Source of the DNA: an uncultured Alphaproteobacteria bacterium
GTDB lineage: Bacteria; Pseudomonadota; Alphaproteobacteria; Rs-D84
Reading direction: 5' to 3'
Assembly: GCA_949156565.1 (NCBI GenBank)
Contig: CASCZI010000001.1
Span: 118,856 to 182,855, forward strand
Length of the DNA: 64,000 nucleotides
Positions within the stretch are counted from its first letter, which is position 1. The number at the start of each line of letters is the position of its first letter. The translations under genes were made by a program, and so were the position numbers. Positions 1-64,000 of this stretch are shown piece by piece. The notes beneath the pieces are model-generated. The model saw nothing but the letters and a program-made list of their open reading frames with translations. It had not been told where the DNA came from and ran no database searches.

Positions 1-39
1 GACGGCTTCTCTTTATTCAACGATAAAAAGGTATGCAAC

Positions 40-960
40 ATGTATAAATATTGGAAAATTCGCGAAATCATTGCCAAAATGGCCGCATTAGTTGGCACAA
101 ACCGTCATAAACGACGCCAAATTCGTGACAAAATTCGCTTTGCTGGATTGATTCAAAGCACCGGTCATTATGACATTGCCCGGAAAAAGTACCCAACGCC
201 AATTGCAATATCATTGTGTTTCAATGGCGATGGATATAAATTGGCCGCGGTATCAATTCGATCCCTGGTTATGGCGGCATCTGATCGGTGTGATTACCGT
301 ATTTATTGCATTGTTGATTCCACAGTGCATAGCGAGCATCGCCGCATCCTGGGGCGCATGGTGGCCGATACCCAATCAACAATTACATTTATTGATGCCA
401 ATCATGATTTTGACACCGCCCACCGACGCCGGTGGCCGGTGGCGGTGTATTATCGCATGATGCTGCCCAAACTATTGCCGGATATCGACCAGATTATTTA
501 TGCAGACATCGATACAATATTTTGTCGTGATTTAATTGATTTGGCCTGTTTAGACATGGGGGACAATTTGGTCGCGGGCGTGGCCGATTACGCCAACGGA
601 TATATAAATTCCGGCGTCTTGGTCATGAATTTGAAACAAATGCGCGATGAAAACATCTATGACACCTGGGTCCGGGCCGCCCATAAAAAAAATTGCAAGA
701 ACCCAGACCAAGACTTATTAAACTACACCACGCGCGGGCGAAAAATATTTTTGCCGTTGCGGTACAACTTTCAATCTATGTTGGGGACACGTTTATTCAA
801 GGTACATACCGATCGTGAATTCTTTGATTTGCGTCACCATCTGGTTGTTATGCATTATTCAAATTGGATGAAACCATGGCACCCCCATAACAGACGTCCC
901 ATATATTCCAATTTATGGTGGGATGCGGCGCGACAAACAGATCTGCGATTTGATCTATGA
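40..960 (+). CDS. Glycosyltransferase family 8 (LPS/LOS glycosyltransferase-like)
   Basis: Complete ATG ORF. GT8-type motifs present: DxD (YADIDTIF), NSGVLVMNL, and a C-terminal HY..W..KPW pattern. Confidence 0.7.
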   Translation: MYKYWKIREIIAKMAALVGTNRHKRRQIRDKIRFAGLIQSTGHYDIARKKYPTPIAISLCFNGDGYKLAAVSIRSLVMAASDRCDYRIYCIVDSTVHSEHRRILGRMVADTQSTITFIDANHDFDTAHRRRWPVAVYYRMMLPKLLPDIDQIIYADIDTIFCRDLIDLACLDMGDNLVAGVADYANGYINSGVLVMNLKQMRDENIYDTWVRAAHKKNCKNPDQDLLNYTTRGRKIFLPLRYNFQSMLGTRLFKVHTDREFFDLRHHLVVMHYSNWMKPWHPHNRRPIYSNLWWDAARQTDLRFDL

Positions 961-1040
961 TTTCATTCATATTTTAAAATATTATGTTTTTTAATAAAAT
1001 AGGCTTGAATGCATGTGCAAAATAATGTATATTGGGTGAT

Positions 1041-1601
1041 ATGAAAAAAATCTTGGTATTTTTATTGATGACTCTGGCAACTGGCGCGGGGGCATATGCC
1101 GGGACCAATCCCTTTATGGGAACGCATGAACACCAGGTTGCCCTGTACATGGCCCAGGGTGTCGACAGTGGGTTTCTGGTTCCGCCGCCAACGCGATTGG
1201 TGCCGTTCTATATGCTGCAGATGCAGTATTCCCAGCCAACAACGTTCTTTAAAATCCCGGCACGCCAGTCATTGAATTTTGGCGAAACGGTGGGCTTTGG
1301 CGAAAAGTATCACTGGGATTGGGACAAATATTCAATCCCCATGATTTTTTTCAGCGAAGATTTGGCATTGGCCTATGGCGATTGCTGGTATTTCAGTGTC
1401 GGCGCCGGTGTCGGTTTCCAGGCCCAGCAAAACGAACGCATCGGGTCCAAATTACTGTTTCAATTCAAGGTGGCGGCCGGCATCCGCATGACAGACGCCA
1501 TCGCCATGGAATTATACACCCAGCATTTTTCCAACGGCAACACGGCGCCTGAAAACTATTCATACGGGTTTTACGGCGTTGGCCTGACGTACAATTTTTA
1601 A
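1041..1601 (+). CDS. PagL-like lipid A 3-O-deacylase / outer-membrane beta-barrel protein
   Basis: Signal peptide (MKKILVFLLMTLATGAGAYA). C-terminal HFSNGN motif with a downstream Glu, as in PagL. Ends in Phe, typical of OM beta-barrels. Start moved to the internal ATG because the ORF-track start is TTG. Confidence 0.5.
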   Translation: MKKILVFLLMTLATGAGAYAGTNPFMGTHEHQVALYMAQGVDSGFLVPPPTRLVPFYMLQMQYSQPTTFFKIPARQSLNFGETVGFGEKYHWDWDKYSIPMIFFSEDLALAYGDCWYFSVGAGVGFQAQQNERIGSKLLFQFKVAAGIRMTDAIAMELYTQHFSNGNTAPENYSYGFYGVGLTYNF

Positions 1602-1628
1602 CCTTTGCCTGGATTTTATTCAAAACAT

Positions 1629-1637
1629 TGGTATAAT
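1629..1637 (+). promoter_or_regulatory. Extended -10 promoter (TGGTATAAT) for the downstream hypothetical gene
   Basis: TGnTATAAT lies 22 nt upstream of the GAGAAGAAACA RBS and the ATG at 1659. Confidence 0.4.
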
Positions 1638-1658
1638 ATTTCATATAGAGAAGAAACA

Positions 1659-2273
1659 ATGGCATTGAACGTTCGATTATTGGAAATTCCCTTTGACGCC
1701 ATGTCACGTGGCCCCGACGGCGCATTTAACCCCAACGCCCCATTGACCCGTGGCCACAGCAAATTTATCAACATGATGGGCCGAATTATCATTGTCGCCG
1801 ATATTAACGGATATGTTCAACCGTTTTACCTGTCGTCGGGAATGGGCGGCAAGAAAAACGTTCCGGCGGGCAAATGGTATCCGTTTTTTGGTATCGACAA
1901 CGATTTATGGATAAACAAGCTTTCGTCGACAGAAATTGCCGCCTATTACCACAACGACACACTGAAAAAAATTTCCCAGCAACTGGATACCGTTATCGGC
2001 GACATACGTGACCGGGCCGACACCCTGCCGATGCCGTCGATTAAATCAACACGGACGTTTGACTTTATCAACCAAAGTTTTGCCCGCGTTGCATCAAACG
2101 ACACACCGGAAACGATAAAAATCGTATCTAGCAATGTCGTCCAATCTATCCAAAAAATAAACCAGATTGTACGCCAAGATGCCTTGCACACCGGGGCGCG
2201 GCGCGTGCCAAACAATCCAAATCCCCATAATCCCCGATTCCCGCCGGATTATATGACGAAACAGCGGGATTAA
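1659..2273 (+). CDS. Hypothetical protein (no recognisable domain)
   Basis: ORF of about 205 aa from an internal ATG preceded by a purine-rich RBS. A Pro/Asn-rich C-terminal tail. Convergent with ung. Confidence 0.4.
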   Translation: MALNVRLLEIPFDAMSRGPDGAFNPNAPLTRGHSKFINMMGRIIIVADINGYVQPFYLSSGMGGKKNVPAGKWYPFFGIDNDLWINKLSSTEIAAYYHNDTLKKISQQLDTVIGDIRDRADTLPMPSIKSTRTFDFINQSFARVASNDTPETIKIVSSNVVQSIQKINQIVRQDALHTGARRVPNNPNPHNPRFPPDYMTKQRD

Positions 2274-2306
2274 AAAAAAAGCCGGCGCATACCAGCTTTT
2301 TCCCCC

Positions 2307-2969
2307 TTACCATTCAATGGGTGTTTTACCATGCGCGACCATATATTCGTTCGCCCGCGAAAAATGATGATTGCCAAAAAATCCCCGATGCGCCGATAGC
2401 GGTGACGGGTGTACCGATTTTAAAATCAGATTCCGCGTCGGATCGACAAAATCAGCCTTGCGCTGGGCATAACTGCCCCAGAGCATATAGACAATATTAT
2501 CCCGTTGCGCGCATGCGCGAATCACCGCATCGGTAAATGTTTCCCATCCCTTGCCCGCGTGCGATGCCGCCGCATGGGCCCGCACGGTTAACGTCGCATT
2601 CAAGAGCAATACGCCCTGCTCTGCCCAATGGGTTAAATCGCCATTTGTTACCGATGGCCGCCCCAGATCAGATTCAATTTCCTTGTAAATATTAACCAAT
2701 GACGGCGGAACAGGCGTTGGGGGTAACACGGAAAAGCACAGACCATGTGCCTGGCCAGGTTCATGATACGGATCTTGGCCGATGATCACCACCCGAACAT
2801 TATCCAGCGGGCACAGGTTAAATGCATTAAAAATATTCTTGGGCGCCGGATACACCGCCCGTCCCGACAAATATTCAGATCGCACAAAATCGGTTAGTTT
2901 GATGAAATATTCCTGATCAAATTCTGGGGCCAGGGCCGTTTTCCACGATTGATCAATTCTAACGTCCAT
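2307..2969 (-). CDS. ung: Uracil-DNA glycosylase
   Basis: GQDPYH motif, HPSPLSA, and N-terminal similarity to the Ung family. Confidence 0.9.
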   Translation of the reverse strand: MDVRIDQSWKTALAPEFDQEYFIKLTDFVRSEYLSGRAVYPAPKNIFNAFNLCPLDNVRVVIIGQDPYHEPGQAHGLCFSVLPPTPVPPSLVNIYKEIESDLGRPSVTNGDLTHWAEQGVLLLNATLTVRAHAAASHAGKGWETFTDAVIRACAQRDNIVYMLWGSYAQRKADFVDPTRNLILKSVHPSPLSAHRGFFGNHHFSRANEYMVAHGKTPIEW

Positions 2970-3456
2970 GTGACATTTCCTTTAGCTGGGTATTGATAAA
3001 TACCAACACATCTTTTTTGTGCCACCCCGGGTTCAGCCCCCCACAAAAATCGATTAATTTTTTTACCAATTCCATGCCACGTCCCCGATTTAATATGGCC
3101 GACCCCGTGATACGACGGGCCGCCCATCTAAATTGGTCAATGCATTCCGCGTCCAAATGGCGATCATTATTATAATGGTCAAAAAATCCCGTCTGGTGAT
3201 TTATGTAAAATTTTTCCACACCCCGGCGGCCACCCGCCATAACACGCCATGTTTGTGTATCCTTGTCGGCGATTTTAAAGGTATCATAAATCTGGGTAAA
3301 ATTACCGTTGCACACCATGTCCATTTGATGCGCCGCGTGGGTATGCGATATCATATCACCATTGATAGATAAAATTGATATTTCCATGCCGGTGTACGGT
3401 CGCAACCCATAAACCCCGTTCTTAACGGTCCATTTTACAAAATCCATCGTCATCAT
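2959..3456 (-). CDS. Hypothetical protein, possibly cupin-fold
   Basis: 165-aa ORF overlapping the ung start by 11 nt. HTHAAHQ and H..D motifs are compatible with a cupin metal site. No firm family assignment. Confidence 0.35.
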   Translation of the reverse strand: MMTMDFVKWTVKNGVYGLRPYTGMEISILSINGDMISHTHAAHQMDMVCNGNFTQIYDTFKIADKDTQTWRVMAGGRRGVEKFYINHQTGFFDHYNNDRHLDAECIDQFRWAARRITGSAILNRGRGMELVKKLIDFCGGLNPGWHKKDVLVFINTQLKEMSHGR

Positions 3457-3533
3457 TTCTCTTGGTTTTTATTCATTATAAATATGAAAAACCAAAAAAA
3501 TCAAGCATTGTGGGCAAATTTTGTCGATCGTTT

Positions 3534-3989
3534 TTATTTATACGTACAAGATTGGGTTATACTGAACCGGCCGGTTATATCATAATAGATTCCCGTCCCC
3601 AGATAACATTGCGATTTCGACGTCGCACCGACGGGGGATGTTCCCTTGGCCAATATCTTGCGGGATGCATCAATATATATATCTGTGGCCTTGGGACAGG
3701 GTAGACATACACCGACCTGATCATAATATCCCGCCCCGCATAGACTACAGTTACAGTCACCATTTTCTGTGTTTGTGATATTGACCCCATATCCCAGGTT
3801 ACATATACATTGATAACATGGGTATGTCATACATGCCATGCATGTGCCATTGGGATTGGTTATTGTCTGACGTATTCCATTAACAATCGGGAAATCTGTT
3901 CGGGTGCATTCGCTGCTACCTACACTGACCCCCATGGCATTCGCGTTCAAAAACACAATCGCCGCCACCAAGATAAATAATCTAAACAT
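3534..3989 (-). CDS. Secreted cysteine-rich protein with ephrin-receptor-like (GCC2_GCC3-type) CxxGYY...CxxCP repeat
   Basis: Internal ATG gives a signal peptide (MFRLFILVAAIVFLNANAMG). The mature part has about 17 Cys, including CSLCGAGYYDQVGVCLPCP. Confidence 0.5.
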   Translation of the reverse strand: MFRLFILVAAIVFLNANAMGVSVGSSECTRTDFPIVNGIRQTITNPNGTCMACMTYPCYQCICNLGYGVNITNTENGDCNCSLCGAGYYDQVGVCLPCPKATDIYIDASRKILAKGTSPVGATSKSQCYLGTGIYYDITGRFSITQSCTYK

Positions 3990-4011
3990 GACATCCCCCA
4001 ATCGAATAAAA

Positions 4012-4041
4012 ACCGCCGCGAAATGGGCGGTCGGGATGTTA
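4012..4041 (-). terminator. Hairpin plus T-run immediately upstream of the cysteine-rich gene start
   Basis: On the minus strand: CCGCC-GCGAAATG-GGCGG followed by TTTTTA. Confidence 0.35.
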
Positions 4042-4307
4042 GAAAAATCATATTCATGAAATGACCGCGCAGATTTTAGGATAAACCCCTGTGGTATAAC
4101 TGCGCCAACCCGACCCGTGTCGGGATGGTTGTAGACACAACCGAAATTGGATACCCGTCGTGCACACGTGCACAACGTCATGAATATGGGTTTTCTAAGC
4201 CCCGAATCCCCGTTCCCACGGAAATTCGTTTGTTATTTTATCACGCCAATCATGAAAAGACAAGTGGGCATTCACGCCCCATTACCAAATCATGACCGGC
4301 GACAAGT

Positions 4308-4961
4308 TCACAGAAAATCAAAAGAGATAAGTTTATTCTGGGCGGCACGCCACAAAACCACATCAATATATCCCCGGGGCATATCCGTCACGGCAACCAA
4401 TGCATTAAACATATCATCACATGCCGCCCGCACATCCGGATCCAAATGAGCATTGTTGATTTTCGCCGCCAATGCCGGATTTCGTGCATAAAGCGTGCCC
4501 AGACGTTGTATCCAAATGTCATATTTTACCACATCTTCGCCCAGATTCCGCCCCAGGTGATGCGCGGTAATACGCCCGATATGGGGCAATTGGGCCAAAT
4601 AATTCAAACGCGCATCCACACCCCGGCATGCATAATATCCCGCACAGAATGTCACGCGATCACGCCATATCCGATCAATGGCAACGGTTTTGTTTTTGTT
4701 ATGGAATATTTGATAGAGTTGCCCCGCATCCGCCCCCCGGCGCAATGCGTCACAAATCAAGGTGTGAATCCGCCGGGCCGTATTTTGGGAAAAACCACCG
4801 GCCAAGATAACATACGCACAATGATCGGCAAATTCGTCGGGCGTGCACCGTCGGGGATGCGCCAGATTTTCGCGAATCTGGTCAAAGGACTGGACATCAT
4901 TGTCCAGTCCCATTTGGCGCAATCGCCCATCAAGTTCCCAAAACCATTCGGCGTCAAACAT
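4308..4961 (-). CDS. HhH-GPD superfamily DNA glycosylase-like protein
   Basis: Helix-hairpin-helix / Gly-Pro loop / Asp signature LPHIGRITAHHLGRNLGEDVVKYDIWIQRLG. No Fe-S cysteine cluster. Confidence 0.45.
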   Translation of the reverse strand: MFDAEWFWELDGRLRQMGLDNDVQSFDQIRENLAHPRRCTPDEFADHCAYVILAGGFSQNTARRIHTLICDALRRGADAGQLYQIFHNKNKTVAIDRIWRDRVTFCAGYYACRGVDARLNYLAQLPHIGRITAHHLGRNLGEDVVKYDIWIQRLGTLYARNPALAAKINNAHLDPDVRAACDDMFNALVAVTDMPRGYIDVVLWRAAQNKLISFDFL

Positions 4962-4969
4962 ATAAAATC

Positions 4970-7369
<2,400 letters not shown>

Positions 7370-7448
7370 CTACTTTTTCCTTTCGTTTTTCACATGAAAA
7401 CCATAGCAATTTATGCTATAATGATCAAGAAAAAAGGGACAAAATACC

Positions 7449-7730
7449 ATGACAGAAACAAAAGAAGATTACTTTACCAAAGATGATTATTTATCACCCA
7501 CCAAGGCGGCCATAAAATTCAAAGAATCACGAAAACTGGTCCAAGATTTAATGACCGAAATTTACCGGAAAAAAATGACGTTTAATATTGGTTCAAAAAA
7601 ACGGATTCTGGTCATATTAAAGCATTCTGCCAAGGCAAATCTCCGCAACATGGCTAATTTACGGTTACATCCATTAGGAATTGAGATTTTTCAAGAATTA
7701 TTGACCCAGGCCAAGGACAAGAGCAAATGA
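7449..7730 (+). CDS. Small hypothetical protein (93 aa), first gene of a two-gene cassette
   Basis: ATG start downstream of a TATAAT (7417-7422). Lys-rich. Overlaps the next gene by ATGA. Confidence 0.45.
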   Translation: MTETKEDYFTKDDYLSPTKAAIKFKESRKLVQDLMTEIYRKKMTFNIGSKKRILVILKHSAKANLRNMANLRLHPLGIEIFQELLTQAKDKSK

Positions 7731-8296
7731 AATTCAAACTTCTTTATTTCGGCGATATTTTAATTAATCCCAAAAAACGGGCCCAACACATTTCGGACAT
7801 CCGGATGCAGTTTCACCCCCAACTCAAAAAATTGGTTGAACATCAACCGTGGAACAATTTAACACGGTATATGATGCCCGGTGCCACAAAAAGTCCCGTT
7901 TCCACCAGACATATTGGCGGTATTAATTGGAACCCCATTATTACACCCAATTTAAAATTAATCGCGGAATTGGATATACAAATGTTACATCCCGAAATTG
8001 TGGGCGTACCCCATACAGACATCGATAACCGGGTAAAAACACTGCTCGACGGGCTGCGATGCCCCCAAAATGAACATGAAATTGGCACCAATACGCCGCG
8101 CGATATTGGACCGATTTATACGCTTCTGGATGACGATTATTTGGTAACCAAACTGTCTATTAACACCAGTCACTTGTTATCCACCGATATATTTAATTGC
8201 TATAACTGTCGAACACCGGATACGGTCTTTATGATGATTGATGTCAATGTCCGTGTGGCCGAAGGGACGTTGGAAAACCTGCCCTTTATGGTGTAA
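7727..8296 (+). CDS. Hypothetical protein (189 aa), second gene of the cassette
   Basis: Translationally coupled (ATGA overlap). No recognisable motifs. Followed by a long-stem terminator. Confidence 0.5.
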   Translation: MKFKLLYFGDILINPKKRAQHISDIRMQFHPQLKKLVEHQPWNNLTRYMMPGATKSPVSTRHIGGINWNPIITPNLKLIAELDIQMLHPEIVGVPHTDIDNRVKTLLDGLRCPQNEHEIGTNTPRDIGPIYTLLDDDYLVTKLSINTSHLLSTDIFNCYNCRTPDTVFMMIDVNVRVAEGTLENLPFMV

Positions 8297-8302
8297 CAAA
8301 AA

Positions 8303-8366
8303 AACCGGCCGATGTCCACCCACAAACGTCGATGATTTTTTTGGGTGGACATCGGCTGGTTTTTTA
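8303..8366. terminator. Bidirectional rho-independent terminator / long inverted repeat
   Basis: 20-bp stem (AACCGGCCGATGTCCACCCA / TGGGTGGACATCGGCTGGTT, one G-U pair). About 19-nt loop. A-run upstream, T-run downstream. Confidence 0.6.
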
Positions 8367-8443
8367 TTTATCCCCGTATTTCTTTTATATTAATTCCATA
8401 ATCATCCCCCCGGGGGATTGTTTGACGGCGCAGTGGGGGTTAA

Positions 8444-9514
8444 TTATACCAATGCGGCGGTAATTTGATCCTGCATCTGGAATGTGCCCAAGACGACCCA
8501 CGCAATGATCGCCGATACCAGTAAAATTCCCATTGAATTCATGACATTGGATATAGATTCCATTCGACGAATAGATTCGGCCAAATAATCATTGGCCACA
8601 CGTGACAAATTACGATCAAATTCGTTCATTTCTGCATAAATCGCCAAATCACCAATAATTTCGTCATCGGGGAAATCGCGCCCTGTTTTGATCAATGCCG
8701 CCCCCAGATTGTCCCCCCCCACGATATAGCGCAGGGCGGCATTTAAAATACTGCGTAAATAAGGGTTTGAATTGTCGGCCAACATACGCATGGCATCAAC
8801 CACCGTCACGCCCGATGCCACCATCGCCGATAATGACATCAACCATCCGACCGATGCCTGAATCTTATAAATGCGCCATGGGGGAAATTTATCAAATTTT
8901 GCCCGCAAACGCCCGGCCCAGTTCGGCAAACTAACCGTGATGACAATAACACCAATTACAAACGATGCCGTTAAAACAAACCAATAACGTGACGCCATAT
9001 CCGCCAACCAGATCAGTGATGCCGCCGATCCGCGCCATACGATACCGGGCCCCGCCGCATCGGCCAATGGTGGCACCAGATATAATCCCACCATAATAAT
9101 GATTCCCACCGTCAATGCCAACAAGAACAACGGATATGTAATGGCCGACATCATGGCCCGCTTGATCCGGCCCGTGCCATCAACAACACGTCCAACGTTT
9201 TCCAACGCCACCACCAAATTAGACAAATTTCCCGATGTCACCAATAATGTTTCATCCATCGGAACCCATCCACGTGTCGCCTCAGAAAAGGTCATCCCCC
9301 GTTCCAGGTTTTTTTGCCATTCGCGCATCACAATGGCAAATGGTTCATCCGGTTTGGCCCCCCCCTTAGATTCGATCATTTCAATTCGCCCCAGTGCATC
9401 CATCAACGTAAAATCATTCCGCAACAGGGACGCCAATTTTCGGCATACAGACATGCGGCGTCCGGTATTTAACCGAAAGGATAATTTCGCATAGAGTCGT
9501 TCAAGGCGTTCCAT
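8444..9514 (-). CDS. GspF/PilC-like (T2SS F-family) inner-membrane platform protein; PilR(R64)/BfpE/TcpE-like
   Basis: About 356-aa polytopic membrane protein with several hydrophobic segments. Immediately downstream of the GspE-like ATPase. Start moved to the internal ATG (MERLERLY) one nt after the ATPase stop. Confidence 0.55.
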   Translation of the reverse strand: MERLERLYAKLSFRLNTGRRMSVCRKLASLLRNDFTLMDALGRIEMIESKGGAKPDEPFAIVMREWQKNLERGMTFSEATRGWVPMDETLLVTSGNLSNLVVALENVGRVVDGTGRIKRAMMSAITYPLFLLALTVGIIIMVGLYLVPPLADAAGPGIVWRGSAASLIWLADMASRYWFVLTASFVIGVIVITVSLPNWAGRLRAKFDKFPPWRIYKIQASVGWLMSLSAMVASGVTVVDAMRMLADNSNPYLRSILNAALRYIVGGDNLGAALIKTGRDFPDDEIIGDLAIYAEMNEFDRNLSRVANDYLAESIRRMESISNVMNSMGILLVSAIIAWVVLGTFQMQDQITAALV

Positions 9515-9515
9515 C

Positions 9516-11141
9516 TTAATATACCCCCGGTTGATCCAACAATCCGACCCAACGTTCCAATTCATCCACCCCAATAATTCCCGACAGCATTAATTCCATC
9601 GCCGATTCTTTAAGGGTTCGTCCCCCCAGATTTTCCAGCCAATACCGCGCCGCGCCATCGGTATTTCCCGACAAGGCCATTTGTAAAAATTCAGAATTGG
9701 GAATGATAATTTCACCCGCCTTGATCCGCCCCAGCGTACCCGTCCCCCGGCATTCTTCGCACCCGGCCCCACGGATATACACCTGGCGCAGGCCCAATTC
9801 CCCAAACGCATCTTTGACCCGCCGATATGCCGGATGATTGGGATGATCGATCAAACGTTCCCGGCAATACGGACATAATTTCTTAAACAGACGCATCGAT
9901 ACCAAACCGCGCATCATTGTTTCTTCTTTTAGTTTGAACCCCTCTACCCCCATGTCCAGCAATCGCGTCAATGCCGCCATGGCAGAATTGGCGTGTAATG
10001 TGGTCCACACATTGTGTCCTGATAATGCCCCCTTAACCGTTAATTGCGCGGCCGACAACGTACGGATTTCCCCCACCATTAACGTATCGGGATCACTTCG
10101 CAGGGCGGCGGCCAGTGCCTCTGTAAACTTTTCTTCGCGCATTTCTTCGTTGGATGCATTGACAACCGGCATTTGATGCGCGCCAAAAATCTTTTGTTCC
10201 GCGGGATCTTCGACAGTAATCAGATTAATTTCATAATGTCGTTCTTTCAGCATTAACGACATGTTGCGAACCAACGTTGTGGATTTTCCCGAACTGGTTG
10301 GGCCGGCAACCACCACCAATCCCGTCGGAAAAGAGCGCAAACGCATCAACAGCTTTTGTTCATATTCGCCAAATTCTTGGGCGGTTTTGATCCCTTCGCT
10401 TGGGTTATCATAAAGCAGGCGCATCACCACATAACGTGATCCGAATGCGATGGGATTAAATTGCATACGTATCCCCAAAATCCCCACCGGCAGGTATAAA
10501 TCCTTGGTCCCACGCAGGGGTGTTCCCCCATCTTTCTGGGCCGATTGGTATTCATTTTGGGCATAATTCGAATTCGAAATATCGGCCGATGCAAATGCCG
10601 CCCGAACAAATGATTCCCCCCATTGTGAATTATATTCCAAGACGGGTTGCATACTGCCATCAATGCGGAAATAAATGGTGGTTTGATCGGCCACTTCTAT
10701 ATGAATATCCGATACTTTCTGGGCGGCGGCCTTGGCAATGATATCTACGAAATCTTTTTGCATTTGGTTGTCATAATCGCCACGGGCCGATCCATCACCC
10801 ATATGTTCCCGATAAATTTTATAAATGGCCGCAACCAAACCCAAATCGGCATAAAATGGTTCGCGCATGGGTCGATCTTGGGCGTGTAATAAATCCAAAA
10901 ACGCCAAGACCCGTCCATCATACCGATGGGTACGGGAAATGATAATTTGCCCCCCCGAAAAATACGCAATTAATCCCTGGGCATCGGGGGGTAATGCCAA
11001 CGCCCCGCCCGCCGCCGTCATCAATCGGTTATTATCCCCCAATAAAAAGTCGGCAATATCACGGTTTGATCCGGCCGCCACGGCGGGGGGAACCGATAAA
11101 TTTGATGTATCCTGCAATGATTTATTTTTATCCTGGGCCAT
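9516..11141 (-). CDS. GspE/PilB-family secretion/type IV pilus assembly ATPase
   Basis: Walker A GPTSSGKST. Asp box and His box present. Tetracysteine CPYC...CEEC. 541 aa with an N-terminal extension. Confidence 0.85.
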   Translation of the reverse strand: MAQDKNKSLQDTSNLSVPPAVAAGSNRDIADFLLGDNNRLMTAAGGALALPPDAQGLIAYFSGGQIIISRTHRYDGRVLAFLDLLHAQDRPMREPFYADLGLVAAIYKIYREHMGDGSARGDYDNQMQKDFVDIIAKAAAQKVSDIHIEVADQTTIYFRIDGSMQPVLEYNSQWGESFVRAAFASADISNSNYAQNEYQSAQKDGGTPLRGTKDLYLPVGILGIRMQFNPIAFGSRYVVMRLLYDNPSEGIKTAQEFGEYEQKLLMRLRSFPTGLVVVAGPTSSGKSTTLVRNMSLMLKERHYEINLITVEDPAEQKIFGAHQMPVVNASNEEMREEKFTEALAAALRSDPDTLMVGEIRTLSAAQLTVKGALSGHNVWTTLHANSAMAALTRLLDMGVEGFKLKEETMMRGLVSMRLFKKLCPYCRERLIDHPNHPAYRRVKDAFGELGLRQVYIRGAGCEECRGTGTLGRIKAGEIIIPNSEFLQMALSGNTDGAARYWLENLGGRTLKESAMELMLSGIIGVDELERWVGLLDQPGVY

Positions 11142-11145
11142 GGGT

Positions 11146-11883
11146 TTAATTTGCGCCCCCGATGTTTAAATGCTGTTGATTGCCATCGCGTTCAAATACA
11201 ACCCCATCATCAAGAGATATGGCCCGCACCGTATATCCATCCAATGTTTTTCCCACAGAAATACGCCGCTGTTGCCCGTTATTTAAATCTTCGATTGTGG
11301 CGGCCAATTGGTTGCCGGCCCCAATGACATTTACCAAACGCCACCGCGTGGCAATGGAATCAATGGCATCAGAATCATCGTTTTGGGCCACAGATGTCGT
11401 GACCGGCATTGGGGCCGGTGCATTTGCCATGGCCGATACTTCGCGGGCCAGACGTTCTTTTTCCGCACCTAAACGGGCGGCTTCGGCCTCTAACTTGGCT
11501 TTTTGAACCTCGAATTCTTGTTGCTGTTGTTCGGCACGGCCGGACAAAGTGTCTAATTCCATTTGTAATTTAATTTTTTCTGCCGCCAGGCGATTTAATT
11601 CCAAATCCAATTGGGCCCGTTCTTTTTCCAATTGCATGACCACTTTTTCTTGTTCAAGTGTGGTGATTTGATCGAACAACGACCCATCCACGTCATAGGA
11701 TGCAATGGCGTCGGCCGCAACTTGTTCCATGATATCATCTTCGGTTGTGACCATATCTGGGACGGAATCAACATCGATGGTTTCAACCATATCAATGTCG
11801 ACATCCGCCATGGCCGGTATGACCGGTAAAAACATTGCCATACACACCATCACCCACATCAGATTACGGATTTTATTTCGCAT
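11146..11883 (-). CDS. Periplasmic coiled-coil protein, PilP/GspC-like candidate
   Basis: N-terminal signal/TM segment, an acidic stretch, a long coiled coil (LEQEKVVMQLEKERAQLDLELNRL...), and a C-terminal beta-rich domain. Confidence 0.35.
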   Translation of the reverse strand: MRNKIRNLMWVMVCMAMFLPVIPAMADVDIDMVETIDVDSVPDMVTTEDDIMEQVAADAIASYDVDGSLFDQITTLEQEKVVMQLEKERAQLDLELNRLAAEKIKLQMELDTLSGRAEQQQQEFEVQKAKLEAEAARLGAEKERLAREVSAMANAPAPMPVTTSVAQNDDSDAIDSIATRWRLVNVIGAGNQLAATIEDLNNGQQRRISVGKTLDGYTVRAISLDDGVVFERDGNQQHLNIGGAN

Positions 11884-13174
11884 AGATTATCACCTCATAG
11901 TTCCAGGTTCTGTTGCCGGCATTCCAAACGCATCGCGTCATATAGACACCGGAAAATTCATCAAAGATACGCATAAACGCCATGGGCGTCAATTTTGATG
12001 ATGCCGCAATTTCAACAACCGATAAATGCGCGGTGTCGACCCCATTACTTAACGTATCGATTACAATGTTGGTATCGACCGGGGTTGCGATCTGTTGAAA
12101 GGCGGTGGTTACATCACGCACAATGGTATCGGCATCGCGTTCATCCAATGATGCGCCGGTCCCCAATTGGGGTAACCGCGCCCGCACCGATATCGCCGAA
12201 TCCGAATTTTCAACCACATACGCCCCGGGCATTAAATCACCCGCCACCGCATAAAATTCACCCAATGTGCCAAACGTGCGCGTGAACATGACCGATGCGT
12301 ATTCTTCGCCACATTCAACCGATGTCTGGGTCCATCCCAAAACCGGTTGCATTAAAAATCCCATCGCGTTAAAGCATACCTGGGCCCGGGCCATGGGATC
12401 GGGTAAATGATCATACGGCATAACCAATGGTGGTGGGGGCGTTGGTTTTTGAATATCAAATTGAACATCTAATTCTTGGTTTTTTTGTTCAATCTGACGC
12501 TTGTACTCGGCGGCCAGTTCGGGATTGATCGTCGAAACCTGGGGACGGGGGGATACCATTTCCGCAATCGGCACCCGAAAAAAGTAAAGCAATACATAAA
12601 TAAATCCCCCAATCAGCGCCGCCGACAAAATATTGGCGCGCACACGACTGATCATATGCAAAATGCCCCGATTGCGACCGGCCATAATATCGTCAATACG
12701 ACGTTCCACCGCGCGTGGCATGGCCCATGATTCTGGGGCAAAGAATGCACCCCAATCAGGAATCTGGGCCAATTCAACATAACGATCGCGCGCCACAGCT
12801 TCGTCATTAAATAATTTATCTTCTAAAATAATGCCGTTACGAACCGCCACCAGGTAATAGCCGCCCGTCACCCGAAACACCGCCAAAAATGATGAAAATT
12901 CCCCGAATGCATCCACAACACCGGCCGCGGCCGATGCCATGCCGGCGCGGATCCCCCCCTGATGTGGGGCCAATCCAATCATTGAACGATATTCGGTATA
13001 AAGGGTATATTTCTTGTCAATACCACGTGCCAATTGACGCGCATAATTGCGTGGGGTATATCCAACACCCATCGGCTGCCACAGCAGGCCAACGGCGTAT
13101 TTGCGACGACCAATTGAAATATACTGATATGTCACACGGCATCTCTCTCTGATGTTAAATGAATTATAACACAT
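11873..13174 (-). CDS. Bitopic assembly protein, PilO(R64)/BfpC/GspL-like candidate
   Basis: About 430 aa with a single central TM helix (ILSAALIGGFIYVLLYFF). Position and size match pilO in the R64 pilO-P-Q-R order. Start uncertain: the ORF-track start is TTG. Confidence 0.35.
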   Translation of the reverse strand: MCYNSFNIRERCRVTYQYISIGRRKYAVGLLWQPMGVGYTPRNYARQLARGIDKKYTLYTEYRSMIGLAPHQGGIRAGMASAAAGVVDAFGEFSSFLAVFRVTGGYYLVAVRNGIILEDKLFNDEAVARDRYVELAQIPDWGAFFAPESWAMPRAVERRIDDIMAGRNRGILHMISRVRANILSAALIGGFIYVLLYFFRVPIAEMVSPRPQVSTINPELAAEYKRQIEQKNQELDVQFDIQKPTPPPPLVMPYDHLPDPMARAQVCFNAMGFLMQPVLGWTQTSVECGEEYASVMFTRTFGTLGEFYAVAGDLMPGAYVVENSDSAISVRARLPQLGTGASLDERDADTIVRDVTTAFQQIATPVDTNIVIDTLSNGVDTAHLSVVEIAASSKLTPMAFMRIFDEFSGVYMTRCVWNAGNRTWNYEVIIYAK

Positions 13175-13313
13175 TTTGATCGTGAAACGCAAACACAGAA
13201 TATTGTCCCCATCGATTAAAACGTAAATTTAAAACAGGTGGGCCATTGATGCCTGATCTTTGGGAAATCAAGGATTTATAAAAATTCAGGAATCCGATGG
13301 ATTCCTGAGATAA

Positions 13314-13811
13314 TTATTGATGACATGCCGACGGGTTACCGTACATGTCCCGGCATCCGGGGGCGGGGGTTGTGGGTGTGCCATATTGAACCGGAATCAA
13401 CACCGGATATGTCCCCGCCCCATAGGGTTGATATTGATATGCGTTAACCGACATCGACGCGTCGCGCGCCGTTTGAATCCGACGGGGATTGGGACAATTG
13501 TAAACATTTGCCGCCAAAACAAATGACCGTTCGGGCCCAAAGACAACCCATTCATTGGGACGGGTCCGTTGACTGGTAATCAAATAGGCGTTGCCAGGTC
13601 GGGCCTGATCTGCGATACGATTTTCCAGATACCGACGTGCATCTTCGGCATCATAGACGGAAACATCTGCCTCTAACTTATATAAAAACGTACAATCGGC
13701 CGGTTCTTCGTCTAATTGGACCAAATACTCACTGCCATTCTGATTTTTGATGTATCCGCCACATGACGTCAAAACCAAACACAACATGACGGGGTATAAA
13801 TATTTTCTCAT
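13314..13811 (-). CDS. Lipoprotein (lipobox LTSC)
   Basis: Signal peptide MRKYLYPVMLCLVLTSCGG with lipobox Cys. Immediately downstream of lpxC. Confidence 0.55.
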   Translation of the reverse strand: MRKYLYPVMLCLVLTSCGGYIKNQNGSEYLVQLDEEPADCTFLYKLEADVSVYDAEDARRYLENRIADQARPGNAYLITSQRTRPNEWVVFGPERSFVLAANVYNCPNPRRIQTARDASMSVNAYQYQPYGAGTYPVLIPVQYGTPTTPAPGCRDMYGNPSACHQ

Positions 13812-14771
13812 CTATGCGCCTTTTGTTTCCTTGGGTTCAATTATATCATAATTTGCCGGATCACTAAACAGTTTTTTTAACACCAAATTATTTAACGCAT
13901 GACTGCCCTTGTATGAATCCAAGACACCACACAAAAATCCGCCGGCCGTGGCCATATCACCAATGGCATCGATGATTTTATGCCGCACAAATTCGTCCGC
14001 CCATGTTAATGGATTCAATGTCCCATCACCGGCATCATTTAATGCAATAACATTATCACTGTTTGCGCCACGACCCATACCATGACGTTTTAAATATTCC
14101 CATTCCGAATATTTTCCAAATGTCCGGGCACGGGCAATATTGTGTAAAAAGTTATCGCGGGAACGCGTTGTGCCATCAAACGTGTATTCAAAAGATTGGT
14201 GACCAATAATCTTTTCAGGATATACCAATGTTGCCCGAACGGTTAATGCATGATCGGTGCCCGGGGATAATTTGACATATCCATCCATACGACGGCCCGT
14301 GATCATGTTCATTAATCTTAATTTAATGCGCGTGACCCATCCCAATGAACGTATCACCGATCGCGCATGCACAATCACCGGCCGACGTACCACAATCCGG
14401 CGCATCGATGCAAAATCTGGGTCGGGGGATGCCGCCAAAATCTTCCGATAAAAGATATCTGCACTGCCATCGCAAATGGGGGTTTCGGGTCCATCAACAT
14501 CGATAACCGCCCGGTCGATTCCCGCCATAAATAATGCCGCCATAACATGTTCCACCGTTTGAACATGAACACCATCACAATGACCCACCGTTGTGTTGCG
14601 TAAATGCGTTGCCCCCACATGATCATAGGTGGCCGGAACTTTATCACGGCCCATATCACTGCGTCGAAAGAAAATTCCGGGTTGGGCCGATGGCCGAATG
14701 GTCATGGTAACCGGTGCCCCCGAATGAATACCATGTCCCTTGATCTTAATCACATGCGTTGGTGTTGCCAC
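13812..14771 (-). CDS. lpxC: UDP-3-O-acyl-N-acetylglucosamine deacetylase
   Basis: LpxC motifs present: HVMAAL, TFGKYSEWEYL, HKIIDAIGD, GSHALNN. Confidence 0.9.
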   Translation of the reverse strand: MATPTHVIKIKGHGIHSGAPVTMTIRPSAQPGIFFRRSDMGRDKVPATYDHVGATHLRNTTVGHCDGVHVQTVEHVMAALFMAGIDRAVIDVDGPETPICDGSADIFYRKILAASPDPDFASMRRIVVRRPVIVHARSVIRSLGWVTRIKLRLMNMITGRRMDGYVKLSPGTDHALTVRATLVYPEKIIGHQSFEYTFDGTTRSRDNFLHNIARARTFGKYSEWEYLKRHGMGRGANSDNVIALNDAGDGTLNPLTWADEFVRHKIIDAIGDMATAGGFLCGVLDSYKGSHALNNLVLKKLFSDPANYDIIEPKETKGA

Positions 14772-15666
14772 TGATTTTCTCCTTTAACCAGATATAAAAA
14801 TCGTTATCAATAACGGTTTGTAATGGGGCAAATTTAATTTTTTCCCGAACCGATGGGGATAACCGCATCCAATCTTTCTCTGTCGTCACCAATGACGCGC
14901 CATGCCTCGTGGCCCAATTCATTAATTTTTCAATATCTGAATCAGTATATTGATAATGATCGGGAAATGACCGCCGATAATCCGCCCCAATGGCATCAAA
15001 AAATTTCTTGGGATATCCAATTCCGGCAAACGCCGCCAATTTGGTGCCGGGTTCAAACGGATTTATCGTCCGGTTTGTTGCATAAAAAACCTTGACCCCA
15101 TCGGGCAATTTAAACCGGGGATTGGGTTTTGATGACCCAATGACAATAACCGCATCCGCCCGCCGCAATGCCCCCATCCCTTCGCGCAGAGGCCCGGCCG
15201 GTAACATAAATCCGTTTCCAATACCAATCCGCGCATCAAAGACAATAATCGATAATGTTTTCTTAATTTTTGGGTTTTGAAACCCATCATCCATCACAAT
15301 GGGGGTATCTGATTTTTGATGATCCAATAAACGAATATTGGCCTTGCGGTTACCGGTATGTACCTGAATCCCGGCATGAGAGAGCATTAATGCCTCGTCC
15401 CCGACGGACGCGGTATGTTTGCTTTTTTTATATCCACGCATAACCACCGGCGCATTTAAAAAAGATGCAATACACCGAACAATGGGTGTTTTACCCACCC
15501 CCCCGGCCAAGATGTTGCCCACGCATATCACCGGCCGACGGGGCGTATACACGACCAGACGTCGCATCCCATAAACCATGCGCGATAATAAATAATAAAT
15601 CCACGACACCGGTACCAATAACCATGCCATTGGACCGCGCCGCATAAACCACCATGGTGTTTTCAT
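14746..15666 (-). CDS. lpxK: Tetraacyldisaccharide 4'-kinase
   Basis: P-loop ICVGNILAGGVGKTP, typical of LpxK. 306 aa. Confidence 0.85.
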   Translation of the reverse strand: MKTPWWFMRRGPMAWLLVPVSWIYYLLSRMVYGMRRLVVYTPRRPVICVGNILAGGVGKTPIVRCIASFLNAPVVMRGYKKSKHTASVGDEALMLSHAGIQVHTGNRKANIRLLDHQKSDTPIVMDDGFQNPKIKKTLSIIVFDARIGIGNGFMLPAGPLREGMGALRRADAVIVIGSSKPNPRFKLPDGVKVFYATNRTINPFEPGTKLAAFAGIGYPKKFFDAIGADYRRSFPDHYQYTDSDIEKLMNWATRHGASLVTTEKDWMRLSPSVREKIKFAPLQTVIDNDFYIWLKEKISGNTNACD

Positions 15667-15686
15667 TGTTTTATGCCCCCAATTGT

Positions 15687-16472
15687 TTATTTGCGACCGC
15701 GCGCGTGACGCCGGGATGCCCGTTCGGCCCGACGGGCCTGTTTAAATTCATGGGCATTTAAATCCTGTTCCACCGGATAAAGATCAAATTCCGCATCCAT
15801 TTCACGCAATTGTTTTACCATTAGATCTTCTAAATTCTTACGGGCCGATTCAAAATCTGTGGCATTTATTTTTGGATCGATAAAGATGGGTTCCCCCAAA
15901 CGTACCGTTATTTTAGAAAATGGCAACGCCACCAAATAACGATCCCATCGATCTTGTAACCACGCATGGGAACATGAATAACACACCGGGATGATGGGGG
16001 CACCACTCATTTTGGCAAAATACATTGCACCATCTTGGACCCGCAATGATGGGCCACCGGGTCCATCGGGTGATAAACATAATCCCCAATCCCCCCGACG
16101 CAATACCCGAACCCCTTCGCGCAGGACGGAAATCCCGCCTTCGGACGTGCTGCCATAGATTGATCGCAGGCCAAATAACCGCTGTAATTTAGCCATCATG
16201 CGACCGTCTTGGTGACGACTGGCGATGGCATAGGCCCGCATTCCCCCCACACAAATAATGGGGGATAACATCATACTGCGCCCGTGCCAAAAGACAAAAA
16301 TCGCCGGTTTTTTGCGGTATTTTTTAAAGATTTCATACCCTTGGATCTTTTTAAAACACGTTAGATAAATAAACCAAATCATGACGGCCATAAAGACCGC
16401 AACCACCCACTGAATCAAGGGCAGATGCAAAATCGGTGTCCAAAATTTTTTCCACGCTTTGCGAAATGTCAT
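15687..16472 (-). CDS. DUF374 / lysophospholipid-acyltransferase-like protein associated with lipid A genes
   Basis: N-terminal TM segment. Size and position adjacent to lpxK, as is common in alphaproteobacteria. Confidence 0.5.
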   Translation of the reverse strand: MTFRKAWKKFWTPILHLPLIQWVVAVFMAVMIWFIYLTCFKKIQGYEIFKKYRKKPAIFVFWHGRSMMLSPIICVGGMRAYAIASRHQDGRMMAKLQRLFGLRSIYGSTSEGGISVLREGVRVLRRGDWGLCLSPDGPGGPSLRVQDGAMYFAKMSGAPIIPVCYSCSHAWLQDRWDRYLVALPFSKITVRLGEPIFIDPKINATDFESARKNLEDLMVKQLREMDAEFDLYPVEQDLNAHEFKQARRAERASRRHARGRK

Positions 16473-16588
16473 TCTATATATTCCTTTCGTTTATGCCACG
16501 AATACTAGCAATTAAAAATACATATTTCAAGACTGATGGGACAAAACTTATTCGATCAAATACGAAAACAAACAAAAAACTTTATCAT

Positions 16589-16620
16589 TGACAATCATCA
16601 AAATTATAATATAATGGGCA
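16589..16620 (+). promoter_or_regulatory. Sigma70-like promoter for tRNA-fMet
   Basis: TTGACA, about 17 nt spacer, then TATAAT, upstream of the tRNA. Confidence 0.5.
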
Positions 16621-16628
16621 CACATTGA

Positions 16629-16705
<77 letters not shown>

Positions 16706-16719
16706 AGATTGAAAAAATT

Positions 16720-16746
16720 CCAATCCTTGTGATTGGGATTTTTTTA
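16720..16746 (+). terminator. Rho-independent terminator after tRNA-fMet
   Basis: Stem CCAATC / GATTGG followed by a T8 run. Confidence 0.6.
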
Positions 16747-16766
16747 ATCATGATTATGTGTGGTGG

Positions 16767-16796
16767 GTTTGAACCACAGAAGGAATGTGGTTCAAC
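16767..16796. repeat. tRNA-fragment-like inverted repeat (partial copy of the tRNA-fMet variable loop and T-arm)
   Basis: GAAGGaaTGTGGTTCAAcTgCA matches tRNA positions about 43-63 at 18/22. The preceding GTTTGAACCACA is its inverted copy (11-bp stem). Confidence 0.4.
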
Positions 16797-16875
16797 TGCA
16801 GATAATAGGTGGACGGCAGTACACAGGTTTGCCGCAGGCATTTATGTCGATACCCAAATTATAACATATCCTGAA

Positions 16876-17616
16876 CTAAATATCAAAATCCAAGACCAAT
16901 GGGAAATGATCTGAAACATCTGTGTCTACGACTTTAAAGTCATTAACCTTTACATCATCTGTTACAAAAATATAATCAACAACCATATCCCCTGAATCCA
17001 GACCGTCATAAAAACTGGGACCTGTTGTTTTTATATGATATCTCCCAGGCAGATTTATCAGATGTTATTCTATAATTTTAATACTGGGACTGGACGGTAA
17101 CAGATTAAAATCCCCAACGACAATCGTTGGTATTTTATCTTTTAAAACTTCGGATATTATAAATTCTGATCGGGAAACAGTTCTGTCATCACCCATGCGG
17201 CTTGCGTTCCATATGCCGTGAACATTAATTATTTTTACTTGTTTGCCATTTGATAATTCAATAACCACCACCAGAATACTGCGGGCCCAATCTTTCTCTC
17301 TAAAACGCGTTGCGTCATATTCTGTTTTATAATTGTTGTAATAGAATTCGTTTTCTGCCGCCAGAATCAATTGATTGGATAATAGTTGTGTGTCCTGTTC
17401 TACTTGGCCACCACAGTCCCGGATACAAATACCATTTTTTGTTCTACATCTGGCCATAAATAATGGTGCAAAGAACGAATACGGCATACGATGAACAAAG
17501 TAATCTGATATCTCTTTACCACTTTTGAACGGGGCAAAAAAGCCATCTGCATGCGGCATCATACTTTCTTGCAATGCAATCATATCAGGGTTCAGATGGT
17601 TTAATAACTCTATCAC
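16876..17616 (-). pseudogene. Endonuclease/exonuclease/phosphatase (EEP) family gene, frameshifted
   Basis: The 183-aa ORF carries the N-terminal LQE and VGDFN motifs. The C-terminal part (DYIFVTDD...VSDHFPLVLDFDI*) continues in a different frame after the stop at 17065. Confidence 0.5.
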
Positions 17617-17670
17617 CCCTGCTGTATTATCTTTCTTTATCGATATATTAAAACTTATCAGTCGCTTTAC

Positions 17671-18351
17671 TTAATCTTTATACTCGCTTTCCAACTTGGT
17701 ATAGGTCAGATGGTCCATCCACGTTCCATCCGGCATTAAATGCGAATCCCGAACACACCCATCCAGGTGGTATCCGGCATTTTCTATTGATTTTTTACTG
17801 TGCAGATTTCCCGCCATGCATTGCCGCGTCACACGATGAACCTTTAACTGTTCAAAGGAAATTTGTTCCAAGGTATTATGTACTTCTTGACTAAATCCAT
17901 GTCCCCAGGCCGACTTTACAAACCACACGGCTGCAAATTGTATCGTCTTGCTTTGCGGCCAATAATGAATCCGTTGATATCCAACCAAATTATTATTATG
18001 AAAAATATACCACACCACGCCATTATCGGCGGCCATTTTGTCATCATTTTTCATGATTTCCAGAACATCATCCACAGATTCCGGCAACGGTTTATCATAT
18101 TTTGGCGAATAGTTTATAAATGCAAAATCCCCACGGTTTTCAGCCTTTAACGTATTCCATATCAATTCTGCGTTTTCCGCACTTGGCTCCAAGAGACGCA
18201 GTTCCAGCCTGAGTGTTTTTAGATTTTTCTTAAATAAATCAAAAAATTTTTCCATACGTCGTGTATCCCTGGGGTTAATCGGTATAATTTTATACTCTTT
18301 TTTGACGAATTTCAATAATTTCCCCGCCAATGGCGGGGGATTAATTTTCAT
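17671..18351 (-). CDS. GNAT family N-acetyltransferase (RimJ/RimL-like)
   Basis: Acetyltransferase fold motifs present (VGYQRI...QFAAVWF...WGHGF). 226 aa. Confidence 0.7.
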   Translation of the reverse strand: MKINPPPLAGKLLKFVKKEYKIIPINPRDTRRMEKFFDLFKKNLKTLRLELRLLEPSAENAELIWNTLKAENRGDFAFINYSPKYDKPLPESVDDVLEIMKNDDKMAADNGVVWYIFHNNNLVGYQRIHYWPQSKTIQFAAVWFVKSAWGHGFSQEVHNTLEQISFEQLKVHRVTRQCMAGNLHSKKSIENAGYHLDGCVRDSHLMPDGTWMDHLTYTKLESEYKD

Positions 18352-18989
18352 AAACAGATGATTCTATTGAGCTTATAACCAGTGTATATGCCGCATGTTT
18401 GGGAATACGTTGTGAATCCCATTCGCGTCTGATATCCATTTCCCATTTGACGGGTGCAAACGGGGAGTTAAAGAAATCACTATACAGATGACCCCGCTGA
18501 CTTTCGGATAAAAATCTTATTGTATGGTCAACGGCCCCCGCTTTTTAGGCGGGAATATTTGTTTAAAGTGCCATATTCTAGCACCCTGTATAGCGAAGTT
18601 CTTTACGCTTCGGCATCCTTTTTGGATACAATATAAAAATGACTAAGGTCAAGTTTCCAAATCCAATAACATTAATGTATCATTCCGCAATCCCACGTTG
18701 TATTTATTATTTGCGTCATATATAATTTATTAAAATGAATGCGATTAACGGTGTTAAAAGTAAACAAGATTTTGATAAAATGACCATACCCTTGTGCGCG
18801 GTCATTTAGTATCCATGGTTGCAACAAAAACTTATCTTGCCCGGTACCCCGATCCCGTGTCCGTCATTTACAAATTCTTAATGCCCCACTTACAATTATT
18901 TTTGGGCCCATACAGCGAAATGATATAGCTCTGGATTTTTATTACCATGTCACGTATCATGTAAATTGTACACCCATAGGAGAATCATT

Positions 18990-19334
18990 GTGAAAAAATA
19001 TTTTATGCTTTTATCCCTTTTATCCGCCACGGCATGCACATTACATTGTTCCGATATCACTGGACAATGGGTTATGCCGATACCAGGCATGGAAAATAGC
19101 GTCCAAGGAATTGATTTAAGACCCCGGGGTGTGGCCCAATCGATTAATATGGCAACATTAAAATACGATACATGGTATCAAGAATCATGTGATAAAATAT
19201 CCATCCATGGGATCAGCATTGGAAACGGTCAAACAATTGAATTTACGGAAACATATCTGGTATCTATGCCCAATAAAAATACATTAAATTTAACCCAAGA
19301 TAATGGTTATACACAAACATATACCAGAAAATAG
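18990..19334 (+). CDS. Small lipoprotein (lipocalin/META-like candidate)
   Basis: GTG start after an AGGAGA RBS. Signal peptide MKKYFMLLSLLSATAC with lipobox. GQW motif after the Cys. Confidence 0.45.
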   Translation: MKKYFMLLSLLSATACTLHCSDITGQWVMPIPGMENSVQGIDLRPRGVAQSINMATLKYDTWYQESCDKISIHGISIGNGQTIEFTETYLVSMPNKNTLNLTQDNGYTQTYTRK

Positions 19335-19385
19335 TCTGGTGACTTTTTCCTTGTCAATGGGGGATAAAACCATACAATATCCCCC

Positions 19386-20978
19386 ATGCAGATCAAAAAT
19401 CTATCTTTATCATTTGGAACGACGGTTATTTATGACAATGCCGAATTTAACCTGGGGGGGCGTGATAAATGTGGCATTGTTGGGGTAAATGGGGCGGGAA
19501 AATCCACGCTGTTGCGGGTTTTGATGGGGGACGTCATTCCCGATTCTGGCGATATTGATACAAATGGGGCAGATTTCGGTTATTTACCCCAAACAATCGA
19601 ATACACCCATTGTGATATGACAGTATGGGATTTCTTGATATCTGGCCGACCCATTGATATTTTGGAATCTGAATTGGCGGCGGCCTATGACCGGTTGGTG
19701 GATAATCCCGATGATGCCGCCATCGCGGCCGATATTTCGCGAATCCAAGAACGATTGGATCATTATGATGTCTATAATGCCGATAATACTTTGTTGACAT
19801 TAATTGATCAAATGCGAATTGATCCGGCATGGTTGAATATGCGTTTGCGCGATTTATCCGGCGGACAAAAATCACGGGTGGCGTTTGCGCGCCTGCTCTA
19901 TTCCATGCCGGGCGTTATGTTATTAGATGAACCAACAAATCATTTAGATCATGAAACCCGTGAATTTGTGACACAATATTTAAAAAAATACCGCGGTATG
20001 GTTATGATCATCAGTCACGATACCGTCTTTTTAAATGCGGTGGTTAACAAAATCTTATATATCGACAAGCTCACCCACAAAATAATGACATTTGATGGCG
20101 ATTACGATACCTATAAACTGAAAATGGCAGAATTGCGCCATAAGCGCGATGTTACCATTTCCGCCCAAGAACGTCAGATAACACATCTGAAAAATTTTGT
20201 ATCACACGCCACCAATGCCAGTCCCACAAACCACGCCTTGAAACGCGCAGGAAAAACACGCGCCAAACAATTGGCCAAGATTATGGCCACACGTATGGTA
20301 CGGGATATAGAATATAAAAAATTACAAATGGATTTATCCCCCCGGCGTGCGGGGGCCCGCGTTCCCATCACGGTTGATGATTTGTGGTTTCGGTATCCGG
20401 GAAAACAGTTAATATATCGTCAATTATCATTTTATATCAATGGGGGGGAACGTTTTTTAATTTCGGGGGGAAATGGTTCAGGGAAATCAACACTCGTTAA
20501 ACTTATCTTGGGACAATTAACGCCGTATAAGGGACAAATCACCATAAACCCAAAAACCGATATTGCCTATTATGCCCAAGAATTAGAAGATTTAGATCCC
20601 CATCAAACCGTTTTAGAAAGTGTTTCTGGCACCGACACGGATTATACCGATATGCAATTACGTGCGGTGTTGGGAAACTTTTTATTTTATGACACGGATG
20701 TATTTAAACAGGTATCAAGTCTGTCACCGGGGGAACGGGCCCGTTTGGCATTGTGTCGATTATTATTACGACGGGCAAATATGTTGGTGTTGGACGAACC
20801 AACCAATCATCTGGACCCAGATACGGTTGGCATTATCGCGGATAATTTTCATGATTTTTCCGGAACAATTATTTTAATCAGTCACCACAAAGATTTTATC
20901 CGACAAATTGGCATGACACGGGTATTGTATTTACCGTCGGGACGCATTGATTATTGGGACGAAAACGACGCGGATTAA
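19386..20978 (+). CDS. ABC-F family ATPase (EttA/Uup-like translation factor)
   Basis: Two ABC cassettes with Walker A (GVNGAGKST; GGNGSGKST) and signature motifs (LSGGQKSRV; LSPGERARL). No TM domain. Confidence 0.85.
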   Translation: MQIKNLSLSFGTTVIYDNAEFNLGGRDKCGIVGVNGAGKSTLLRVLMGDVIPDSGDIDTNGADFGYLPQTIEYTHCDMTVWDFLISGRPIDILESELAAAYDRLVDNPDDAAIAADISRIQERLDHYDVYNADNTLLTLIDQMRIDPAWLNMRLRDLSGGQKSRVAFARLLYSMPGVMLLDEPTNHLDHETREFVTQYLKKYRGMVMIISHDTVFLNAVVNKILYIDKLTHKIMTFDGDYDTYKLKMAELRHKRDVTISAQERQITHLKNFVSHATNASPTNHALKRAGKTRAKQLAKIMATRMVRDIEYKKLQMDLSPRRAGARVPITVDDLWFRYPGKQLIYRQLSFYINGGERFLISGGNGSGKSTLVKLILGQLTPYKGQITINPKTDIAYYAQELEDLDPHQTVLESVSGTDTDYTDMQLRAVLGNFLFYDTDVFKQVSSLSPGERARLALCRLLLRRANMLVLDEPTNHLDPDTVGIIADNFHDFSGTIILISHHKDFIRQIGMTRVLYLPSGRIDYWDENDAD

Positions 20979-21604
20979 TTATCCGCCATACACCGTTTTA
21001 ATCGGGTGCCGTCATCGTGGGCATCAATATCTTTGTTCTTGATTTCTTCGTTGGCACGTATGCGGCGACGCATTAAAATTAATTCTGGATGATCTTGTAA
21101 CCGTTTATTTAATTCATCCAATGCCGCATCAATATTTCCATTCAAAGGGACAAAGACGGGCATAACCGTTCGGGCCGCGTGATCAATGGCCGCCAAAATA
21201 TCGTCATGCATATCATCAATCACCGATAAATAGGCGCGAATATGTGAATCTTCGTGTGATAAAATGGCATCATAGGCGCATGTCCCCCGTGCATGCCGTG
21301 AATCAATTTGGACCAAAAAATCATTATACCCAATCGTTGCATCCACAGATTTTAACGCGACACAATACCCATCTTCGATCGGGGTCACATCACCCGTAAT
21401 GTCGTAATTATCAACCAACGTGGCCATTACATTTCCATGCAATAGATCCATCGGCTTTAACGGTTGAACCACCGATTTTTGCCATTGGGGGGCGGTCATG
21501 GTCACCCGAGGGGATATTTTATAGACCACACAATCATCCGCGCCATGGGCCGATATTATTATGCCCATTACCGCCCAAAACAAAAGAAACGAATACCGGA
21601 TCAC
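20975..21604 (-). CDS. Secreted protein with HExxH motif (putative small Zn-dependent peptidase, DUF922-like)
   Basis: Signal peptide. HEDSH motif. ATGA overlap with the virB4 stop implies co-transcription. Confidence 0.45.
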   Translation of the reverse strand: MIRYSFLLFWAVMGIIISAHGADDCVVYKISPRVTMTAPQWQKSVVQPLKPMDLLHGNVMATLVDNYDITGDVTPIEDGYCVALKSVDATIGYNDFLVQIDSRHARGTCAYDAILSHEDSHIRAYLSVIDDMHDDILAAIDHAARTVMPVFVPLNGNIDAALDELNKRLQDHPELILMRRRIRANEEIKNKDIDAHDDGTRLKRCMADN

Positions 21605-24012
21605 AGATCGCCTGCCCCTTGCTGTTTTAAATATTCGGCGACAAAGGCATTTCCATATTGTTTATACAATTCTTCGGCCAAAAGAACCGACGAACGTCCC
21701 GATTCAAATAAACGCAATAACGGACCCAATCCACCCAGTTCGGTATTCAAAATCACCGATTCCCCAGATACCGGCCGTGACAACAATACCGCACGTTTTA
21801 AATGGGGATAGGCACGACCCTGAATAAATGCCATTTCCAAAGGATTTAAATTCCAATGTTCATAATCACGGGCATCGGCCGCAGGATTGCGGAAAAACAA
21901 GATGGTTTGTGCCTGGCCACGGACAACATCACCGATACCCAATTTATCCAATACATTTGCCCGTTGAAATGCGACCATGTATGCCTGGCGGTTTTTACGC
22001 CCTTCTTGCAGACCCGTGATAAAATTATCCCGAAACATTTTATTTTCCAACATGGGTGCCGTTTCATCAATCATGATCAAAGACGGATTTCCCCCGGCCA
22101 CAGTTATGTTATTAATCCGATGCAAGATATATGAAATCACCGCCGGCGCCAAAATAGGGTCTTGTAATATTTCGGTAAAATCAAATGTGGTTAATCGCGC
22201 GCCCAGATCCAACGTATCTGATTCTTCGTTAAAGATATCACCATATTGCAATGGATCAACCCACTTTTTCAATGCCGGCCGCATGGGACCGGTTGCGGAA
22301 AAACAGCTTTGCCATAAATTTTTAAGCAATCGATCCCGCATATCCAGGTAATCGAAATTAACCGACACGGCCCGGGCAATTTCATCCGCCGACGCAGGAT
22401 CATCAACACCTGTTATAATTGAAAACCATCGACGTAAAAACGCGCGGTTGGCAACCGTATCGGACATTTTCAATGGATTCAGATGGGTTTGAAAACTGAT
22501 CCCATCGGTTTTATCCCGTCCCTGCATGGTGATGTATTTGCCCCCCACGGATAATGTAAAGATTTCTGCCCCTTTGTTGCGATCAAAAAAGAAGGCTTTT
22601 AATTTCTGATGACGCATGGCCTGGGCGATAAGGAATGAAAATAATGTCGTTTTTCCCCCACCCGTTGGCCCGATGGTTAATGTGTGACCGACCGCCGCCG
22701 GGGCATCGGATACATGAAATTGAAATTGATAGGGGGTACCCTGGGCCGTGGGGAATACAACCAATGGTCCCGGACCCCAATCCGAATTTTCAACACCTGT
22801 CGGTTGGGTTGACATCGGAATACTGATCGCGGCGGTGCGCGATAACATCTTAAAACTGCGTGGGAAAATATCAAATCCTGGGATTTGTGAAAACCATGAT
22901 ACTTTGGATGCAAAATCTTCGACAATGGGGGATACACCATATGCGGCACAAATCTTTTTAACATCATCAATACTTTTGCCCAATGCATCCCGTGTTGCCC
23001 CAAATACCAAGAACAAGGGATAATAACTAACCAGATTTTGTGTTCCCGATATATTTTCATCCATGGCCCCACGGGCGGCCGAAATTTGTTCTTCGGTCGT
23101 GTCATTGTTTTCATCGGCCGTGGCACGCCGTTGACGGATAACACTTTCCACGGCCGACGCCCCCAGGATATTAAATCCATTCATACAGATCATTTCTGTC
23201 TGTAATGTCGCCATTTCATCAAAAAATTCTTCGTCCAGAAAATCGGGTGATACCTTAAACGATACCAATGCCGCAAATGATTGTTCCCCACCACTGACAT
23301 ATTTTACCAACCCATCGTCGGTGAAGACTACATCATCAACCGTCACCAAATCTGCCATTTGATTATCACATTTTCGCGGGGATGGTTTCGTGATCGGGGA
23401 CAAAATGCGTCCAAAAAATTTCGCCATGTTGTCTGAACTATTATTTTCCAGAACACGGACCCCATACGGGGCCAACACAGATTCAATATAATTACCATAT
23501 TGGTTCAATTTATCCCGCGCACCGTTACCCGATACTGTTAAAACAATGTAATAATTGTTTAAAAAGATACGCAATCCCTGGCTGTGCCATTTGTCATATA
23601 TTTTTTGCAAAACCGGTTGATCAAATTCATAATCATTTTCTTGGACCGCGGCATTGCGAATGGTAAAAAACCGCAATGTGGCGTTGGGATCCCGAATTTG
23701 ATTAAACAAAGACGCCCGTAAATCCAGAAATTTTTCCCGGGTTTTATCGTCTTGCATGCTGGATTGGACACCATGAACGCGATAAACACGCACCAACGCC
23801 CCATTGGTCAATTCAATCGAATTATCGTCAAACACACGGCGAAATGGCAAATAATCCGCATATTTTTTATATCCAAATTTGGGAAATACCCACCGGGTTA
23901 ATACCGGGACATATGCCATCATCAACGCAAAAACCACAACCACCGCCATGGCCAACACCACCAGTGTGAGGGGAAATCCATTGCCTGCGAAATAATTAAA
24001 AATATCATTCAT
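21601..24012 (-). CDS. virB4: Type IV secretion system ATPase VirB4/TrbE family
   Basis: 803 aa. N-terminal TM segment. Walker A GPTGGGKTT. Walker B IMIDE. Confidence 0.85.
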   Translation of the reverse strand: MNDIFNYFAGNGFPLTLVVLAMAVVVVFALMMAYVPVLTRWVFPKFGYKKYADYLPFRRVFDDNSIELTNGALVRVYRVHGVQSSMQDDKTREKFLDLRASLFNQIRDPNATLRFFTIRNAAVQENDYEFDQPVLQKIYDKWHSQGLRIFLNNYYIVLTVSGNGARDKLNQYGNYIESVLAPYGVRVLENNSSDNMAKFFGRILSPITKPSPRKCDNQMADLVTVDDVVFTDDGLVKYVSGGEQSFAALVSFKVSPDFLDEEFFDEMATLQTEMICMNGFNILGASAVESVIRQRRATADENNDTTEEQISAARGAMDENISGTQNLVSYYPLFLVFGATRDALGKSIDDVKKICAAYGVSPIVEDFASKVSWFSQIPGFDIFPRSFKMLSRTAAISIPMSTQPTGVENSDWGPGPLVVFPTAQGTPYQFQFHVSDAPAAVGHTLTIGPTGGGKTTLFSFLIAQAMRHQKLKAFFFDRNKGAEIFTLSVGGKYITMQGRDKTDGISFQTHLNPLKMSDTVANRAFLRRWFSIITGVDDPASADEIARAVSVNFDYLDMRDRLLKNLWQSCFSATGPMRPALKKWVDPLQYGDIFNEESDTLDLGARLTTFDFTEILQDPILAPAVISYILHRINNITVAGGNPSLIMIDETAPMLENKMFRDNFITGLQEGRKNRQAYMVAFQRANVLDKLGIGDVVRGQAQTILFFRNPAADARDYEHWNLNPLEMAFIQGRAYPHLKRAVLLSRPVSGESVILNTELGGLGPLLRLFESGRSSVLLAEELYKQYGNAFVAEYLKQQGAGDL

Positions 24013-24014
24013 TG

Positions 24015-24311
24015 TTATGCCGCCAATCGTTTGGGTATTTGAAGTTTAAACAGTTTTATTTTTGCCGCAATAATCTGGCCCAGTTGGGGTTCCCGCTTGG
24101 CCACACCGGCCAAAATAAAATGCACCACACATACCGATCCCAGGAAAAACAGTGGCAACATTCCCATATCATCGCCGCCGGCCAAAACGCTGGTGATGAA
24201 AATGGCGACAAAAATCAAAAATTGAATGACAAAATTCATGACGGCCAGTGTATAGGGCACATAAAATATACGTGCCGGATTGGCCAATGCCTTCATAACT
24301 TGCTGTTTCAT
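24015..24311 (-). CDS. virB3: Type IV secretion system protein VirB3-like
   Basis: About 98-aa membrane protein immediately upstream of virB4. Internal ATG with a GGGAGA RBS. The ORF-track N-terminal extension was rejected. Confidence 0.55.
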   Translation of the reverse strand: MKQQVMKALANPARIFYVPYTLAVMNFVIQFLIFVAIFITSVLAGGDDMGMLPLFFLGSVCVVHFILAGVAKREPQLGQIIAAKIKLFKLQIPKRLAA

Positions 24312-24334
24312 GTCTCTCGTCTCCCACGGGTATG

Positions 24335-24540
24335 AATGAATTATAACAATTTCAACATTTTTCAACAAGTATAAAAAAGATTTTCCCAAAAATGTTAAAA
24401 GCGTTGAAAACACCACCCAATATCCACCGGTAATTACCGACGATTGTTTTGAACAATTTTTTACAAACCCCGCGGTTTTCGCCAAATTTTTTGTTGAAAA
24501 CATTGTGGAAAAAATTTGAAAACGTTTTTCAACAAAACCA
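24335..24540. promoter_or_regulatory. Repeat-rich divergent control region between virB3 and rpmJ
   Basis: Multiple TTGAAAAC / GTTTTCAA motifs. Tandem TTCAACA x2. Inverted repeat TTGTTGAAAAC...GTTTTTCAACAA. Small palindrome ATTGTTttgAACAAT. Confidence 0.4.
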
Positions 24541-24629
24541 ACAGGCCCAACAAAAACAACAAAAAACATTAATATTAATTTGATTTTTTAGAAAAAGCGT
24601 TTATAATGGCCACGCAAAAAGGATTAGAT

Positions 24630-24764
24630 ATGAAGTTCTTAAGCTCTTTAAAGGCATGGAAAAAGCGCGGTAATATTAAGCAAATTCGCCGTGGCAAGCA
24701 AATTATTTTAATTGACCCTGAAAATCCGAAGTTTAAGGCAAAACAGGGCTTTAAAAGAAAATAA
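24630..24764 (+). CDS. rpmJ: 50S ribosomal protein L36, cysteine-less (type B) form
   Basis: 44-aa ORF MKFLSSLKAWKKRGNIKQIRRGKQIILIDPENPKFKAKQG. Matches the L36 pattern (MKV.SSLK...RRG..I.I...NPK.K..QG). TATAAT and RBS upstream, terminator downstream. Absent from the ORF track because it is shorter than 60 aa. Confidence 0.65.
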   Translation: MKFLSSLKAWKKRGNIKQIRRGKQIILIDPENPKFKAKQGFKRK

Positions 24765-24787
24765 GTTCCTGGGCTTTTATAATCAAA

Positions 24788-24826
24788 AGGCGCGGTTGAT
24801 TTATATCACCGCGTTTTTTATGGATT
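24788..24826. terminator. Bidirectional terminator (rpmJ / SufD-like gene)
   Basis: Stem CGCGGT(T)GAT / ATCACCGCG, then T6. Confidence 0.55.
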
Positions 24827-25505
24827 AAAACAAAGGATTTGAATTTTCAAATGCCTCGCGCAGGGTATCATTGATTTCCGCCGTGGACAATCCGGCCGTA
24901 CGTAAAAATTGAATTTGCGGGGGTGTGGCCCGATAAATGGATGCATTATGATCGGCCGATATGGGGGCCGCCCCGATACGTTGGGTTGGACGAAATTCGA
25001 TATGGGCGGTTTTATCCGCCATGGCAGAAAACGAAATATCCGAAATCGACCGTGGGGCATTTTCGTTAATTTGGGCCACCCCAGACAATATCGAACGCGT
25101 TTTTGCGTGGGCGATTAATTTGGTATGGACCAAAATTTCCGTATCCGGGGCATCGTGTTGGGCCGATATGTTAAGATGGAATTGATCATTATTTTGAATA
25201 ATAATACCACCACGACATTGTGAATTTTCCCCGGCATTTTTTATAAAAATATTTAAAAAAGCCGGTTTTTTATTTTTTATTTTTGCCGTCAAAAAGACAC
25301 GTTCATGGGGGAATTTTATATCCAGGTTTAATTTATTTTCCCCCGAAATTTCACCCACGTAAATCACATGAACCGGTAAAACCGTGTGATGGTCGATTGT
25401 GGTATCGGGCAATGTGGATAAATCGGGACAAAACACTCCATCACGGTAAACAATTGTTTCCGCCGGAAATGTTTTTATATTGAATTCGTTCCATAGGTAT
25501 GACAT
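24825..25505 (-). CDS. Short SufB/SufD-family protein
   Basis: C-terminal QIQFLRTAGLSTAEINDTLREAF resembles the SufB/SufD C-terminus. No sufBC is adjacent. Confidence 0.4.
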   Translation of the reverse strand: MSYLWNEFNIKTFPAETIVYRDGVFCPDLSTLPDTTIDHHTVLPVHVIYVGEISGENKLNLDIKFPHERVFLTAKIKNKKPAFLNIFIKNAGENSQCRGGIIIQNNDQFHLNISAQHDAPDTEILVHTKLIAHAKTRSILSGVAQINENAPRSISDISFSAMADKTAHIEFRPTQRIGAAPISADHNASIYRATPPQIQFLRTAGLSTAEINDTLREAFENSNPLF

Positions 25506-25532
25506 ATTATTCGCATTATAAAGGATTTTATT

Positions 25533-26612
25533 ATGGGATTCAATTGTGGAATTGTGGGATTACCCAATGTGGGAAAATCGACATTATTTAATGCATTAAC
25601 CCAAAGTGCGGCGGCCGACGCCCAAAATTATCCGTTCTGTACGATCGAACCGAATACGGGGCGCGTGGTGGTTCCGGATCCGACATTGCATGCATTGGCC
25701 GGGGTTTCGGGCGCGGCGCGGATTATTCCGACACAGCTGGAAATTGTTGATATTGCGGGCTTGGTGCGTGGGGCATCGGCGGGCGAAGGATTAGGGAACA
25801 AATTCTTGGGCAATATTTTATCAACCGATGCCATTATTCATGTGGTTCGGTGTTTTGAAAATGATGATATTGTTCATGTCAATGGGCGCATTGATCCGTT
25901 ATCAGATATTGATACGATTGAAACCGAATTAATGTTGGCCGATATCGAAAGTTTGGACAAACAAATTAAAAATCTGGAAAAAAAGGCACGTGGTCTGGAC
26001 AAAACGGCGGCCAAGTTATTGGCCGATGCCACGACAATTCAATCGGCGTTGGCGACAGGTATACCGGCACGTGATGGATCTGTGGATGCATCGCCGTTTA
26101 ATTTATTAACATCAAAACCGGTGATTTATGTTTGTAATGTTGAAGAGGCATCGGCCGCAACCGGCAATCAATATTCCGATCTGGTTCGTGAAAAATTTGG
26201 CACCCGGGCCCCGGTATTGGTGATATCATCGAAAATTGAAATGGAAATTTCACAGATCGTTGATCCCGATGAACGTCAAATGTTTTTGGATGAATTGGGA
26301 TTGGCGGAATCTGGTCTGGATCAGGTTATTCGAACAGGTTACGCCACATTGGGGTTACAGACGTTTTACACCATTGGTCCCAAAGAAGCACACGCATGGA
26401 CCATATCGGTGGGATGTACCGCCCCCCAGGCGGCGGGTAAAATTCATACGGATTTTGAAAAAGGCTTTATCCGTGCAGAAATTATCAGCCCCAGTGATTA
26501 TTTGGCATTGGGTGGCGAAGTTGCCGTGAAAGAAGCCGGAAAAATGCGTTTGGTGGGACGTGATTATATTATGAATAATGGCGATATTTGTCATTTCTTG
26601 TTTAATAATTAA
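25533..26612 (+). CDS. ychF: Ribosome-binding ATPase YchF
   Basis: G1 motif GLPNVGKST. YchF-type G domain, coiled-coil insert, and TGS-like C-terminus. Confidence 0.9.
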   Translation: MGFNCGIVGLPNVGKSTLFNALTQSAAADAQNYPFCTIEPNTGRVVVPDPTLHALAGVSGAARIIPTQLEIVDIAGLVRGASAGEGLGNKFLGNILSTDAIIHVVRCFENDDIVHVNGRIDPLSDIDTIETELMLADIESLDKQIKNLEKKARGLDKTAAKLLADATTIQSALATGIPARDGSVDASPFNLLTSKPVIYVCNVEEASAATGNQYSDLVREKFGTRAPVLVISSKIEMEISQIVDPDERQMFLDELGLAESGLDQVIRTGYATLGLQTFYTIGPKEAHAWTISVGCTAPQAAGKIHTDFEKGFIRAEIISPSDYLALGGEVAVKEAGKMRLVGRDYIMNNGDICHFLFNN

Positions 26613-26640
26613 AAATGCCGGGAAAAACCGGCATTTTTTA
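26611..26640. terminator. Bidirectional terminator
   Basis: ATGCCGG-gaaaaa-CCGGCAT flanked by A and T runs. Confidence 0.6.
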
Positions 26641-27654
26641 TTGTCGATTATTTAAATACCATTCGACGGTTTTAACGATGCCCGTGTCAAAGGTTTCATC
26701 CGCATGCCATCCCAGTTCTGATTCCAGTTTTTCCGCATCAATGGCGTAACGGAAATCATGACCGGCCCGATCGGCGACAAATTCAATTTGCGATTCATAG
26801 GAAACACCATCAGGGCGCGGATGTTTTTTATCCAAAATCTGGCAAATTGTTTTAACGATGGTTATGTTATTACGTTCGTTATGGCCGCCAATATTATATG
26901 TTTCGCCGGCACGTCCTTTGTGAAATATAAGATCAATGGCCTTGCAGTGATCCAACACATACAACCAATCACGCACATTATCCCCACGACCATAAATGGG
27001 TAATGGTCGACCCAACAATGCCATATCAATGATATGTGGAATTAATTTTTCATGATGTTGTTTGGGCCCATAGTTATTTGAACAATTTGATGTGGTGACG
27101 TTCATTCCATATGTATGATGGTATGCGCGTACCAAAAAATCAGATGACGCCTTGGACGCGCTATATGGGCTGTTGGGGGCATAGGGGGTTTTTTCTGTAA
27201 ACATTCCGGTTGGCCCCAGTGTTCCATACACTTCGTCTGTGGATATATGATGAAATCGGCATTTTTTATATTCTGGCTTTACCTCTGACGGGGCATTCAT
27301 CCAATGGCGACGTGCCGCATCCAATAAATTAAATGTCCCAACAATGTTGGTATGGATAAATGCCTGGGGGCCGATGATCGAATTATCTACGTGCGATTCG
27401 GCCGCGAAATGGATTACCCCGCGGATATCATTTTCGCGAAATAATTTTTCAACCAAATCCATATCACAGATATCACCGCGAACAAATGTATAATTGGACA
27501 TATTCGCACATTCAGATAAATTATCCAGGTTCCCTGCATACGTTAATTTATCCAAGTTAATGACATGATATTCGGGATGTGTTTTACAAAAATAAGGAAC
27601 AAAGTTTGATCCAATAAATCCGGCACCCCCGGTAACTAAAATTGTTTCAGGCAT
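26638..27654 (-). CDS. rfbB: dTDP-glucose 4,6-dehydratase
   Basis: Rossmann motif TGGAGFIGSNF. YxxxK motif. High family similarity. Start placed at MPETILVTGG. Confidence 0.9.
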   Translation of the reverse strand: MPETILVTGGAGFIGSNFVPYFCKTHPEYHVINLDKLTYAGNLDNLSECANMSNYTFVRGDICDMDLVEKLFRENDIRGVIHFAAESHVDNSIIGPQAFIHTNIVGTFNLLDAARRHWMNAPSEVKPEYKKCRFHHISTDEVYGTLGPTGMFTEKTPYAPNSPYSASKASSDFLVRAYHHTYGMNVTTSNCSNNYGPKQHHEKLIPHIIDMALLGRPLPIYGRGDNVRDWLYVLDHCKAIDLIFHKGRAGETYNIGGHNERNNITIVKTICQILDKKHPRPDGVSYESQIEFVADRAGHDFRYAIDAEKLESELGWHADETFDTGIVKTVEWYLNNRQ

Positions 27655-28457
27655 TTTTCTAAACTCCTTTGCCAATGGGGAACAATAACCCCAAATGTTT
27701 GGATAATTTTTGTTTTATCCAAGACGCTGTATGCGGGACGCGCCGCGGGCGTTGGGTATTGGGCCGTTGTGATGGGTTGGACGTCACACATCAATCCCGA
27801 CATATCCATAACCGCCACCGCCAAATCATACCATGAACAAACACCGGCATTTGTATAATGATAGATGCCGCGATTTGATTTATTCATTTGGGGAATAATT
27901 TTAACGATTGCGGCCGCCAAATCAGATGCCGCCGTTGGGGTGCCAACTTGGTCAGATACCACACCAATAGATTCTTTTTCGGCCCCCAATTTTCGCATTG
28001 TTTTCACGAAATTATTTCCATGGATGGAATAAAGCCACGCGGTACGAATAATAATCGCGCATTCGGCATGATCCAAAACCGCCCGTTCACCATCCCATTT
28101 TGTTTGGCCATAAACCGATGTCGGACATGGCGTGTCATCGGGTGTATATGGTCGATGCCCCAACCCATCAAAGACGTAATCGGTCGATATATGGATGATT
28201 TTTTTGGCGGCCCGGGCCAAATTGTGTGGACCATCGACATTGACCTTTTTGGCCATTTCTACATCAGATTCGGCGCGATCAACGGCCGTATATGCCGCAC
28301 AATTAATAATTGTATCAATACCGTGATCATGCACAAATCTGTTCACCGCATCGGCATCGGTGATATCCAAATCATGACGATCGGCAAAGATCGCATCCGG
28401 CAATATCTTTCTTAATTCGGACCCCAATTGGCCATTACATCCCGTAACCAGGTACAT
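27636..28457 (-). CDS. rfbD: dTDP-4-dehydrorhamnose reductase
   Basis: N-terminus MYLVTGCNGQLGSEL. RmlD family. 273 aa. Confidence 0.85.
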   Translation of the reverse strand: MYLVTGCNGQLGSELRKILPDAIFADRHDLDITDADAVNRFVHDHGIDTIINCAAYTAVDRAESDVEMAKKVNVDGPHNLARAAKKIIHISTDYVFDGLGHRPYTPDDTPCPTSVYGQTKWDGERAVLDHAECAIIIRTAWLYSIHGNNFVKTMRKLGAEKESIGVVSDQVGTPTAASDLAAAIVKIIPQMNKSNRGIYHYTNAGVCSWYDLAVAVMDMSGLMCDVQPITTAQYPTPAARPAYSVLDKTKIIQTFGVIVPHWQRSLEKCLKQF

Positions 28458-28986
28458 CTTTTAATCCTTGGGCTGTTCTATCTTTGTCCGATGTGATAAT
28501 TTTATCGACCGGGATACGCCAATCAATGCCAATATCCGGGTCATCAAAGCGAATGGAAAATTCGGATTCTGGGGCATAAAAGTTATCACATTTATACGCA
28601 AACACCGCCGTATCGGTCAACACCGAAAACCCATGCAGAAAACCCCGCGGAATAAACAGTTGGCGTTTATTTTCTGCGGATAATTCAACGGCCACATGTT
28701 GACCAAATGTTTTCGATCCAATGCGAATATCAACCGCCACATCTAAAACCGTTCCATGCAAAACGCGAACTAATTTTGCCTGGGCGTGATTACCCATTTG
28801 GGCATGCAGACCACGTATGACCCCGTATGATGATTGGGATTGATTATCTTGGACAAAAACGTTGTCAATCCCATTTGCGGCAAATTCAGCCCCGTTATAG
28901 CTTTCGAAAAAATATCCCCGGGCATCGTTAATAACACGTGGTTCAATAATGACAACCCCATACAGTTTTGTTTTAACAAAGTTCAT
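28435..28986 (-). CDS. rfbC: dTDP-4-dehydrorhamnose 3,5-epimerase
   Basis: RmlC cupin motifs (GVIRGLHAQ, KLVRV..G...DVAVDIR). Confidence 0.85.
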   Translation of the reverse strand: MNFVKTKLYGVVIIEPRVINDARGYFFESYNGAEFAANGIDNVFVQDNQSQSSYGVIRGLHAQMGNHAQAKLVRVLHGTVLDVAVDIRIGSKTFGQHVAVELSAENKRQLFIPRGFLHGFSVLTDTAVFAYKCDNFYAPESEFSIRFDDPDIGIDWRIPVDKIITSDKDRTAQGLKDVPGYGM

Positions 28987-29860
28987 GATTTTCCTTGTAT
29001 ACTTTTTCAAGATAATCCCGATATTTACCGGGTTTTAATTCATTAATTAATGTTTGCATCTGGGGGTCATTGATAAAACCATGCGTATACGCAATTTCTT
29101 CGATACAGGCGATTTTTAAGCCTTGGCGCGCCTCTATAATCTGAACAAATTGCCCAGATTCCATTAAACTGTCGGGGGTGCCGGCATCCAACCACGCGTT
29201 GCCCCGTCGCATGGGTACCACAGACATTCGATTTTCCATCAGGTACATGTTATTTAAATCCGTAATTTCCAATTCACCCCGCGGCGATGGGACAAGTTTT
29301 TTTGCCTTGGCCACAACATCAGACGGATAAAAATATAATCCCACAGATACATAGTTTGATTTCGGGTGCGTCGGTTTTTCTTCGATAGAGATTACCTGTT
29401 TATTTTCGTCGAATTCAATCACACCAAATCGTTCCGGATTGGATACGTGATAGGCGAAGATGGTTGCTTTTTTCCCGGCATTTTTTTGAATTTCACTGCA
29501 AAAGGCCGGTAATTGTCCCTCCATATAAAAAATATTATCCCCCAATATTAAACACACGTCATCATCACCGATAAATTGTGCACCGATGTGGAATGCCTGG
29601 GCAATACCACGGGGTTCGTGTTGAATGGCATATTGAATATGCATGCCGATTTTTTCCCCATCACCCAATAATTTTTGAATATGGGGGGTATCATCAGGTG
29701 TCGAAATAATTAAAATATCACGAATATTAAATAACATAAGTGTCGACAAGGGATAATAAATCATCGGCTTGTCATAAACGGGTAACAATTGTTTGGATAT
29801 AATTTTTGTTAATGGATACAGGCGTGTCCCGCTTCCACCGGCCAAGATAATACCTTTCAT
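28973..29860 (-). CDS. rfbA: Glucose-1-phosphate thymidylyltransferase
   Basis: N-terminus MKGIILAGGSGTRLYPLT. RmlA family. Confidence 0.9.
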   Translation of the reverse strand: MKGIILAGGSGTRLYPLTKIISKQLLPVYDKPMIYYPLSTLMLFNIRDILIISTPDDTPHIQKLLGDGEKIGMHIQYAIQHEPRGIAQAFHIGAQFIGDDDVCLILGDNIFYMEGQLPAFCSEIQKNAGKKATIFAYHVSNPERFGVIEFDENKQVISIEEKPTHPKSNYVSVGLYFYPSDVVAKAKKLVPSPRGELEITDLNNMYLMENRMSVVPMRRGNAWLDAGTPDSLMESGQFVQIIEARQGLKIACIEEIAYTHGFINDPQMQTLINELKPGKYRDYLEKVYKENHELC

Positions 29861-29878
29861 TGTTTATACCCCTTATGA

Positions 29879-31486
29879 TTATAATTGTATTAATGCATCT
29901 AATTTATCTTGTATACGCATCATTTCCGCATTTATTTTATTTATCTGATCTTGAACATCTTGGCCGATTAATAAAGATGCCGTTAAATCTTTCTTTTGCT
30001 TTTCTAATTGGGTCAAATATCGTTTAATTTTTAATGTCACAATATATTTTTCGGCATCATTGTGGGAAAATGGACATGGCGCCGATTGTGAAATATCGGG
30101 GATATTCATGGTCACCAGAAAATCGCCATATCGTTCGGCAATATCGGGGTATGTTGATAAAATCCCTTGGATATTTTTAATGGTGATATCATCGGCCGCC
30201 GGAACGGGTACATGCGTGGCGTTTGGACGGGTCCGATGCCATGCATGAAAAATGCGGTTTTTAAATTCGGCATCATATTCCCGCCGCAAATCTGGGTCCT
30301 TTATTTTTTCGATTTCTTTTTTAAGATACTTTTCTGCCGACGCCCGTCCCCCCGGTGTTGACGCGAGAAAAGTTTTATTTAATGTGTCCCACAAAAATTC
30401 AACCAATGGCGTTGCCCCATCGATTATTTTTCGCATGGCGTCCACCCCACCCGACTTTAAAACCTCGTCCGGGTCCTTGCCCCCGGTGACAAAGGCAAAA
30501 CGTACATCGGATGTATCACGCAAAAATGGCATCATTAAATCGGCGGCCCGGGCCGCGGCCTTTTGCCCTGCATTGTCGCCATCAAAGCAAAACGTGATAT
30601 TGCGATTGGATTTACAGAGCATGGCCAAATGATCTTCGGTTAATGCCGTCCCAAGTGGCGCCACCGTTTCGGGAAATCCGTTGGTTTGCATGCGGATGGC
30701 GTCAATTTGGCCTTCGACAATAATGCTGCGGTTGGCACGGTAAATCGCGTCGCGTGCAAAGTTTAGGCCAAACATCGTTTGCCGTTTATGAAACATTTCG
30801 GTGTCGGTGGTGTTGATGTATTTGGGTTCCGATCCATCCAGGGATCGGCCCGAAAAGGCCACGACCGCCCCGTGGACATTGATAATCGGGAACATTAATT
30901 TATCCCGGAAAAAATCATACAGGCCATATTCACCCCGCCGGCATAGTCCCGTTGCCATCACGGCATTTTGTTTGGTGCCCGAAAATTTATTGGTAATAAT
31001 ATTTCCGCGCGGCGCGTATCCAATACGATATTTTTTTATCATTTCATCGCTAAAACCGCGTCCCCGAATATAGGCCAGCGCATGCGCCCCGGCGTCCGTA
31101 AACAGTGCCGTTTGATACATCCGCGTCGCGGTTTCACAGATGGTGGTGTATGATTCTTCGGCCGCGATTTGCGTCGCAGATTTTGGTTTATAATCGGGCA
31201 TCTTGACGCCCGCCAAATTGGCCAGTTCCTTTAACGCATCGCGGAATTCCATGTTGTTGGTTTTCATGGTGAACGAAATAATATCGCCGTGTTCACCACA
31301 TCCAAAACAATGGTAAAAGCCTTTTTCTTCGTTGACCGAAAAGCTGGGCGTTTTTTCATTATGGAATGGACAACATCCCCAAAAGTTTTGACCTTTTTTC
31401 ACCAACGGTACGCGCCGGCCCACCACATCCACAATGGATAGCCGTGTGCGTAATTCGTCGGTAAAATTGTTGCCGTATGATGCCAT
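29879..31486 (-). CDS. dnaG: DNA primase
   Basis: CHC2 zinc finger (CCPFHNEKTPSF...CFGCG). TOPRIM domain. 535 aa. Confidence 0.85.
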   Translation of the reverse strand: MASYGNNFTDELRTRLSIVDVVGRRVPLVKKGQNFWGCCPFHNEKTPSFSVNEEKGFYHCFGCGEHGDIISFTMKTNNMEFRDALKELANLAGVKMPDYKPKSATQIAAEESYTTICETATRMYQTALFTDAGAHALAYIRGRGFSDEMIKKYRIGYAPRGNIITNKFSGTKQNAVMATGLCRRGEYGLYDFFRDKLMFPIINVHGAVVAFSGRSLDGSEPKYINTTDTEMFHKRQTMFGLNFARDAIYRANRSIIVEGQIDAIRMQTNGFPETVAPLGTALTEDHLAMLCKSNRNITFCFDGDNAGQKAAARAADLMMPFLRDTSDVRFAFVTGGKDPDEVLKSGGVDAMRKIIDGATPLVEFLWDTLNKTFLASTPGGRASAEKYLKKEIEKIKDPDLRREYDAEFKNRIFHAWHRTRPNATHVPVPAADDITIKNIQGILSTYPDIAERYGDFLVTMNIPDISQSAPCPFSHNDAEKYIVTLKIKRYLTQLEKQKKDLTASLLIGQDVQDQINKINAEMMRIQDKLDALIQL

Positions 31487-33741
31487 TATTTCTTTTTGAT
31501 AAATTTACGGGGGCTGGGCTGTTTATTATTAATTAACGCCGCGGCCGTGTCCAAATCGGGTTGTGCTGAAACCGAAACATTAATCCGGTTTGAAGAGATA
31601 TAGGCCCCATAGCGTCCCGTTGGGTAATAATAGATCATTTTTCCTGTTGCCGGATTTTCACCGATTTCTATGGGATCGGCTTTTTTCCCACCGCCCGAGA
31701 GTAATTCCCGTGCCACATCCAGTGTAATCGTGTCGGCGGTATATTTCTTGGCCGATGCATTTTTCGTGCCATCCGTCACATACGGGCCAAACCGGCCGAT
31801 TTTAAAGGTAATTCCATCCCCCAAATCGATGGATGTGTTTGCCGGGTTTTGCCGGTTGTTTTCGTCGTTTTCCAGGGGTGCATCGCCGCCCAAACGGGCG
31901 GTGTAATTACACGTCGGATAATCGGTACATCCGACAAAGGCCCCGTATTTTGATAATTTAATCCCCAATTTTTTTCCGCATTTGGGACATGTATCCATTC
32001 CCAATGTGGTCAAATGTGGGGCCATAACATCATTGATTTGATCGATAATATCGGTGGTTTTGACATCACGTGCGCCATCAATCATTTGTTTTGTTGGCCC
32101 CCAGAATGCGGTTAATGCCGGTATTTTTTGGGTTTTCCCATTTGACACGTCATCCAATGTATCTTCGGTTTTCGCGGTAAAGTTCACATCTACCAAATCG
32201 GTAAAATATTTTTCCAAATAGGACGCAATCACCCATCCGCCCGGTGTTGGGTGGAATCGACGTTGTTTATCTTGTTCAACATAGGCCCGATCCACAATCG
32301 TCGACATAATTGTTGCATATGTCGATGGACGGCCAATACCCAATTCTTCAAGCTTTTTAACCAGTGACGCTTCGGTATAACGGGCGGGTGGTTGGGTAAA
32401 GTGTTGATCGGGGGTTAATTCGGTTATATCGATGGCGTCACCCACCGCCAATGGGGGCAATTTTGTGGTTGCATCATCATCCGCGTCGTCGCGATCTTCG
32501 ATATAAACCGTCATAAATCCATCAAATGTACGGGTTGTCCCCACACTGTGAAAGATGGCATTGATGTTTTGGGGTTTAATGTCGACCGATACACTGTCGA
32601 ATTCGGCATTGGTCATTTGACACGCAATCGTGCGTTTCCATATCAGATCGTACAACTTTGCCTCGTCCCCAGTTAGATTGGTGGCCGGTGCATCAAAATG
32701 GGTGGGTCGAATGGCTTCGTGCGCTTCTTGGGCGTTTTTGGATTTGGTCACGTAAATGTTTGGATTTTTGGGTAAATAACGATCCCCATGTGTGCGCGCG
32801 ATAAAGGCACGAATTTCCCCCACCGCATCCGCCGACAGGTTCGTCGCATCCGTTCGCATATAGGTGATTAATCCCTGTTCATATAATTTTTGCGCCGCGC
32901 CCATCGTCCGTTTAGATGAAAAATAGAGTTTACGTGCCGCTTCTTGTTGTAACGTCGATGTTGTGAATGGGGCGGCCGGTTTTCGTGATACTTTCTTTTT
33001 TTCCATATTGTCAACAAATGCGGCAACTGGTACCTGGATTACAGATAAGATGTCATCCATTTGTTGTTTATTTTCGATGGTCATTTTTTCAATTTTTTGA
33101 CCATTAAATTGGGATAAATTGGCGTTAAATGTGGCGTTTTGTTTTGCACATATCGCCCCCAGTGACCAATATTCCTTGGGTTTAAATGCCTCTATCTCGC
33201 GTTCACGATCAACAACCAACTTGACCGCCACGGATTGAACCCGACCGGCCGATTTTCCCAAATTGCGCCGCCAGAGCAACGGCGAAATTCCAAACCCAAT
33301 TAGATAATCTAACGCGCGCCGCACCAGGTATGCGTCCACCAAATTTTGATCGATTTCACGTGGGTTTTCAATGGCGGCCAAAACCGCCTTTTTGGTGATT
33401 TCGTGGAATGCGACGCGATAAACTTTCTTATCCTTTAATAATTTTTTGGCCGATAAAATATCCATTAAATGCCACGCGATGGCTTCACCTTCGCGGTCAG
33501 GGTCGGATGCCAGATAGACGGCATCGGCCTTTTTTAATTCATCTGTTATTAATTTGATTTGTTTTTCTTTGCCCGGCATAATGGCCCATCGCATGGCAAA
33601 GTCATTGTCGGTATCCACACTGCCATTTTCGGGAACCAAATCGCGCACGTGTCCCACCGACGCCACCACGCGCCACCCCGCCCCGAGGTATTTTTCAATA
33701 GTCTTTGCCTTGGACGGTGATTCAACGATTAACAAATTCAT
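31486..33741 (-). CDS. topA: DNA topoisomerase I
   Basis: N-terminal TOPRIM domain (MNLLIVESPSKAKTI). Active-site Tyr region. C-terminal C4 zinc ribbons. Overlaps dnaG by 1 nt. Confidence 0.9.
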   Translation of the reverse strand: MNLLIVESPSKAKTIEKYLGAGWRVVASVGHVRDLVPENGSVDTDNDFAMRWAIMPGKEKQIKLITDELKKADAVYLASDPDREGEAIAWHLMDILSAKKLLKDKKVYRVAFHEITKKAVLAAIENPREIDQNLVDAYLVRRALDYLIGFGISPLLWRRNLGKSAGRVQSVAVKLVVDREREIEAFKPKEYWSLGAICAKQNATFNANLSQFNGQKIEKMTIENKQQMDDILSVIQVPVAAFVDNMEKKKVSRKPAAPFTTSTLQQEAARKLYFSSKRTMGAAQKLYEQGLITYMRTDATNLSADAVGEIRAFIARTHGDRYLPKNPNIYVTKSKNAQEAHEAIRPTHFDAPATNLTGDEAKLYDLIWKRTIACQMTNAEFDSVSVDIKPQNINAIFHSVGTTRTFDGFMTVYIEDRDDADDDATTKLPPLAVGDAIDITELTPDQHFTQPPARYTEASLVKKLEELGIGRPSTYATIMSTIVDRAYVEQDKQRRFHPTPGGWVIASYLEKYFTDLVDVNFTAKTEDTLDDVSNGKTQKIPALTAFWGPTKQMIDGARDVKTTDIIDQINDVMAPHLTTLGMDTCPKCGKKLGIKLSKYGAFVGCTDYPTCNYTARLGGDAPLENDENNRQNPANTSIDLGDGITFKIGRFGPYVTDGTKNASAKKYTADTITLDVARELLSGGGKKADPIEIGENPATGKMIYYYPTGRYGAYISSNRINVSVSAQPDLDTAAALINNKQPSPRKFIKKK

Positions 33742-33744
33742 GTT

Positions 33745-34890
33745 TTAACTTCCTTTGGCCGATAATTGTTGGTCTTTGTGGATATGGGCGTTTTGGCACA
33801 GGCCAAACCCAAACATCAGAGAGAGCAAGCTGCTGCCGCCAAAAGACATCAATGGCAATGGCACCCCGACGGTTGGCATTAATCCCAAAACCATAGAAAT
33901 ATTTATAAAATAATAAATAAAAAAGTTCAACATAAAACCAAAACAGATTAATTGCCCAAATCGATTGCGACATGTTTTGGCACACCAAAACAAAACCATG
34001 ATTATAATCATGTAAAGTGTCAAAAGCCCAAATGCCCCCACGAACCCAAATTCTTCGCCCAACATGGTAAAGATAAAATCTGTTTGTTTTTCGGGTAAAA
34101 ATGATTGTTGGGATTGGGATCCGTTCATATACCCTTTGCCGATAAGTCCCCCCGACCCAAACGCAATTTTTGCCTGATTAATTTGATACCCGGCACCACG
34201 GGCATCGTCATCGGGGTTTAAAAATGTAATAATCCGTTGGCGTTGATAATCATGCAGACCCCCAAACCAAACCACCGGCGCACACAGTGCCGCCAATATG
34301 GCCCCGATCAGAAACCATTTCTTGTTTGCCCCCACGATATAAAAAATCCCCACCGTAATCATCCCAAGCGACAATGCCGTGCCCAAATCAGGTTGTAAGA
34401 CAATTAAAGCAAATGGCACCAATAACATGGCCGCCGGCACCAAATACGTTCGAAATTGACCCAATTCCACCGAATTCATCCATGCAAAATACCGTGCCAA
34501 TGCCAGAACCAGCGCAATTTTAATAAATTCAGACGGTTGAACATGAATAATCCCCAGATTTAACCACCGTTGCGCCCCCATGCCGGTATGTCCCACAAAT
34601 GTCACCATAATAATCATGATCAACGCAATGGCATAAATCAGGTATGCCGATTTAATCCATGTCTTAATATTAGAAAACGCGGCCAGAAAAAATACCCCGA
34701 ACCCCATTAATATTTTAACCGCCTGGGACAAGGCATAGGGACGCCAATTTCCATAACCTGCGGAATAAAGAACGATAATTGATATCGCCAAGACCAAACA
34801 CATCGGTATAAACAGCCCCCAGGAAAAACGACTAAACTTTTCCGGCAATGACATCATAGATGCATTTGAAACCCGTGTTTGACGTGACAT
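33745..34890 (-). CDS. mrdB: Rod-shape determining SEDS protein RodA
   Basis: FtsW/RodA/SpoVE family polytopic membrane protein immediately downstream of PBP2. Confidence 0.85.
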   Translation of the reverse strand: MSRQTRVSNASMMSLPEKFSRFSWGLFIPMCLVLAISIIVLYSAGYGNWRPYALSQAVKILMGFGVFFLAAFSNIKTWIKSAYLIYAIALIMIIMVTFVGHTGMGAQRWLNLGIIHVQPSEFIKIALVLALARYFAWMNSVELGQFRTYLVPAAMLLVPFALIVLQPDLGTALSLGMITVGIFYIVGANKKWFLIGAILAALCAPVVWFGGLHDYQRQRIITFLNPDDDARGAGYQINQAKIAFGSGGLIGKGYMNGSQSQQSFLPEKQTDFIFTMLGEEFGFVGAFGLLTLYMIIIMVLFWCAKTCRNRFGQLICFGFMLNFFIYYFINISMVLGLMPTVGVPLPLMSFGGSSLLSLMFGFGLCQNAHIHKDQQLSAKGS

Positions 34891-34891
34891 T

Positions 34892-36670
34892 TTATTTTTT
34901 ATCCCCCAATAATTCTTTCATCACGGCCCCGGCCGCGCGGGATGCGCCGGTGGCCCCCCCCGAATGTTCGGTTATGATACACACGGCGTAACGGGGGTGA
35001 TCGGTGGGGGCATAACCAACAAACAGCCCATGATCCCGCATATTCCATTTTAATTGTTCGGTTGTTAATTTCCCACTTTCGCGTTCGGCGCGTGAAATAC
35101 TGCGAACCTGGGCGGTACCGGTTTTCCCCCCCATCCGGGCCCCGTTAACATTTATGGCCGCGCCGGCCGCGGTTCCCCCCGATTTCGTTACCAATTCCAG
35201 ACCCCGCATAACGGCGCGAATATTTTTGGTCTGTAACCCCAATGGTTTAAATTGTGGGGTTTGCCCATCGTCAATCAATCGGGGAATGACATCGCGGTTT
35301 GATACCGCGCGGGCCGTCATAACCGCCAATTGTAAACAATTGGTCAGAATAAATCCCTGGCCGATGCCGGAAATAATGGCGTCCCCGTGAACCCATCGGG
35401 CCCCGATCTTTTTTTCTTTCCATTTTCGGTCGGGAATAACACCCGGCATTTCCCGGGATAAAACACCATCCATATATTTTTGCCCCAACCCCAATTTAAT
35501 CCCCATTGCACGAATGGCATCAATCCCAATCCGCAGGGCGATTTGGTAAAAATAGGTATCACATGAATGCTTTAACGCGTCGGCCAAATCCACCCATCCG
35601 TGCCCGGTTGATTTCCAGCAGTGATACCGACGATCCCCATAATCCCAATGGCCCGGACAGAATATTTTTTCATTGGGGGATAATGCACCCGATTCCAATG
35701 CCGCCAACGCCACAACAATTTTAAATGTGGATCCGGGTGGATAAAGACCTTCGATCGTTTTATTCATAAATGGCTTGGTCATATCTGCCCGCAAGGATGC
35801 GATATATTCATCGGCATCATCCGAAGAAAATTGATTGGGATCAAAACTTGGGACCGAAACCATGGCCAAAATGTCGCCTGATTCAATATCGATTGCAACC
35901 CCACATCCCGATTTTTGACCCACCAATGCATCGTACATAACCCGTTGAACATTATCGCGGATGGTTGTTTTAATATCCCGTCCTGGCCCGGGGGCGATAA
36001 ATTGCGATGTATCTTCGCCGGTAACCCGCCCCACGGCATTGGTAATCATCACATTTTGACCCGGTGTTCCGGCCAATGTGTCATCAAATCGATATTCCAG
36101 ACCCGTGACACCCGATGTAAAAAAGGGAATGTTTTTATCCGGGCCCCGGGCCGGTGCGCCCACGTATCCAAAAATCTGGGCCCCGGCCGGTCCCATTTCA
36201 TAAACCCGGGCATAGCCCCCACGAATATGAACACCGGCCAGATTTTTCGCCTGAAGCGGGGCCAATTCATGCCATTTTAAATTTTCACTAACCAAGACGG
36301 GTTGAAATTTCGGCTGTTTTTTCACGGTGGCCCGAATCCGCTTGATGGTTTTATCCCCCAGATGTAATTGCGCCGCAAGTGTATCGATCAGGTGGGATAC
36401 ATCATCGGCTTCTTCGGGGACAATATAAATTCGATAAACAGATGCGTCGCCCGATATGGGAATCCCGTGAGCTGTTAAAATCTTGCCCCGTTCGGCCATG
36501 GTATATTGAATGCGAAATGAATTATTCTCGCTTTTGCGCTTGTAATTGCGATAACTAAATACCTGCATCTGAAACATACGCAGAACCAAGAAAGATGTCA
36601 AAACCGCCCCACCGGTTAAAAACAAGGCAGAACGTCGATCAAAAACACGGGCAACTTCTTTGTCAATCAT
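34892..36670 (-). CDS. mrdA: Penicillin-binding protein 2 (transpeptidase)
   Basis: STFK, SGN-like and KTGTA motifs. N-terminal TM anchor. Confidence 0.85.
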   Translation of the reverse strand: MIDKEVARVFDRRSALFLTGGAVLTSFLVLRMFQMQVFSYRNYKRKSENNSFRIQYTMAERGKILTAHGIPISGDASVYRIYIVPEEADDVSHLIDTLAAQLHLGDKTIKRIRATVKKQPKFQPVLVSENLKWHELAPLQAKNLAGVHIRGGYARVYEMGPAGAQIFGYVGAPARGPDKNIPFFTSGVTGLEYRFDDTLAGTPGQNVMITNAVGRVTGEDTSQFIAPGPGRDIKTTIRDNVQRVMYDALVGQKSGCGVAIDIESGDILAMVSVPSFDPNQFSSDDADEYIASLRADMTKPFMNKTIEGLYPPGSTFKIVVALAALESGALSPNEKIFCPGHWDYGDRRYHCWKSTGHGWVDLADALKHSCDTYFYQIALRIGIDAIRAMGIKLGLGQKYMDGVLSREMPGVIPDRKWKEKKIGARWVHGDAIISGIGQGFILTNCLQLAVMTARAVSNRDVIPRLIDDGQTPQFKPLGLQTKNIRAVMRGLELVTKSGGTAAGAAINVNGARMGGKTGTAQVRSISRAERESGKLTTEQLKWNMRDHGLFVGYAPTDHPRYAVCIITEHSGGATGASRAAGAVMKELLGDKK

Positions 36671-37116
36671 TTATGCCCCCGCAAAATTGCAATAATAGGT
36701 GTATAGAGCACACATGTCCATGCCCCCATCCATGCCATCCGCATGGCATTTGCCAGGGTGAATTGCGAAAAGAATAATATCCCAATCGCGATCGAAATAA
36801 ATATGGCAAAGGCGCGCACCCCACCCCGGTCCCACCGCGTTAAGTCGATAAAATTTTGAAAGCCATTGGCCGCATAAAATGTACAATACAGGGCCGTCCA
36901 ATACAATACCGTATCCGATTTATAATCAATTAAAAAACAGATAAACCCCGCATACGGTGCAAACCATGGCGTTGGGCGAATAAATGAATAATAAAATATG
37001 GGTATAATGGCCAATATCCCACCGGGATTCCACAATGGGGCCGATAACCGCCACAGCCCCAGTGTCACCAAAAACGGTAATGCGGTAATCCAAAAATGAC
37101 GTATGCGTGTTTTCAT
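36667..37116 (-). CDS. mreD: Rod shape-determining protein MreD
   Basis: 149-aa polytopic membrane protein between mreC and mrdA. Confidence 0.6.
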   Translation of the reverse strand: MKTRIRHFWITALPFLVTLGLWRLSAPLWNPGGILAIIPIFYYSFIRPTPWFAPYAGFICFLIDYKSDTVLYWTALYCTFYAANGFQNFIDLTRWDRGGVRAFAIFISIAIGILFFSQFTLANAMRMAWMGAWTCVLYTPIIAILRGHK

Positions 37117-37937
37117 TTATTTATGTTGTTTGGCGCGTCAAACCCCACCACCATTACCGATGCATGGCGCGTGGCGCGTGGTGTGCGAACATCTGTTTCA
37201 TTGATTGTTTCGCCCACACTGATGCCGTCGGGCAAAATGTCGCCAATACTGCTGGTGACCAGATGCAATCCATCCCGTGATTGAAATTCCGGATCGCTTA
37301 GCAATTCAAGCTGTGGCCGGCCTGTACCCCGGCCAACCAAGAAACCATAAACCTCGGATCCGGCAATGCGGACGGGAATGCGACTGTTACTGTCGGTGAT
37401 GGCGCGTACCTTGGCAAAGTTGTGGCCGGTGTCGGAAATAATTCCCACCAAAAATCCATCAAAAGACATTACCGCCATCCCATTCGAGAGGCCCACGCTT
37501 GTTCCCCGATCGATGAAAAAAGTATCATGGTGAAACGCCCGATTGTCCGATGTGATGCGGGCAATTACGCGCTGAATCGGGGTGGCGCGGACAATCCCCA
37601 ATTCCCGGCTAAGCCGTTCGTTTTCCGCCGTCGCAATGCGGCATTCGTTTTGGGCGGCCAACGCTGCGTCTAACCGGACCCGTAATTCTTCGTTTTCGGC
37701 GCGGATTGTCGATAAATTGCGAATGTTTTGGGCCAAATTACCCACCGCCCGAACCGGCCATGTGATCACATCCCCCACGGCCGATGCCACCGGAACCACC
37801 ACATGGCCCAATGCGTTCATCAATCTGTAATCAGGTTTGGCCACCATCACATAGATAAACAGCACCGGCAACGCTCCGGCCGCCAATGCCGATTTAACCA
37901 ATGTCCCGATTTTCGAAGATAGTTTATTTTGACTCAT
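37113..37937 (-). CDS. mreC: Rod shape-determining protein MreC
   Basis: N-terminal TM segment, coiled coil, and C-terminal MreC beta-domain motifs. Confidence 0.75.
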   Translation of the reverse strand: MSQNKLSSKIGTLVKSALAAGALPVLFIYVMVAKPDYRLMNALGHVVVPVASAVGDVITWPVRAVGNLAQNIRNLSTIRAENEELRVRLDAALAAQNECRIATAENERLSRELGIVRATPIQRVIARITSDNRAFHHDTFFIDRGTSVGLSNGMAVMSFDGFLVGIISDTGHNFAKVRAITDSNSRIPVRIAGSEVYGFLVGRGTGRPQLELLSDPEFQSRDGLHLVTSSIGDILPDGISVGETINETDVRTPRATRHASVMVVGFDAPNNINK

Positions 37938-38050
37938 TCTTTTTATATTCTTTACGGGTGCAGTTTAACCATTAAAAGGGGGACGCGCAATAAAAACTTG
38001 ATTTTTTAAATTAATCTGTCAAAATACCCCCGTTTGTTAAGATACCCAAA

Positions 38051-38069
38051 ATGGCAATGGCATTGCCAT
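38051..38069 (+). promoter_or_regulatory. Palindrome ATGGCAATGGCATTGCCAT in the rpmI leader
   Basis: A 9/9 inverted repeat sits about 25 nt upstream of the rpmI RBS (AAGAGGTG). Confidence 0.3.
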
Positions 38070-38094
38070 CCGGGTCCAGAACAAGAGGTGTAAA

Positions 38095-38298
38095 ATGCCA
38101 AAACTGAAAACAAAATCGTACCTGAAAAAGCGTGCGTCCATGACGGCAACGGGGAAAATCCGCGTTGCGCGTAATGCCCACAAAAAACTGTTGCGGAAAA
38201 AGTCAAAGCGTGCAAACAACGCCGGATCAAAGCCGCAGTATTTGAACGAAAACATGGTGTCCCAGGCAAAAATCCTGGCCCCGTATGGGTTGAAATAA
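38095..38298 (+). CDS. rpmI: 50S ribosomal protein L35
   Basis: MPKLKTKS...RKKSKR, typical of L35. Confidence 0.85.
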   Translation: MPKLKTKSYLKKRASMTATGKIRVARNAHKKLLRKKSKRANNAGSKPQYLNENMVSQAKILAPYGLK

Positions 38299-38315
38299 TT
38301 TTGGGGGTATAAAAA

Positions 38316-38684
38316 ATGGCAAGAGTAAAACGCGGAACAACCGTTAAACAAAAACATAACAAAATTCTGGCGCGGGCCAAAGGATTTTTGGGCCGTCATC
38401 ATTCAACGTATCGTGCGGCACGTGAAAAATCCGAAAAGGCGGGTCAATACGCCTATCGCGATCGGCGCACGAAAAAGCGTGATTTCCGGTCCCTGTGGAT
38501 TGTGCGTATCAACGCCGCGGTGCGCGCCAACGGATTAACCTATAGCCAGTTTATGAACGGATTGAAAAAGGCCGGGGTTGAATTGGATCGCAAAGTGTTG
38601 GCCGAAATGGCCTATGCGGGGGATGAAAATTTCGCTGCATTGATTGACACGGCAAAACGATTTATGACCGCCGAATCTAAATAA
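38316..38684 (+). CDS. rplT: 50S ribosomal protein L20
   Basis: MARVKRG...AYRDRR, typical of L20. Confidence 0.9.
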
Positions 38685-38766
38685 GCCATTGGCGGCATGG
38701 TTTTGTTTTGTTATAATAAAGACCGTCGATTGACGGTCTTTTCTTTTTAATTTTGGGATAACAACG

Positions 38767-39714
38767 ATGGAACAAAAAATAAGAGCGATTAATAACCTGG
38801 ACGATTTGACGGCATTGTATACAGAAACGTTTGGGAAAAACGGGACAATGACCGCCCGTCTGAAACAGATGAAGGATTTGGATCCGGATGCGCGTGCGGC
38901 ATTAAATACAGAAAACGCCGCGTGGCGCGAATTGTTCAAAACACGCCAGACGGAATTAGAAACAGCGGCATTAATGGAAAAATTGGCCGCCGAACGGGTG
39001 GACGTCACATTGGATGCGGAACCCGAACAACGCGGGGCATTGCATCCGTTGACCCAATCTTTGCATGATATTACCACCATTTTGGAATCATTTGGATACA
39101 CCCGGAAAACGGGTCCGGAAATCGAAGATGATTGGCATAATTTCACCGCGTTGAACACTCCGGCGCATCACCCGGCCCGTGATATGCAGGACACGTTTTT
39201 TATGACCAATGGCAATGTGATGCGGACCCAAACATCGGCCATTCAAATTCGGTCGATGGAATCGGGGGGTGTGCCGATTAAAATTTTTGGTATTGGGGCC
39301 ACATATCGCAAAGAAATGGACGCCACCCACAGTCCGATGTTCCACCAGATTGAAGGGTTATATATCGATAAAAACGTCACAATGCGGGATTTGATTGCCG
39401 ATATTCGGGCATTTTTGGCGCGGTTTTTTGAAATGGATGATGTTGAATTACGCATTCGGCCGTCTTATTTCCCGTTTACCGAACCCAGTATTGAAATTGA
39501 TATGAAATGGCATGGGGACAAATGGCTTGAAGTGATGGGGGCCGGCATGGTTCATCCCAATGTTTTACGCAATTGTGGTATCGACCCCGATGTGTACCAA
39601 GGATTTGCCTTTGGATTTGGTCATGATCGATTGGCGATGTTAAAGTATGGTTTAGACGACATCCGCAAATTTTATGATGGCGATGTGCGCTGGATCCGTA
39701 ACAATGGTTTTTAA
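38767..39714 (+). CDS. pheS: Phenylalanine--tRNA ligase alpha subunit
   Basis: Class II aaRS motifs. FPFTEPS motif. 315 aa. Confidence 0.9.
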   Translation: MEQKIRAINNLDDLTALYTETFGKNGTMTARLKQMKDLDPDARAALNTENAAWRELFKTRQTELETAALMEKLAAERVDVTLDAEPEQRGALHPLTQSLHDITTILESFGYTRKTGPEIEDDWHNFTALNTPAHHPARDMQDTFFMTNGNVMRTQTSAIQIRSMESGGVPIKIFGIGATYRKEMDATHSPMFHQIEGLYIDKNVTMRDLIADIRAFLARFFEMDDVELRIRPSYFPFTEPSIEIDMKWHGDKWLEVMGAGMVHPNVLRNCGIDPDVYQGFAFGFGHDRLAMLKYGLDDIRKFYDGDVRWIRNNGF

Positions 39715-39727
39715 TGGGGGTTGAAAA

Positions 39728-42040
39728 ATGAAATGGACATATGATTGGTTGCAAGATTATCTGGACACGACGGCAACGCCAACAGAAATTGCCGATACAT
39801 TGACGCGCATCGGATTAGAGGTGGAAGATTTATCAAACCCCATGCCCATTATTGCGGCAAAAATTGTAGAATGCCACCCCCATCCCGACAGTGATCATTT
39901 ACATGTATTAGCGGTGGATGACGGTTCAAATACCCCCCGCCAGGTGGTATGTGGCGCGCCAAACGCGCGGGTCGGATTGGTATCGGCCCTGGCCCGGCCG
40001 GGGTGTGTTGTGGCGGGATCTGAAATTAAACCGGGTAAATTGCGGGGTGTTATGTCCAATGGCATGATGTGCAGCGCCCGCGAAATTGGTATTGGAACCG
40101 ATCATGATGGTATTTTGCAATTACCGGAAACGACCGTCCTGGGGACGCCAGTGGGGGATACAACGGTTGTTTTTGATGCCGGGATTACACCCAATCGGCC
40201 GGATTATTTATCGGTTTCTGGGATTGCGCGTGATTTGGCCGCGGCTGGTATTGGGACATATAAATCCAATTCGATCCCCAATATGTTTCAAGTGAAATCC
40301 CAACGCGCCGTTCATATTGACACGGATAAATGTCCGACGTATCGGTTTTGTGAAATTCATGGGATTAACAATGGGCCGTCAAATCCGCGAATTGCGCGGC
40401 GATTGGGGGCGATTGGAATTAATCCTAAAAATGCGGCGGTGGATATGACAAATTATATCTGTTATGATATGGGTCAACCCATGCATTGTTTTGATGCCGA
40501 TGCGGTGGTGGGTGACATCACGGTGCGTATGGCGCATGCGAACGAAGAATTTACCGATTTATTTGGCAAAGCCCATACATTAACCGAAAATGATATGGTT
40601 ATTGCCGACGCATCGGGTATTTTGGCCGTGGCGGGGGTAATTGGTGGCGCGCGCGCGATGACAACGACCCAGACCCAAAATATTATTTTAGAATGTGCGT
40701 ATTTTGATCCGGTATCGGTTCGTAAATCGGCCAAGCGTATGGGTATATCATCAGATGCATCGTACCGGTATGAACGGGGGATTGATCCAACACTTAATGG
40801 GCCGGCATTGGCCCGCGCCACCGAAATGATTCTTGATAACTGTGGTGGGGATGTTGTGGGATGTGGATTTGCAGGACGTGCCGTCACAGGCAATATAAAA
40901 ATTACATATCACCCCACGCTGATGCGGACAATGGCCGGGATTGATATCGATCCATCGACCCAGAAAAAAATTCTGGGGGCATTGGATTTTGTTGTGACCG
41001 AATCGGGGGATACATGGACCATCTATCCCCCATCGGCGCGTGTTGATGTGCAAATTCCCCAACATATTGTTTCCGAATTGTTACGCATCCATGGATATGA
41101 TCAGATGGTGATGGCGGATGGTCAATCACGGCGGGAAAATATGCATGACAATGCCTGTAATGATCCGGAATACACACTTAAACGTCAATTGGCGCAACGT
41201 GGTTTACTTGAAACGGTGTCGTTTGGATTTGGTCATCGGGCGGTCGAAGAATTATTGTCGTCCAAGGCGTCTGTCCCCATTGCCAATCCCATTACGTCCG
41301 AATTAGATACCGCCCGTCATTCGTTATTGGGCAATGTCTTGGGGGCGGTTGCCGGGAATGAAAAACGGGGATATGGGGATGTAAATATCTTTGAAATGGG
41401 AACGGTCTTTGATGGTGACAATCCCGGCGAGCAGCATACACAAATTGTGATCGCGCGGATGGGTGTCACATCCCCGCGTCATTGGATGCACCGCAATCGT
41501 GATATTGATATTTTTGATGTCAAGGCGGATGTCATGGCGTTAACGCGTGGAATGAATGTGACGTTACAAACATCGGGTGCCCCAAAATGGGCCCATCCGT
41601 ATCGGTATGGGGCCCTGGTTCAGGGAAAACGCATTATTGCTGAATTTGGCGAAGTCCATCCGATGGTTCGTCGGGCATTAAAGATCAAGGGACGCGTTTA
41701 CGTGGCCATTGTGGATGACGTGGCCGTTTTGGCCCAAAAACGTCGACGTGATATAACACCCATCACGGAATTTCAACCGATTAGTCGTGATTTTTCATTT
41801 ATCATTGATGACAATGTGGCGGCGGGCGATTTGATGATGGCGGCCCGTGGTGCGGATGCACACATTACAGATGTCATTGTTTTTGATGCGTTTGATATGG
41901 GTGATGGGAAAAAATCCATTGCATTAACCATTACAATCACGCCGGACAAAAACATGTCCGATACCGATTTGTTGGACATCCAAAACGCCGTGATTGCGGC
42001 ATGCGCCAAGAAATGTAATGCCCAAATCCGGGATAAATAA
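39728..42040 (+). CDS. pheT: Phenylalanine--tRNA ligase beta subunit
   Basis: 770 aa. tRNA-binding, B3/B4, B5 and FDX-ACB domain pattern. Confidence 0.9.
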   Translation: MKWTYDWLQDYLDTTATPTEIADTLTRIGLEVEDLSNPMPIIAAKIVECHPHPDSDHLHVLAVDDGSNTPRQVVCGAPNARVGLVSALARPGCVVAGSEIKPGKLRGVMSNGMMCSAREIGIGTDHDGILQLPETTVLGTPVGDTTVVFDAGITPNRPDYLSVSGIARDLAAAGIGTYKSNSIPNMFQVKSQRAVHIDTDKCPTYRFCEIHGINNGPSNPRIARRLGAIGINPKNAAVDMTNYICYDMGQPMHCFDADAVVGDITVRMAHANEEFTDLFGKAHTLTENDMVIADASGILAVAGVIGGARAMTTTQTQNIILECAYFDPVSVRKSAKRMGISSDASYRYERGIDPTLNGPALARATEMILDNCGGDVVGCGFAGRAVTGNIKITYHPTLMRTMAGIDIDPSTQKKILGALDFVVTESGDTWTIYPPSARVDVQIPQHIVSELLRIHGYDQMVMADGQSRRENMHDNACNDPEYTLKRQLAQRGLLETVSFGFGHRAVEELLSSKASVPIANPITSELDTARHSLLGNVLGAVAGNEKRGYGDVNIFEMGTVFDGDNPGEQHTQIVIARMGVTSPRHWMHRNRDIDIFDVKADVMALTRGMNVTLQTSGAPKWAHPYRYGALVQGKRIIAEFGEVHPMVRRALKIKGRVYVAIVDDVAVLAQKRRRDITPITEFQPISRDFSFIIDDNVAAGDLMMAARGADAHITDVIVFDAFDMGDGKKSIALTITITPDKNMSDTDLLDIQNAVIAACAKKCNAQIRDK

Positions 42041-42066
42041 AAATCGGGCCCAGGCCCGATTTTTAT
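42041..42066 (+). terminator. Rho-independent terminator after pheT
   Basis: AAATCGGGCC-CA-GGCCCGATTT followed by a T-run. Confidence 0.6.
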
Positions 42067-42315
42067 CCCCCGCCCCCCTCGCGGGGCATTGCCCATGATG
42101 GTATGTGGGGTATTAAAACAACATTTCCCCGCCCGGCGATATTGTGGCGATGGTCGTGCCGGTAATGCCCCCGGTGATATTCCCCATATAAACAGTTATT
42201 TTTTATTCGCATGTGCGTTGTATAAAGGTATTGCGCCCCGTCGGGGGCGCAATCTTGGCACGGCATGGCAAAGACAAATAAACCCAAAAAAAATCCCGCC
42301 AATGGCGGGACGGGT

Positions 42316-42588
42316 TTATTTACGCAGACCCAATTTTTTGATCAATTCTTCGTATGCTGCTGCGTCATTCTTTTTGATATACGCCAACAACTTTTTACGC
42401 CGATTCACCATCAGCAATAATCCACGTTTTGAATGTTGATCCTTGTGATTGGTCTTCATATGTTCGGTCAGATTCCGAATCCGTTCGGTTAATATCGCAA
42501 CCTGGGCCGCAGCACTGCCGCCATTGTCGGTATCGGTTGTTTTATACGCGTTGACCAATTCACTGGTCTTTTCTTTGGTAATGGACAT
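42316..42588 (-). CDS. rpsO: 30S ribosomal protein S15
   Basis: 90 aa. The S15 family pattern includes HSKRGLLLMVNRRKKLLAYI. Terminator hairpin at about 42287-42315. Confidence 0.9.
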   Translation of the reverse strand: MSITKEKTSELVNAYKTTDTDNGGSAAAQVAILTERIRNLTEHMKTNHKDQHSKRGLLLMVNRRKKLLAYIKKNDAAAYEELIKKLGLRK

Positions 42589-42608
42589 TGTTTAATTCCT
42601 TTTGGTTA

Positions 42609-43472
42609 TCAAAGTGTTCGTTTTGGACACAATTGATTATTCACAACCATGCCCATCCCGATAAACGTGTTTCCGGAATAAACACGGCATAAACCATCAA
42701 CGTGTGCCACCGGGATAAAGCCGCCGTTTCTGTAACGTTCACCGTCCCCATCCCCCAGATTTATGACCGGAATGTCCCCCAGTCCGAAATCCGGCGCATG
42801 CAAAAATTCACACGCGTTGCCGCCATTATGAACCAGATTTTCCAAAAAATCAAGGGTAACGGCATTTTTTATTGAAAATCCGTTGGTTTGGATCCGTCGG
42901 ATCATGGATACGGTTGCGACGCTGTGGCAACGATAGGCGATATCGCGGGCAATCGATCGGACATAGGTACCGGTTCCGCACACCACGCGACAATGCCATA
43001 TATTCCCATCCTGGCCACATAATTGCAGTGATTCAATATGCACACGGCGCGGTGCCATATCCACCATGATGCCGCGGCGCGCCAATGCGTACGCCCGTTG
43101 GCCATTGACATGCACCGCGCAAAAGACGGGGGGAATTTGATCGATATCACCGATTAATTGGGTCATGGCATCGCGCACCGCATCGGCCGATGGGATAACA
43201 TCTGTGCGGCGGATTTCCGTGCCCGTCATATCCAGGGTATCCGTTTCAAATCCAAATTGAATGTCAAACAGGTATTCTTTGGCCCCGCCCGGCATAAACG
43301 GAATCATTTTCGTGGCGTTGCCGTACGCAATCGCCACCAATCCCGATGCCATCGGGTCCAGTGTGCCGATATGACCAAATTTACGTTGACCAATCAAGCG
43401 CCCCACCCGTCCCCCGGCCGCCCGTGACGTGATGCCCCCTGGTTTATCCAGCAAGATCCATCCCGACGTCTC
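42609..43472 (-). CDS. truB: tRNA pseudouridine(55) synthase
   Basis: Catalytic GTLDPMASG motif. Start moved to the internal ATG (METSGW) to match usual TruB length. Confidence 0.85.
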   Translation of the reverse strand, partial: ETSGWILLDKPGGITSRAAGGRVGRLIGQRKFGHIGTLDPMASGLVAIAYGNATKMIPFMPGGAKEYLFDIQFGFETDTLDMTGTEIRRTDVIPSADAVRDAMTQLIGDIDQIPPVFCAVHVNGQRAYALARRGIMVDMAPRRVHIESLQLCGQDGNIWHCRVVCGTGTYVRSIARDIAYRCHSVATVSMIRRIQTNGFSIKNAVTLDFLENLVHNGGNACEFLHAPDFGLGDIPVINLGDGDGERYRNGGFIPVAHVDGLCRVYSGNTFIGMGMVVNNQLCPKRTL

Positions 43473-43474
43473 CA

Positions 43475-44017
43475 TTATTTGACGCGTTTGGGGGTAAGGG
43501 TGCGAATTAAGTATTGTTGCGCGGTCACCTGGTCCAGATATTTTCCCAATACGGTTTCTTTTGACCGCCAGTTGGGCAGGTGATCGGGCCATATTTGACT
43601 ATATGGCTTATACATCACGGCGTCAAACGGGGATAAATCCACATCTTGCCATTTTAAACGCCGTTGAATCATTCCGGAAAATGCGTCATCTTCATTCGTG
43701 GTTGTGGCGTCTACCGGGATCAGGGCCTGGCCGTTGCGTACGGCCTTGGCCACCAGAAATCGGGGCCCCCATTGAATGTTAGATGTCAATTGATACGTTC
43801 CCATATCAAAGGTTAGTTGGGATCCCAATCGGTATTGTACCAATCCCGCCGGGCGGCGCGTGATATATCGCGACGCCAGCCAGTTAATATCCCCCAGAAA
43901 TTTTATCAATGCATTGGCCGAATTAAAAAATTGACGGCCCGAATAACAGATCAAGGCATGTGTGCCAATCGGAATGGGGTTATCACATTCAAACACAAAA
44001 CAGGGTTTAATGATCAT
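43475..44017 (-). CDS. Hypothetical protein
   Basis: About 180-aa ORF between mutS and truB. No recognisable motif. Internal ATG chosen. Confidence 0.35.
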   Translation of the reverse strand: MIIKPCFVFECDNPIPIGTHALICYSGRQFFNSANALIKFLGDINWLASRYITRRPAGLVQYRLGSQLTFDMGTYQLTSNIQWGPRFLVAKAVRNGQALIPVDATTTNEDDAFSGMIQRRLKWQDVDLSPFDAVMYKPYSQIWPDHLPNWRSKETVLGKYLDQVTAQQYLIRTLTPKRVK

Positions 44018-44118
44018 AAAGATACCTTTTTTTCTATTACCCATTATTAAACCCCATTTTGGCAAAAGTACAGTGTTTTTTATCCAAAAACGCCCCCGGG
44101 GGGGCGTTGATGAACGTA

Positions 44119-46668
44119 TTACCCAAACAGGTTTAATTCCGGGGCATTGCCGGATTTCTTTTCTGAAACCCCCGTTGGGTTTCCCGTGTGCGGGGTGGTT
44201 TGGGTATGGGTTGTGACAAACCGATTGGATGTTTCCAGATCATCCAAGACCGCCGTGGCGCGATTAATAACCGTGTCGGGCATGCCGGCCATTTTGGCCA
44301 CGTGGATACCGTACGACCGACTGGCGACGCCGGGAATAATCTTGTGCATAAAGATGATTTCGTTATTATGTTCACGCACATCGATGGTTAAACACTGGGC
44401 ATTATTTAATTTGCCCGGACCATCGCCGACACGCGTCGTCAATTCATGATAATGGGTTGCAAACAGTGTTCGTGGCTTTAATTCATTTAAAAATTCCAAG
44501 ACCGCCGTTGCAATGGCCATTCCATCGTATGTCGCCGTGCCACGTCCAATTTCATCAAAGATGATAAAAGATTGCGGCGATGCCCGGTTTAAAATGTTGG
44601 CGGTTTCGGTCATTTCAACCATAAATGTGGATTGGCCCGCCGCCAGATTGTCGGACGCGCCAACGCGACTAAACAATTGGTCACAAATACCAATATTGGC
44701 CGTGTCGGCCGGCACAAATGATCCCAAATGGGCCAATACCACCAACAATGCATTTTGACGCAAATATGTGGATTTTCCCGCCATATTCGGCCCGGTCAAG
44801 ACCGCAACCGTGCGATCGTTGAGATGACAATCGTTTTTCACAAAATTGTCCCCCACCCCGCGCAGGGCACATTCAATAACCGGATGGCGTCCGCCGCGGA
44901 TGTCAAATGCCGTATCGTCGGTTACCGATGGCCGAACCCATGAAAACACCTGGGCACATTCGGCCAATGCATACCATACGTCGGCATCGGCAATTAAATC
45001 TGCGGTTTCCATCAAATTGTTGGAAATCATGCATATATCACTGATTAATCCGGCGACAATTTCGTTTTCGATGGCGGCGGCCTTTTCTGCGGCAGCGCGA
45101 ATGTCGTTATCCAAATCAATCAGGCGTGTTGTCGTAAATCGCATGTTTCCGGCCATCGTTTGGCGATGGATAAATCCGTTTTCTGGTTTCATCATGATTT
45201 CAGATTTTGATGATGGCACCTCTATAAAATATCCCAAGATATTGTTATATTTGATTTTAAGCGTTGATATCCCCGTTTGGGTGGCGTATTCTGCTTGAAG
45301 TGCGGCGATCGTTTCCCGCCCCCCATGTGATAGCCCCCGCATATTATCCAATGCCACGTCATATCCCGTCCGAATGACACCCCCGTCACGAAAGAATGTG
45401 GGTAATTCATCGGCCAAAGCAAAGCGTAATTTACCGGTTAATTCTTCGTGTGGATTAATCTTTTCAAATTGTGATGCCAACGGCCCATCCAAACGTGATC
45501 CAATCCGAACAATGGACGGCAATGCCACCATAAAATTAACCACCCGCCGCAGGTCGCCCGGCGTTCCCCGCCCCAATTGCAGGCGCGACAACGCGCGTCC
45601 CACATCCGGGATTTTGGATAATGATTGGGCCAACCCCCCCATGACATCGGGGTTTAATATCAAATGACCAATATGTTCTTGGCGGCGGCGAATTTCGCCC
45701 ACATCCGCCGACAGCGTTCGCATATATGCCCGCATGCGCCGGGCACCCGCCGCGGTTTTTGTGCGATCCAATACATCCATTAAACACATTCCACCGTCAT
45801 TGATGGGCGCATCGATTTCCAAACTTTTCCATGTGGCATAATCGATCAATAATTGCCGACCCGATTTAAACAAGTAAGGGGCCCGGAATGCAATTTTGGC
45901 ATCACGTTGTGTGTTAAACAAATACCCTGCCAACAACGGCACTGCACCCCATGGGGCATCATCACGACGTTTGCCATCGTCGGGAATATCCACCGATTGA
46001 CCAAAAACACGGGATACAATCTGGCCGATATCGGTCCGGTTATAGAGTTTTTCATAAACCGCCGTGGTTTTAAATGCATCGCGAATGGATGCGACATACC
46101 CATCTTCGGCCGCAGATTCGGGATAAATCACTTCGGCGGGGGAAATGCGAACCAAATCGTCCATGGCCTTGTCGGTGTGACCAATAAAAAATTCACCCGT
46201 CGATATGTCGCAACCGGCAATGTCGAACATGCCGCGTGCGCCCGTTACCGGAACCATTGCCACCAGAAAATTTGATGTTTTGGGTGTCAACAGGCTTTCA
46301 TCTGTTAATGTACCGGGTGTTAAAACACGAATAACCTTGCGTTCAATATATTTATGGCCGCGGGCCTTGGCCTCGGCCGGGGTTTCCATTTGTTCGACCA
46401 ATGCCACCTTGTACCCGGCACGGACCAGACGCCCGAAATAGTTATCGGCGGCATGCCATGGAATACCACACATGGGAATGTCAATGCCATTGGCATCTGT
46501 CCCGCGTGATGTTAGCACCAGGCTTAACGCACGGCTAATCTCTTTGGCGTCGTCAAAAAACGCCTCATAAAAATCACCCAGACGAAACATTAATAATGCA
46601 TCTGGATTTTCGGCCTTCATGTCAACATACTGTTGCATAACCGGACTTAGTTTATTTTTATCTGCCAT
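44119..46668 (-). CDS. mutS: DNA mismatch repair protein MutS
   Basis: N-terminal mismatch-binding domain (PVMQQY...GDFYE). Walker A GPNMAGKST. Start placed at MADKNKLSP. Confidence 0.9.
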   Translation of the reverse strand: MADKNKLSPVMQQYVDMKAENPDALLMFRLGDFYEAFFDDAKEISRALSLVLTSRGTDANGIDIPMCGIPWHAADNYFGRLVRAGYKVALVEQMETPAEAKARGHKYIERKVIRVLTPGTLTDESLLTPKTSNFLVAMVPVTGARGMFDIAGCDISTGEFFIGHTDKAMDDLVRISPAEVIYPESAAEDGYVASIRDAFKTTAVYEKLYNRTDIGQIVSRVFGQSVDIPDDGKRRDDAPWGAVPLLAGYLFNTQRDAKIAFRAPYLFKSGRQLLIDYATWKSLEIDAPINDGGMCLMDVLDRTKTAAGARRMRAYMRTLSADVGEIRRRQEHIGHLILNPDVMGGLAQSLSKIPDVGRALSRLQLGRGTPGDLRRVVNFMVALPSIVRIGSRLDGPLASQFEKINPHEELTGKLRFALADELPTFFRDGGVIRTGYDVALDNMRGLSHGGRETIAALQAEYATQTGISTLKIKYNNILGYFIEVPSSKSEIMMKPENGFIHRQTMAGNMRFTTTRLIDLDNDIRAAAEKAAAIENEIVAGLISDICMISNNLMETADLIADADVWYALAECAQVFSWVRPSVTDDTAFDIRGGRHPVIECALRGVGDNFVKNDCHLNDRTVAVLTGPNMAGKSTYLRQNALLVVLAHLGSFVPADTANIGICDQLFSRVGASDNLAAGQSTFMVEMTETANILNRASPQSFIIFDEIGRGTATYDGMAIATAVLEFLNELKPRTLFATHYHELTTRVGDGPGKLNNAQCLTIDVREHNNEIIFMHKIIPGVASRSYGIHVAKMAGMPDTVINRATAVLDDLETSNRFVTTHTQTTPHTGNPTGVSEKKSGNAPELNLFG

Positions 46669-46690
46669 TTTTACACCAACCTGGTTTATA

Positions 46691-46894
46691 TTATTCTGCG
46701 TTGCCAACTTTAAGAGTTTCGATTTTTAATTCGGCTTCTTTCAACAGTTGCTCGCAATAGGCCTTTAGTTTAATCCCCTGTTCATAGGCCGCAACAGATT
46801 CCGCCAGGGGCATTTCCCCAGATTCCATTTTACGCACCAATTCGGTTAGTTGTTTATACGCATCTTCGAATGACAATTTTTCTTGATTTTCCAT
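46691..46894 (-). CDS. xseB: Exodeoxyribonuclease VII small subunit
   Basis: 67-aa helical protein (SFEDAYKQLTELVRKMESGEMPLAESVAAYEQG), typical of XseB. Confidence 0.7.
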   Translation of the reverse strand: MENQEKLSFEDAYKQLTELVRKMESGEMPLAESVAAYEQGIKLKAYCEQLLKEAELKIETLKVGNAE

Positions 46895-46964
46895 GAATTT
46901 CCCTTTTCCTATTTGCCGGAAATCAGCATACAAGAATATAAATAAAAAATCAAATCAAAGATAT

Positions 46965-46999
46965 AAAAAAATGCCGGGAAAACCCGGCAATTGTTTTTT
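46965..46999. terminator. Bidirectional terminator (xseB / mreB)
   Basis: TGCCGGG-aaaa-CCCGGCA flanked by A and T runs. Confidence 0.6.
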
Positions 47000-47004
47000 C
47001 GTGA

Positions 47005-48081
<1,077 letters not shown>

Positions 48082-48178
48082 TCACTATAAAACGTGTGCA
48101 AAAAAAAATCAAGGGCACACTTTCATAAAATCATGCTTTTTTATTTGATTCTGTGAATATTTTGGTATTATAGCCGTT

Positions 48179-48520
48179 ATGCGTGATACCATAAAAAAAC
48201 ATACTGATTTTATTGCCGCCGACACAGATGTGACGGCGCGCGCCGCCGGGTTTATTATTCGGGCCCGTCCCACACGTTTTGCCGATGGGGGGCGATATGG
48301 TCTGGTGACGACAAAGCGGACATTTCGCCATGCGGTTGATCGTAATCGCGCACGCCGCCGGTTACGGGCATGGATTGGGGCATGTGAAAAAATGTTAAAG
48401 CCCGGCTGGGATTACATATTTATTGCGCGGCCATCCATTCTCAATTGGTCCCATACAGATGCCATGGTCGCCATGGGCAAGGCGTTACATTACCTGTCGC
48501 ATCAAAAAAAATCGGTATAA
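48179..48520 (+). CDS. rnpA: Ribonuclease P protein component
   Basis: Basic 113-aa protein with the RNR motif region ([11 protein letters not shown]). No rpmH upstream. Confidence 0.8.
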
Positions 48521-48524
48521 CCCA

Positions 48525-48782
48525 ATGACAACATCGCCCTCTTCTTTGTCATATTCCCCGAACTTGGCACGACGCGGGGCCATAAAGTTGGTTCGTTTAT
48601 ACCAAATTCTGATTTCCCCCCTTATTGGCGGGCGTGCCGCATGTCGTTTTACCCCCAGTTGCAGTGAATATACCCGGATCGCCATTGAAAAGTATGGGTT
48701 GCGTCGTGGGATATTGATGGGATTGCGGCGGATTGCGCGGTGTCGGCCCGGTGGGGGTATGGGATATGACCCTGTGCCTTGA
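48525..48782 (+). CDS. yidD: Membrane protein insertion efficiency factor YidD
   Basis: Conserved [10 protein letters not shown] motif. Internal ATG placed after the rnpA stop. Confidence 0.75.
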
Positions 48783-48858
48783 CATCTGGGTCCATTGTGG
48801 TAAAATTCGCCATAACGAAGAAACAAATTTGACAACAAAAATCAAAAGGAAAGAAGCT

Positions 48859-49302
48859 ATGTCATTTCGTACAACCGTAGAATCTATGTCCAAAATTATG
48901 GATGAAATGGGCATTACGGAATTGGATTTGGAACGCCAATTCTTGTTTGGCGTTTACCGCAAACATATTCATTTATCAAAGCAACAGATGGCCGCGGCCC
49001 CGGTGGCGGCCGTTGCATCGGTCGGGACGGTGCCCAGTGCCCCCAAATCTGATGCGGCCCCGATTACAGGATACGTATTGAAATCCCCGATGGTGGGTGT
49101 TGCCTATTTGGCACCCGAACCCGGGGCCAAGCCGTTTGTCACCGTTGGCGCATCGGTCAAATCGGGTGACACGGTTGCCTTGGTCGAAGCGATGAAGACG
49201 TTTAACCCCATCAAATCAGACAAAGATGGCGTGGTCAAAGAAATTTTGGTTACCGACGGCCAGGCGGTTGAATATGACCAACCATTAATTGTGATTGAAT
49301 AA
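48859..49302 (+). CDS. accB: Biotin carboxyl carrier protein of acetyl-CoA carboxylase
   Basis: Biotinyl-lysine motif EAMKT. Ala/Pro linker. RBS AAGGAAAGAAG. Confidence 0.85.
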   Translation: MSFRTTVESMSKIMDEMGITELDLERQFLFGVYRKHIHLSKQQMAAAPVAAVASVGTVPSAPKSDAAPITGYVLKSPMVGVAYLAPEPGAKPFVTVGASVKSGDTVALVEAMKTFNPIKSDKDGVVKEILVTDGQAVEYDQPLIVIE

Positions 49303-49316
49303 ACGGGGGCGCCATC

Positions 49317-50795
49317 ATGCCACAGATAAAGAAAGTTTTAATTGCCAATCGCGGTGAAATTGCCCTGCGTATTATTCGGGCATGCCGGGACATGGGGATA
49401 CGCACGGTTGCGGTTTATTCCACGGTGGATAAAAACGCCATGCATGTTCAATTGGCCGATGAATCGGTCTGTATTGGGCCGGGCCCGTCCAAGGATTCAT
49501 ACCTGAATGAATCGGCGATTTTGACGGCGGCATTATTAACCAATTCCGATGCAATTCACCCGGGATATGGGTTTTTGTCGGAACGGGCCGATTTTGTGCG
49601 TAAGGTCGAAGAACACAAATTAATTTGGATTGGGCCGTCGGCCGCCATGATTGAAAAAATGGGGGACAAGGTTAACGCCAAACGGACCGCGATTGAATGT
49701 GGATTACCGGTGGTACCGGGGTCTGACGGGGCGGTTGATACATTGGACGATGCGTATGCGTGGGCGGAAAAAATTGGATATCCGGTCATGCTAAAGGCGT
49801 CGGCCGGCGGCGGTGGTCGTGGGATGCGCCCGGTTATGGATGCCACCCAAATGGCCGAAGCGTTCCAAATAACCAAGCAAGAGGCAAAATCTGGATTTGG
49901 TGACGATACCCTGTATATGGAAAAACTGTTGTTGCATCCCCGCCATATTGAATTTCAGGTGTTGGGTGATCAACACGGTGGCGTGGTGATTTTTGGTGAA
50001 CGTGATTGTTCCCTGCAGCGGAAAAATCAGAAAGTTATGGAAGAATGCCCGGCGGCCGCATTAACGCAAAAGCAGCGTGATGACATGATAGAGGTATGTA
50101 AAACCGCCGCCAAAAAGATGGGATACACCAACGCGGGTACATTTGAATTTATGTTCGAAGATGGAAAATTCTATTTCCTTGAAATGAATACCCGGCTTCA
50201 GGTGGAACATCCGGTGACCGAAATGGTTTATGGCATCGATTTGGTTCGTGAACAAATTCGCATTGCCGCGGGCGAAAAATTGGGTTATACCCAATCAAAT
50301 GTTATTGCCCATGGGCATGCCATTGAATTTCGTATTAATGCCGAAGATCCGGAAAACTTTATCCCCAATCCGGGTAAAATCACACTTTATGCGCCATCGG
50401 GTGGTTTGGGGGTTCGTGTGGACAGTGCGGTTTACACCGGATACACGATTCCGCCGACATACGATTCAATGATTGCCAAATTGGTTGTGCATGCACAAAA
50501 TCGGCCGGCATGTATTATGCGGGCGGCGCGGGCATTGGATGAATTTGTGATCGAAGGGGTAAAAACAACCATTCCGTTACAGAAAAAATTGCTTAATAAT
50601 CGGGATGTTAAAACATTAAATGTGGATAACCATTGGCTCGAAGGGTATTTAAAATCGGCCGCGGCCGATCAGGGTGCGACGTCGACATCTGATGAACAAT
50701 CGGAAAACGATATCGTGACAACGCCAGAGTCAGATGGTGGGGCAAAAAAGAAAACCGCGAAAAAAACGGTTCATAAAAAACCCCGGAAAAAGTAA
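49317..50795 (+). CDS. accC: Biotin carboxylase
   Basis: ATP-grasp fold. N-terminus KVLIANRGEIALR. 492 aa with a Lys-rich tail. Confidence 0.9.
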   Translation: MPQIKKVLIANRGEIALRIIRACRDMGIRTVAVYSTVDKNAMHVQLADESVCIGPGPSKDSYLNESAILTAALLTNSDAIHPGYGFLSERADFVRKVEEHKLIWIGPSAAMIEKMGDKVNAKRTAIECGLPVVPGSDGAVDTLDDAYAWAEKIGYPVMLKASAGGGGRGMRPVMDATQMAEAFQITKQEAKSGFGDDTLYMEKLLLHPRHIEFQVLGDQHGGVVIFGERDCSLQRKNQKVMEECPAAALTQKQRDDMIEVCKTAAKKMGYTNAGTFEFMFEDGKFYFLEMNTRLQVEHPVTEMVYGIDLVREQIRIAAGEKLGYTQSNVIAHGHAIEFRINAEDPENFIPNPGKITLYAPSGGLGVRVDSAVYTGYTIPPTYDSMIAKLVVHAQNRPACIMRAARALDEFVIEGVKTTIPLQKKLLNNRDVKTLNVDNHWLEGYLKSAAADQGATSTSDEQSENDIVTTPESDGGAKKKTAKKTVHKKPRKK

Positions 50796-50797
50796 TT

Positions 50798-50824
50798 AAC
50801 GCCCCCCATGGGGGCGTTTTTTTG
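50798..50824 (+). terminator. Rho-independent terminator after accC
   Basis: CGCCCCCC-atg-GGGGGCG followed by T8. Confidence 0.6.
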
Positions 50825-50908
50825 GCAAATAATGATTTTTATCAATGATTCCCGTGATGAAAATATAAATACCCCCGAGGTATGGGAATTAAATATAATA
50901 TGAACACC

Positions 50909-51643
50909 CTATTCCATGCGATATGTTGTGTTACCGATGCGAACATGGATTCCCGTCCCAGATTCGGTGGTTAAATTGCCGTAACAGATGCCGCCTGGTA
51001 TTTTAACAACAATTGCCGGGGATGTATGGCGCGATGCATATAATGGGGCCGTGACGGTGCCCATATGAATTTGCGTCACGCCCGCGGCGCACAAGGGTTG
51101 ACATGTATCCCCGACGCGCCCGTATCCATCGTCACATTCCCATGGGCAATTTGATTCTATTGCACCCACGCTGGACGGGGTTGAATATGATGTATAATGG
51201 GCATGCGCGGGGCCGTTTGTGCATGGCGCACATTGATCGTACCACGGTCCCCAGAGATAATGACTGGCGTAATAACCGGGACGACAATCAATATATTGAT
51301 GATATTGAATGCCACCCGGCCCTTCGATACAGGGACGTTCATATTGATACCATGTCCGCGTGTCATCAGAATAGTCCCAGTTACAAATACAATGTTTGGC
51401 CGCTGTGGCGTGGGGGGAATCCCATTCCCCGTCCACAGATGTATAAACCCGGGCCAAATGTGAATCATTATCCAGATCCCAACAGGAATAGCGTATATCA
51501 TCCCCGGGACAATAATGTTTTGCGCCGCAATCCGTGCATTTGTTATTTGCCAAATAATATCCCGGATCACACGTTGCGGCCAACCCTGGTAAAACCGGCA
51601 AAACCAAAACAGCCCCCAAAAACCCGACAGTTTTTTTAGGCAT
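50909..51643 (-). CDS. Secreted cysteine-rich protein with two ephrin-receptor-like CxPGYY...CxxC repeats
   Basis: Signal peptide MPKKTVGFLGAVLVLPVLPGLAA. CDPGYYLANNKCTDCGAKHYCPG and CRPGYYASHY...CAPCTNG. About 22 Cys. Possible paralogue of 3534..3989. Confidence 0.5.
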   Translation of the reverse strand: MPKKTVGFLGAVLVLPVLPGLAATCDPGYYLANNKCTDCGAKHYCPGDDIRYSCWDLDNDSHLARVYTSVDGEWDSPHATAAKHCICNWDYSDDTRTWYQYERPCIEGPGGIQYHQYIDCRPGYYASHYLWGPWYDQCAPCTNGPAHAHYTSYSTPSSVGAIESNCPWECDDGYGRVGDTCQPLCAAGVTQIHMGTVTAPLYASRHTSPAIVVKIPGGICYGNLTTESGTGIHVRIGNTTYRME

Positions 51644-51712
51644 AGTCCCAATATTAAAAATCCCGGATTTCTGCGACAAATTTTCCCCCCAACTATGCCT
51701 AAAAAAACTGTC
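51626..51712. repeat. Perfect 21-bp inverted repeat (GACAGTTTTTTTAGGCATAGT) bracketing a 45-bp spacer
   Basis: Arms at 51626-51646 and 51692-51712. Each arm contains an ATG plus six identical codons (MPKKTV). A third partial copy lies at 51721-51732. Confidence 0.7.
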
Positions 51713-52253
51713 CCTTTGGATTAGGCATAGTCAAATCACGTTCAACCCCAGGAATTATACCCGTTTGCACGATTTTATGCAAGCGGGAAAATTTGGGGAC
51801 CGGGGACAAGGGTTCGCCGCCCGTACATCTAGGCCTAAACAATTATAAAAAGACCACCCCGTCGGTATCACCCCCAAAAATTTTCAATTTTTGCGGGGCC
51901 CGATTGCGCGTCCACCCCGACCCCGGGCCCTGTGGAAATTGTTAAATTTCCATGGGTGGGTTCTGGCGGGGGAACTTCTCTCTGTTCTTAAATTCCACAC
52001 CTCGGGCACCCATGTGGGATAGTTTAAAAAAAAGACCACCCCGGGCTTCGCCCACCCCTCCACCGGAGGGGAACTTTGCAACGGCGTGGCACAAAGACAA
52101 GTTCTCCTCCTGTGGAGGAGTACCGGCGTAGCCGGGGAGGTGGTATTTATCTAAACTCTGAAAACCGATCTGATGTGGGGTAACGGGGATTATTACCCCC
52201 CCTGCCCCAATGGATTGGTTTTTGATAAAAAAACGCCGGGAAAGCCCGGCATT

Positions 52254-53135
52254 TTATGAACACAATTTTTCGATGATTTTTTCCATTTCACGACGGGAAT
52301 GAAACCGAATATGGATTTCACCTGCGCCGTTGCGCCGCCGCAGAATTTTTATATCTGAATCGAAAAATTGACGGGCCGATTTATCCAATGTTGCCCACAT
52401 TTCGTCATTGTCGGTGTCGTCATTTCGGTGGGCACGTGCGCCGGATGCCCGTTGGGTGCGATGAACGCGGGCCTGGGTATCGGCAACCGTCAATTTCTTT
52501 TCGATAATTTCATTGGCCAATTCGGTCGGATTTTCCGCCACGGCAATTGTACGGGCATGTGATGCAGATATGCGGCCGGATTCCACCATGTCTTTGACCG
52601 TATCCGGTAATGCATCCAATCGCATGATATTGCGGATATAGCTGACCGATTTGCCAATCAAACGGGAAACATCATCCAAACTGTACCCGCATTTATCCAT
52701 AATATTTTTATAGGCGGCGCCTTCTTCGATCGGGTTCAGGTTTTCCCGTTGAACATTTTCAATCAGTGCGATTTCCATCGCGTTTTCTGGGGTCAATTCT
52801 TTGACCAACGCGGGAATTTCGTTGCAACCGGCCATCTTGCTGGCGCGGTAACGACGTTCGCCGGCCACAATTTCGTATTGGTAATCACGTCCCACGACCG
52901 CACGTAATAATATAGGCTGTAACACGCCTTGGGCGCGAATAGATGATGCCAGATCGTCCAACTGGGCCGGGTCAAATGTTTTTCGGGGCTGATCCGGGTT
53001 AACGCCAATCTGAACCAATGGAATTTGTCGTACCGCCACGCGGTCTGTGCCACGCAGGATAGAAATGTCGGGGATGTTCCCCATTTCTGCCTTGATATCC
53101 GCCAAACCACGCCCCAGACCAAATTTCTGCGCCAT
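52254..53135 (-). CDS. parB: Chromosome partitioning protein ParB
   Basis: ParB/Spo0J box (GERRYRA) and HTH. Confidence 0.9.
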   Translation of the reverse strand: MAQKFGLGRGLADIKAEMGNIPDISILRGTDRVAVRQIPLVQIGVNPDQPRKTFDPAQLDDLASSIRAQGVLQPILLRAVVGRDYQYEIVAGERRYRASKMAGCNEIPALVKELTPENAMEIALIENVQRENLNPIEEGAAYKNIMDKCGYSLDDVSRLIGKSVSYIRNIMRLDALPDTVKDMVESGRISASHARTIAVAENPTELANEIIEKKLTVADTQARVHRTQRASGARAHRNDDTDNDEMWATLDKSARQFFDSDIKILRRRNGAGEIHIRFHSRREMEKIIEKLCS

Positions 53136-53137
53136 TG

Positions 53138-53911
53138 TTATTCTCCTTGTTCTGTTTTTTGAATGATTTCGGTCGCCACCCGCAAATAGGCCTGGGCACC
53201 GGTGGAATGAAAATCATAAAACAATGCCGGTTTGCCGTGACTGGGGGCTTCGGATACACGAACGTTACGCGGGACAACGGTTTGAAAAACACGGTCGCCA
53301 AATGTAGATCGCACCTCGTCTTCGACCGCACGGGTTAATCCATAACGCCGGTCATACATTGTTAATAAGACACCCAAGATATTTAAATCCGGGTTCCATG
53401 ATTTTTGTACCTCTGAAATTGTGTTGATTAAATGTTGAACCCCTTCGAGGGCAAAAAATTCGCACTGTAATGGAATAATGATCGATGTGGCCGCCGTTAA
53501 CGCGTTTAATGTTAAATATCCCAATGCCGGCGGACAATCCAACAAGATATAATCATAATGGTCGGCAATCATGGCCAACGCATCACGCAACCGATATTCC
53601 CGGTTATCCATGTCCAGCAATTCCACCTCTGCCCCCGAAAGAGCTGGGCTGGACGGCATAATGTGCATGTTGGGTACCGATGTTGTTAAAATGTTGTCCG
53701 CCGCACGCGCCGTTCCCATAATAACGCCATAGGCACTTTGTTGATGTGCGGCCCGCACAAAGCCCATGCCTGTACCGGCGTTTCCCTGGGGGTCAAGGTC
53801 AATTAACAGAACCCGCCGTTTGGCCGCCGCCAGTGACGCGCCAATATTGATCGCTGTGGTGGTTTTGCCCACCCCGCCCTTTTGATTTGCAAATGCAATA
53901 ATCCGTGCCAT
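53138..53911 (-). CDS. parA: Chromosome partitioning ATPase ParA
   Basis: Deviant Walker A KGGVGKTT. Confidence 0.9.
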   Translation of the reverse strand: MARIIAFANQKGGVGKTTTAINIGASLAAAKRRVLLIDLDPQGNAGTGMGFVRAAHQQSAYGVIMGTARAADNILTTSVPNMHIMPSSPALSGAEVELLDMDNREYRLRDALAMIADHYDYILLDCPPALGYLTLNALTAATSIIIPLQCEFFALEGVQHLINTISEVQKSWNPDLNILGVLLTMYDRRYGLTRAVEDEVRSTFGDRVFQTVVPRNVRVSEAPSHGKPALFYDFHSTGAQAYLRVATEIIQKTEQGE

Positions 53912-54022
53912 GCGTGTTTATCCCCCTTTGGATTTATATTAAAAGCATAAAAAAACCGGGAAACAGTGTCAAGTTATTAAAATGATAAATATAAAAATAA
54001 TGTTATTACAACGAATTATGCT

Positions 54023-54100
54023 TTATTTCATGTGAAATAAATATGAAAAACAGAAAATTGTGTATTTTCAATATGTTATGTGTTATTTCATATGAAATAA
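54023..54100. promoter_or_regulatory. Two parS-like 18-bp palindromes (TTATTTCA-NN-TGAAATAA) upstream of parA
   Basis: Copies at 54023-54040 (center TG) and 54083-54100 (perfect, center TA). 12/16 match to the TGTTTCACGTGAAACA consensus. Confidence 0.4.
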
Positions 54101-54658
54101 GCGGATGTTTTCAATCTGAACAATAAATCCATCGCCGGTTTGGGATGGGGTTAATTGATAATCGAATCGATAGCGTGTCTGGGCCGTGGTAATTTCGGTT
54201 TGGATGTCCCGGCCTTTTAATAAAAAAAGCCGGCATTTTGTTCCCACCACATAATCCAAGATTTTAATCAATGGGGCAAAGGCGCGACATGTAAAAACGT
54301 CTGTTTGGGGGTGGGGCGGGTTGTGTCGAATAAAATCTTCGACCCGACCATGGAAAATGGTCAAATTTTCCAATCCCAATTCGGTTTTAACAGTGTTTAA
54401 AAATGTCGTTTTTTTGCCAATCGATTCGATGCATGTTACACGCCATCCCAAAATGGCCAAAACGACACCGGGAAAACCGGCCCCACTGCCCATATCAATA
54501 ATGTTGACGTCGTGGGGTAATATGTCGGCCAATTGGGCCGAATCGGCAAAGTGCCGCGTTTCAATATCGGCCAAAGTGCTGGGCGCAACAAGGTTCATTT
54601 TTGCCGACCATTGGGTCAAAAGGGCGGCATAACGATCAAATTTTTCTTTATTATTCAT
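54083..54658 (-). CDS. rsmG: 16S rRNA (guanine527-N7)-methyltransferase
   Basis: SAM-binding motif DMGSGAGFPG. GidB family. Confidence 0.85.
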   Translation of the reverse strand: MNNKEKFDRYAALLTQWSAKMNLVAPSTLADIETRHFADSAQLADILPHDVNIIDMGSGAGFPGVVLAILGWRVTCIESIGKKTTFLNTVKTELGLENLTIFHGRVEDFIRHNPPHPQTDVFTCRAFAPLIKILDYVVGTKCRLFLLKGRDIQTEITTAQTRYRFDYQLTPSQTGDGFIVQIENIRLFHMK

Positions 54659-54684
54659 GTGTTTTATTGTACCATAGAATGGTC

Positions 54685-56304
54685 ATGAAAAAAACACAAA
54701 CTTTATTAATCAGTGCCGGTTTGGCAATTGCCATGGGCGGTGCGTTTCTTTATTGGGTGCGTCCCCCCACGGGTGACGGTTTAATGTCGGCAACGGGTGC
54801 CATTCGGGATACCAAGTTCGGATCTTTTTTGGCGGCCCAACATGCGGTCTATGTCAATGATTTTGATCGGGCCGTGGATTTTATGGACGCCTTGGATGCG
54901 TCGGATCCGGTGTTTGTTCAAAATACCAAAATGTTGGCCGAATTTTTAAGTGGGAAAATGCCCAATCATGTTGAGATGTTGGCATCCGAAACATCCCCGG
55001 GGGCGCGTATGATCTATGACACGTATTTGGTGGCCAATGATCGATGGAATGAATTTTATCGCCGCCACCAAGGGGATTCGGCATCACTGACGGCGCCCAT
55101 GCGGATATGGGCATCCGTTGCGACCGGACACACCAAGGATGCGATTAAATTCGTTAATAAATTAAAAACGAATGCATCGTGGCAGGCCTTTGTTCGGGGA
55201 CAAATTTATGCCCATTCGGGGGATACGAAACGCGCGGTGGATGAATTTTCCCATGTTCAAACAGATTTTATGAATGTTAATGATTATTTATATCTGATGG
55301 CGTTTTATACCGCGCATGATATGAATGACCGGGCCGATGCATTGCGCGCTGATTTTACCGGCCGGCCGGGTGGTCTTTATTTGTTGGAATCGACCATGAC
55401 GCCATCATGGGAAACATATGCGGGCGTACGAAATCAAATGGCATTTGGTTTGATTCAAAATGTATCCCACACGCAAATCATGATGTATACAGATTTGTCA
55501 TTAATGTTGTTACGGATGGCTGATTTGATTCAAACAGGTCCGGCCCCGGACAAGGATGCCATTTATTATTATATGGGCCAATATTTTTACAATAATAACG
55601 GTGATTGCCACGCGTATTATTCCCAAATTTCTGGCCCCAGTCCGTTGCGTATCTTTGCCGATATGCGGATGGCGGATGTTCAACATGATATGGCGGCCAT
55701 GGCCCGATTGGTTGGGGAAAATCCATTGTTTGTGCCAGGGGTGTCCGCGTTGGTTGCCCATCATGTGCATATGGGCCATCGGCGCGATGCATTGGGGGTT
55801 ATTAACCGTGCGCTGGGGCATCGGGATTTGAATGAAATTGGCCGGGCGTTTTTCTTAAAATCCCGGGCCCAGGTTTATTTAACATTTGGTGATTATGATG
55901 CGGCCCAATCGGATATTCACGATGCGGCGGTTGTGTTGCCTAATGATCCCGATGTCTTGGGGATTCAGGCCAAGATATGGGCGGCCCAGGGACGGGAATT
56001 GGATAACGCCTATGATTATGCGATGACATTGGTGCGGCGCAATGCGACCGATATTACATCGTGGGATACACTGGGGCGTGTGGTTGCTGCGCGTGATGGG
56101 GCGGCGGCGGCGCTTGATTTATTACAACGTGTGGGCGAAGTGTCATCGACGTGTTCGGCGCTGTTTGATCAATTGGGGGATTTAAACGCCGAATTGGGGC
56201 ATGTATCGGCGGCCCGCGCGGCCTATGGACGGGCGATTGAATTATCCCCGGATGGATTAACGGTGCGCCGTCATATTGAAAAAAAACAGAGGAAGTTGAA
56301 ATGA
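54685..56304 (+). CDS. Membrane-anchored tetratricopeptide-repeat protein
   Basis: N-terminal TM segment (MKKTQTLLISAGLAIAMGGAFLYWV). TPR-like helical repeats toward the C-terminus. Alternative start at 54679. Confidence 0.45.
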   Translation: MKKTQTLLISAGLAIAMGGAFLYWVRPPTGDGLMSATGAIRDTKFGSFLAAQHAVYVNDFDRAVDFMDALDASDPVFVQNTKMLAEFLSGKMPNHVEMLASETSPGARMIYDTYLVANDRWNEFYRRHQGDSASLTAPMRIWASVATGHTKDAIKFVNKLKTNASWQAFVRGQIYAHSGDTKRAVDEFSHVQTDFMNVNDYLYLMAFYTAHDMNDRADALRADFTGRPGGLYLLESTMTPSWETYAGVRNQMAFGLIQNVSHTQIMMYTDLSLMLLRMADLIQTGPAPDKDAIYYYMGQYFYNNNGDCHAYYSQISGPSPLRIFADMRMADVQHDMAAMARLVGENPLFVPGVSALVAHHVHMGHRRDALGVINRALGHRDLNEIGRAFFLKSRAQVYLTFGDYDAAQSDIHDAAVVLPNDPDVLGIQAKIWAAQGRELDNAYDYAMTLVRRNATDITSWDTLGRVVAARDGAAAALDLLQRVGEVSSTCSALFDQLGDLNAELGHVSAARAAYGRAIELSPDGLTVRRHIEKKQRKLK

Positions 56305-57167
56305 AGATCGCAATTCTGGGGGCAGGGGCATGGGGTACCGCATTGGCCTGTATGGGTGCGCGTGTCGGATGTGATGTGACATTATGGTCATATAATGGAT
56401 TATTTCATCATTTGCCCGATGTTGTGCCAGATAATATCTATCTAACCGCGTCCTTGGTTGATTTGGCCGATGCGTCATTATGGATGATGGCTATCCCCGC
56501 CGAATTTTTTCGGGCGACGGCGGCGGCGGCGGCCCCTCATTTCCGCGATGTTCCCATTTTGATTTGTACCAAGGGAATGGAAGATAAAACATATCGCTTT
56601 ATGGCGGAAATATTGGCCTCAGAAATTCCCCAATGTACGGATGTGGGGGTGGTTTCTGGGCCCCAATTTGCCGCCGAAGTAATCACGGGTGTTCCAACAG
56701 GATCTGTGTTGGCGGGGACGCCGCGTGCGTGTGATTTGGGGCAGATGGCGTTAAAAGAAATGTTTCTAGTCCCCAGTCATGATATCATCGGAACGGAAAT
56801 ATGCGGGGTTGGCAAAAATGCCGTCGCCTTAATTTGTGGATATACCAGTGTCGCGTCCCGGGGGGAAAATGAACGGGCGATGATCTTAACCCGGGCATGG
56901 GGCGAAGTGGTCGATTTCGGATTGGCCCATGGGGCAGATATGGGAACCTTCCTGGGGCTGGCGGGGATGGGGGATCTGTTTTTATCGGCCACATCCCGCA
57001 CCAGTCGTAATTTCACCGCCGGCCGTGCCATTGCGTCGGCATCGCCGGTGATGGGGACGGTCGAAGGTATGGTGGCATTACGTGGGTTGGTGTCACGGGC
57101 GTCGGAATTGTCTGTAAAAATGCCGGTGATTGCCGGTTTGGGACGTGAAATGGGAATTATTGAATAA
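56301..57167 (+). CDS. gpsA: Glycerol-3-phosphate dehydrogenase [NAD(P)+]
   Basis: N-terminus MKIAILGAGAWGTALA. GpsA family. Confidence 0.85.
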   Translation: MKIAILGAGAWGTALACMGARVGCDVTLWSYNGLFHHLPDVVPDNIYLTASLVDLADASLWMMAIPAEFFRATAAAAAPHFRDVPILICTKGMEDKTYRFMAEILASEIPQCTDVGVVSGPQFAAEVITGVPTGSVLAGTPRACDLGQMALKEMFLVPSHDIIGTEICGVGKNAVALICGYTSVASRGENERAMILTRAWGEVVDFGLAHGADMGTFLGLAGMGDLFLSATSRTSRNFTAGRAIASASPVMGTVEGMVALRGLVSRASELSVKMPVIAGLGREMGIIE

Positions 57168-57169
57168 AA

Positions 57170-57197
57170 ACGCCGGCGTTTGCCGGCCTTTTTTTTA
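57170..57197. terminator. Bidirectional terminator (gpsA / sspB)
   Basis: GCCGGC-gttt-GCCGGC followed by T9. Confidence 0.6.
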
Positions 57198-57206
57198 TGT
57201 TTAAGA

Positions 57207-57671
57207 TTATTTCTTTTTATTTTTGCGAAATTCATCCAATGAAACAACACGTTTTTGGTCGTCGGCCATGGGACCGCGTTCGTCCAATGGTAATTCCATG
57301 TCATTGCCGGCCGTATCGGATACACGCGGGTGAAAAGATAACATGAAATCCACCGATGGATCTTTGAATTCAATTAATGCAGAAAACGGGACGCGAATGA
57401 AAAAAGGCCGCCCGTCAAAGGTTAATTGTACCCCAAATTCCCGGTCGGAAACATTTAAATTGTTATACGAATATTGTAATACGATCGTCATAACGTCGGG
57501 ATAGCGCATCCGTAAAAAGTCCGGTAACGATACACCCGGATCCCGTGTTTTAAATGTAATATAGAAATGTGTCCCATCCCCCAGCCCATTAACCTGGGCG
57601 TGGACCAAGGCGTCTTTGACAACGGATTTTAACGCGTTATCTAATAATTGTTGATAATCAATGTGTTTCAT
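57207..57671 (-). CDS. sspB: ClpXP adaptor SspB (stringent starvation protein B)
   Basis: 154 aa. Conserved SspB core pattern (IVLQYSYNNLNV...FGVQLTFDGRPFFIRVPFSALIEF) and a basic C-terminal tail. Confidence 0.6.
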   Translation of the reverse strand: MKHIDYQQLLDNALKSVVKDALVHAQVNGLGDGTHFYITFKTRDPGVSLPDFLRMRYPDVMTIVLQYSYNNLNVSDREFGVQLTFDGRPFFIRVPFSALIEFKDPSVDFMLSFHPRVSDTAGNDMELPLDERGPMADDQKRVVSLDEFRKNKKK

Positions 57672-58756
57672 TTTTTCCCTTTGCTGGGGTAAAGTATATT
57701 ATGAATTTCCCCATCCATGCAAGCGACAAATGCGGCATTATCAACCCCATCAAATGCCTGCGGATCCAGACCGGTTGCCCATACCTGTGCCTGGGTCCCC
57801 CCCAGCGCAGAAAACAATCCCATGCGTGCGTTCGCGTCGAGGTGGGCCGCCGCTTCGTCCAATAAAATGATGGGGCGCATACCTGTCTTGGTATGAATCA
57901 ATGTGGCGTGCCCCAATATCAGATCCAGCAGGGCACGCTTTTGCTGGCCGGTGCTGGTTAAATGCGCGGGCAGGGCAAGTCGCCGGTTATACACCCCAAA
58001 GTCCGATTTATGCGGGCCGTCAATCACCATTTTGTCCCCAATCAGGATCCGGTTGCCACGCAGATAGTCCAAATACATTTTTTCGGCAACGGATGCGTTA
58101 TCAGATATAATTTTTTCTTCGACAATGCCGGTGACAGATACGGCAATGTGTTCCAGGAAATAATTCACCTCTGCCCCGTATCGAATTCGCATGGCGGCGA
58201 CGGCGGTGGCGGTGGCGGCGATCTGGGAATCCAGGGCATCCATCCAATGATTATCCGCCCCCCGGCGCAGGGCAAATGCCCGTTCCGATATTAATTTCCC
58301 CAATCGTGCCACGCGCCCGGCATGGGTGGGATCCAAACTGGCCCCCAGGCGATCAAAGAACGCGCGTCTTTCGGCGGCGCCATCGACAAATAACCGATCT
58401 TCGCGTGGGGTGATCCAGACCATTCGCATCTGGGCCGCCAAATCCCCCAGTGTGGCCGCGTCCCCATCAATACGCGCCCGTCGATTGGCATCGCCCGGGG
58501 TAAAAGATACAGAAACCGCGGTTGCGTCATGCATGTTGGCATGCACGGCAAATCCCCCCGGGGCGCCAAAACGTGTGATGTCGGTATATGCGGCCCCCCG
58601 CATGCCCCGATCGCCCGATAACATGGACAACGCCTCTAATATTGCGGTTTTACCGGCCCCATTGGGACCGGTAATGATAATATTATCCCGGCCGGCGGTT
58701 TCAATACGCGCGTGGGCATGGTTACGAAAATCTGTCAGCGTCAGTGTTTCAATCAT
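57668..58756 (-). CDS. recF: DNA replication and repair protein RecF
   Basis: Walker A GPNGAGKT. SMC-like signature and Walker B (ILLLDE). Start placed at MIETLTLTDFRN. Confidence 0.85.
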   Translation of the reverse strand: MIETLTLTDFRNHAHARIETAGRDNIIITGPNGAGKTAILEALSMLSGDRGMRGAAYTDITRFGAPGGFAVHANMHDATAVSVSFTPGDANRRARIDGDAATLGDLAAQMRMVWITPREDRLFVDGAAERRAFFDRLGASLDPTHAGRVARLGKLISERAFALRRGADNHWMDALDSQIAATATAVAAMRIRYGAEVNYFLEHIAVSVTGIVEEKIISDNASVAEKMYLDYLRGNRILIGDKMVIDGPHKSDFGVYNRRLALPAHLTSTGQQKRALLDLILGHATLIHTKTGMRPIILLDEAAAHLDANARMGLFSALGGTQAQVWATGLDPQAFDGVDNAAFVACMDGEIHNILYPSKGKK

Positions 58757-58849
58757 ACCCCCATCATACACCCCGAAAATAAAAAGCGCAAGGGCAGGGG
58801 CCAATTCCCCGTTTCAAATTGCGTGCCGGTTCGCCGGGAATTACAGGGC

Positions 58850-58880
58850 CATGGTAAAATAAAAATGCCCATTTGGGCAT
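58850..58880 (-). terminator. Terminator downstream of tRNA-Cys
   Basis: Minus strand: ATGCCCA-aat-GGGCAT followed by T5. Confidence 0.5.
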
Positions 58881-58887
58881 TTGTAAG

Positions 58888-58961
58888 TGGAGGCCTGGGT
58901 CGGAATCGAACCGGCATCCAAGGATTTGCAGTCCTCTGCATAACCACTCTGCCACCAGGCC
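58888..58961 (-). tRNA. tRNA-Cys (anticodon GCA)
   Basis: 74-nt cloverleaf on the minus strand. Anticodon loop CUGCAAA. U73 discriminator and CCA end. Confidence 0.8.
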
Positions 58962-59062
58962 GGTGCATACACCATAGGCAAAAAAAAAAACGAATTCAAC
59001 AGAAAAATTTCTTTTCTTTGACGTTTGTATGATATAATGCGCCAAACAAGAGAGAATGGTTT

Positions 59063-60400
59063 ATGAATAAATTTGTAATGATTCTGGCATTATTGCCGGT
59101 AATGGCCCATGCGGCTGATGATTGTATGTCAATAAAATCGGCCCCGGCGGGTGAATTAACATTAAAACAGGTGATTGATTTGGGGTTATGTCGCAATCCG
59201 CAAACGGCATCGGCATATTTGGCCGCGGAATCGGCACGTTTTAATAAAAATGCGGGGTATGCCAATTATCTACCTAATGTAACGGCATCGGCATCGGGTA
59301 ATTTACCGTACCGCAACGAAGAATGGGGGGATTGGTCATGGGGGGCGTCTTTATCGGCGTCGTATTTGATATTTGATTTTGGCAAAAGATTGGCGGATCT
59401 AAACACGCTTAGTGCAACGTGGCGGGCGGCCGGATTCGATTATGATGAAAGTGTTCAAAATTATATTTATGGGGTGATTGGGGCGTATTATGCCCTGTTG
59501 AATGCGGATGCGGACGTTAAATCGGCAACCAGTTTACGCGCCGTCGCCAAAACCGCCCGTGATACCGCCCAGAAAAAGTTCAAGGCCGGGGTGGTTGCCC
59601 GTGCCGACGTTCTCAAAGCGGAAACAACATTGGCCAGTCGTGATCTGGAATTAGAACGGGCCAAAAATAACCGTGAAATTGCCAAAGGAACATTATTAAG
59701 TAAATTGTCTTTTTCGGCCGCAGATGATATTCAGATTGCCGATATGTCATCCGAATTTGGAACGGCCGCAGAAAACGAAAATATTGATCAATTATTGGCC
59801 ACGGCCCGTCAAAGACGTCCTGATTTATTACGTGCAACCGCCAATACAGATGCGGCATGGCATCGCCGAAACAGTTCGTTTTTGAAAAATTTACCATCCA
59901 TATCGGCGTCGGGTACGTTTTCGTGGAACGATACCCCGTCGGAATCATTTAATGCCGGTAATAATCATATGAGTGGCAGTATCGGTATCCGTGCATCAAT
60001 GCCGATATTTGCGGGATTTGCCAACATGTATGGGGTGCGTGCGGCCGCGGCCAATTACGATCGCGCATTGGAAACCCAACGTCAAACCCAAGACAGTGCC
60101 ACATTAGATGTTTTTAGCGCGTACCAAAATTATAAAACTGCCCAAAAGGTGTTAACCCAGACGGATGCCTTGTTGGCGTCGGCCAGTGAAAGTGAAAAGG
60201 TCACCGCCGGCATGTACAAGGTGGGTCGGGCAACCATGCTCGATTGGCAAACGGCGCAATCCGAATTGGTTGATGCAGAAAAACAGAATAACGCCGCCAA
60301 ATATGATTTATTTATTAAACGGGCGGCGGTCGCATTGGCGATTGGGGATATCCGGGCGGGATTAATTACAACACAGGAGAGGGGGGATGAACATGAATAA
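59063..60400 (+). CDS. TolC-family outer-membrane efflux protein
   Basis: Signal peptide. Two coiled-coil/OEP repeats. 445 aa. Confidence 0.8.
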   Translation: MNKFVMILALLPVMAHAADDCMSIKSAPAGELTLKQVIDLGLCRNPQTASAYLAAESARFNKNAGYANYLPNVTASASGNLPYRNEEWGDWSWGASLSASYLIFDFGKRLADLNTLSATWRAAGFDYDESVQNYIYGVIGAYYALLNADADVKSATSLRAVAKTARDTAQKKFKAGVVARADVLKAETTLASRDLELERAKNNREIAKGTLLSKLSFSAADDIQIADMSSEFGTAAENENIDQLLATARQRRPDLLRATANTDAAWHRRNSSFLKNLPSISASGTFSWNDTPSESFNAGNNHMSGSIGIRASMPIFAGFANMYGVRAAAANYDRALETQRQTQDSATLDVFSAYQNYKTAQKVLTQTDALLASASESEKVTAGMYKVGRATMLDWQTAQSELVDAEKQNNAAKYDLFIKRAAVALAIGDIRAGLITTQERGDEHE

Positions 60401-61589
60401 AGATTCACGGATTAAACGGGGGGTGCGCTGGGTTTGGCGGAAAAAATGGTGGATTGTCATTCTGGGGGTGATTGTTGCCGGGGCCATGATGATGTGGGGG
60501 GGCGATGATGACAAAGATTCAAATTTTGTAACCATTGCCATTACCCGGGGGGAATTGCGCCAAGTGGTCACCGCCACCGGTGAAATTATGCCGGTTAATA
60601 CGGTTAACGTTGGATCCCAGGTATCGGGTACAATCGAAGATATATTTGTCGATTATAATTCCAAGGTTAAACAAGGCGATATTTTGTTAAAGATTGAACC
60701 ATCGGTGTTACAGGCATCTGTGGACGAGGCAAAGGCGTCGTTGGTTTCGGCCGAATCACAGCGGAATTACGCCAAAAATGAATATGAACGTAATCGGACG
60801 TTATACAAGGATGGTTATATTGCCCGTGCGGAAATGGAACAATCCCAAACCACCTATGAACAGGCCCAACAATCGGTATTGCGGGCCCAATCGCAATATG
60901 ATCGCGCGGTAACAAATCTTGGGTATGCGACAATTGAATCGCCGGTTAATGGAACCGTTATCTCGCGCAAGGTGGACAAAGGTCAAACCGTTGCCGCATC
61001 GTTTCAAACGCCTGATTTATTTGAAATCGCCGAAGATTTATCAAAAATGCAGATTGAAACCGCCGTATCAGAGGCAGATATTGGCATGATCAAAGATGGT
61101 CAACCGGTCACATTTACGGTTGATGCATATCCCACCCAAACATTTGACGGTATCGTGCGTCAGATTCGTTTATCCCCGACCACCACATCAAATGTTGTGG
61201 TTTACACGGTCGTGATTGATGTCGATAATTCTGATTTACGTCTGATGCCGGGGATGACCGCATTTGTTACGATTGTGATTGATGACAAGGAAAGTGTATG
61301 GAAGGCACCCAACGCCGCATTCTTGGTGCGGACGTATGCCAATTTAAAAGAAGAATTGGATGAATCGATTACCCCAAAGACCCATTTGGCCATCGAACGC
61401 GTGGGTGTGGATGACATTGTTTTTGTCCCCTATCAAAAGGGATTGATCACGGCCACCGAAACAGAAATCATTGCCGATGACATTCGTGCCGGGGATAAAG
61501 TTATTGTGGGACGAACCAGATCGGCATCTGCATCGGGTGGGGCGGGACAAAAACGCACCAATCCCATGGGGCCCGGCGGGCCACGGTAA
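60387..61589 (+). CDS. macA: HlyD/MacA-family periplasmic adaptor
   Basis: N-terminal TM segment, coiled-coil hairpin, beta-barrel/lipoyl domains. Confidence 0.75.
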   Translation: MNMNKDSRIKRGVRWVWRKKWWIVILGVIVAGAMMMWGGDDDKDSNFVTIAITRGELRQVVTATGEIMPVNTVNVGSQVSGTIEDIFVDYNSKVKQGDILLKIEPSVLQASVDEAKASLVSAESQRNYAKNEYERNRTLYKDGYIARAEMEQSQTTYEQAQQSVLRAQSQYDRAVTNLGYATIESPVNGTVISRKVDKGQTVAASFQTPDLFEIAEDLSKMQIETAVSEADIGMIKDGQPVTFTVDAYPTQTFDGIVRQIRLSPTTTSNVVVYTVVIDVDNSDLRLMPGMTAFVTIVIDDKESVWKAPNAAFLVRTYANLKEELDESITPKTHLAIERVGVDDIVFVPYQKGLITATETEIIADDIRAGDKVIVGRTRSASASGGAGQKRTNPMGPGGPR

Positions 61590-61601
61590 AAAGGGGCGAT
61601 C

Positions 61602-62369
61602 ATGAAACATCAATCCCAATCTAAAAAGACCGACATCATTATTTCGATGGCGGGCGTCGATAAATCGTTCCCATTGGAAATGGGGGGCGTTCAACAGGTA
61701 TTATACGATATTACGTTTGATGTTCGTGCCGGCGAATTTGTGGCCATTATGGGGCCATCTGGGTCGGGAAAATCAACATGCATGAATATTATTGGTGCCT
61801 TGGATACGGCAACCGGGGGCACGTATAAGCTTTATGGGACAGATATTACGAACATGACCGCCGACGAATTGGCCGTGGTTCGTAATGAACACATCGGATT
61901 TGTTTTTCAGAATTTTAATTTGTTGGCGAAACGAACCGTACTGGATAATGTGATGTTGCCATTGATGTATCGGGGAATGACGATGTCGGAACGCGTGGCG
62001 CGCGCCCGGGATATGTTGCGACGCGTGGGACTGGAAAAATTCGAAGGGTATTTACCAACCCAGCTTTCGGGGGGAATGAAACAACGTGTGGCCATCGCCC
62101 GCGCATTGGCGGGTGATCCAAAATTGATTCTGGCGGACGAACCGACGGGCGCCCTGGACAGTAAAATGGGGAACGAGATTTTAAAATTCTTTAAACAATT
62201 AAACCGGGATATGGGCATCACCATCGTTATGATCACGCATGAATTTGAAATCGCGCGATATGCCGATCGGGTCATCCATATTTATGACGGGCGGATTACA
62301 TATGACGGTCCGATCCCGTCCAGTGAACAGGTATTGATTAAATCGGAACAAAAGGCGGCCAAAAAATGA
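61602..62369 (+). CDS. MacB/LolD-type ABC transporter ATP-binding protein
   Basis: Walker A GPSGSGKST. Signature LSGGMKQRVAIARAL. Walker B ILADEPT. Confidence 0.9.
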   Translation: MKHQSQSKKTDIIISMAGVDKSFPLEMGGVQQVLYDITFDVRAGEFVAIMGPSGSGKSTCMNIIGALDTATGGTYKLYGTDITNMTADELAVVRNEHIGFVFQNFNLLAKRTVLDNVMLPLMYRGMTMSERVARARDMLRRVGLEKFEGYLPTQLSGGMKQRVAIARALAGDPKLILADEPTGALDSKMGNEILKFFKQLNRDMGITIVMITHEFEIARYADRVIHIYDGRITYDGPIPSSEQVLIKSEQKAAKK

Positions 62370-63583
62370 CATTTAATGATATTTTAAAAGAATCTTGGCT
62401 GTCGGTGGGGGGAAATAAATTACGGTCATTTTTAACGGTGTTGGGCATCGTTATTGGGGTGATGGCGGTGGTGATTATGGTTGCCGTGGGGGAAACGGTT
62501 CAACATCAAATTACCGATCAATTTTCATCGTTGGGAACCAATACGATAATGATACGTGCCGGTGCCGCACAAACCGGCGGTGTTCGCACGGGTAATCGTC
62601 AAACGTTAACCATTGATGATGCCGAATATATTGCCAAATTGCCAGATGTGATGGCGGTGACACCGGTTCAGAACAGTGCCGCCCAGGCCATTTATGGAAA
62701 TAAAAACTGGGCAACATCGATGGTTGGGGCATGGCCGGCATATACCACGGTTCAAAATATTGAAATGCAACAAGGAACATTTTTTGACCAATCGGCGGTA
62801 CGTAATGCGTCGACATACGCGGTTATTGGCCCCACCACGGCCACAGAATTGGGATTACCCGATAACCCAATCGGCCAGGTTATTCGGATTCAAAATACAC
62901 CTTTTGTTGTTGTGGGTGTCACCAAGGCCAAGGGGGATTCCGCCATGGGATCCCAAGATGATATGATCATTATTCCATTATCGACGTTAAAGAAAAGACT
63001 TCAGGGCAGTCGTTTCCCCAATTCGGTTAGTTTGTTGGCCCTTAAACTCTATCCTGATGCGGATAATAATGTTGTGATTGAACAGATTACGGCCCTGTTG
63101 CGGCAACGGCACAAGTTAAAAGATGCCGATCCCGATGATTTCCAAATTATGGATATGAAACAGGTTATGGAAACCATGAACACGGTCACGGGTTATTTAA
63201 AACTGTTGCTGATTGCGATCGCGGGGGTATCATTGTTGGTGGGGGCGATTGGTATTATGAATATGATGTTGGTATCGGTCGCCGAACGAACACGTGAAAT
63301 TGGTATTCGCAAGGCAATTGGTGCCCGCGAACGTCATATTATTACGCAATTTTTGTCTGAATCTATCCTGATATCGTTTATTGGATCCATGTCGGGATTG
63401 GTTTTGGGGGTTGGATTATCCCAGGGAATTGGTCGGTTTGTGATGGGGTATAATGTCCCATTTAGTGCATGGCCCGTCTTGTTATCGGTCAGTGTGGCGG
63501 TCATCGTGGGATTGGCATCGGGGGTAATGCCCGCGTACAAGGCCGCCAAATTAAATCCCATTGATTCGTTGCGATATGAATAA
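62366..63583 (+). CDS. MacB/FtsX-type ABC transporter permease
   Basis: N-terminal TM segment, large periplasmic domain, C-terminal FtsX four-helix bundle. Confidence 0.85.
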   Translation: MTFNDILKESWLSVGGNKLRSFLTVLGIVIGVMAVVIMVAVGETVQHQITDQFSSLGTNTIMIRAGAAQTGGVRTGNRQTLTIDDAEYIAKLPDVMAVTPVQNSAAQAIYGNKNWATSMVGAWPAYTTVQNIEMQQGTFFDQSAVRNASTYAVIGPTTATELGLPDNPIGQVIRIQNTPFVVVGVTKAKGDSAMGSQDDMIIIPLSTLKKRLQGSRFPNSVSLLALKLYPDADNNVVIEQITALLRQRHKLKDADPDDFQIMDMKQVMETMNTVTGYLKLLLIAIAGVSLLVGAIGIMNMMLVSVAERTREIGIRKAIGARERHIITQFLSESILISFIGSMSGLVLGVGLSQGIGRFVMGYNVPFSAWPVLLSVSVAVIVGLASGVMPAYKAAKLNPIDSLRYE

Positions 63584-63603
63584 CAAGATCGTGATACGTC
63601 CAC

Positions 63604-63634
63604 TTGACAAGCGGGGGAAATTCATATAACATGG
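63604..63634 (+). promoter_or_regulatory. Sigma70-like promoter for tRNA-Val
   Basis: TTGACA, 15-nt spacer, then TATAAC. Confidence 0.45.
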
Positions 63635-63642
63635 GGCACATT

Positions 63643-63719
63643 GGGTGTTTAGCTCAGTTGATTAGAGCATCTCGTTTACACCGAGAGGGTCGGGGGTTTG
63701 AGTCCCTCAACACCCACCA
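63643..63719 (+). tRNA. tRNA-Val (anticodon TAC)
   Basis: Cloverleaf fold. Anticodon loop UUUACAC. T-arm GGGTTTGAGTCCC. CCA end. Confidence 0.85.
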
Positions 63720-63727
63720 AAAATAAT

Positions 63728-63752
63728 ATGCCCCACTGGGGCTTTTTTTTTA
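63728..63752 (+). terminator. Terminator after tRNA-Val
   Basis: GCCCC-act-GGGGC followed by T9. Confidence 0.6.
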
Positions 63753-63836
63753 AAAAAATTCAAAATGCAAAGATCCTTTATGATCGCGCGGCGTTCAACG
63801 TGACCCAGTCCTTGTATGATTAGGTGTTCGCCGGCG

Positions 63837-64000
63837 CTAGCGTTGAAAAAGGGCGTTCAAACGTTTTTCAACCGAATCACCGATGGTGTGGGCACTATAT
63901 TCTGTGATGTCGGGGCAAGAATTGATTAATGCGGCCTGTTGGGCGCCGATGGCGCCGCGGTTGGGACATGTTTTATCAATATGATGCGAAAATTCATGGG
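63837..64000 (-). CDS. Partial CDS (C-terminal about 54 codons; N-terminus beyond the window)
   Basis: Open minus-strand frame ending ...CPDITEYSAHTIGDSVEKRLNALFQR* and running to the window edge. Confidence 0.25.
   Translation of the reverse strand, partial: HEFSHHIDKTCPNRGAIGAQQAALINSCPDITEYSAHTIGDSVEKRLNALFQR

Follow-up and report, generated by a model that had tools for sequence, protein, structure and literature searches.

Two open reading frames (ORFs) in a 64,000-nt stretch of DNA from an uncultured alphaproteobacterium of the Rs-D84 lineage (the whole stretch is hereafter called the window) encode cysteine-rich proteins, P1 and P2, and a terminator-like hairpin lies shortly before the start of the first. 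A sequence-only reading of the window took the two ORFs for two copies of a eukaryote-like secreted protein built from ephrin-receptor-like modules and remarked that the hairpin leaves P1 no room for a promoter. The locus raises the questions of what these proteins are, whether their modules point to an origin outside bacteria, and how a gene placed directly behind a terminator is transcribed.

P1, P2 and their families

The P1 coding sequence occupies positions 3534..3989 on the (−) strand, with its ATG at 3989, and encodes 151 aa including 13 Cys; this start agrees with the distant homologues and with the alignment of the family HMM, which begins at the ATG. Third-party gene calls lengthen the protein to 215 aa (start at 4181), but we prefer the 151-aa version because the signal peptide is where both the homologues and the family HMM start and because the extension to 215 aa overlaps the structured RNA described below. 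A Shine-Dalgarno-like GGGGGA, recognized from the sequence, lies 4 nt 5′ of the ATG (3994..3999, (−) strand). The gene is flanked by gyrB on one side and by a uracil-DNA glycosylase gene on the other. A near-identical ortholog is present in a second genome (99.35% identity over 10 kb); the two copies of P1 differ by 1 synonymous and 3 non-synonymous changes, which are too few for selection to be called.

Residues 1–18 of P1 (3936..3989, (−) strand) form a signal-peptide-like N-terminus, MFRLFILVAAIVFLNANA, which has an A-x-A site and is followed by MG. Residues 19–83 (3741..3935, (−) strand) make up a variable cysteine-rich part of the mature protein that was modeled at low confidence (pLDDT 45–66). 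The conserved C-terminal module, residues 84–150 (3540..3740, (−) strand), is the part shared with ~45 distant matches and is predicted at high confidence (pLDDT 88–98) to consist of beta-hairpins. Its pattern is CxxGYY..CxxCP-(15-aa insert)-GTS..GAT...CY..G.YYD..G.F.....C.Y, and in the alignments of family 1 the insert of ~15 residues (..IYTDSARTT.ARG) is followed by TS..GAT...CY..GTYYD..G.F.I...C.Y. Judged by its homologues and their conservation, P1 is a real gene for a small, exported-looking, cysteine-rich protein of a hitherto undescribed family.

P2 (50909..51643, (−) strand) is a protein of 244 aa with 16 Cys, cysteine-rich in its N-terminal region and with a conserved beta domain of ~60 aa at the C-terminus, and its gene stands between parB and a biotin carboxylase gene. 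Its N-terminus, MPKKTVGFLGAVLVLPVLPGLAA followed by TC, is likewise signal-peptide-like. The proposal that both ORFs encode signal-peptide proteins was thus supported by inspection and hydropathy: both N-termini have the layout of a Sec (SPI) signal peptide, i.e., a basic n-region, a hydrophobic h-region and a small-x-small site, with the top 10-residue hydropathy reaching 3.4 in P1 and 2.8 in P2. The homologues are alike in this respect, every P1 homologue beginning with M-K/R and then a hydrophobic stretch. By inspection, a lipobox is absent from the N-termini of both P1 and P2.

Cysteine accounts for 8.6% of the residues of P1 and 6.6% of those of P2, compared with a median of 1.0% over the window ORFs of ≥250 aa. 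Nine of the 13 Cys of P1 are conserved across the family. Specifically, C63, C79, C84, C95, C98, C128 and C148 are 92–100% conserved among 36 relatives, Cys 28, 50, 63 and 79 are kept in 83–94% of them, and Cys 53, 58, 61 and 81 are lineage-specific. The P2 family, with 23 homologous sequences, has 10 invariant Cys and 3 near-invariant ones (≥90%), and P2 too is thereby supported as a real coding sequence. Conserved Cys at fixed spacing in both families is consistent with disulfide-rich modules, as had been suggested.

The view of P1 and P2 as two copies of one protein did not hold. A BLASTP comparison of the two was not significant (E = 0.27), profile-profile comparison (hhalign) gave a probability of 22%, and the family-1 and family-2 HMMs each recovered solely their own gene within the window. 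The only tie is at the level of the module: over the CxxGYYL..C..C part, one family-1 member is matched by the family-2 HMM (E 3e-5). The repeated CxxGYY..CxxC modules described from the sequence are real as a motif and confined to these proteins, since C..G[YF][YFW]-x(2-16)-C..C is met three times when the window is translated in all six frames, each time within P1 or P2 (shuffled mean, 0.01); as to repetition, however, P1 has one clear module and one degenerate one. By these comparisons, P1 and P2 are members of two separate families that have only the CxxGYY..CxxC module type in common.

An exhaustive search of 1.84 billion representative proteins returned 45 distant matches to P1 at E ≤ 1e-3, nearly all of which cover only residues ~83–150 and lie at the extreme C-terminus of the matched protein; a word-index search with the module profile gained just 2 more proteins. 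The conserved part of the family is the C-terminal module of ~67 aa, and the proteins ending in it are roughly 100–280 aa long, cysteine-rich and equipped with a signal peptide. Named relatives come from MAGs labeled Alphaproteobacteria or Rickettsiales, except for one labeled Muribaculaceae, whose neighboring genes include DUF2155 (PF09923), which we take to be an alphaproteobacterial family. Two apparent relatives were rejected: P0030, a eukaryotic protein (termite) whose score is inflated by ten identical repeats, and P0053, whose match rests solely on many short repeated stretches. The distribution of matches defines the P1 module as the mark of an undescribed family of small, apparently exported proteins of gut Alphaproteobacteria.

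Members of family 2 consist of a signal peptide, a cysteine-rich region of ~160 aa and the conserved C-terminal beta domain of ~60 aa, and the longer ones carry additional cysteine-rich regions. A scan of one genome per species yielded 31 family-2 loci, all of them in gut or rumen MAGs (sources include roe deer and sheep) and nearly all labeled Alphaproteobacteria, some as Candidatus Enterousia; no family-2 relative was found in a search of viral contigs. One roe-deer MAG holds at least 17 family-2 loci, some in tandem, and GCA_948993165.1, the assembly assigned to the window, has at least one more family-2 paralogue, P0022, ~183 kb away. Ca. Enterousia is a member of the order Rs-D84; Rs-D84 genomes measure ~0.75–1.6 Mb and lack respiration and many biosynthetic pathways, and the bacteria are thought to depend on a partner (PMC12306168).

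P1 and P2 each stand singly amid housekeeping genes, and in GC content they do not stand out from the window around them. No dedicated secretion genes were found adjoining either gene. The window also has genes for T2SSE, T2SSF and PilO (a pilus or type II secretion-like cluster) as well as LPS genes, which show a diderm envelope and are without link to P1 or P2.

A conserved structured RNA upstream of P1

The 320 nt separating P1 from the gene upstream fold at −128.9 kcal/mol, with a z-score of −5.5 against shuffled sequences. This region contains a conserved structured RNA, a candidate leader (4001..4232, (−) strand), which is supported by this fold, by covariation and by a score of 139.7 bits with covariance model R1. 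A 46-nt stretch at the hairpin matches a locus in another alphaproteobacterial MAG (L020), where it lies directly before a family-2 cysteine-rich signal-peptide gene, and the intergenic regions of the window and L020 align end to end, with compensatory changes. A search for an invariant 21-mer brought out nine more copies of the RNA in metagenome contigs and one in viral contigs.

The RNA is ~220 nt long and comprises, besides a 5′ hairpin whose loop reads GGGA, a long closing stem, three hairpins in the interior and a terminator. Its consensus, drawn from six sequences (alignment A9), has 72 pairs in seven helices. In this consensus, 94% of cells are paired, compared with ~44% when partners are slid by 1–3 columns, and 23 pairs are changed on both sides, compared with 2 to 6 in the slid controls; the observed covariation values were reached by none of 500 shuffles. 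The loop of the 5′ hairpin, ACAGGGAUGU, resembles the CsrA-binding consensus.

Helix 7 of the RNA is the terminator-like hairpin that had been noticed near the P1 start. Its stem runs from 4032 to 4011 (4011..4032, (−) strand), is followed by a U-run down to ~4003 and shows compensatory changes in other copies. The hairpin ends 21 nt 5′ of the P1 ATG, with the GGGGGA Shine-Dalgarno sequence alone in between. A promoter scan found no promoter-like site in the gap from the terminator to the P1 start. The remark about the missing room for a promoter was therefore to the point; the lack is explained by the hairpin being the terminator of an upstream RNA that has a promoter-like site of its own. 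This site, a sigma-70-like TTGTCT-17-TAAAAT with a TG extension (4235..4263, (−) strand), lies immediately 5′ of the RNA, and promoter-like sites of the form TTGAAA-17-TAAAAT or TATAAT are found at the same position before other copies. We conclude that a conserved structured RNA, not described before, ends in the hairpin before P1, which is its intrinsic terminator.

Model R1 was applied to every locus collected in the analysis, and the family-2 loci with R1 matches had been collected by protein similarity alone, not via the RNA. Matches were found before all distinct family-1 loci (the window, L003 and L004/5) and, at full length, before family-2 genes at 12 loci (L010, L011, L013, L014, L016, L020, L021, L023, L027, L031, L032 and L034), together with a 5′-truncated match before the family-2 gene of L035. 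The matches before genes of the two families are in sense orientation and end about −25 to +30 nt from the start codon. At about eight family-2 loci with enough upstream sequence the match is missing or very weak, and a covariance-model search found no R1 leader upstream of P2. Other exported proteins also have R1 before them, including two lipoprotein-like ORFs and further signal-peptide proteins, one of which is a tail-fibre-like protein that occurs on a viral contig as well. In many related genomes, the RNA thus stands before members of family 1 and family 2 alike and before further genes for exported proteins.

Weaker R1 copies, scoring 27 to 52 bits, stand before unrelated cytoplasmic genes (GNAT, GT8 and XRE-like). 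One weaker copy is situated just past the left edge of the window, before a GT8 gene. Within the window, a diverged second copy (18432..18635, (−) strand; R1 score of 32.3 bits, E 5e-8 with filters off) has as its next downstream ORF a GNAT acetyltransferase, 80 nt off.

Rfam was searched with the window and 10 related loci, and no family reached its gathering score. RF02221 (sRNA-Xcc1), whose gathering score is 53 bits, was matched at 29 bits by the window and at 45.2 bits by L043, with no match in the other copies. The likeness lies in the 3′ domain, which has the same layout, i.e., a GGUCGGGG/CCCCGACC closing stem enclosing two hairpins, and in the setting, as the RNA here too sits 5′ of a gene and also in mobile DNA; sRNA-Xcc1 has been reported 5′ of symE in integron cassettes and 5′ of an ORF in APSE phages. 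The RNA described here measures ~220 nt, against 87 nt for sRNA-Xcc1, occurs in a different bacterial class and has additional structure in the form of a 5′ hairpin, a long closing stem, one more hairpin and a terminator. By these comparisons, the structured RNA is new but of a general kind already known, and any relationship to sRNA-Xcc1 is distant at most. Three other candidates were set aside: GcvB, for which the Rfam match was weak (24.5 bits); a dispersed repeat, as the RNA region is not repeated elsewhere within the window; and an attC-like site, ruled out by eye because the order of the core sites does not fit.

Proposed transcription of P1 through the RNA

The succession of promoter, multi-helix domain, intrinsic terminator, Shine-Dalgarno sequence and ORF is that of a terminator-type riboswitch or attenuator, and the RNA is like these also in having a segment predicted to pair in two exclusive ways. 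It differs from them in that the genes downstream encode exported proteins and not a metabolic pathway, and in that the switch is here a candidate. The covarying structure, the sense orientation and the location immediately upstream of ORFs are those of a cis-regulatory leader, and we regard the RNA as probably a cis-regulatory attenuator or riboswitch-like leader.

As there is no promoter-like site between the terminator and the P1 start but one 5′ of the RNA, P1 would be transcribed from the promoter ~240 nt upstream, through the leader RNA of ~220 nt, and since the leader ends in a terminator, expression of P1 would be conditional on read-through, by attenuation or in a riboswitch-like manner. 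In one conformer, the 10-nt segment GGUCGGGGUG (GGUCGGGUUG in the window copy) would pair with an upstream CCCC-containing segment to form helix 5, leaving the terminator free. The alternative partner of GGUCGGGGUG would be CACCCCGACC, which shares sequence with the 5′ strand of the terminator, and pairing of the two would give a possible antiterminator; this CACCCCGACC pairing is the closing stem in the sRNA-Xcc1 model. In the five copies compared for stability, the antiterminator conformer is 6 to 20 kcal/mol less stable than the terminator conformer, so the default state would be termination, and effects of a ligand, a protein or kinetics would be needed for read-through. The antiterminator helix (10 bp) is nearly invariant among the copies compared and for that reason receives no support from covariation. 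A regulatory switch, and a signal that operates it, are what we infer here.

A different explanation takes the RNA to be an independent trans-acting sRNA gene, with its own promoter and terminator, that merely tends to be found in variable intergenic regions, P1 then being expressed via an unrecognized promoter or by incidental read-through. The presence of several copies per genome, including some before unrelated genes, and of one in a viral contig would suit such a gene, but the strong copies are always in sense orientation, 0 to 30 nt before a start codon with the Shine-Dalgarno sequence alone in between, and stand chiefly before exported proteins from unrelated families. Similarly, the resemblance of the 3′ domain to sRNA-Xcc1, described as a trans-acting sRNA of mobile DNA, and the much greater stability of the terminator conformer agree with an sRNA, whereas the absence of a promoter-like site between the terminator and the P1 start does not. 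On balance, we consider an independent sRNA gene rather improbable.

If the leader reading is followed further, the RNA could represent a new class of riboswitch or attenuator that switches a repertoire of exported proteins coordinately on one signal, in gut Alphaproteobacteria and at least one phage, with the cysteine-rich proteins serving as cell-contact molecules. We offer this broader proposal tentatively and would sooner doubt it than rely on it. Were it true, the RNA-switched repertoire would include two unrelated cysteine-rich families, lipoproteins and a tail-fibre-like protein, and the users of the RNA would include reduced-genome, partner-dependent lineages. What is unexpected is that one leader is shared by two unrelated exported-looking cysteine-rich families in little-known gut bacteria. 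The RNA also offers a concrete handle, as its putative regulon can be listed by covariance-model search, and it is a candidate for a new class of regulatory RNA.

Possible role and affinities of the proteins

P1 would be exported by the Sec route with a cleavable signal peptide and would consist, in its mature form, of a poorly conserved cysteine-rich stretch and the conserved terminal module of ~67 aa, rich in disulfides. P1 and P2 may act as stable binding proteins at the surface or outside the cell, i.e., as adhesins or ligands directed towards a host or partner cell, with the variable part displayed on the conserved part. That the proteins are exported via Sec, form disulfides by oxidative folding and act in binding at or beyond the cell surface is our inference from the signal peptides, the conserved Cys, the repeat type, the variable-plus-conserved layout, the expansion of paralogues and the presumed partner-dependent lifestyle. 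Taken as a whole, the explanation in which these are exported disulfide-rich binding proteins, with P1 under read-through control by the leader RNA, is the one to which we incline, with modest confidence.

Gut Alphaproteobacteria of the Rs-D84/Enterousia type are uncultured, have genomes of ~1 Mb and are presumed to be partner-dependent. Obvious candidates for contact with such a partner are the two undescribed exported-looking cysteine-rich families, one of which has expanded to at least 17 loci within a single small genome.

The cysteines could also serve metal binding or redox chemistry in periplasmic or envelope proteins that have no binding role at the surface. The odd number of Cys in P1 (13) and the CxxC and CxC spacings would be compatible with this, but the conserved Cys are spaced as in disulfide-rich repeats and the region is modeled as stacks of beta-hairpins. 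Oxidative folding may be restricted in the hosts, which are gut anaerobes, and no dedicated secretion genes adjoin P1 or P2; against this, a family size of at least 17 loci in one genome and a sequence diversity with N-terminal parts that vary are more readily reconciled with surface proteins than with enzymes or cofactor carriers. We judge a metal or redox function to be unlikely and keep to disulfide-rich binding proteins as the preferred reading.

The proposed likeness to ephrin-receptor-like and TNFR-type repeats stood in part. With respect to the window proteins themselves, whole P1 and whole P2 match no model of Pfam or NCBIfam even at E 10, and the isolated P1 module scores 14.8 bits (E 0.025) with PF07699, whose gathering score is 23.1 bits. 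Relatives of P1, however, pass this threshold, namely P0031 (36.8 bits), P0029 (29.7 bits) and P0048 (25.4 bits), and in P0048 the match extends into the conserved module. Among 36 members of the P1 family, PF07699 is matched by five and TNFR_ELAPOR1_6th by six; when the C-terminal modules are taken in isolation, 13 of 27 match PF07699 weakly (best E 3e-4) and 8 of 27 match TNFR_ELAPOR1_6th. In the P2 family, 1 of 23 members has a PF07699 match (E 0.017).

Fold searches were not significant, with cysteine-rich domains of Eph receptors and chains of the TNFR family as the top entries, and neither profile nor fold comparison assigned the proteins to the TNFR cysteine-rich domain (PF00020). Similarity of P1 and P2 to the cysteine-rich domains of TNF receptors, including the poxvirus CrmE decoys, was likewise not significant. 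Searching the PDB with single sequences and profiles yielded chance-level matches only, which were set aside: designed Pizza proteins, the 2A protease of enterovirus and TNFRSF21, the last a weak match (E 0.014) that would agree with the module type.

What the module shares with PF07699 (GCC2_GCC3) and PF23091 (TNFR_ELAPOR1_6th) is the form of a short cysteine-rich beta-hairpin module with the order C-x2-G-x-Y ... C-x2-C-P ... G-A-T-S ... C. It departs from both in the 15-residue insertion after CxxCP and in a conserved C-terminal half (CY..GTYYD..G.F....C.Y) that always forms the end of the protein; moreover, P1 and P2 are small bacterial signal-peptide proteins without other domains. Relatives of P1 that lack the insertion (P0061, P0063 and P0073) read as canonical repeats. 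An ephrin-receptor-like module type is plausible on these grounds, with the membership of P1 and P2 themselves below thresholds, and the structure model is compatible with the P1 module being a divergent beta-hairpin repeat of the ephrin-receptor-like/TNFR type with a 15-residue insertion, which forms part of our preferred explanation. The P1 and P2 families are new, but they are built from a known kind of module.

The affinity to eukaryotes or giant viruses that had been suggested found no support among the relatives: the genuine homologues are all small bacterial proteins of gut alphaproteobacterial MAGs, no relative turned up in the viral contigs searched, and no eukaryotic homologue was present among the 1.84 billion representative proteins searched. 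A eukaryotic or giant-virus origin of P1 and P2 is therefore not supported by the homologues retrieved. PF07699 is regarded as mainly a eukaryotic domain, and its rare bacterial occurrences have been ascribed to transfer (PMC6993872), which, together with the weak PF07699 and TNFR matches, the host-associated gut habitats and the reduced state of some related lineages (Rs-D84), could be taken to mean that P1 and P2 are horizontally acquired mimics of Eph or TNF receptors that serve as effectors directed at an animal or protist host. Such a descent is very improbable given that the only eukaryotic match, from a termite, is a repeat artifact, that the conserved part has a lineage-specific insertion and a C-terminal half without known counterpart, that the genes are window-like in GC and single among housekeeping genes, and that the modules are unaccompanied by ligand-binding or signaling domains. 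The two families instead indicate that cysteine-rich repeats of "eukaryote-like" appearance can make up bacterial families of native origin, with no recent eukaryotic donor.

As an analogy to the preferred reading, the expanded families of cysteine-rich surface proteins in host-dependent microbes may be mentioned, such as the VSPs of Giardia with their CxxC repeats. P1 and P2 are not homologous to VSPs, have no membrane anchor and gave no sign of switching, but the possible mode of working would be similar in its many paralogues, its signal peptide and its cysteine-rich variable and conserved parts, and a host- or partner-dependent lifestyle would be common to both sides. A few relatives do have a weak match to VSP.

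A structured RNA upstream of the cysteine-rich gene P1

Analysis of the region 5′ of P1, the small cysteine-rich protein with a signal-peptide-like N terminus (3534–3989, minus strand; 151 aa), revealed a structured RNA of ~220 nt (4001–4232, minus strand) that is conserved and shows strong covariation. This RNA carries an intrinsic terminator and has its own promoter-like site at 4235–4263 on the same strand. At many related MAG loci and on one viral contig, the RNA lies in the sense orientation directly 5′ of genes for exported proteins. A comparison with Rfam returned no family at threshold, and sRNA-Xcc1 bears a loose likeness to the 3′ domain of the RNA. Public gene calls lengthen P1 to 215 aa by adding 64 codons (3990–4181, minus strand) that overlap the structured RNA, and this longer call is probably an annotation error.

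The 5′ hairpin has a loop and flanking bases (ACAGGGAUGU) similar to the CsrA-binding consensus in three related loci (L048, L049 and L051). Of this stretch, the window's copy of the hairpin (4209–4227) retains the GGGA loop alone, and a Shine-Dalgarno sequence containing GGA follows the terminator of the RNA.

At another family-1 locus (L003), the RNA leader stands 5′ of a gene pair, consisting of a family-1 gene and an adjoining small signal-peptide ORF (4694–4990 of that locus; 98 aa with 14 Cys) of a different kind.

Diverged copies of the RNA

The covariance model also scored a diverged second copy in the window at 32 bits (18432–18635, minus strand); it lacks a clear U-run, and the ORF of a GNAT acetyltransferase (17671–18351) starts 80 nt downstream of it. 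Another copy, found just beyond the window's left edge in the corresponding region of a related genome (L002 10166–10358), precedes a glycosyltransferase family 8 gene (window 40–960).

Expansion of the P2 family

The family of P2, the second cysteine-rich protein of the window (50909–51643, minus strand; 244 aa), occupies at least 17 loci (L010–L033) in one small genome, MAG RGIG4808 from roe deer reticulum, some of them in tandem (L016 and L014). Members with five repeated regions, reaching 819 aa, are found outside this MAG (L034). Two loci from different genomes (L037 and L039, encoding P0022 and P0015) carry a common gene pair upstream (products of 372 and 542 aa), differ in their downstream neighbors, and hold two divergent family-2 genes of 281 aa and 261 aa; this locus may be hypervariable or recombining.

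Other features of the window

A cluster of T2SSF, T2SSE and PilO-like genes, resembling a type IV pilus or type II secretion system (8444–13192, minus strand), is followed by lpxC and lpxK; we found no connection between this cluster and the cysteine-rich genes. Between the convergent ORFs 7727–8296 and 8444–9574 lies a long inverted repeat with 33-nt arms (8294–8370), whose loop has opposite orientations in the window and in the 99.35%-identical genome region L002, and which is probably a bidirectional terminator with loop inversion.

Follow-up and report, generated by a model that had tools for sequence, protein, structure and literature searches.

A type IVb pilus motor encoded between lpxC and gyrB

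The window, the whole stretch of 64,000 nt that was analysed, comes from an uncultured Alphaproteobacteria bacterium (GCA_949156565.1 CASCZI010000001.1:118856-182855), and all positions are counted from its first letter. On its minus strand, at 13135–8444, it carries four co-directional, closely spaced genes for a PilO2/BfpC-type bitopic protein, a PilP protein, a GspE-family ATPase and a GspF-family platform protein. Judged from their sequence, these four genes make up the assembly subcomplex, or motor, that a type IVb pilus machine has in the inner membrane. The best explanation of our results, which we consider quite probable, is that this PilO2-kind motor is a chromosomal fixture that is split from a locus for a TcpQ-domain protein and a secretin, with the pilin and prepilin peptidase genes situated at further loci.

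Organization of the pil operon

The region 13199–8298 is a self-contained four-gene operon with its own predicted promoter and terminator, flanked upstream by lpxC (13812–14771) and downstream by gyrB (4970–7369), and its GC content is that of its surroundings. The gene order, pilO-pilP-pilQ-pilR, is that of R64/BFP-type type IVb pilus operons, and the successive junctions consist of an 11-nt overlap between the pilO stop and the pilP start, a 4-nt gap and a 1-nt gap. The first gene (13135–11873, minus strand) codes for the 420-aa bitopic protein from a GTG at 13135. The mechanical ORF is longer (13192–11873, 439 aa), but its TTG start at 13192 was rejected because a conserved promoter and ribosome binding site (RBS) lie inside the 5′ extension, and because gene calls in public assemblies use the GTG. 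The following genes, all on the minus strand, code for the PilP-family periplasmic protein (11883–11146, 245 aa), the GspE/PilB-family assembly ATPase (11141–9516, 541 aa) in the position of PilQ/BfpD/TcpT, and the polytopic GspF/PilC-family platform (9514–8444, 356 aa from its ATG) in the position of PilR/BfpE.

The promoter and leader predicted for the operon from consensus matches and conservation (13145–13199, minus strand) comprise a conserved box, TCTGTGTTTGC, an extended -10 element, TGTTATAAT (TATAAT at 13168–13163), and a RBS, AGAGAGAGA, immediately 5′ of the GTG start. The same architecture is seen in relatives, with at least 35 of 98 loci conforming to a strict pattern, and this segment would function as a promoter. 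At the other end, RNA folding of the minus strand between 8443 and 8297 predicted a long perfect hairpin (8298–8365) with A and T runs at its sides, placed between the convergent platform and 189-aa genes, which is likely a bidirectional terminator closing the operon. The conserved pair of 189-aa and 93-aa proteins had no match in PADLOC.

Between lpxC and the operon there is a clade-specific gene for a 165-aa lipoprotein with the lipobox LTSC (13314–13811, minus strand), whose ATG abuts the lpxC stop codon. In 58 of 62 loci a copy of it precedes pilO, with a median identity of 65.5 %, and residues 17–115 form a core that is almost invariant in the alignment. Directly 3′ of its stop codon we found a terminator-like hairpin of 10 bp followed by a T-run (13286–13308, minus strand); in relatives, a hairpin and T-run of different sequence occupy the same place. 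The preliminary description had raised the possibility that this lipoprotein is a pilotin or accessory of the machine. Such a role is not indicated, since a conserved terminator separates the gene from the pil operon, the gene abuts lpxC and its product is unrelated to TcpQ; it probably belongs to the lpxK-lpxC transcription unit. We also discarded it as a remnant of TcpQ or as a pilotin on the grounds of an hhalign probability of 0.8 % against TcpQ and the lack of a match in PDB. Searches of Pfam, NCBIfam and PADLOC did not return any match either, and a single-sequence AF2 model was unusable (pLDDT 33).

Identity of the four motor proteins

The bitopic protein matched PF06864 (PAP_PilO) with 36.7 bits (cutoff 26.7), and clade members are labeled by NCBI as "type 4b pilus protein PilO2"; the protein of the window is only 20–24 % identical to characterized PilO2 proteins. 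Its cytoplasmic actin-like domain (residues 1–155) is followed by a transmembrane helix (ca. 165–185), a coiled segment and a periplasmic portion (240–420) that contains two ferredoxin-like repeats, a fold assignment in agreement with PMC3984277. The protein is a GspL-like connector, and this single fused polypeptide stands in for PilM, PilN and PilO.

The coiled-coil protein encoded next matched TIGR03021 (pilP_fam) with 42.3 bits (cutoff 34.65); the matches of all four proteins, including those to T2SSE and T2SSF given below, exceed the curated cutoffs. Its Sec signal is followed by an acidic region, a coiled coil (ca. residues 75–155) and the C-terminal PilP domain (125–226), and it is homologous to the gene product in the same position in loci L012 and L013. 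Its long coiled-coil insert makes it larger (245 aa) than the PilP proteins of the reference systems (ca. 128–150 aa).

The ATPase (T2SSE, 208.7 bits) contains a Walker A motif (GPTSSGKST), an Asp box (DPAE), a Walker B motif (LMVGEIR) and a His box (GHNVWTTLH), together with a tetracysteine formed by CPYC (423) and CEEC (461). It is 31–33 % identical to reference type IVb ATPases and 55 % identical to that of L013, whereas none of the equivalog models for ATPases of T2SS, T4aP or Tad was matched at its cutoff. The platform protein matched T2SSF with 81.1 bits in two stretches, and is 29–30 % identical to reference type IVb platforms and 44 % to that of L013. The order of the four genes is the same as in two reference operons, L010 and L011, the latter of which we take to be a bfp-like operon from its gene order and the BfpA-like N-terminus of its pilin. 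Both the four family assignments and the R64-like order given in the preliminary description therefore hold.

Comparison with characterized systems

The module shows several features of type IVb systems, namely an actin-like bitopic PF06864 protein, pilP directly after pilO, and a tetracysteine ATPase followed by the platform. Conversely, scores were far from the equivalog cutoffs for T2SS (213 bits against 630 for the GspE model TIGR02533, and 62 against 424 for the GspF model TIGR02120), for type IVa pili (192 against 676 for TIGR02538, and 42–45 against 700 for the PilC models) and for Tad/Flp (41.9 against 373 for TIGR03819); additionally, a single platform gene, whose product has two T2SSF stretches, is found instead of a tadB plus tadC pair. 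As previously described, the order is not that of a canonical T2SS: it reads L-like, C-like, E, F, and not C-D-E-F-G, there are no pseudopilin genes, and the secretin attributed to the system (see below) is of the PilN/TcpQ type.

The closest resemblance is to the type IVb systems of R64 and PAPI-1 (PilM/TcpQ-like, PilN, PilO, PilP, PilQ and PilR), which share with the module all four families (PF06864 PilO, TIGR03021 PilP, tetracysteine GspE-family ATPase and GspF-type platform) and their order; the probable partner secretin of the gut clade described below is likewise a PilN-kind lipoprotein that follows a TcpQ-domain protein. Sequence divergence is nevertheless large, with identities of 20–24 % for PilO and 29–33 % for the ATPase and platform. 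Moreover, the system of the window is chromosomal and in fixed housekeeping synteny, whereas the R64 type is found on plasmids or islands, a location that is typical but not strictly defining; and its genes are probably divided between at least two loci, without adjacent equivalents of pilS, pilV, pilU or pilT. The BFP system of EPEC (BfpG-B-C-U-D-E) is plasmid-borne and gathers in one operon the pilin, minor pilins, a retraction ATPase, the peptidase and a transglycosylase, none of which lies near the module in the window.

Conservation across a clade of gut bacteria

A single-protein search of species-representative genome contigs identified one relative, L009, and a JGI scan with a PilO profile returned 80 loci. 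The operon and its lpxC-to-gyrB setting were found again in 86 related loci from gut metagenomes, where lpxC preceded the module in 59 of 62 loci and gyrB followed it in 38 of 38, corroborating the housekeeping, non-mobile context noted in the preliminary description. PilP was present in 83 of the 86 loci, and wherever there was enough sequence (51 loci) pilP, the ATPase gene and the platform gene followed in order and all four ORFs were intact and in order. Median identities to the window were 80 % for the ATPase, 70 % for the platform, 56 % for PilO and 52 % for PilP, compared with 61 % for LpxC and 88 % for GyrB; the value for the ATPase indicates that the pil genes are under strong purifying selection. 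The housekeeping flanks remain stable in relatives down to ca. 36 % PilO identity. In this lineage the system is inherited vertically as a stable part of the chromosome, and is not carried by a plasmid or island. A Slam-like gene upstream of pilO in L012 was not considered part of the system, having been seen in that locus only.

A probable second locus for the outer-membrane components

In the outgroup loci L013 and L014 the genes are contiguous, in the order TcpQ, secretin, PilO, PilP, ATPase, platform. A profile of the secretins from these two loci yielded 689 matches, and most of the top 120 were secretins of ca. 542 aa from gut metagenomes. In every locus inspected, these gut-clade secretins are PilN-type lipoproteins preceded by a TcpQ-domain protein, and the pair adjoins sufB and sufC; in turn, TcpQ or secretin genes were next to the PilO module in none of the 86 clade loci.

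Several observations connect both types of loci. For each of the secretin loci, a PilO locus with closely matching tetranucleotide composition could be found: L015 correlates with L103 and L104 with r = 0.964, sharing the same GC content (36.6 %) and the same two cohorts, and the corresponding values are 0.962 for L019, 0.961 for L020 and 0.916 for L021 against L012. The divergence of the secretins (76–88 % identity within the clade, 39–40 % to L013) parallels that of the ATPases (median of 80 % in the clade, 55 % to L013). Furthermore, the two types of loci are complementary in their suf genes, as only those with PilO contain a lone sufD-like gene and only those with the secretin contain sufB and sufC. 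No assembly, contig or sample common to PilO and secretin loci was found among the look-ups made, and no lineage-specific orphan protein family was shared between them.

The preliminary description depicted the module as orphan and secretin-less. Because the outgroups carry TcpQ and secretin genes upstream of pilO and this pair is also present in the gut clade, at a matched second locus, we disfavor this reading; the machine is probably not secretin-less, its pore being encoded at a second, sufBC-linked housekeeping locus, and this very genome would contain both loci. The other option considered at the time, that the partner genes are dispersed elsewhere, gains support for the TcpQ-secretin pair from its second locus and the matched composition, cohort and divergence.

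We consider it unlikely that the principal job of a complete machine of this kind is protein secretion, in the manner of a T2SS, or DNA uptake, and not adhesion by long pili. Type IVb pili are able to secrete proteins, such as TcpF by TCP and CofJ by CFA/III. The architecture parallels GspL, GspC, GspE, GspF and GspD, comEC is the second gene after that for the platform in L013, dprA is close to the secretin in gut loci, and the lineage is devoid of many biosynthetic pathways and standard transporters (see below). Nevertheless, no pseudopilin or substrate genes were identified, the GspE and GspF equivalog scores are far under their cutoffs, and the proximity of dprA and comEC may reflect no more than the usual synteny of housekeeping genes.

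Pilin and prepilin peptidase genes

In agreement with the preliminary description, no pilin, secretin or prepilin peptidase was found in the 64-kb window by reading all large ORFs, by Pfam searches with 27 ORFs, by tblastn with reference partners or by a scan for prepilin motifs (G-x4-E followed by a hydrophobic stretch), which recovered five prepilins in the reference operon L011 used as positive control. In more than 100 loci, searches covering ca. 20 kb around each locus found no canonical prepilin within 10 kb of PilO-type or secretin-type loci, and neither tblastn nor Pfam gave a match to an A24 prepilin peptidase in the window or within the same distance of either type. Neither gene adjoins the contiguous form in the outgroups L013 and L014. 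The ORFs that follow the secretin gene were considered as candidate pilins and rejected, being Sec-signal, tail-fiber-like, Gly-rich or Cys-rich proteins.

These results could reflect a truly minimal or repurposed machine, in which the ATPase, platform, PilO and PilP operate without canonical pilin and peptidase, and possibly without secretin, as a novel device for uptake, secretion or cell contact. The failure of a scan that performs well on L011 to detect prepilins around so many loci, including the outgroups, points in this direction, as does the tendency of genomes of ca. 1 Mb to lose non-essential genes. We judge it highly unlikely, because TcpQ-secretin pairs with 76–88 % conservation exist in compositionally matched contigs, because the PilP domain, which in related systems would contact the secretin, has been kept, and because the search for prepilins and peptidases spanned only ca. 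20 kb per locus. We know of no characterized member of the T2SS/T4P superfamily that works without pilins or pseudopilins. Pilins presumably exist in this lineage, and under the preferred explanation of a split type IVb machine their genes, together with that for the prepilin peptidase, would reside at further loci.

That the module is a decaying, non-functional relic of an integrated R64/ICE-type conjugative element, which also brought the nearby virB3 and virB4, is hardly credible. Pil genes of the R64 type are usually carried along with conjugation systems, and T4SS genes were found at up to 10 kb from the module in 25 of 86 loci, and immediately before it in L013 and L014. Nevertheless, the four ORFs are intact and ordered in all 51 evaluable loci, the ATPase is conserved to a degree comparable with housekeeping genes, the promoter and RBS are conserved, the flanks are stable across relatives and the GC content is that of the surroundings.

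Host lineage and possible role of the machine

The lineage appears to be Enterousia/Rs-D84, a group of gut Alphaproteobacteria with reduced genomes of ca. 1 Mb or smaller; one of the gut-type secretins, 78 % identical to that of L020, is named as from Candidatus Enterousia merdequi. Rs-D84 genomes are of about 0.7–1.6 Mb, in keeping with the small genome anticipated in the preliminary description, and these bacteria are common in human and animal guts and lack many biosynthetic pathways and standard transporters. They are predicted to be partner-dependent, living off other cells (PMC12306168). The term intracellular, also used in the preliminary description, does not fit these gut-lumen MAGs, for which the literature predicts a partner-dependent, and not an intracellular, lifestyle. 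A survey of Rs-D84 genomes in mSphere, in which type IV pili are mentioned solely for another lineage, did not describe the present system. In the literature searched, no pilus was reported in Enterousia/Rs-D84, and works on pili from RF32, Rickettsiales or Rs-D84 contained no description of the pil system of the window.

By comparison with the characterized families, the hexameric ATPase would dock both on the GspF-type platform and on the actin-like cytoplasmic domain of the PilO2-type protein; by hydrolyzing ATP it would lead the platform to pull prepilins from the membrane and polymerize them, and the periplasmic domains of PilO2 and PilP would connect the motor to the outer-membrane secretin. 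The latter, a PilN-type lipoprotein, would be supplied with the TcpQ-domain protein from the second, sufBC-linked locus. The machine likely serves to contact partner or host cells, or for uptake or secretion at them. The type IV pili of Patescibacteria, ultra-small partner-dependent bacteria of a different phylum, are T4a/Com-like, a different pilus class. They offer a functional analogy for a pilus-type machine kept under selection in the ca. 1-Mb genome of an organism predicted to depend on other cells (comparison in PMC12306168).

A bolder proposal is that the obligately partner-dependent, ca. 1-Mb Enterousia/Rs-D84 use the split type IVb-derived machine as their organelle for partner contact or uptake, and that it works without a canonical prepilin and prepilin peptidase. 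We regard it as improbable, and it derives from the lack of these genes near either type of locus, in more than 100 loci, and beside the contiguous outgroup form. If complete genomes were to lack pilin or peptidase, the T2SS/T4P superfamily would gain its first member that operates independently of pilins. In any case, a pilus motor that is conserved like housekeeping genes and has its own conserved, predicted promoter is an obvious candidate contact, uptake or secretion device of these ca. 1-Mb genomes. More generally, these results indicate that a type IVb system, which is usually encoded in one mobile operon, can become fixed in the chromosome and be inherited vertically, with its inner- and outer-membrane genes at separate loci.

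Gene content and family assignment of the pil module

The four genes that the preliminary description read as a type IVb-pilus-like set are present on the minus strand in the order it gave, with lpxC (13812–14771) upstream and gyrB (4970–7369) downstream. They code for a bitopic protein, PilO (420 aa, from a GTG at 13135), a coiled-coil protein, PilP (245 aa, 11883–11146), an ATPase (541 aa, 11141–9516) and a platform protein (356 aa from its ATG, 9514–8444), and their junctions are, in order, an 11-nt overlap and gaps of 4 and 1 nt. A mechanical ORF of 439 aa is too long for the first gene, for which public gene calls use the GTG. The identifications held in profile searches, with matches well above chance: PilO to PF06864 PAP_PilO (36.7 bits, cutoff 26.7), PilP to TIGR03021 pilP_fam (42.3 bits, cutoff 34.65), the ATPase to T2SSE (208.7 bits) and the platform to T2SSF (81.1 bits, in two stretches). 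With equivalog models of T2SS, type IVa and Tad proteins, the scores of the ATPase and the platform were far below cutoff. Besides the Walker A motif GPTSSGKST, seen in the translation, the ATPase has Asp and His boxes, Walker B and the tetracysteine CPYC...CEEC.

The AlphaFold2 model of PilO, obtained with an alignment of 49 homologues, was confident (mean pLDDT 89.7), and its only significant Foldseek matches (E ~1e-8) were the cytoplasmic domains of Burkholderia pseudomallei PilO2 (4BYZ, 4BZ0) and EPEC BfpC (3VHJ). The PilO family profile also matched these three chains by sequence (E ~1e-11). The GspL/BfpC-like domain for which a structural test of the bitopic protein had been suggested is thereby borne out, in agreement with the PilO2/BfpC-type cytoplasmic fold on which PF06864 was defined (Lassaux et al., 2014; PMC3984277). 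The four genes encode the half of a type IVb pilus machine that is seated in the inner membrane.

Transcriptional organization

A gene for a 165-aa lipoprotein (13811–13314, minus strand; lipobox LTSC) is situated between lpxC and the pil genes, and the spacer 5′ of the PilO GTG is 178 nt long. On the minus strand and in the order of transcription, this spacer contains a 10-bp hairpin with a T-run (13308–13286), directly 3′ of the lipoprotein stop codon, the box TCTGTGTTTGC, an extended −10 matching the consensus, TGTTATAAT, and a ribosome binding site, AGAGAGAGA. RNA folding identified a long, perfect hairpin with a T-run 3′ of the platform gene (ca. 8365–8298). In relatives a hairpin with another sequence occupies the position equivalent to that of the first one, and the promoter layout is unchanged; a strict pattern search recovered this layout in 35 or more of 98 loci. 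Since hairpins flank the genes and the promoter layout is conserved, the four pil genes probably constitute their own transcription unit.

The ATG of the lipoprotein gene abuts the lpxC stop codon, which makes this gene more probably a member of the lpxK-lpxC unit; being transcriptionally separate from the pil genes, it is less likely to have a dedicated function in the pilus. The core of the protein (residues 17–115) is nearly invariant in the alignment throughout the clade, with no match in Pfam, NCBIfam, PADLOC or the PDB, and a comparison with TcpQ showed no relationship. Its gene was not found in locus L012 ("Rickettsiales bacterium") or in the outgroup loci L013 and L014. In L012, and only in this locus, genes for a 368-aa lipoprotein and a Slam-like (SlipAM/TPR) outer-membrane protein (7452–9902) occupy the slot 5′ of PilO, replacing lpxC and the small lipoprotein.

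The pil operon is conserved in a gut clade

PilO gave 716 matches, mainly from gut metagenomes, some of which are labeled in NCBI as "type 4b pilus protein PilO2 [Alphaproteobacteria bacterium]"; in an exhaustive search the identities graded from 51% to about 22%. An ATPase identical to that of the window is encoded by MAG GCA_948993165.1, on a contig of 287 kb, as well as by several metagenome contigs. We gathered 86 clade loci and compared each with the window. The order PilO, PilP, ATPase, platform was kept in all 51 loci with sufficient sequence, with the lipoprotein gene upstream of PilO (58/62 loci), lpxC at 3 kb or less (59/62) and gyrB downstream within about 10 kb (38/38), so the lpxC-to-gyrB setting recurs across the clade. 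Median identity to the window was 80% for the ATPase, 70% for the platform, 65.5% for the lipoprotein, 56% for PilO and 52% for PilP, as compared to 61% for lpxC and 88% for gyrB. The conserved order, flanks and identities speak strongly against a recent insertion or a relic; as judged from these comparisons, the operon appears to be vertically inherited and under purifying selection.

Genes for a 189-aa (7727–8296, plus strand) and a 93-aa protein (7449–7730, plus strand) are found beside gyrB throughout the clade. The former is an extremely conserved orphan, with a median identity of 83% in 50 loci, near the 88% of gyrB, and an identity of 69% in the distant L012, and without matches in Pfam, NCBIfam or PADLOC.

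Some 8 kb away from the pil operon, the minus strand carries an isolated virB3-like gene (24015–24569), virB4 (21601–24012) and a 209-aa ORF (20975–21604), with no further T4SS genes in the 64-kb window. In 25 of the 86 loci VirB4 was no more than 10 kb from PilO. TrbC and VirD4 immediately precede TcpQ in L013, and in L014 VirB4 and VirB3 are upstream. The T4SS genes appear to be scattered too, and their link with the pilus module appears ancient.

A contiguous module in outgroups and a separate TcpQ-secretin locus

The two reference operons, from an E. coli plasmid and from a megaplasmid of Methylorubrum extorquens AM1, have in common the core order secretin, PilO, PilP, ATPase, platform. 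The E. coli operon, which we take to be bfp-like, runs pilin, TcpQ-domain protein, secretin, PilO2, small protein, ATPase and platform, followed by a second ATPase, an A24 peptidase and a transglycosylase. Only PilO, the ATPase and the platform of these references matched the window and the clade loci, and the window PilO is only 20–24% identical to annotated plasmid PilO2 proteins.

A profile of distant PilO relatives led to loci labeled Rickettsiales or Alphaproteobacteria, among them L013 (GCA_031549385.1) and L014, in which TcpQ, secretin, PilO, PilP, ATPase and platform are contiguous, in housekeeping surroundings and adjoining T4SS genes. Their ATPase (55% identity) and platform (44%) are far closer to those of the window than are the plasmid references. 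A few kb 3′ of the module, L014 carries phage genes (17019–21434: S24 repressor-like peptidase, head-tail connector, T7-like capsid).

The TcpQ and secretin of these outgroups had no match in the window or the 86 PilO-type loci. A profile of their secretins produced 689 matches, and the majority of the best 120 of these were secretins of ca. 542 aa, ca. 40% identical, from the same types of gut metagenome as the PilO homologues. In all loci inspected, sufC, sufB and a gene for ca. 180 aa occupy one strand, and TcpQ (255–315 aa) and the secretin (534–545 aa, lipobox LMGC) the opposite one; beyond this unit follow, in turn, rpsT, plsY, dprA and dnaA.

The preliminary description put forward either a secretin-less machine or partner genes dispersed elsewhere in the genome. 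Among the records compared, the PilO-type and secretin-type loci had no assembly, contig or sample in common. Nevertheless, every secretin locus had a tetranucleotide twin among the PilO-type loci: L015 with L103 and L104 (r=0.964, identical GC of 36.6%, two cohorts in common, ONAT22-1 and BRZ), L019 with L085 (r=0.962), L020 with L042 (0.961) and L021 with L012 (0.916). Secretin identity is 76–88% within the clade and 39–40% to L013; ATPase identity has a clade median of 80% and falls to 76% with L012 and 55% with L013, suggesting that both diverged in parallel. Their abundance is similar (716 PilO and 689 secretin matches). Additionally, a lone sufD-like gene (24825–25505, minus strand), adjoining virB3, occurs only in PilO-type loci, and sufB and sufC, adjoining TcpQ and the secretin (e.g., L110, 6299–8319), only in secretin-type loci, which hints at one ancestral rearrangement separating the suf and pil gene sets. 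Because of these twins, the parallel divergence, the similar abundance, the suf complementarity and the contiguous outgroup form, a secretin-less machine is unlikely, and the secretin is likely, on circumstantial grounds, to be encoded elsewhere in the genome.

Variable genes are inserted directly downstream of the secretin in L110 (11878–13245), L113 and L115. The L110-type insert codes first for a protein of 128 aa that has a Sec signal and a motif, "DYIKNKPD", like that of phage tail fibres, and then for a 325-aa glycine-rich protein, frameshifted in L115; that of L019 (11892–15808) codes for proteins of 268 and 1037 aa. These inserts may be surface or adhesin cargo. Adjoining gatC there are paralogous genes for ca. 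130–150-aa proteins (L020, 1739–3448; L015, 3893–4300; L110, 2980–3426), in one to four tandem copies by species, with the common C-terminal motif "GKCKD.F....IGK.FF...Y...K". The window encodes secreted proteins that are rich in cysteine, carry repeated C..C..GY-type motifs and have no Pfam match (3534–4181 and 50909–51679, minus strand), and others of similar style adjoin dnaA in secretin-type loci (L015, 16455–17816; L110, 18177–19622; L020, 18224–20008), with no BLAST similarity between both sets.

Pilins and prepilin peptidase

Using tblastn, Pfam searches of the unassigned ORFs of the window and a scan for the G-x4-E-hydrophobic motif, we found neither an A24 peptidase nor a prepilin in the window or in the 86 PilO-type and 18 secretin-type loci, each covered over ca. 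20 kb, consistent with the absence from the window already reported. In the reference operons the motif scan picked up five prepilins (E. coli) and the PilV-like gene (Methylorubrum). No pilin or peptidase gene adjoins the contiguous modules of L013 and L014 either, and the variable ORFs 3′ of the secretin code for tail-fibre-like, Gly-rich or Cys-rich secreted proteins instead of pilins. Since, to our knowledge, all characterized relatives require pilins, we infer that the pilin genes would be located elsewhere in the genome.

Lineage and significance

One of the gut-type secretins, 78% identical to that of L020, is named Candidatus Enterousia merdequi, and Enterousia has been placed in Rs-D84, an order of uncultured Alphaproteobacteria (Begmatov et al., 2025; PMC12306168). 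Genomes of this order are 0.67–1.6 Mb, lack flagella, the TCA cycle and respiration, and correspond to rod-shaped cells with MreB, RodA and MrdA, for which an obligate symbiotic or parasitic lifestyle, taking metabolites from other cells, was predicted; type IV pili were described only for a different lineage (PMC12306168). The window encodes MreB, RodA and MrdA and, on indirect evidence, appears to come from Rs-D84 itself. The small genome previously proposed is plausible, because PilO-bearing contigs of 851–935 kb are compatible with the Rs-D84 sizes (PMC12306168); an intracellular habit found no support. The lineage makes LPS despite its small genome and probably remodels it, since genes for a PagL-like lipid A deacylase (1032–1601, plus strand) and a family 8 glycosyltransferase (40–960, plus strand) are near the lpx genes.

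Individual proteins were already auto-annotated as PilO2, and our search of the accessible literature found no description of the organization, lineage-wide conservation or context of the system. In these gut Alphaproteobacteria with reduced genomes, the type IVb machine is a fixed and probably split system of the chromosome. Its significance would be greater should the lack of a pilin or peptidase be borne out in closed genomes, or should the machine prove to be the device by which this lineage contacts its partners.

Follow-up and report, generated by a model that had tools for sequence, protein, structure and literature searches.

The window, i.e. the whole stretch of 64,000 nucleotides that was analysed, carries on its minus strand a gene for a cysteine-rich secreted protein, located between parB (52254-53135, minus strand) and the convergent accC (49317-50795, plus strand). 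An inverted repeat straddles the start of this gene. The elements found at the locus are listed below by position; ON refers to one of the two orientations of the segment delimited by the repeats, as discussed further on, and L143 to another assembly in which the same locus is found.

50909-51679, minus strand: gene for the cysteine-rich secreted protein, 256 aa from a TTG, 244 aa from the ATG at 51643
51614-51639, minus strand: proposed right crossover site, CTAAAAAAACTG-TC-GGGTTTTTGGGG, within the signal-peptide coding region
51626-51646: right arm of the 21-bp inverted repeat, encoding T-M-P-K-K-T-V in the putative ON frame
51647-51691: candidate invertible spacer, 45 bp, present as its exact reverse complement between identical arms in L143
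51692-51712: left arm, perfect 21-bp inverted repeat, 5'-UTR in the sense of the gene
51695-51724, plus strand: stub reading frame, MPKKTVPLD and stop
51699-51724, minus strand: proposed left crossover site, organized as 12-2-12, CTAATCCAAAGG-GA-CAGTTTTTTTAG
51699-51728, minus strand: upstream ORF of nine codons, MPNPKGQFF and stop, starting in box1 and with its stop codon within the left arm
51713-51731, minus strand: box1, the 19-mer ACTATGCCTAATCCAAAGG, outer half of the left boundary site, overlapping the third repeat copy at 51721-51732
51754-51782, minus strand: predicted promoter P1, TTGCAT (51782-51777), 17 nt, TATAAT (51759-51754), upstream of all three repeat copies

The sequence GACAGTTTTTTTAGGCATAGT, located at 51626-51646 on the plus strand, is found again in exactly reverse-complemented form at 51692-51712, after 45 bp of intervening sequence. 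An earlier note on this DNA had described these perfect 21-bp arms and their 45-bp spacer, and its coordinates were confirmed. Matches to the 21-bp repeat were absent from 100 dinucleotide-preserving shuffles, the chance expectation being nil. The search for other copies of the 21-mer, also proposed there, was performed on the 64-kb window by allowing up to 3 mismatches, and detected two copies in total, which are the two arms themselves. The third, partial copy reported at 51721 proved to be an exact copy over 12 nt (TTAGGCATAGTC, 51721-51732), and the plus-strand stub is indeed present as an ORF. On the minus strand, the distance of 27 nt between the ATG and the TAG of the upstream ORF is seen in 7 out of 10 leaders of related loci, and may be a by-product of the repeat geometry. 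Promoter-like sequences similar to P1 (TTGnnA-17-TATAAT), including the sequence of their spacer, also precede related loci, reaching a score of 10/12 in three of them, and P1 is probably the promoter of the gene. Both arms are probably transcribed, since this conserved promoter sits upstream of both.

The start annotated in the databases is the ATG located in the right arm (51643-51641; P0001, L143), from which the protein is 244 aa long, and not 245 aa as previously reported. The reading frame is open upstream of this ATG, up to the TTG at 51679-51677, from which 256 aa are encoded. The predicted signal peptide, as judged by eye from the sequence, ends at ...PGLA/ATC. The protein has 27 homologues, many of which are annotated to begin with MPKKTVGF, MPNLN.GF or MPNPN.GL. 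No Pfam family was matched for this protein family. The AlphaFold model is weak (pLDDT 65.5), and comparison against PDB folds gave as best matches TNF-receptor-type cysteine-rich domains, at a non-significant level (E >= 0.5). A protein search with the N-terminus of the putative ON state returned no candidates, and look-ups of the 256-aa form and of the protein P0012 returned no entry.

An exact-protein look-up led to the same locus in the ENA assembly ERZ27269772 (L143), where the gene order is the same as in the window (rsmG-parA-parB-switch-gene-accC-accB-rnpA) and identity is 99.06% over 5.7 kb. The arms are identical to those of the window, and the 45-bp spacer lying between them is the exact reverse complement of the window spacer. 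Accordingly, in BLAST the flanks of L143 align to one strand of the window and its 87-bp unit to the other, the latter with 100% identity. Apart from its inversion the spacer is unchanged; about ten differences are found in the 100 bp upstream. Two further sequences bear on the orientation. The Logan contig L001 (run ERR13249040) shares 1151 nt with the window at 100% identity; its first two bases, which precede the arm, are 'ca' and not 'gg' as in the window, in agreement with the L143 orientation. L005 (GCA_948993165.1), with 100% identity to the window sequence over 6.4 kb, shows the window orientation in the 27 spacer bases that it contains, being possibly not independent of the window. 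Out of three independent observations of orientation, one is based on two bases (L001). At the same locus both orientations occur across assemblies, the window and L005 on one side, L143 and L001 on the other. Since L143 has identical arms and an exactly reverse-complemented spacer at a syntenic locus, the comparison of assemblies indicates that the 87-bp segment inverts. The inversion would be frequent and programmed.

Two other candidate signs of inversion were rejected. The sequence L002 (GCA_948993165.1, contig 1) had suggested a breakpoint exactly at the right arm; the scaffold contains an N-gap, past which identity to the window is only 94.6%, and what lies beyond is a paralogous locus (geneY) bearing a switch copy of its own. 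Similarly, the L001 and L005 contigs end at the switch, as might be expected from mixed orientations in one sample; k-mer sharing between the leaders of geneX and geneY is sufficient to produce such ends (2+21+8 = 31 and 27+21+7 = 55).

The two orientations were compared for their translation signals. Typical for genes in the window is a start-proximal GGGGG or AAGGA, located 5-9 nt before the start codon, as for example in mreB (cGGGGGaaaaatATG). In the window orientation, the spacer faces the gene with a Shine-Dalgarno sequence, GGGGGG (51690-51685), the TTG start (51679-51677) and codons for SQKSGIFNIG; in the gene's sense, it reads tGGGGGGaaaatTTG TCG CAG AAA TCC GGG ATT TTT AAT ATT GGG. 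The GGGGGG lies 5 nt upstream of the TTG (GGGGGG-aaaat-TTG), which is in frame with the gene, and the reading frame continues from the spacer through the right arm (ACT ATG CCT AAA AAA ACT GTC) into the signal peptide. In the L143 orientation the arm is preceded by the C-rich ttttcccccca, without a Shine-Dalgarno sequence. The ATG within the arm has no Shine-Dalgarno-like sequence before it. Thus, of the two signals which had been described as enclosed by the arms, the start codon is indeed located in an arm, whereas the ribosome binding site is not, the sole Shine-Dalgarno-like sequence being the GGGGGG of the spacer.

Folding of the predicted leader, which had also been suggested, yielded a stable structure (MFE -48.1 kcal/mol, z = -2.97), and the arm ATG is predicted to be fully paired, with a probability of being unpaired of 0.00 in both orientations. 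In the window orientation, the corresponding values are 0.64 for the Shine-Dalgarno sequence and 0.56 for the TTG start. Because an in-frame Shine-Dalgarno sequence and start codon, mostly unpaired in the predicted structure, are present in the window orientation only, we take the window to represent the ON state and L143 the OFF state; the two states would differ in protein output.

A different effect of orientation would result if the spacer contained an invertible promoter. Hexamers with suitable spacing may be read in its sequence (TTGTCG-17-TAATAT), directed in the window orientation towards the gene, with a predicted start at about 51645-51643, which would produce a nearly leaderless mRNA beginning at the arm ATG. 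Each of these hexamers matches at 4 out of 6 positions, and the promoter scan did not pick out this site. Related spacers have kept the Shine-Dalgarno sequence and the start codon but not the hexamers, and a strong, conserved promoter is already present upstream. This explanation is regarded as highly improbable.

The upstream DNA of the gene was compared with that of paralogues (L006/L007, L008, L148), of homologues (L145-L147) and of loci from two other genome lineages, identified by a DNA pattern scan (L011-L014). The same N-termini also occur in a second, unrelated protein family, geneY. The shared architecture consists, in 5' to 3' order, of the TTGnnA-17-TATAAT promoter-like sequence, a leader of about 22 nt, box1, an inverted copy of the gene's own start sequence, the spacer, and the start sequence itself, termed box3. 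The box1 19-mer is found in the same position in 14 out of 14 leaders, its last 7 bases alone varying, by no more than 4 substitutions. The distance between box1 and box3 is constant, 84-85 nt, and the unit measures 87 bp whether composed of 21+45+21 bp or of 8+71+8 bp. The inverted copy co-varies with box3, at least seven sequence versions being observed. Overall, the architecture is present at 12 distinct loci, plus one where the repeat has decayed (L148), in two unrelated protein families and at least three genome lineages. A scan of metagenomes with the spacer core CAGAAATCCGGGATTTTT gave over 120 unrelated matches and no family member.

Six of these loci are found in an L143-like orientation, and were inverted in silico between their longest perfect arms, with the following results.

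P0017 (L006), arms of 19 bp: in-frame Shine-Dalgarno sequence and start
P0018 (L008), arms of 14 bp: in-frame Shine-Dalgarno sequence and start
L013-2, arms of 13 bp: in-frame Shine-Dalgarno sequence and start; the box3 ATG is out of frame as found
L014-1, arms of 8 bp: in-frame start, (M)RISGIFILGLLSYANVGLFSTPAHA, the start codon being GTG
P0020 (L145), arms of 8 bp: in-frame start, MQKYGIFILGLLSYANVGLYAASA then ATCD
P0033 (L147), arms of 11 bp: in-frame start, MRKSGIFILGILLYPNVGLGAA then LHYG

An in-frame Shine-Dalgarno sequence and start codon were gained in all six cases, which, being paralogues, are not fully independent tests. In silico, therefore, orientation is predicted to change the expression or coding of the adjacent gene at the window locus and, upon flipping, at six others. 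L013-2 appears translatable only when flipped, because its arm ATG is out of frame as found. For P0020, P0033 and L014-1 the annotated proteins lack a hydrophobic core, and flipping generates canonical-looking predicted signal peptides. That the 'wrong' strand should maintain intact a Shine-Dalgarno sequence and a start codon, together with an open frame and a signal-peptide-like sequence, would be hard to explain unless these are used at times.

A different content was found at four loci (L011, L012, L013-1, L014-2), where start signals are absent from the spacer, the gene being provided with a Shine-Dalgarno sequence and an ATG of its own downstream of box3. Here box1 pairs with the inverted copy in a hairpin having a stem of 13-15 bp and a loop of 6 nt, which in all four cases abuts a U-tract located inside the invertible segment, producing a predicted leader terminator. 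When these spacers are flipped, i.e. read in reverse complement, the U-tract is replaced by a purine-rich sequence. The run of Ts following the right arm was also considered as a possible terminator tail, and discarded, since at several loci these Ts belong to the extended repeat, being its outer half-site.

Taken with the inversion seen between assemblies, these features suggest that the 87-bp unit (21 + 45 + 21 bp) is a phase-variation switch which acts by DNA inversion on translation initiation, a reading to which we assign a probability of about 0.7. The arms would be the ends of an 87-bp invertible unit straddling the 5'-UTR and the first codons of the gene, and P1, upstream of the unit, would transcribe through it in either orientation. 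In the ON state, represented by the window, GGGGGG-aaaat-TTG would be displayed in the loop of the leader RNA, and translation would proceed from the TTG at 51679, through the right arm, into the signal peptide. In the OFF state, represented by L143 and L001, the ribosome binding site and start codon would face away from the gene, and the sole in-frame start left would be the ATG of the right arm, lacking a Shine-Dalgarno sequence and sequestered in the 21-bp stem. In the relatives, the switch would also govern either the presence of the signal-peptide core or a terminator in the leader. This agrees with the earlier suggestion of a DNA-inversion site for the variation of a secreted protein, as the same locus occurs with both spacer orientations across assemblies, and orientation determines whether ribosome binding site and start face the gene.

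The same repeats could work at the RNA level only, as a translational lock in which the arms form a 21-bp leader stem hiding the start, controlled by melting or processing (translation of the nine-codon upstream ORF, RNase III, temperature), inversion being incidental. The conserved promoter upstream of both arms, the stability of the predicted structure with its buried arm ATG, and the complementarity of the arms, which co-varies across loci, are all in line with this possibility; moreover, box1 may alternatively pair with the left arm over 11 nt, creating an attenuator-like layout of three segments. Co-variation, however, is equally expected of recombination sites, and the ribosome binding site is located outside the arms. 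The relatives with arms of 8-11 bp are unable to form a long stem, yet keep the oppositely oriented ribosome binding site, start and signal-peptide segment, and at L013-2 the frame of the arm ATG is not that of the gene. Nor would this model explain why the spacer is exactly inverted in a strain that is 99% identical. As to known RNA elements, in the Rfam comparison only tRNAs reach the gathering score, and a sensitive scan matched the hairpin to microRNA precursor models well below threshold, i.e. as hairpin noise. We regard a lock based on RNA only as unlikely. Of the lock previously proposed, the probable transcription of both arms and the predicted burial of the arm ATG stand, while its ribosome binding site is not in the arms, and relatives with 8-11-bp arms keep the switch logic; for these two reasons the hairpin would be at most an accessory that tightens the OFF state, and not the primary mechanism.

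Inversion might also occur without being programmed, if the repeat were a duplication scar and events such as template switching or recombination within the molecule turned its loop around from time to time, with no selected regulatory role. Recombinase-independent inversion events have been seen for hairpin loops in organelle DNA, and perfect 21-bp arms around a 45-bp loop could plausibly undergo them. The failure to find a recombinase nearby, and a distance of 85 bp, awkward for recombinases, would also fit. Against this explanation, the design is maintained with constant 87-bp geometry in two unrelated protein families and at least three lineages, and the Shine-Dalgarno sequence, start, open frame and signal-peptide-like sequence of the opposite strand are intact, while they would decay if never used. 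In addition, loci with 8-bp arms are poor substrates for homology-based events, yet keep dyad sites with matched cores, and a second payload, the terminator U-tract, is carried on the same sites. Such occasional, non-selected inversion is considered decidedly unlikely, although for the long perfect repeat of the window a route independent of recombinases retains some probability. A merely neutral duplication scar, the other option of the earlier note, is unsupported, in view of an architecture which 12 loci, plus the decayed one, share in at least three lineages, with arms that co-vary and a geometry that does not change.

The programmed switch preferred here would depend on a site-specific recombinase acting at boundary sites organized as 12-2-12. 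Written as 12-2-12 dyads, example sites are CTAATCCAAAGG-GA-CGTTTGGATACA on the left and CTAATCCAAACG-TC-GGTTTGGGTGCG on the right. At the window locus the left core, GA, is the reverse complement of the right core, TC, and the perfect repeat begins exactly at the left core. The same correspondence between left and right core dinucleotides holds in 13 out of 14 loci, and in 14 out of 14 after shifting the register of one (L013-2) by 1 nt by hand. Within the class with the ribosome binding site in the spacer, the perfect repeat starts at the core in 9 out of 10 loci, the exception being the decayed L148. The half-site consensus is C-T-A-A-T-C-C-A-A-A-[CG]-[GC], and the site motif CTAATCCAAA[CG][GC]-NN. 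The A- and T-tracts of the window sites are 1 nt further from the core than those of the relatives; the fit of the window sites to the 12-2-12 register is also poorer.

Recombinase genes were searched for, in a crude way, with two sequence regexes on ORFs of at least 100-120 aa and with Pfam on 20 ORFs of the window, and none, serine or tyrosine, was found within the 64 kb or beside related loci; the serine-recombinase motif, in particular, is absent from both. A XerC-like gene adjoins one related locus and looks like a housekeeping one. A serine invertase with its gene elsewhere in the genome is a possibility. From centre to centre, only about 85 bp separate the two sites, and we know of no invertible segment or programmed inversion as short as this; looping mediated by an enzyme over such a distance is a real difficulty. 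A tight loop is not unthinkable, because HU helps Hin to form a loop of about 100 bp.

The sites resemble those of the Din family of invertases (Hin, Gin, Cin and Pin). As in that family, they are 26-bp sites composed of 12-bp inverted half-sites and of a 2-bp core matching between partners. The half-sites CTAATCCAAACC and TATCAAAAAACC may be compared to the Din-family TTATCCAAAACC and TTATCAAAAACC, and published sites include hixL, TTCTTGAAAACC-AA-GGTTTTTGATAA, and gix, ...AAACC-GA-GGTTTTGGATAA, the latter sharing its GA core with the sites described here. The inner consensus AAAC-N-NN-N-GTTT fits the sites of the relatives. Relative to the published half-site consensus TTC----AAAC- (PMC3241671, Table 3), the relatives match the inner AAAC/GTTT and not the outer TTC/GAA, while in the window the tracts are displaced by 1 nt. 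Unlike Din sites, those of the window are 1 nt longer per half. Segments are also far larger in the Din systems, about 1.1 kb for hixL-hixR and 3.2 kb for gixL-gixR according to GenBank coordinates, against about 85 bp. Din segments carry or adjoin the invertase gene, and Hin relies on a 65-bp Fis-bound enhancer, the smallest loop cited, about 100 bp, being formed with HU. The 87-bp segment falls short of the hundreds to thousands of bp of Din segments, has no invertase gene in or beside it, and no known enhancer. The Din-family resemblance is thus a lead, and not membership.

The element is probably an instance of phase variation by DNA inversion and, in current terms, a partial intergenic inverton. 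As in the 'partial intergenic' invertons and gene-altering programmed inversions described by Chanin et al. (PMC10028968) and Milman et al. (PMC9881135), a segment bounded by inverted repeats, here perfect 21-bp arms with a 45-bp spacer, occurs in both orientations; one repeat is located in the coding region and the other upstream, orientation would alter the coding of the gene, and the element is associated with a surface or secreted protein of a gut bacterium. Unlike those invertons, the unit is only 87 bp long, its payload is a ribosome binding site, a start codon and the first signal-peptide codons, instead of a promoter or an alternative domain, and there is no partner gene on the opposite strand. 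The screen by Milman et al. considered repeats of at least 22 bp linked to pairs of CDS on opposing strands (PMC9881135); the window switch is outside these criteria, since its repeats are 21 bp long and no opposing CDS is present. The element stands apart by its very small size, by the payload that it flips, and by the lack of a neighbouring recombinase or partner gene.

The cwpV switch of Clostridioides difficile (Emerson et al. 2009, PMC2784873) similarly has its promoter outside and upstream of the invertible region, 21-bp repeats, and a regulation which follows transcription initiation. The four relatives with a predicted leader terminator (L011, L012, L013-1, L014-2) are like the OFF state proposed for cwpV, with a hairpin at the left repeat junction followed by a U-tract in the invertible segment (PMC2784873). 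The window switch lacks a U-tract after the left arm in either orientation, and flips translation signals and not a terminator; the cwpV region, in contrast, is 195 bp long and contains no part of an ORF (PMC2784873), and its recombinase, RecV, is known, while none was found here. Mycoplasma and Ureaplasma inversion systems (vpma/Xer1, PMC2268961; mba, PMC3047005) also act on a multigene family encoding secreted or surface proteins, in which the 5' region is highly conserved and the sites are placed in or near the 5' ends. There, one promoter or N-terminal expression site is moved among genes by larger inversions, whereas here each locus has its own promoter and would flip only its own 87-bp unit.

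A wider reading may tentatively be advanced, which we hold at somewhat less than even odds: the loci would belong to a hitherto unrecognised family of 'micro-invertons' of uncultured gut alphaproteobacteria, with units of about 85 bp, Hin/Gin-like 12-2-12 sites, a trans-acting recombinase and a modular payload (ribosome binding site, start and signal-peptide core, or terminator U-tract), serving many unlinked genes for secreted cysteine-rich proteins, mostly in the OFF state. If so, their loop would be shorter than in any known programmed inversion, and many database proteins starting with MPNPN, MPNLN or MPKKTV would be mis-started annotations of OFF states. If inversion is programmed, a distance of about 85 bp between site centres would challenge the minimum loop for synapsis by recombinases. 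The payload of phase variation would be extended from promoters to translation-initiation signals and signal-peptide core, and its occurrence to an uncultured gut alphaproteobacterial lineage. In that case, published inverton screens such as that of Milman et al. can miss a whole class of elements, and gene callers would systematically mis-annotate gene starts in the OFF state.

The 21-bp arms of the window are the longest perfect repeat in the class with the ribosome binding site in the spacer. At the window locus, and at that of P0017 (19-bp arms), the hydrophobic core is downstream of the switch, so that leaky initiation at the arm ATG would still yield a secreted protein, while loci with the core inside the switch have short arms. 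A long stem may thus keep the arm ATG silent when the switch is OFF, and to this extent the 'lock' idea would be retained; P0018, with arms of 14 bp, fits this pattern only partially.

Many database proteins of the two families that share these N-termini, the cysteine-rich secreted proteins and the unrelated geneY family, are annotated as beginning with MPNPN, MPNLN or MPNPK (P0003, P0015, P0017, P0020, P0021, P0023-P0025, P0027, P0029 and P0033). In several of them, the hydrophobic core of a signal peptide is absent. For P0020 and P0033, whose DNA (loci L145 and L147) was checked, the annotated starts look like gene calls made on a switch in the OFF state, i.e. with RBS and start codon facing away from the gene, and the other entries lacking the core were probably called in the same way.

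The P0027 paralogue and a further related switch differ from the window copy in their arms:

L148, in contig 2 of GCA_948993165.1, some 3-6 kb to the left of where the window begins: P0027 paralogue
L013, about 6470-6610, minus strand: switch arms

At L148, the module carrying RBS and start points away from the P0027 gene, the inverted repeat is decayed, with no perfect arm of at least 7 bp, and the signal-peptide core lies downstream of the ATG of the arm. L148 may be a copy that is locked or expressed differently. At L013, both arms contain an A6 tract, versus A7 in the window, and the ATG of the arm is therefore out of frame; the tract could be a slippage-prone site, adding a second layer of variation.

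The leader of the window gene contains a short upstream ORF:

51699-51728, minus strand: 9-codon ORF, MPNPKGQFF*, starting in box1 (the conserved 19-mer outside the left arm), with its stop inside the left arm

Its ATG-to-TAG distance, 27 nt, recurs in 7 out of 10 leaders, at the same position in related loci. The ORF could encode a leader peptide, or could be a mere by-product of the repeat geometry.

The sequence between parB and the switch is itself repeated, being common to the upstream regions of the paralogues:

51733-52253: repeated module, about 520 bp
L002 (geneY locus) 4057-4584, L006 (P0017) 2747-2950, L008 (P0018) 5810-5925: counterparts

Identity to the geneY upstream region is 94.6%, and pieces found elsewhere are 81-88% identical. 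Copies of the direct repeat AAAAAGACCACCCCG occur within the module at 51847 and 52029, and small hairpins are present too. In scaffold CARIEI010000001.1, an N-gap and a duplicated stretch fall in this region, and a contig of GCA_949738905.1 ends there.

The cumulative GC skew, computed along the window, reaches its minimum at about 46-50 kb, and the switch locus is flanked by rsmG-parA-parB, with rnpA/yidD nearby (46000-54000). From skew and gene neighbours together, the switch is probably near the replication origin.

Recombinase-like, pilus-like and VirB4/TrbE-like genes were noted at three places:

L014 (Mgla_MAG_4-bin_5) 1844-2764, minus strand: XerC-like tyrosine recombinase
Window 8444-13192 and 21601-24012: type IVb pilus-like cluster of T2SS-F, T2SS-E and PilO-like genes; separate VirB4/TrbE-like gene

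The first is convergent to a switch-controlled gene of L014. Its product scores 292 bits, short of the 335 set as the XerC cut-off, and the gene is probably the housekeeping xerC. The pilus-like cluster and the VirB4/TrbE-like gene are, as far as seen, unrelated to the switch.

In the metagenome scan with the spacer core, the 18-mer CAGAAATCCGGGATTTTT was found in more than 120 unrelated contigs (L034, L042, L050, L061 and many other loci). These matches include two recurrent human-gut sequence families, as well as a repeat with the conserved flank '...gataaagtgc' in the Ga0056131, Ga0056132 and Ga0209681 samples.

Follow-up and report, generated by a model that had tools for sequence, protein, structure and literature searches.

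A hairpin-dense gap beside parB in an uncultured Alphaproteobacteria bacterium as one copy of a probable repeated control region

Genes and features at the locus

Within the window, by which is meant the whole stretch of 64,000 nucleotides that was analysed, the region between positions 51733 and 52250 has no credible open reading frame, the longest being 65 aa. To its right lies parB, whose product has the Pfam domains ParB_N and HTH_ParB, and to its left, on the minus strand, lies a gene for a Cys-rich secreted protein. This protein has a signal peptide and is a member of a family of 23 proteins; it matches no Pfam family, and its predicted fold (pLDDT 72.8) gives weak TNF-receptor-like matches, with E values of at least 0.02. 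The interval itself is made up of the terminator of parB, two palindromic modules and a predicted promoter, with a uORF and an inverted repeat placed just outside it. The positions of these features are collected in Table 1.

Table 1. Features of the region and of its left flank, in window coordinates
Feature	Position	Strand	Remark
Intrinsic terminator of parB, GCCGGG-cttt-CCCGGC + T7	52228..52253	-	From the sequence; stem 52235-52250 fits the Rho-independent definition
Hairpin GGGGCAGGGGGGG..CCCCGTTACCCC	52177..52208	-	Confined to the parB-linked copy
Left-boundary motif of module, TTCAGAGTTTAG (consensus TTCAGAGT(GCAGAGT)TCAGAT)	52151..52162	-	
Module unit 1, imperfect palindrome of ~120 nt, arms with small palindromes	52026..52148	-	
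Module unit 2, longer partial duplicate of unit 1	51847..52025	-	
Strain-variable segment	51816..51845	.	Different sequence in L001, L002 and L003
Predicted sigma-70-type promoter, TTGCAT-17-TATAAT-TCCTGG	51748..51782	-	Motif conserved in paralog copies
uORF ATGCCTAATCCAAAGGGACAGTTTTTTTAG (MPNPKGQFF*), 9 codons	51699..51728	-	Outside the start of the region
Perfect 21-nt arms (51626-51646 and 51692-51712) around a 45-bp segment (51647-51691)	51626..51712	.	
Shine-Dalgarno GGGGGG + AAAAT + TTG start, window orientation	51677..51690	-	In frame with the main ORF
Cys-rich secreted protein gene	50909..51643	-	244 aa from ATG, 256 aa from TTG

A preliminary description had reported an excess of G+C, which is present but modest, with values of 0.53-0.57 in the region compared with 0.44-0.55 in the flanks. 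It had also listed three palindromes with centres of three nucleotides, CCCCTCC-acc-GGAGGGG (52055-52071), CTCCTCC-tgt-GGAGGAG (52104-52120) and CCGGC-gta-GCCGG (52123-52135), and each is found exactly at its position. What had been overlooked is that these serial palindromes are parts of one single imperfect palindrome of about 120 nucleotides (52029-52148), and that a perfect inverted repeat with arms of 21 nucleotides lies just left of the region. The hairpin TGGAAATT-gtta-AATTTCCA is present as well, at 51933-51952, which is one nucleotide to the left of where it had been placed. GGGGCCCG (51895-51902) pairs with CGGGCCC (51924-51930), the direct repeats AAAAAGACCACCCCG (51847 and 52029) and GGGGAACTT (51969 and 52068) both occur twice, and the pentamer TGTGG occurs four times, all as described. 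For AAAAAGACCACCCCG, 0.21 matches with at most two mismatches are expected by chance in the whole window.

When the region is compared with dinucleotide shuffles, it has six perfect hairpins (stem of at least 5, loop of 3-6) against 2.2, a number that was reached by 21 of 500 shuffles; two of the six are nested at one palindrome, so that five are distinct. Their stems comprise 40 bp against 11.7, which was reached by 4 of 500. The z-scores of the minimum free energy (MFE) for the whole region are -5.8 on the plus strand and -4.9 on the minus strand, and for 52020-52152 the z-score is -5.5 on either strand.

The modules are read on the minus strand. In unit 1, ACCACCTC, CCGGC-tac-GCCGG, CTCCTCC-aca-GGAGGAG and GAACTTG lead to the centre, and after the centre follow AAGTTC, CCCCTCC-ggt-GGAGGGG, GGGC-gaa-GCCC, GGGGTGGTC and a run of eight T. 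The three triloop palindromes described earlier all lie inside this unit, which has homologues in L026, L028, L033 and L023, and the left-boundary motif opens the module in the window, L021, L026, L028 (twice) and L033. Unit 2 contains AAGTTCCCC, the hairpin at 51933-51952, CAAAAATT-gaa-AATTTTTG (51875-51893), CGACGGGGTGGTC and five T, and the L026 paralog has its block CGGGCCCCGCAAAAATTnAAAATTTTTGGGGGTGATACCGACGGGGTGG in nearly identical form. The window carries one and a half modules. Strains vary in these features: the 41-42-nt hairpin at 51927-51968 is absent in L003, hairpins of L021 and L022 differ from those of the window, a G.U pair on the minus strand in the hairpin at 52177-52208 is replaced by G-C in L021 and L022, and the stem of the parB terminator has in L021 a change that gives a G.U pair in minus-strand RNA only.

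A cassette shared by the Cys-rich gene family

Read on the minus strand, the region corresponds to the upstream part of a cassette found at at least six paralogous genes in this species and a sister species, and it is almost certainly one copy of a multi-copy upstream cassette of the Cys-rich gene family. Copies in the same species belong to P0141 (L026/L027), P0135 (L028), P0134 (L029/L030) and P0138 (L025), and a copy in L001 stands upstream of a paralog of 284/296 aa. In the second species, copies belong to P0137 (L033/L034) and to a short family member (L023). There is also an orphan module in L028, located 2 kb downstream of a family member, which has no promoter or gene behind it and stops exactly at the T run.

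The order of elements in the cassette is the terminator of the upstream gene, one or two modules ending with CGACGGGGTGGTC and a T run, the promoter, the uORF, the segment flanked by inverted repeats and the start of the gene. The gene upstream of the cassette is always co-directional with it and usually has a terminator of its own; elsewhere than at parB, the genes ahead of the module are argS, a tRNA, accC and unrelated genes. The strand of the module that is G-rich and carries the T run is co-directional with the upstream gene in 6 of 6 contexts, the orphan included. Inside the module, the left-boundary motif is followed by short G+C-rich hairpins, GAACTTG, the centre and AAGTTCCCCTCY-loop-GGAGGGG, and then by TGG, a GAA-triloop hairpin and CGACGGGGTGGTC with its T run.

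The promoter predicted in the window has its -35 element at 51782-51777 and its -10 element at 51759-51754. By a pattern scan, TTGnnn-17-TA(T/A)AAT-nnCTGG is common to the paralog copies of two species, and TTGCAC-17-TATAAT followed by GTATGG can be read in the sequence of a third species (L032). From the conservation of its sequence and spacing, it appears very likely that this motif serves as the promoter of the cassette. The uORF is present in all copies, and in each of the 11 loci with both starts its ATG and the main ATG are exactly 85 nt apart. In L032, the promoter, the uORF and the pairing of the arms are present and the module is absent. From this follows that the module is dispensable for the leader.

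Sequence identity shows much stronger conservation in the cassette than in the coding sequences behind it. With respect to REARRANGEMENT and the conservation of the cassette, identity between paralogs amounts to 57-97% in the leader (-140 to +24), compared with 33-59% for the coding DNA of the same paralogs; for L026 and L028, the leader is 84% and the coding sequence 37% identical. Within the module, AAGTTCCCCTC, CGACGGGGTGGTC with its T run and the left-boundary motif are kept between two species with ParB proteins that are only 68% identical. The preliminary description had proposed to look for conservation in relatives, and the answer is divided: the cassette is kept at paralogs and in the sister species, but not after parB. 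The species is isolated when judged by ParB, for which the matches fall from 99% to 74% identity, and the DNA after parB is unrelated in L006 (ParB 74%), L023 (68%) and L024 (70%). What follows parB in the three nearest relatives with usable contigs is a gene remnant, pnp or mnmG. Judged from these sequences, the region is not linked to parB in evolution.

In two pairs of metagenome-assembled genomes (MAGs), the upstream flank is shared but leads into different paralogs, and the synteny downstream differs as well. In the pair L026 and L029, about 2.7 kb of upstream DNA, comprising genes for 372 aa and 542 aa plus the module, is 100% identical, and the break occurs at the border between module and promoter, with P0141 following in L026 and P0134 in L029. 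The second pair is the window and L001, which agree completely in parB, module and leader and whose genes start to differ about nine codons in. Everything compared here comes from metagenome assemblies, and contigs that stop within the cassette are numerous, as is expected since the cassette is a repeat.

The first hairpin past the boundary motif is CCGGC-tac-GCCGG in the window, CCCCC-ttt-GGGGG in L021, CCCC-gttc-GGGG in L026, CCCC-ttcg-GGGG in the L028 orphan, CCGAC-ctgc-GTCGG in L033 and GGCGG-tttca-CCGCC in L028. The second is CTCCTCC-aca-GGAGGAG or CTCCC-tcga/ttaa-GGGAG, and the hairpin TGGAAATT..AATTTCCA has become CGGAAATT..AATTTCCG in another copy, the partner having changed too. Since the hairpins persist with different stems, it can be argued that the hairpin potential is maintained; this covariation was judged by eye on about five independent module sequences. 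At three positions there is a G.U pair on the minus (sense) strand and C.A on the plus (antisense) strand, an asymmetry that weakly favours folding of the sense strand. At one hairpin centre, TCGA has changed to TTAA, symmetrically and inside the 'loop', and between L033 and L023 a loop of four nucleotides is flipped (cttc versus gaag). The symmetric centre change and the loop flip point to palindrome maintenance at the DNA level, which they fit better than selection on RNA.

Some further readings of the locus were tried and dropped. A decayed paralog of the Cys-rich gene was sought by six-frame translation and by tblastn with two family proteins in 51690-52260; this gave only the six duplicated codons MPKKTV and no match below E 0.1. 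As for a dispersed repeat, the only sequences that recur inside the window are terminator-like hairpins. The left edge of the module was considered as the site of a conserved promoter, which was rejected because its spacing is not conserved. The idea of a G-quadruplex, which came by analogy with the G4 of Neisseria pilE, was rejected because there are only three G runs per tract and these are not conserved between copies. Outside the genomes considered here, two leader patterns gave 0 matches each in JGI metagenome contigs and the leader pattern gave 0 in viral contigs, where a 17-mer gave 4 matches, 0 of them with module context and two being simple terminators; blastn against plasmid and phage collections gave no match.

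The invertible segment at the start of the gene

Perfect arms of 21 nt, of which 0 are expected by chance, flank the 45-bp segment, and the left arm holds the ATG and the first six codons of the Cys-rich gene. In L002, which is the same locus with the same gene and a ParB that is 100% identical, the 45-bp spacer is the exact reverse complement of that in the window. Both orientations are thereby seen at one locus, in two independent assemblies of one gene. We infer that mis-assembly of the inversion is unlikely, since the whole structure of 87 bp is shorter than the k of the assembler (contig name k119_). The window orientation is common to the window, L001 and L025, and the opposite one (orientation-1) is found in L002, L026, L028, L029, L031, L033 and L023.

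The two orientations present different signals ahead of the gene. In the window orientation, TTGGGGGGAAAAT-TTG stands on the sense strand, in the reading frame of the gene, and a start at this TTG, which gene callers have picked in L001 and L025, adds MSQKSGIFNIGT to the main ORF. A G-run Shine-Dalgarno sequence (SD) is the norm in this genome; mreB, for instance, has ACGGGGGAAAAAT-ATG. In the opposite orientation, CCCCCCAACT stands ahead of the ATG, which is inside the 21-bp helix. When the flip is simulated in the seven orientation-1 copies, each acquires both a start codon at -33 to -42 (TTG, GTG or ATG) and the residues GIF, read in the frame of the main ORF and without stops, and six gain a G-rich SD. 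In the sister species, the flipped segment would supply the sole hydrophobic signal peptide, MQKYGIFILGLLSY.. or MRKLGIFLWVILLY... From the presence of an in-frame start in 7/7 and an SD in 6/7 on the flipped strand it is therefore suggested that both states are used.

The arm pairing covaries among paralogs. In one register, which is the same in all copies, 75.6% of the cells are paired, compared with at most 46.6% when the arms are slid against each other. Nine pairs have double-sided changes, and there are 23 such cells against 9.1 in shuffles (0/500). On the basis of the one polymorphic locus and of the coding potential conserved on the flipped strand, we consider the segment to be probably a functional inversion switch of the inverton type, which would either turn translation ON and OFF or switch the N-terminus. 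No recombinase Pfam domain was found among 30 ORFs scanned in the window or the genes listed for the fetched loci, and the alternative to inversion driven by a recombinase is spontaneous flipping of the hairpin loop. Another candidate, TTGTCG-17-TAATAT as a promoter within the invertible segment from which a leaderless mRNA would arise, was rejected because it is not conserved in L026 or L029.

Interpretation and comparison with known systems

The explanation that best accounts for the locus as a whole, to which we assign a probability of roughly one half, is that the region is a minus-strand upstream control region, part of a multi-copy cassette with switch and insulator modules. The promoter would transcribe the leader of the Cys-rich gene, and inversion of the 45-bp segment would switch its translation. 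In the ON orientation, the G-run SD and the in-frame TTG start would be placed in the loop; in the OFF, or low, orientation, a CCCCCC tract would stand ahead of an AUG buried in the 21-bp helix. In the transcript of the upstream gene, on the sense strand, the promoter-distal modules would fold into a compound terminator, or insulator, that shields the switchable gene from read-through. As long near-identical tracts, they would in addition allow the dispersed paralog loci to undergo homologous recombination and gene conversion with one another.

This role of the modules, as compound terminator or insulator and as homology tract for recombination, is put forward tentatively. In the MFE fold of unit 1, ACCACCUC/GGGGUGGU closes one nucleotide before U8. 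A simple terminator in two viral contigs has GGGGTGGTC with T7 as its 3' half. Against such a role, ordinary terminators are already present at parB and at two other upstream genes. A 'giant terminator' geometry, with GGGGTGGTC in its closing helix, finds no support in the pairing: in five copies, the probability that GGGGTGGTC is paired ahead of the T run does not exceed that obtained when the upstream sequence is shuffled.

The preliminary description had offered three suggestions: a protein-binding array of the partition locus, a novel structured ncRNA and a decayed repeat element. The first has a negligible probability, also when extended to nucleoid proteins other than ParB. The region does adjoin parB, and several of its palindromes are alike in form (CYCCTCC-N3-GGAGGRG), but the arm sequences of these palindromes are not conserved between copies, the module is found also behind argS, a tRNA, accC and unrelated genes, and in the nearest species parB is followed by other DNA, so that the link is gone. 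A search for the 16-bp palindrome TGTTNCACGTGNAACA with up to three mismatches gave parS-like sites in the window at 40284 and 54024 only and none in 51733-52250, the best of them, TATTTCATGTGAAATA at 54024-54039, being located ahead of parA. A free-standing structured small RNA, made from its own promoter on either strand, is very doubtful. It would account for the strongly negative z-scores, for the hairpins preserved with compensatory changes, for the T8 that ends unit 1 on the minus strand and for the slight G.U asymmetry toward that strand, but the z-scores of unit 1 are equal on both strands, as they are for DNA palindromes, large indels separate strains with identical ParB, the region is absent at the parB locus in the closest other species, and no conserved promoter is seen by eye at the 5' edge of the module, with 2 promoter-like sites in place of 1.7 expected. 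At the gathering threshold, Rfam gave only three tRNAs in the window, all outside the region, and nothing in the region or the paralog copies that would make it a known RNA; at E<=10, the best matches in 51500-52400 were DapZ, with 29.6 bits (gathering threshold 56), and miRNA models, and they arise because of the terminator and the 21-nt inverted repeat. ARAGORN found no tRNA or tmRNA in the region, and the earlier failure to match it to signatures of RNase P RNA, tmRNA or SRP RNA agrees with the unmatched Rfam families. What stands of the second suggestion is that hairpins are kept with changed stems, but the conserved promoter has most of the region on its upstream side, and we have largely given up the first idea of a novel ncRNA beside parB.

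The third suggestion is the closest of the three: the region is a member of a multi-copy family, but it is not decayed and is tied to one gene family, and the further copies of the palindromes that were to be looked for do exist, in the loci covered at family genes, apart from one orphan, and not scattered in a REP/RPE-like manner. In its strongest form, this reading makes the module a selfish or neutral palindromic repeat without function of its own that is copied along with the gene, having started as a REP/RPE/MITE-like element, or as a terminator hairpin grown by template-switch duplication, that landed beside an ancestral family member. Such an origin is somewhat unlikely. The module is dispensable in L032, it evolves fast within the species (the 41-nt hairpin indel, replaced hairpins, a tandem partial duplication), it has T runs on both sides in L033 and L023, resembling a target duplication or an insertion at the T run of a terminator, it shows partly inverted blocks in L028 and 13-nt terminal inverted motifs (11/13 matching), and the symmetric centre changes and the loop flip fit mutational homogenisation of palindromes. 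Opposed to this are the motifs conserved between two species with ParB 68% identical, the lack of a clear TIR/TSD pair in most copies, and the finding of no copy away from the family, except for one orphan, in the 64-kb window and about 380 kb of loci, which are a family-biased sample. It is unlikely that the module is instead a DNA-level recombination element, which would shuffle paralogs behind their flanks as a dispersed form of antigenic variation, gene conversion being stimulated by extruded hairpins, cruciforms or GGGGTGG repeats in one orientation. Crossovers at the module/promoter border (L026 versus L029) and at the gene start (window versus L001), the orphan module that ends exactly at the T run, the concerted evolution of the cassette relative to coding sequences, four GGGGTGG on one strand within 300 nt and the mini-hairpin motif GCGAAGC in the window and L023 are all in line with it, GCGAAGC being an exceptionally stable DNA hairpin. 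However, a promoter is retained at every copy examined, and expression therefore does not require gene swapping, the rearrangements amount to two pairs, both between different MAGs, the crossovers are explicable by plain homology, and no canonical G4 is conserved. Quite unlikely is a novel system of dispersed antigenic variation in which whole paralog genes are exchanged between expression sites on the chromosome, driven by the module as a hairpin or cruciform in DNA, and this is combined with the leader inversion switch; the switch may then be independent of recombinases or depend on a novel one, and would swap RBS, start codon and N-terminus. We take the region to be neither a lone RNA gene nor a ParB site, but a copy of a repeated control region.

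If the proposed control by switch and insulator modules is true, a lineage seen only in metagenomes controls a secreted Cys-rich family through a common cassette, in which the target of a small inversion is not a promoter but the initiation of translation and, in some paralogs, the signal peptide. Inverton biology would then be extended to translation-start switching in Alphaproteobacteria, the long conserved upstream tracts would be sites of chromosome rearrangement between strains, and it would be explained why assemblies of these genomes break at cassette loci. For annotation there is the warning that hairpin-dense gaps without ORFs and with strong folding z-scores can be repeated palindromic DNA upstream of promoters and not RNA genes.

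The segment resembles the partial intergenic invertons that PhaseFinder and PhaVa have found in gut bacteria (PMC10028968). There too, a short segment between inverted repeats is located at the 5' end of a gene for a surface or secreted protein and occurs in nature in both orientations. In contrast to those invertons, the 45-bp segment here carries RBS, start codon and N-terminal codons instead of a promoter, and its arms include the first codons of the gene itself and differ in sequence between paralogs. Small 'flip-flop' inversions of hairpin loops are known from chloroplast DNA. They share with the present case a loop between short perfect inverted repeats that is found in either orientation, a flip for which the chloroplast inversions need no recombinase, but here the flipped strand has an in-frame start in 7/7 and an SD in 6/7 orientation-1 copies.

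The sapA homologs of Campylobacter fetus form a family of surface proteins with a conserved 5' region. Variable families of the same kind are vpma of Mycoplasma agalactiae, with Xer1 (PMC5634654), and mba of Ureaplasma (PMC3047005). In vpma, mba and sapA, as in the present family, upstream DNA and first codons are conserved, the rest has diverged, and one flank can be joined to different paralogs; in contrast to them, the copies here are dispersed round the chromosome, each with its own promoter, and no adjacent recombinase gene was found. Like REP/BIME, ERIC, Correia and the RPE of Rickettsia, the modules are multi-copy, G+C-rich, nested non-coding palindromes, often near terminators and variable between strains, but they are tied to one gene family and not scattered, and they have no consistent terminal repeats or target duplications. 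With Rho-independent terminators they have in common that G+C-rich stems are followed, on the strand of the upstream gene, by a T run, although the hairpin nearest the T run ends nine nucleotides before it and the closing helix would span about 100 nt. The cassette thus differs from each of these systems, by translation signals that are inverted, by dispersed copies that bear promoters, by palindromes tied to a gene family and by a non-canonical terminator geometry.

Orientation and strain differences upstream of the Cys-rich gene

The 45-bp segment between the inverted repeats (see the table) is inverted in the window relative to L002, a second assembly of the same locus. In one of the two orientations, the segment gives the Cys-rich gene a G-run SD together with an in-frame TTG start. 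The distance from the ATG of the conserved uORF to the main ATG is exactly 85 nt in all 11 loci that have both starts, and these loci represent three species. The N-termini of other family members (MPNPKVGF, MPNLNxGF) resemble the first codons of the uORF.

Two further differences occur between assemblies with identical ParB proteins. A 41-42-nt hairpin, present in the window at 51927-51968, is missing from L003, and in L001, L002 and L003, all three of which are assemblies of the window's parB locus, a different sequence replaces the 30-nt segment at 51816-51845. The window's version of this replacement is similar to the inverted-repeat arm (CATCTAGGCCTAAACAA versus CAACTATGCCTAAAAAA).

Features of the window and of related loci
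Feature	Locus	Position	Strand	Remark
45-bp segment	window	51626-51712		between perfect 21-nt inverted repeats; position includes the repeats
uORF MPNPKGQFF*	window	51699-51728	minus	9 codons, conserved
Palindrome TATTTCATGTGAAATA	window	54024-54039		perfect; best parS-like site, differing from the consensus at 3 positions
rnpA	window	48179-48520		RNase P protein gene; 3 kb from region
Hairpin ATCCCGGC-cttc-GCCGGGAT	L033	2716-2735
Hairpin ATCCCGTC-gaag-GACGGGAT	L023	7852-7871
Cassette	L023	7229-7960	minus	3' of accC, then short (about 100-codon) family member
Orphan palindromic module	L028	6790-7025	minus	3' of 143-aa gene

Rearrangements and dispersed copies

L001 (11514-12405) and the window (50909-51679) share the same upstream flanks, but the paralogs and the downstream synteny differ from MAG to MAG, and this is also the case for the paralog loci L026 and L029, which come from different MAGs and have identical upstream flanks. 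Such identity of flanks, combined with different paralogs and synteny, implies large rearrangements with breakpoints inside the cassette. In the parB-accC interval of L023, from a species with 68% ParB identity, the module-plus-gene segment is inverted with respect to the window. The hairpins of L033 and L023, two loci of a second species, are homologous, with loops that are reverse complements and one compensatory change in the stem, as if the 4-nt loop had been flipped between them. The orphan module at the paralog locus L028 directly borders a convergent 245-aa gene at that gene's 3' end and is followed by neither promoter, uORF nor family gene.

Other features near parB

The parS-like palindrome lies in the AT-rich gap (25-33% G+C) between rsmG and parA. 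With Rfam, no RNase P RNA was found across the whole window. In L006, from a species whose ParB is 74% identical, a stretch of 0.75 kb on the 3' side of parB (6900-7650) lacks a long ORF, contains protein-like motifs that recur along it, and has two near-identical terminators (AAAAAACCCGGGnAAAACCCGGGATTTTTTAT) at its edges; it is possibly a decayed repeat-protein gene.
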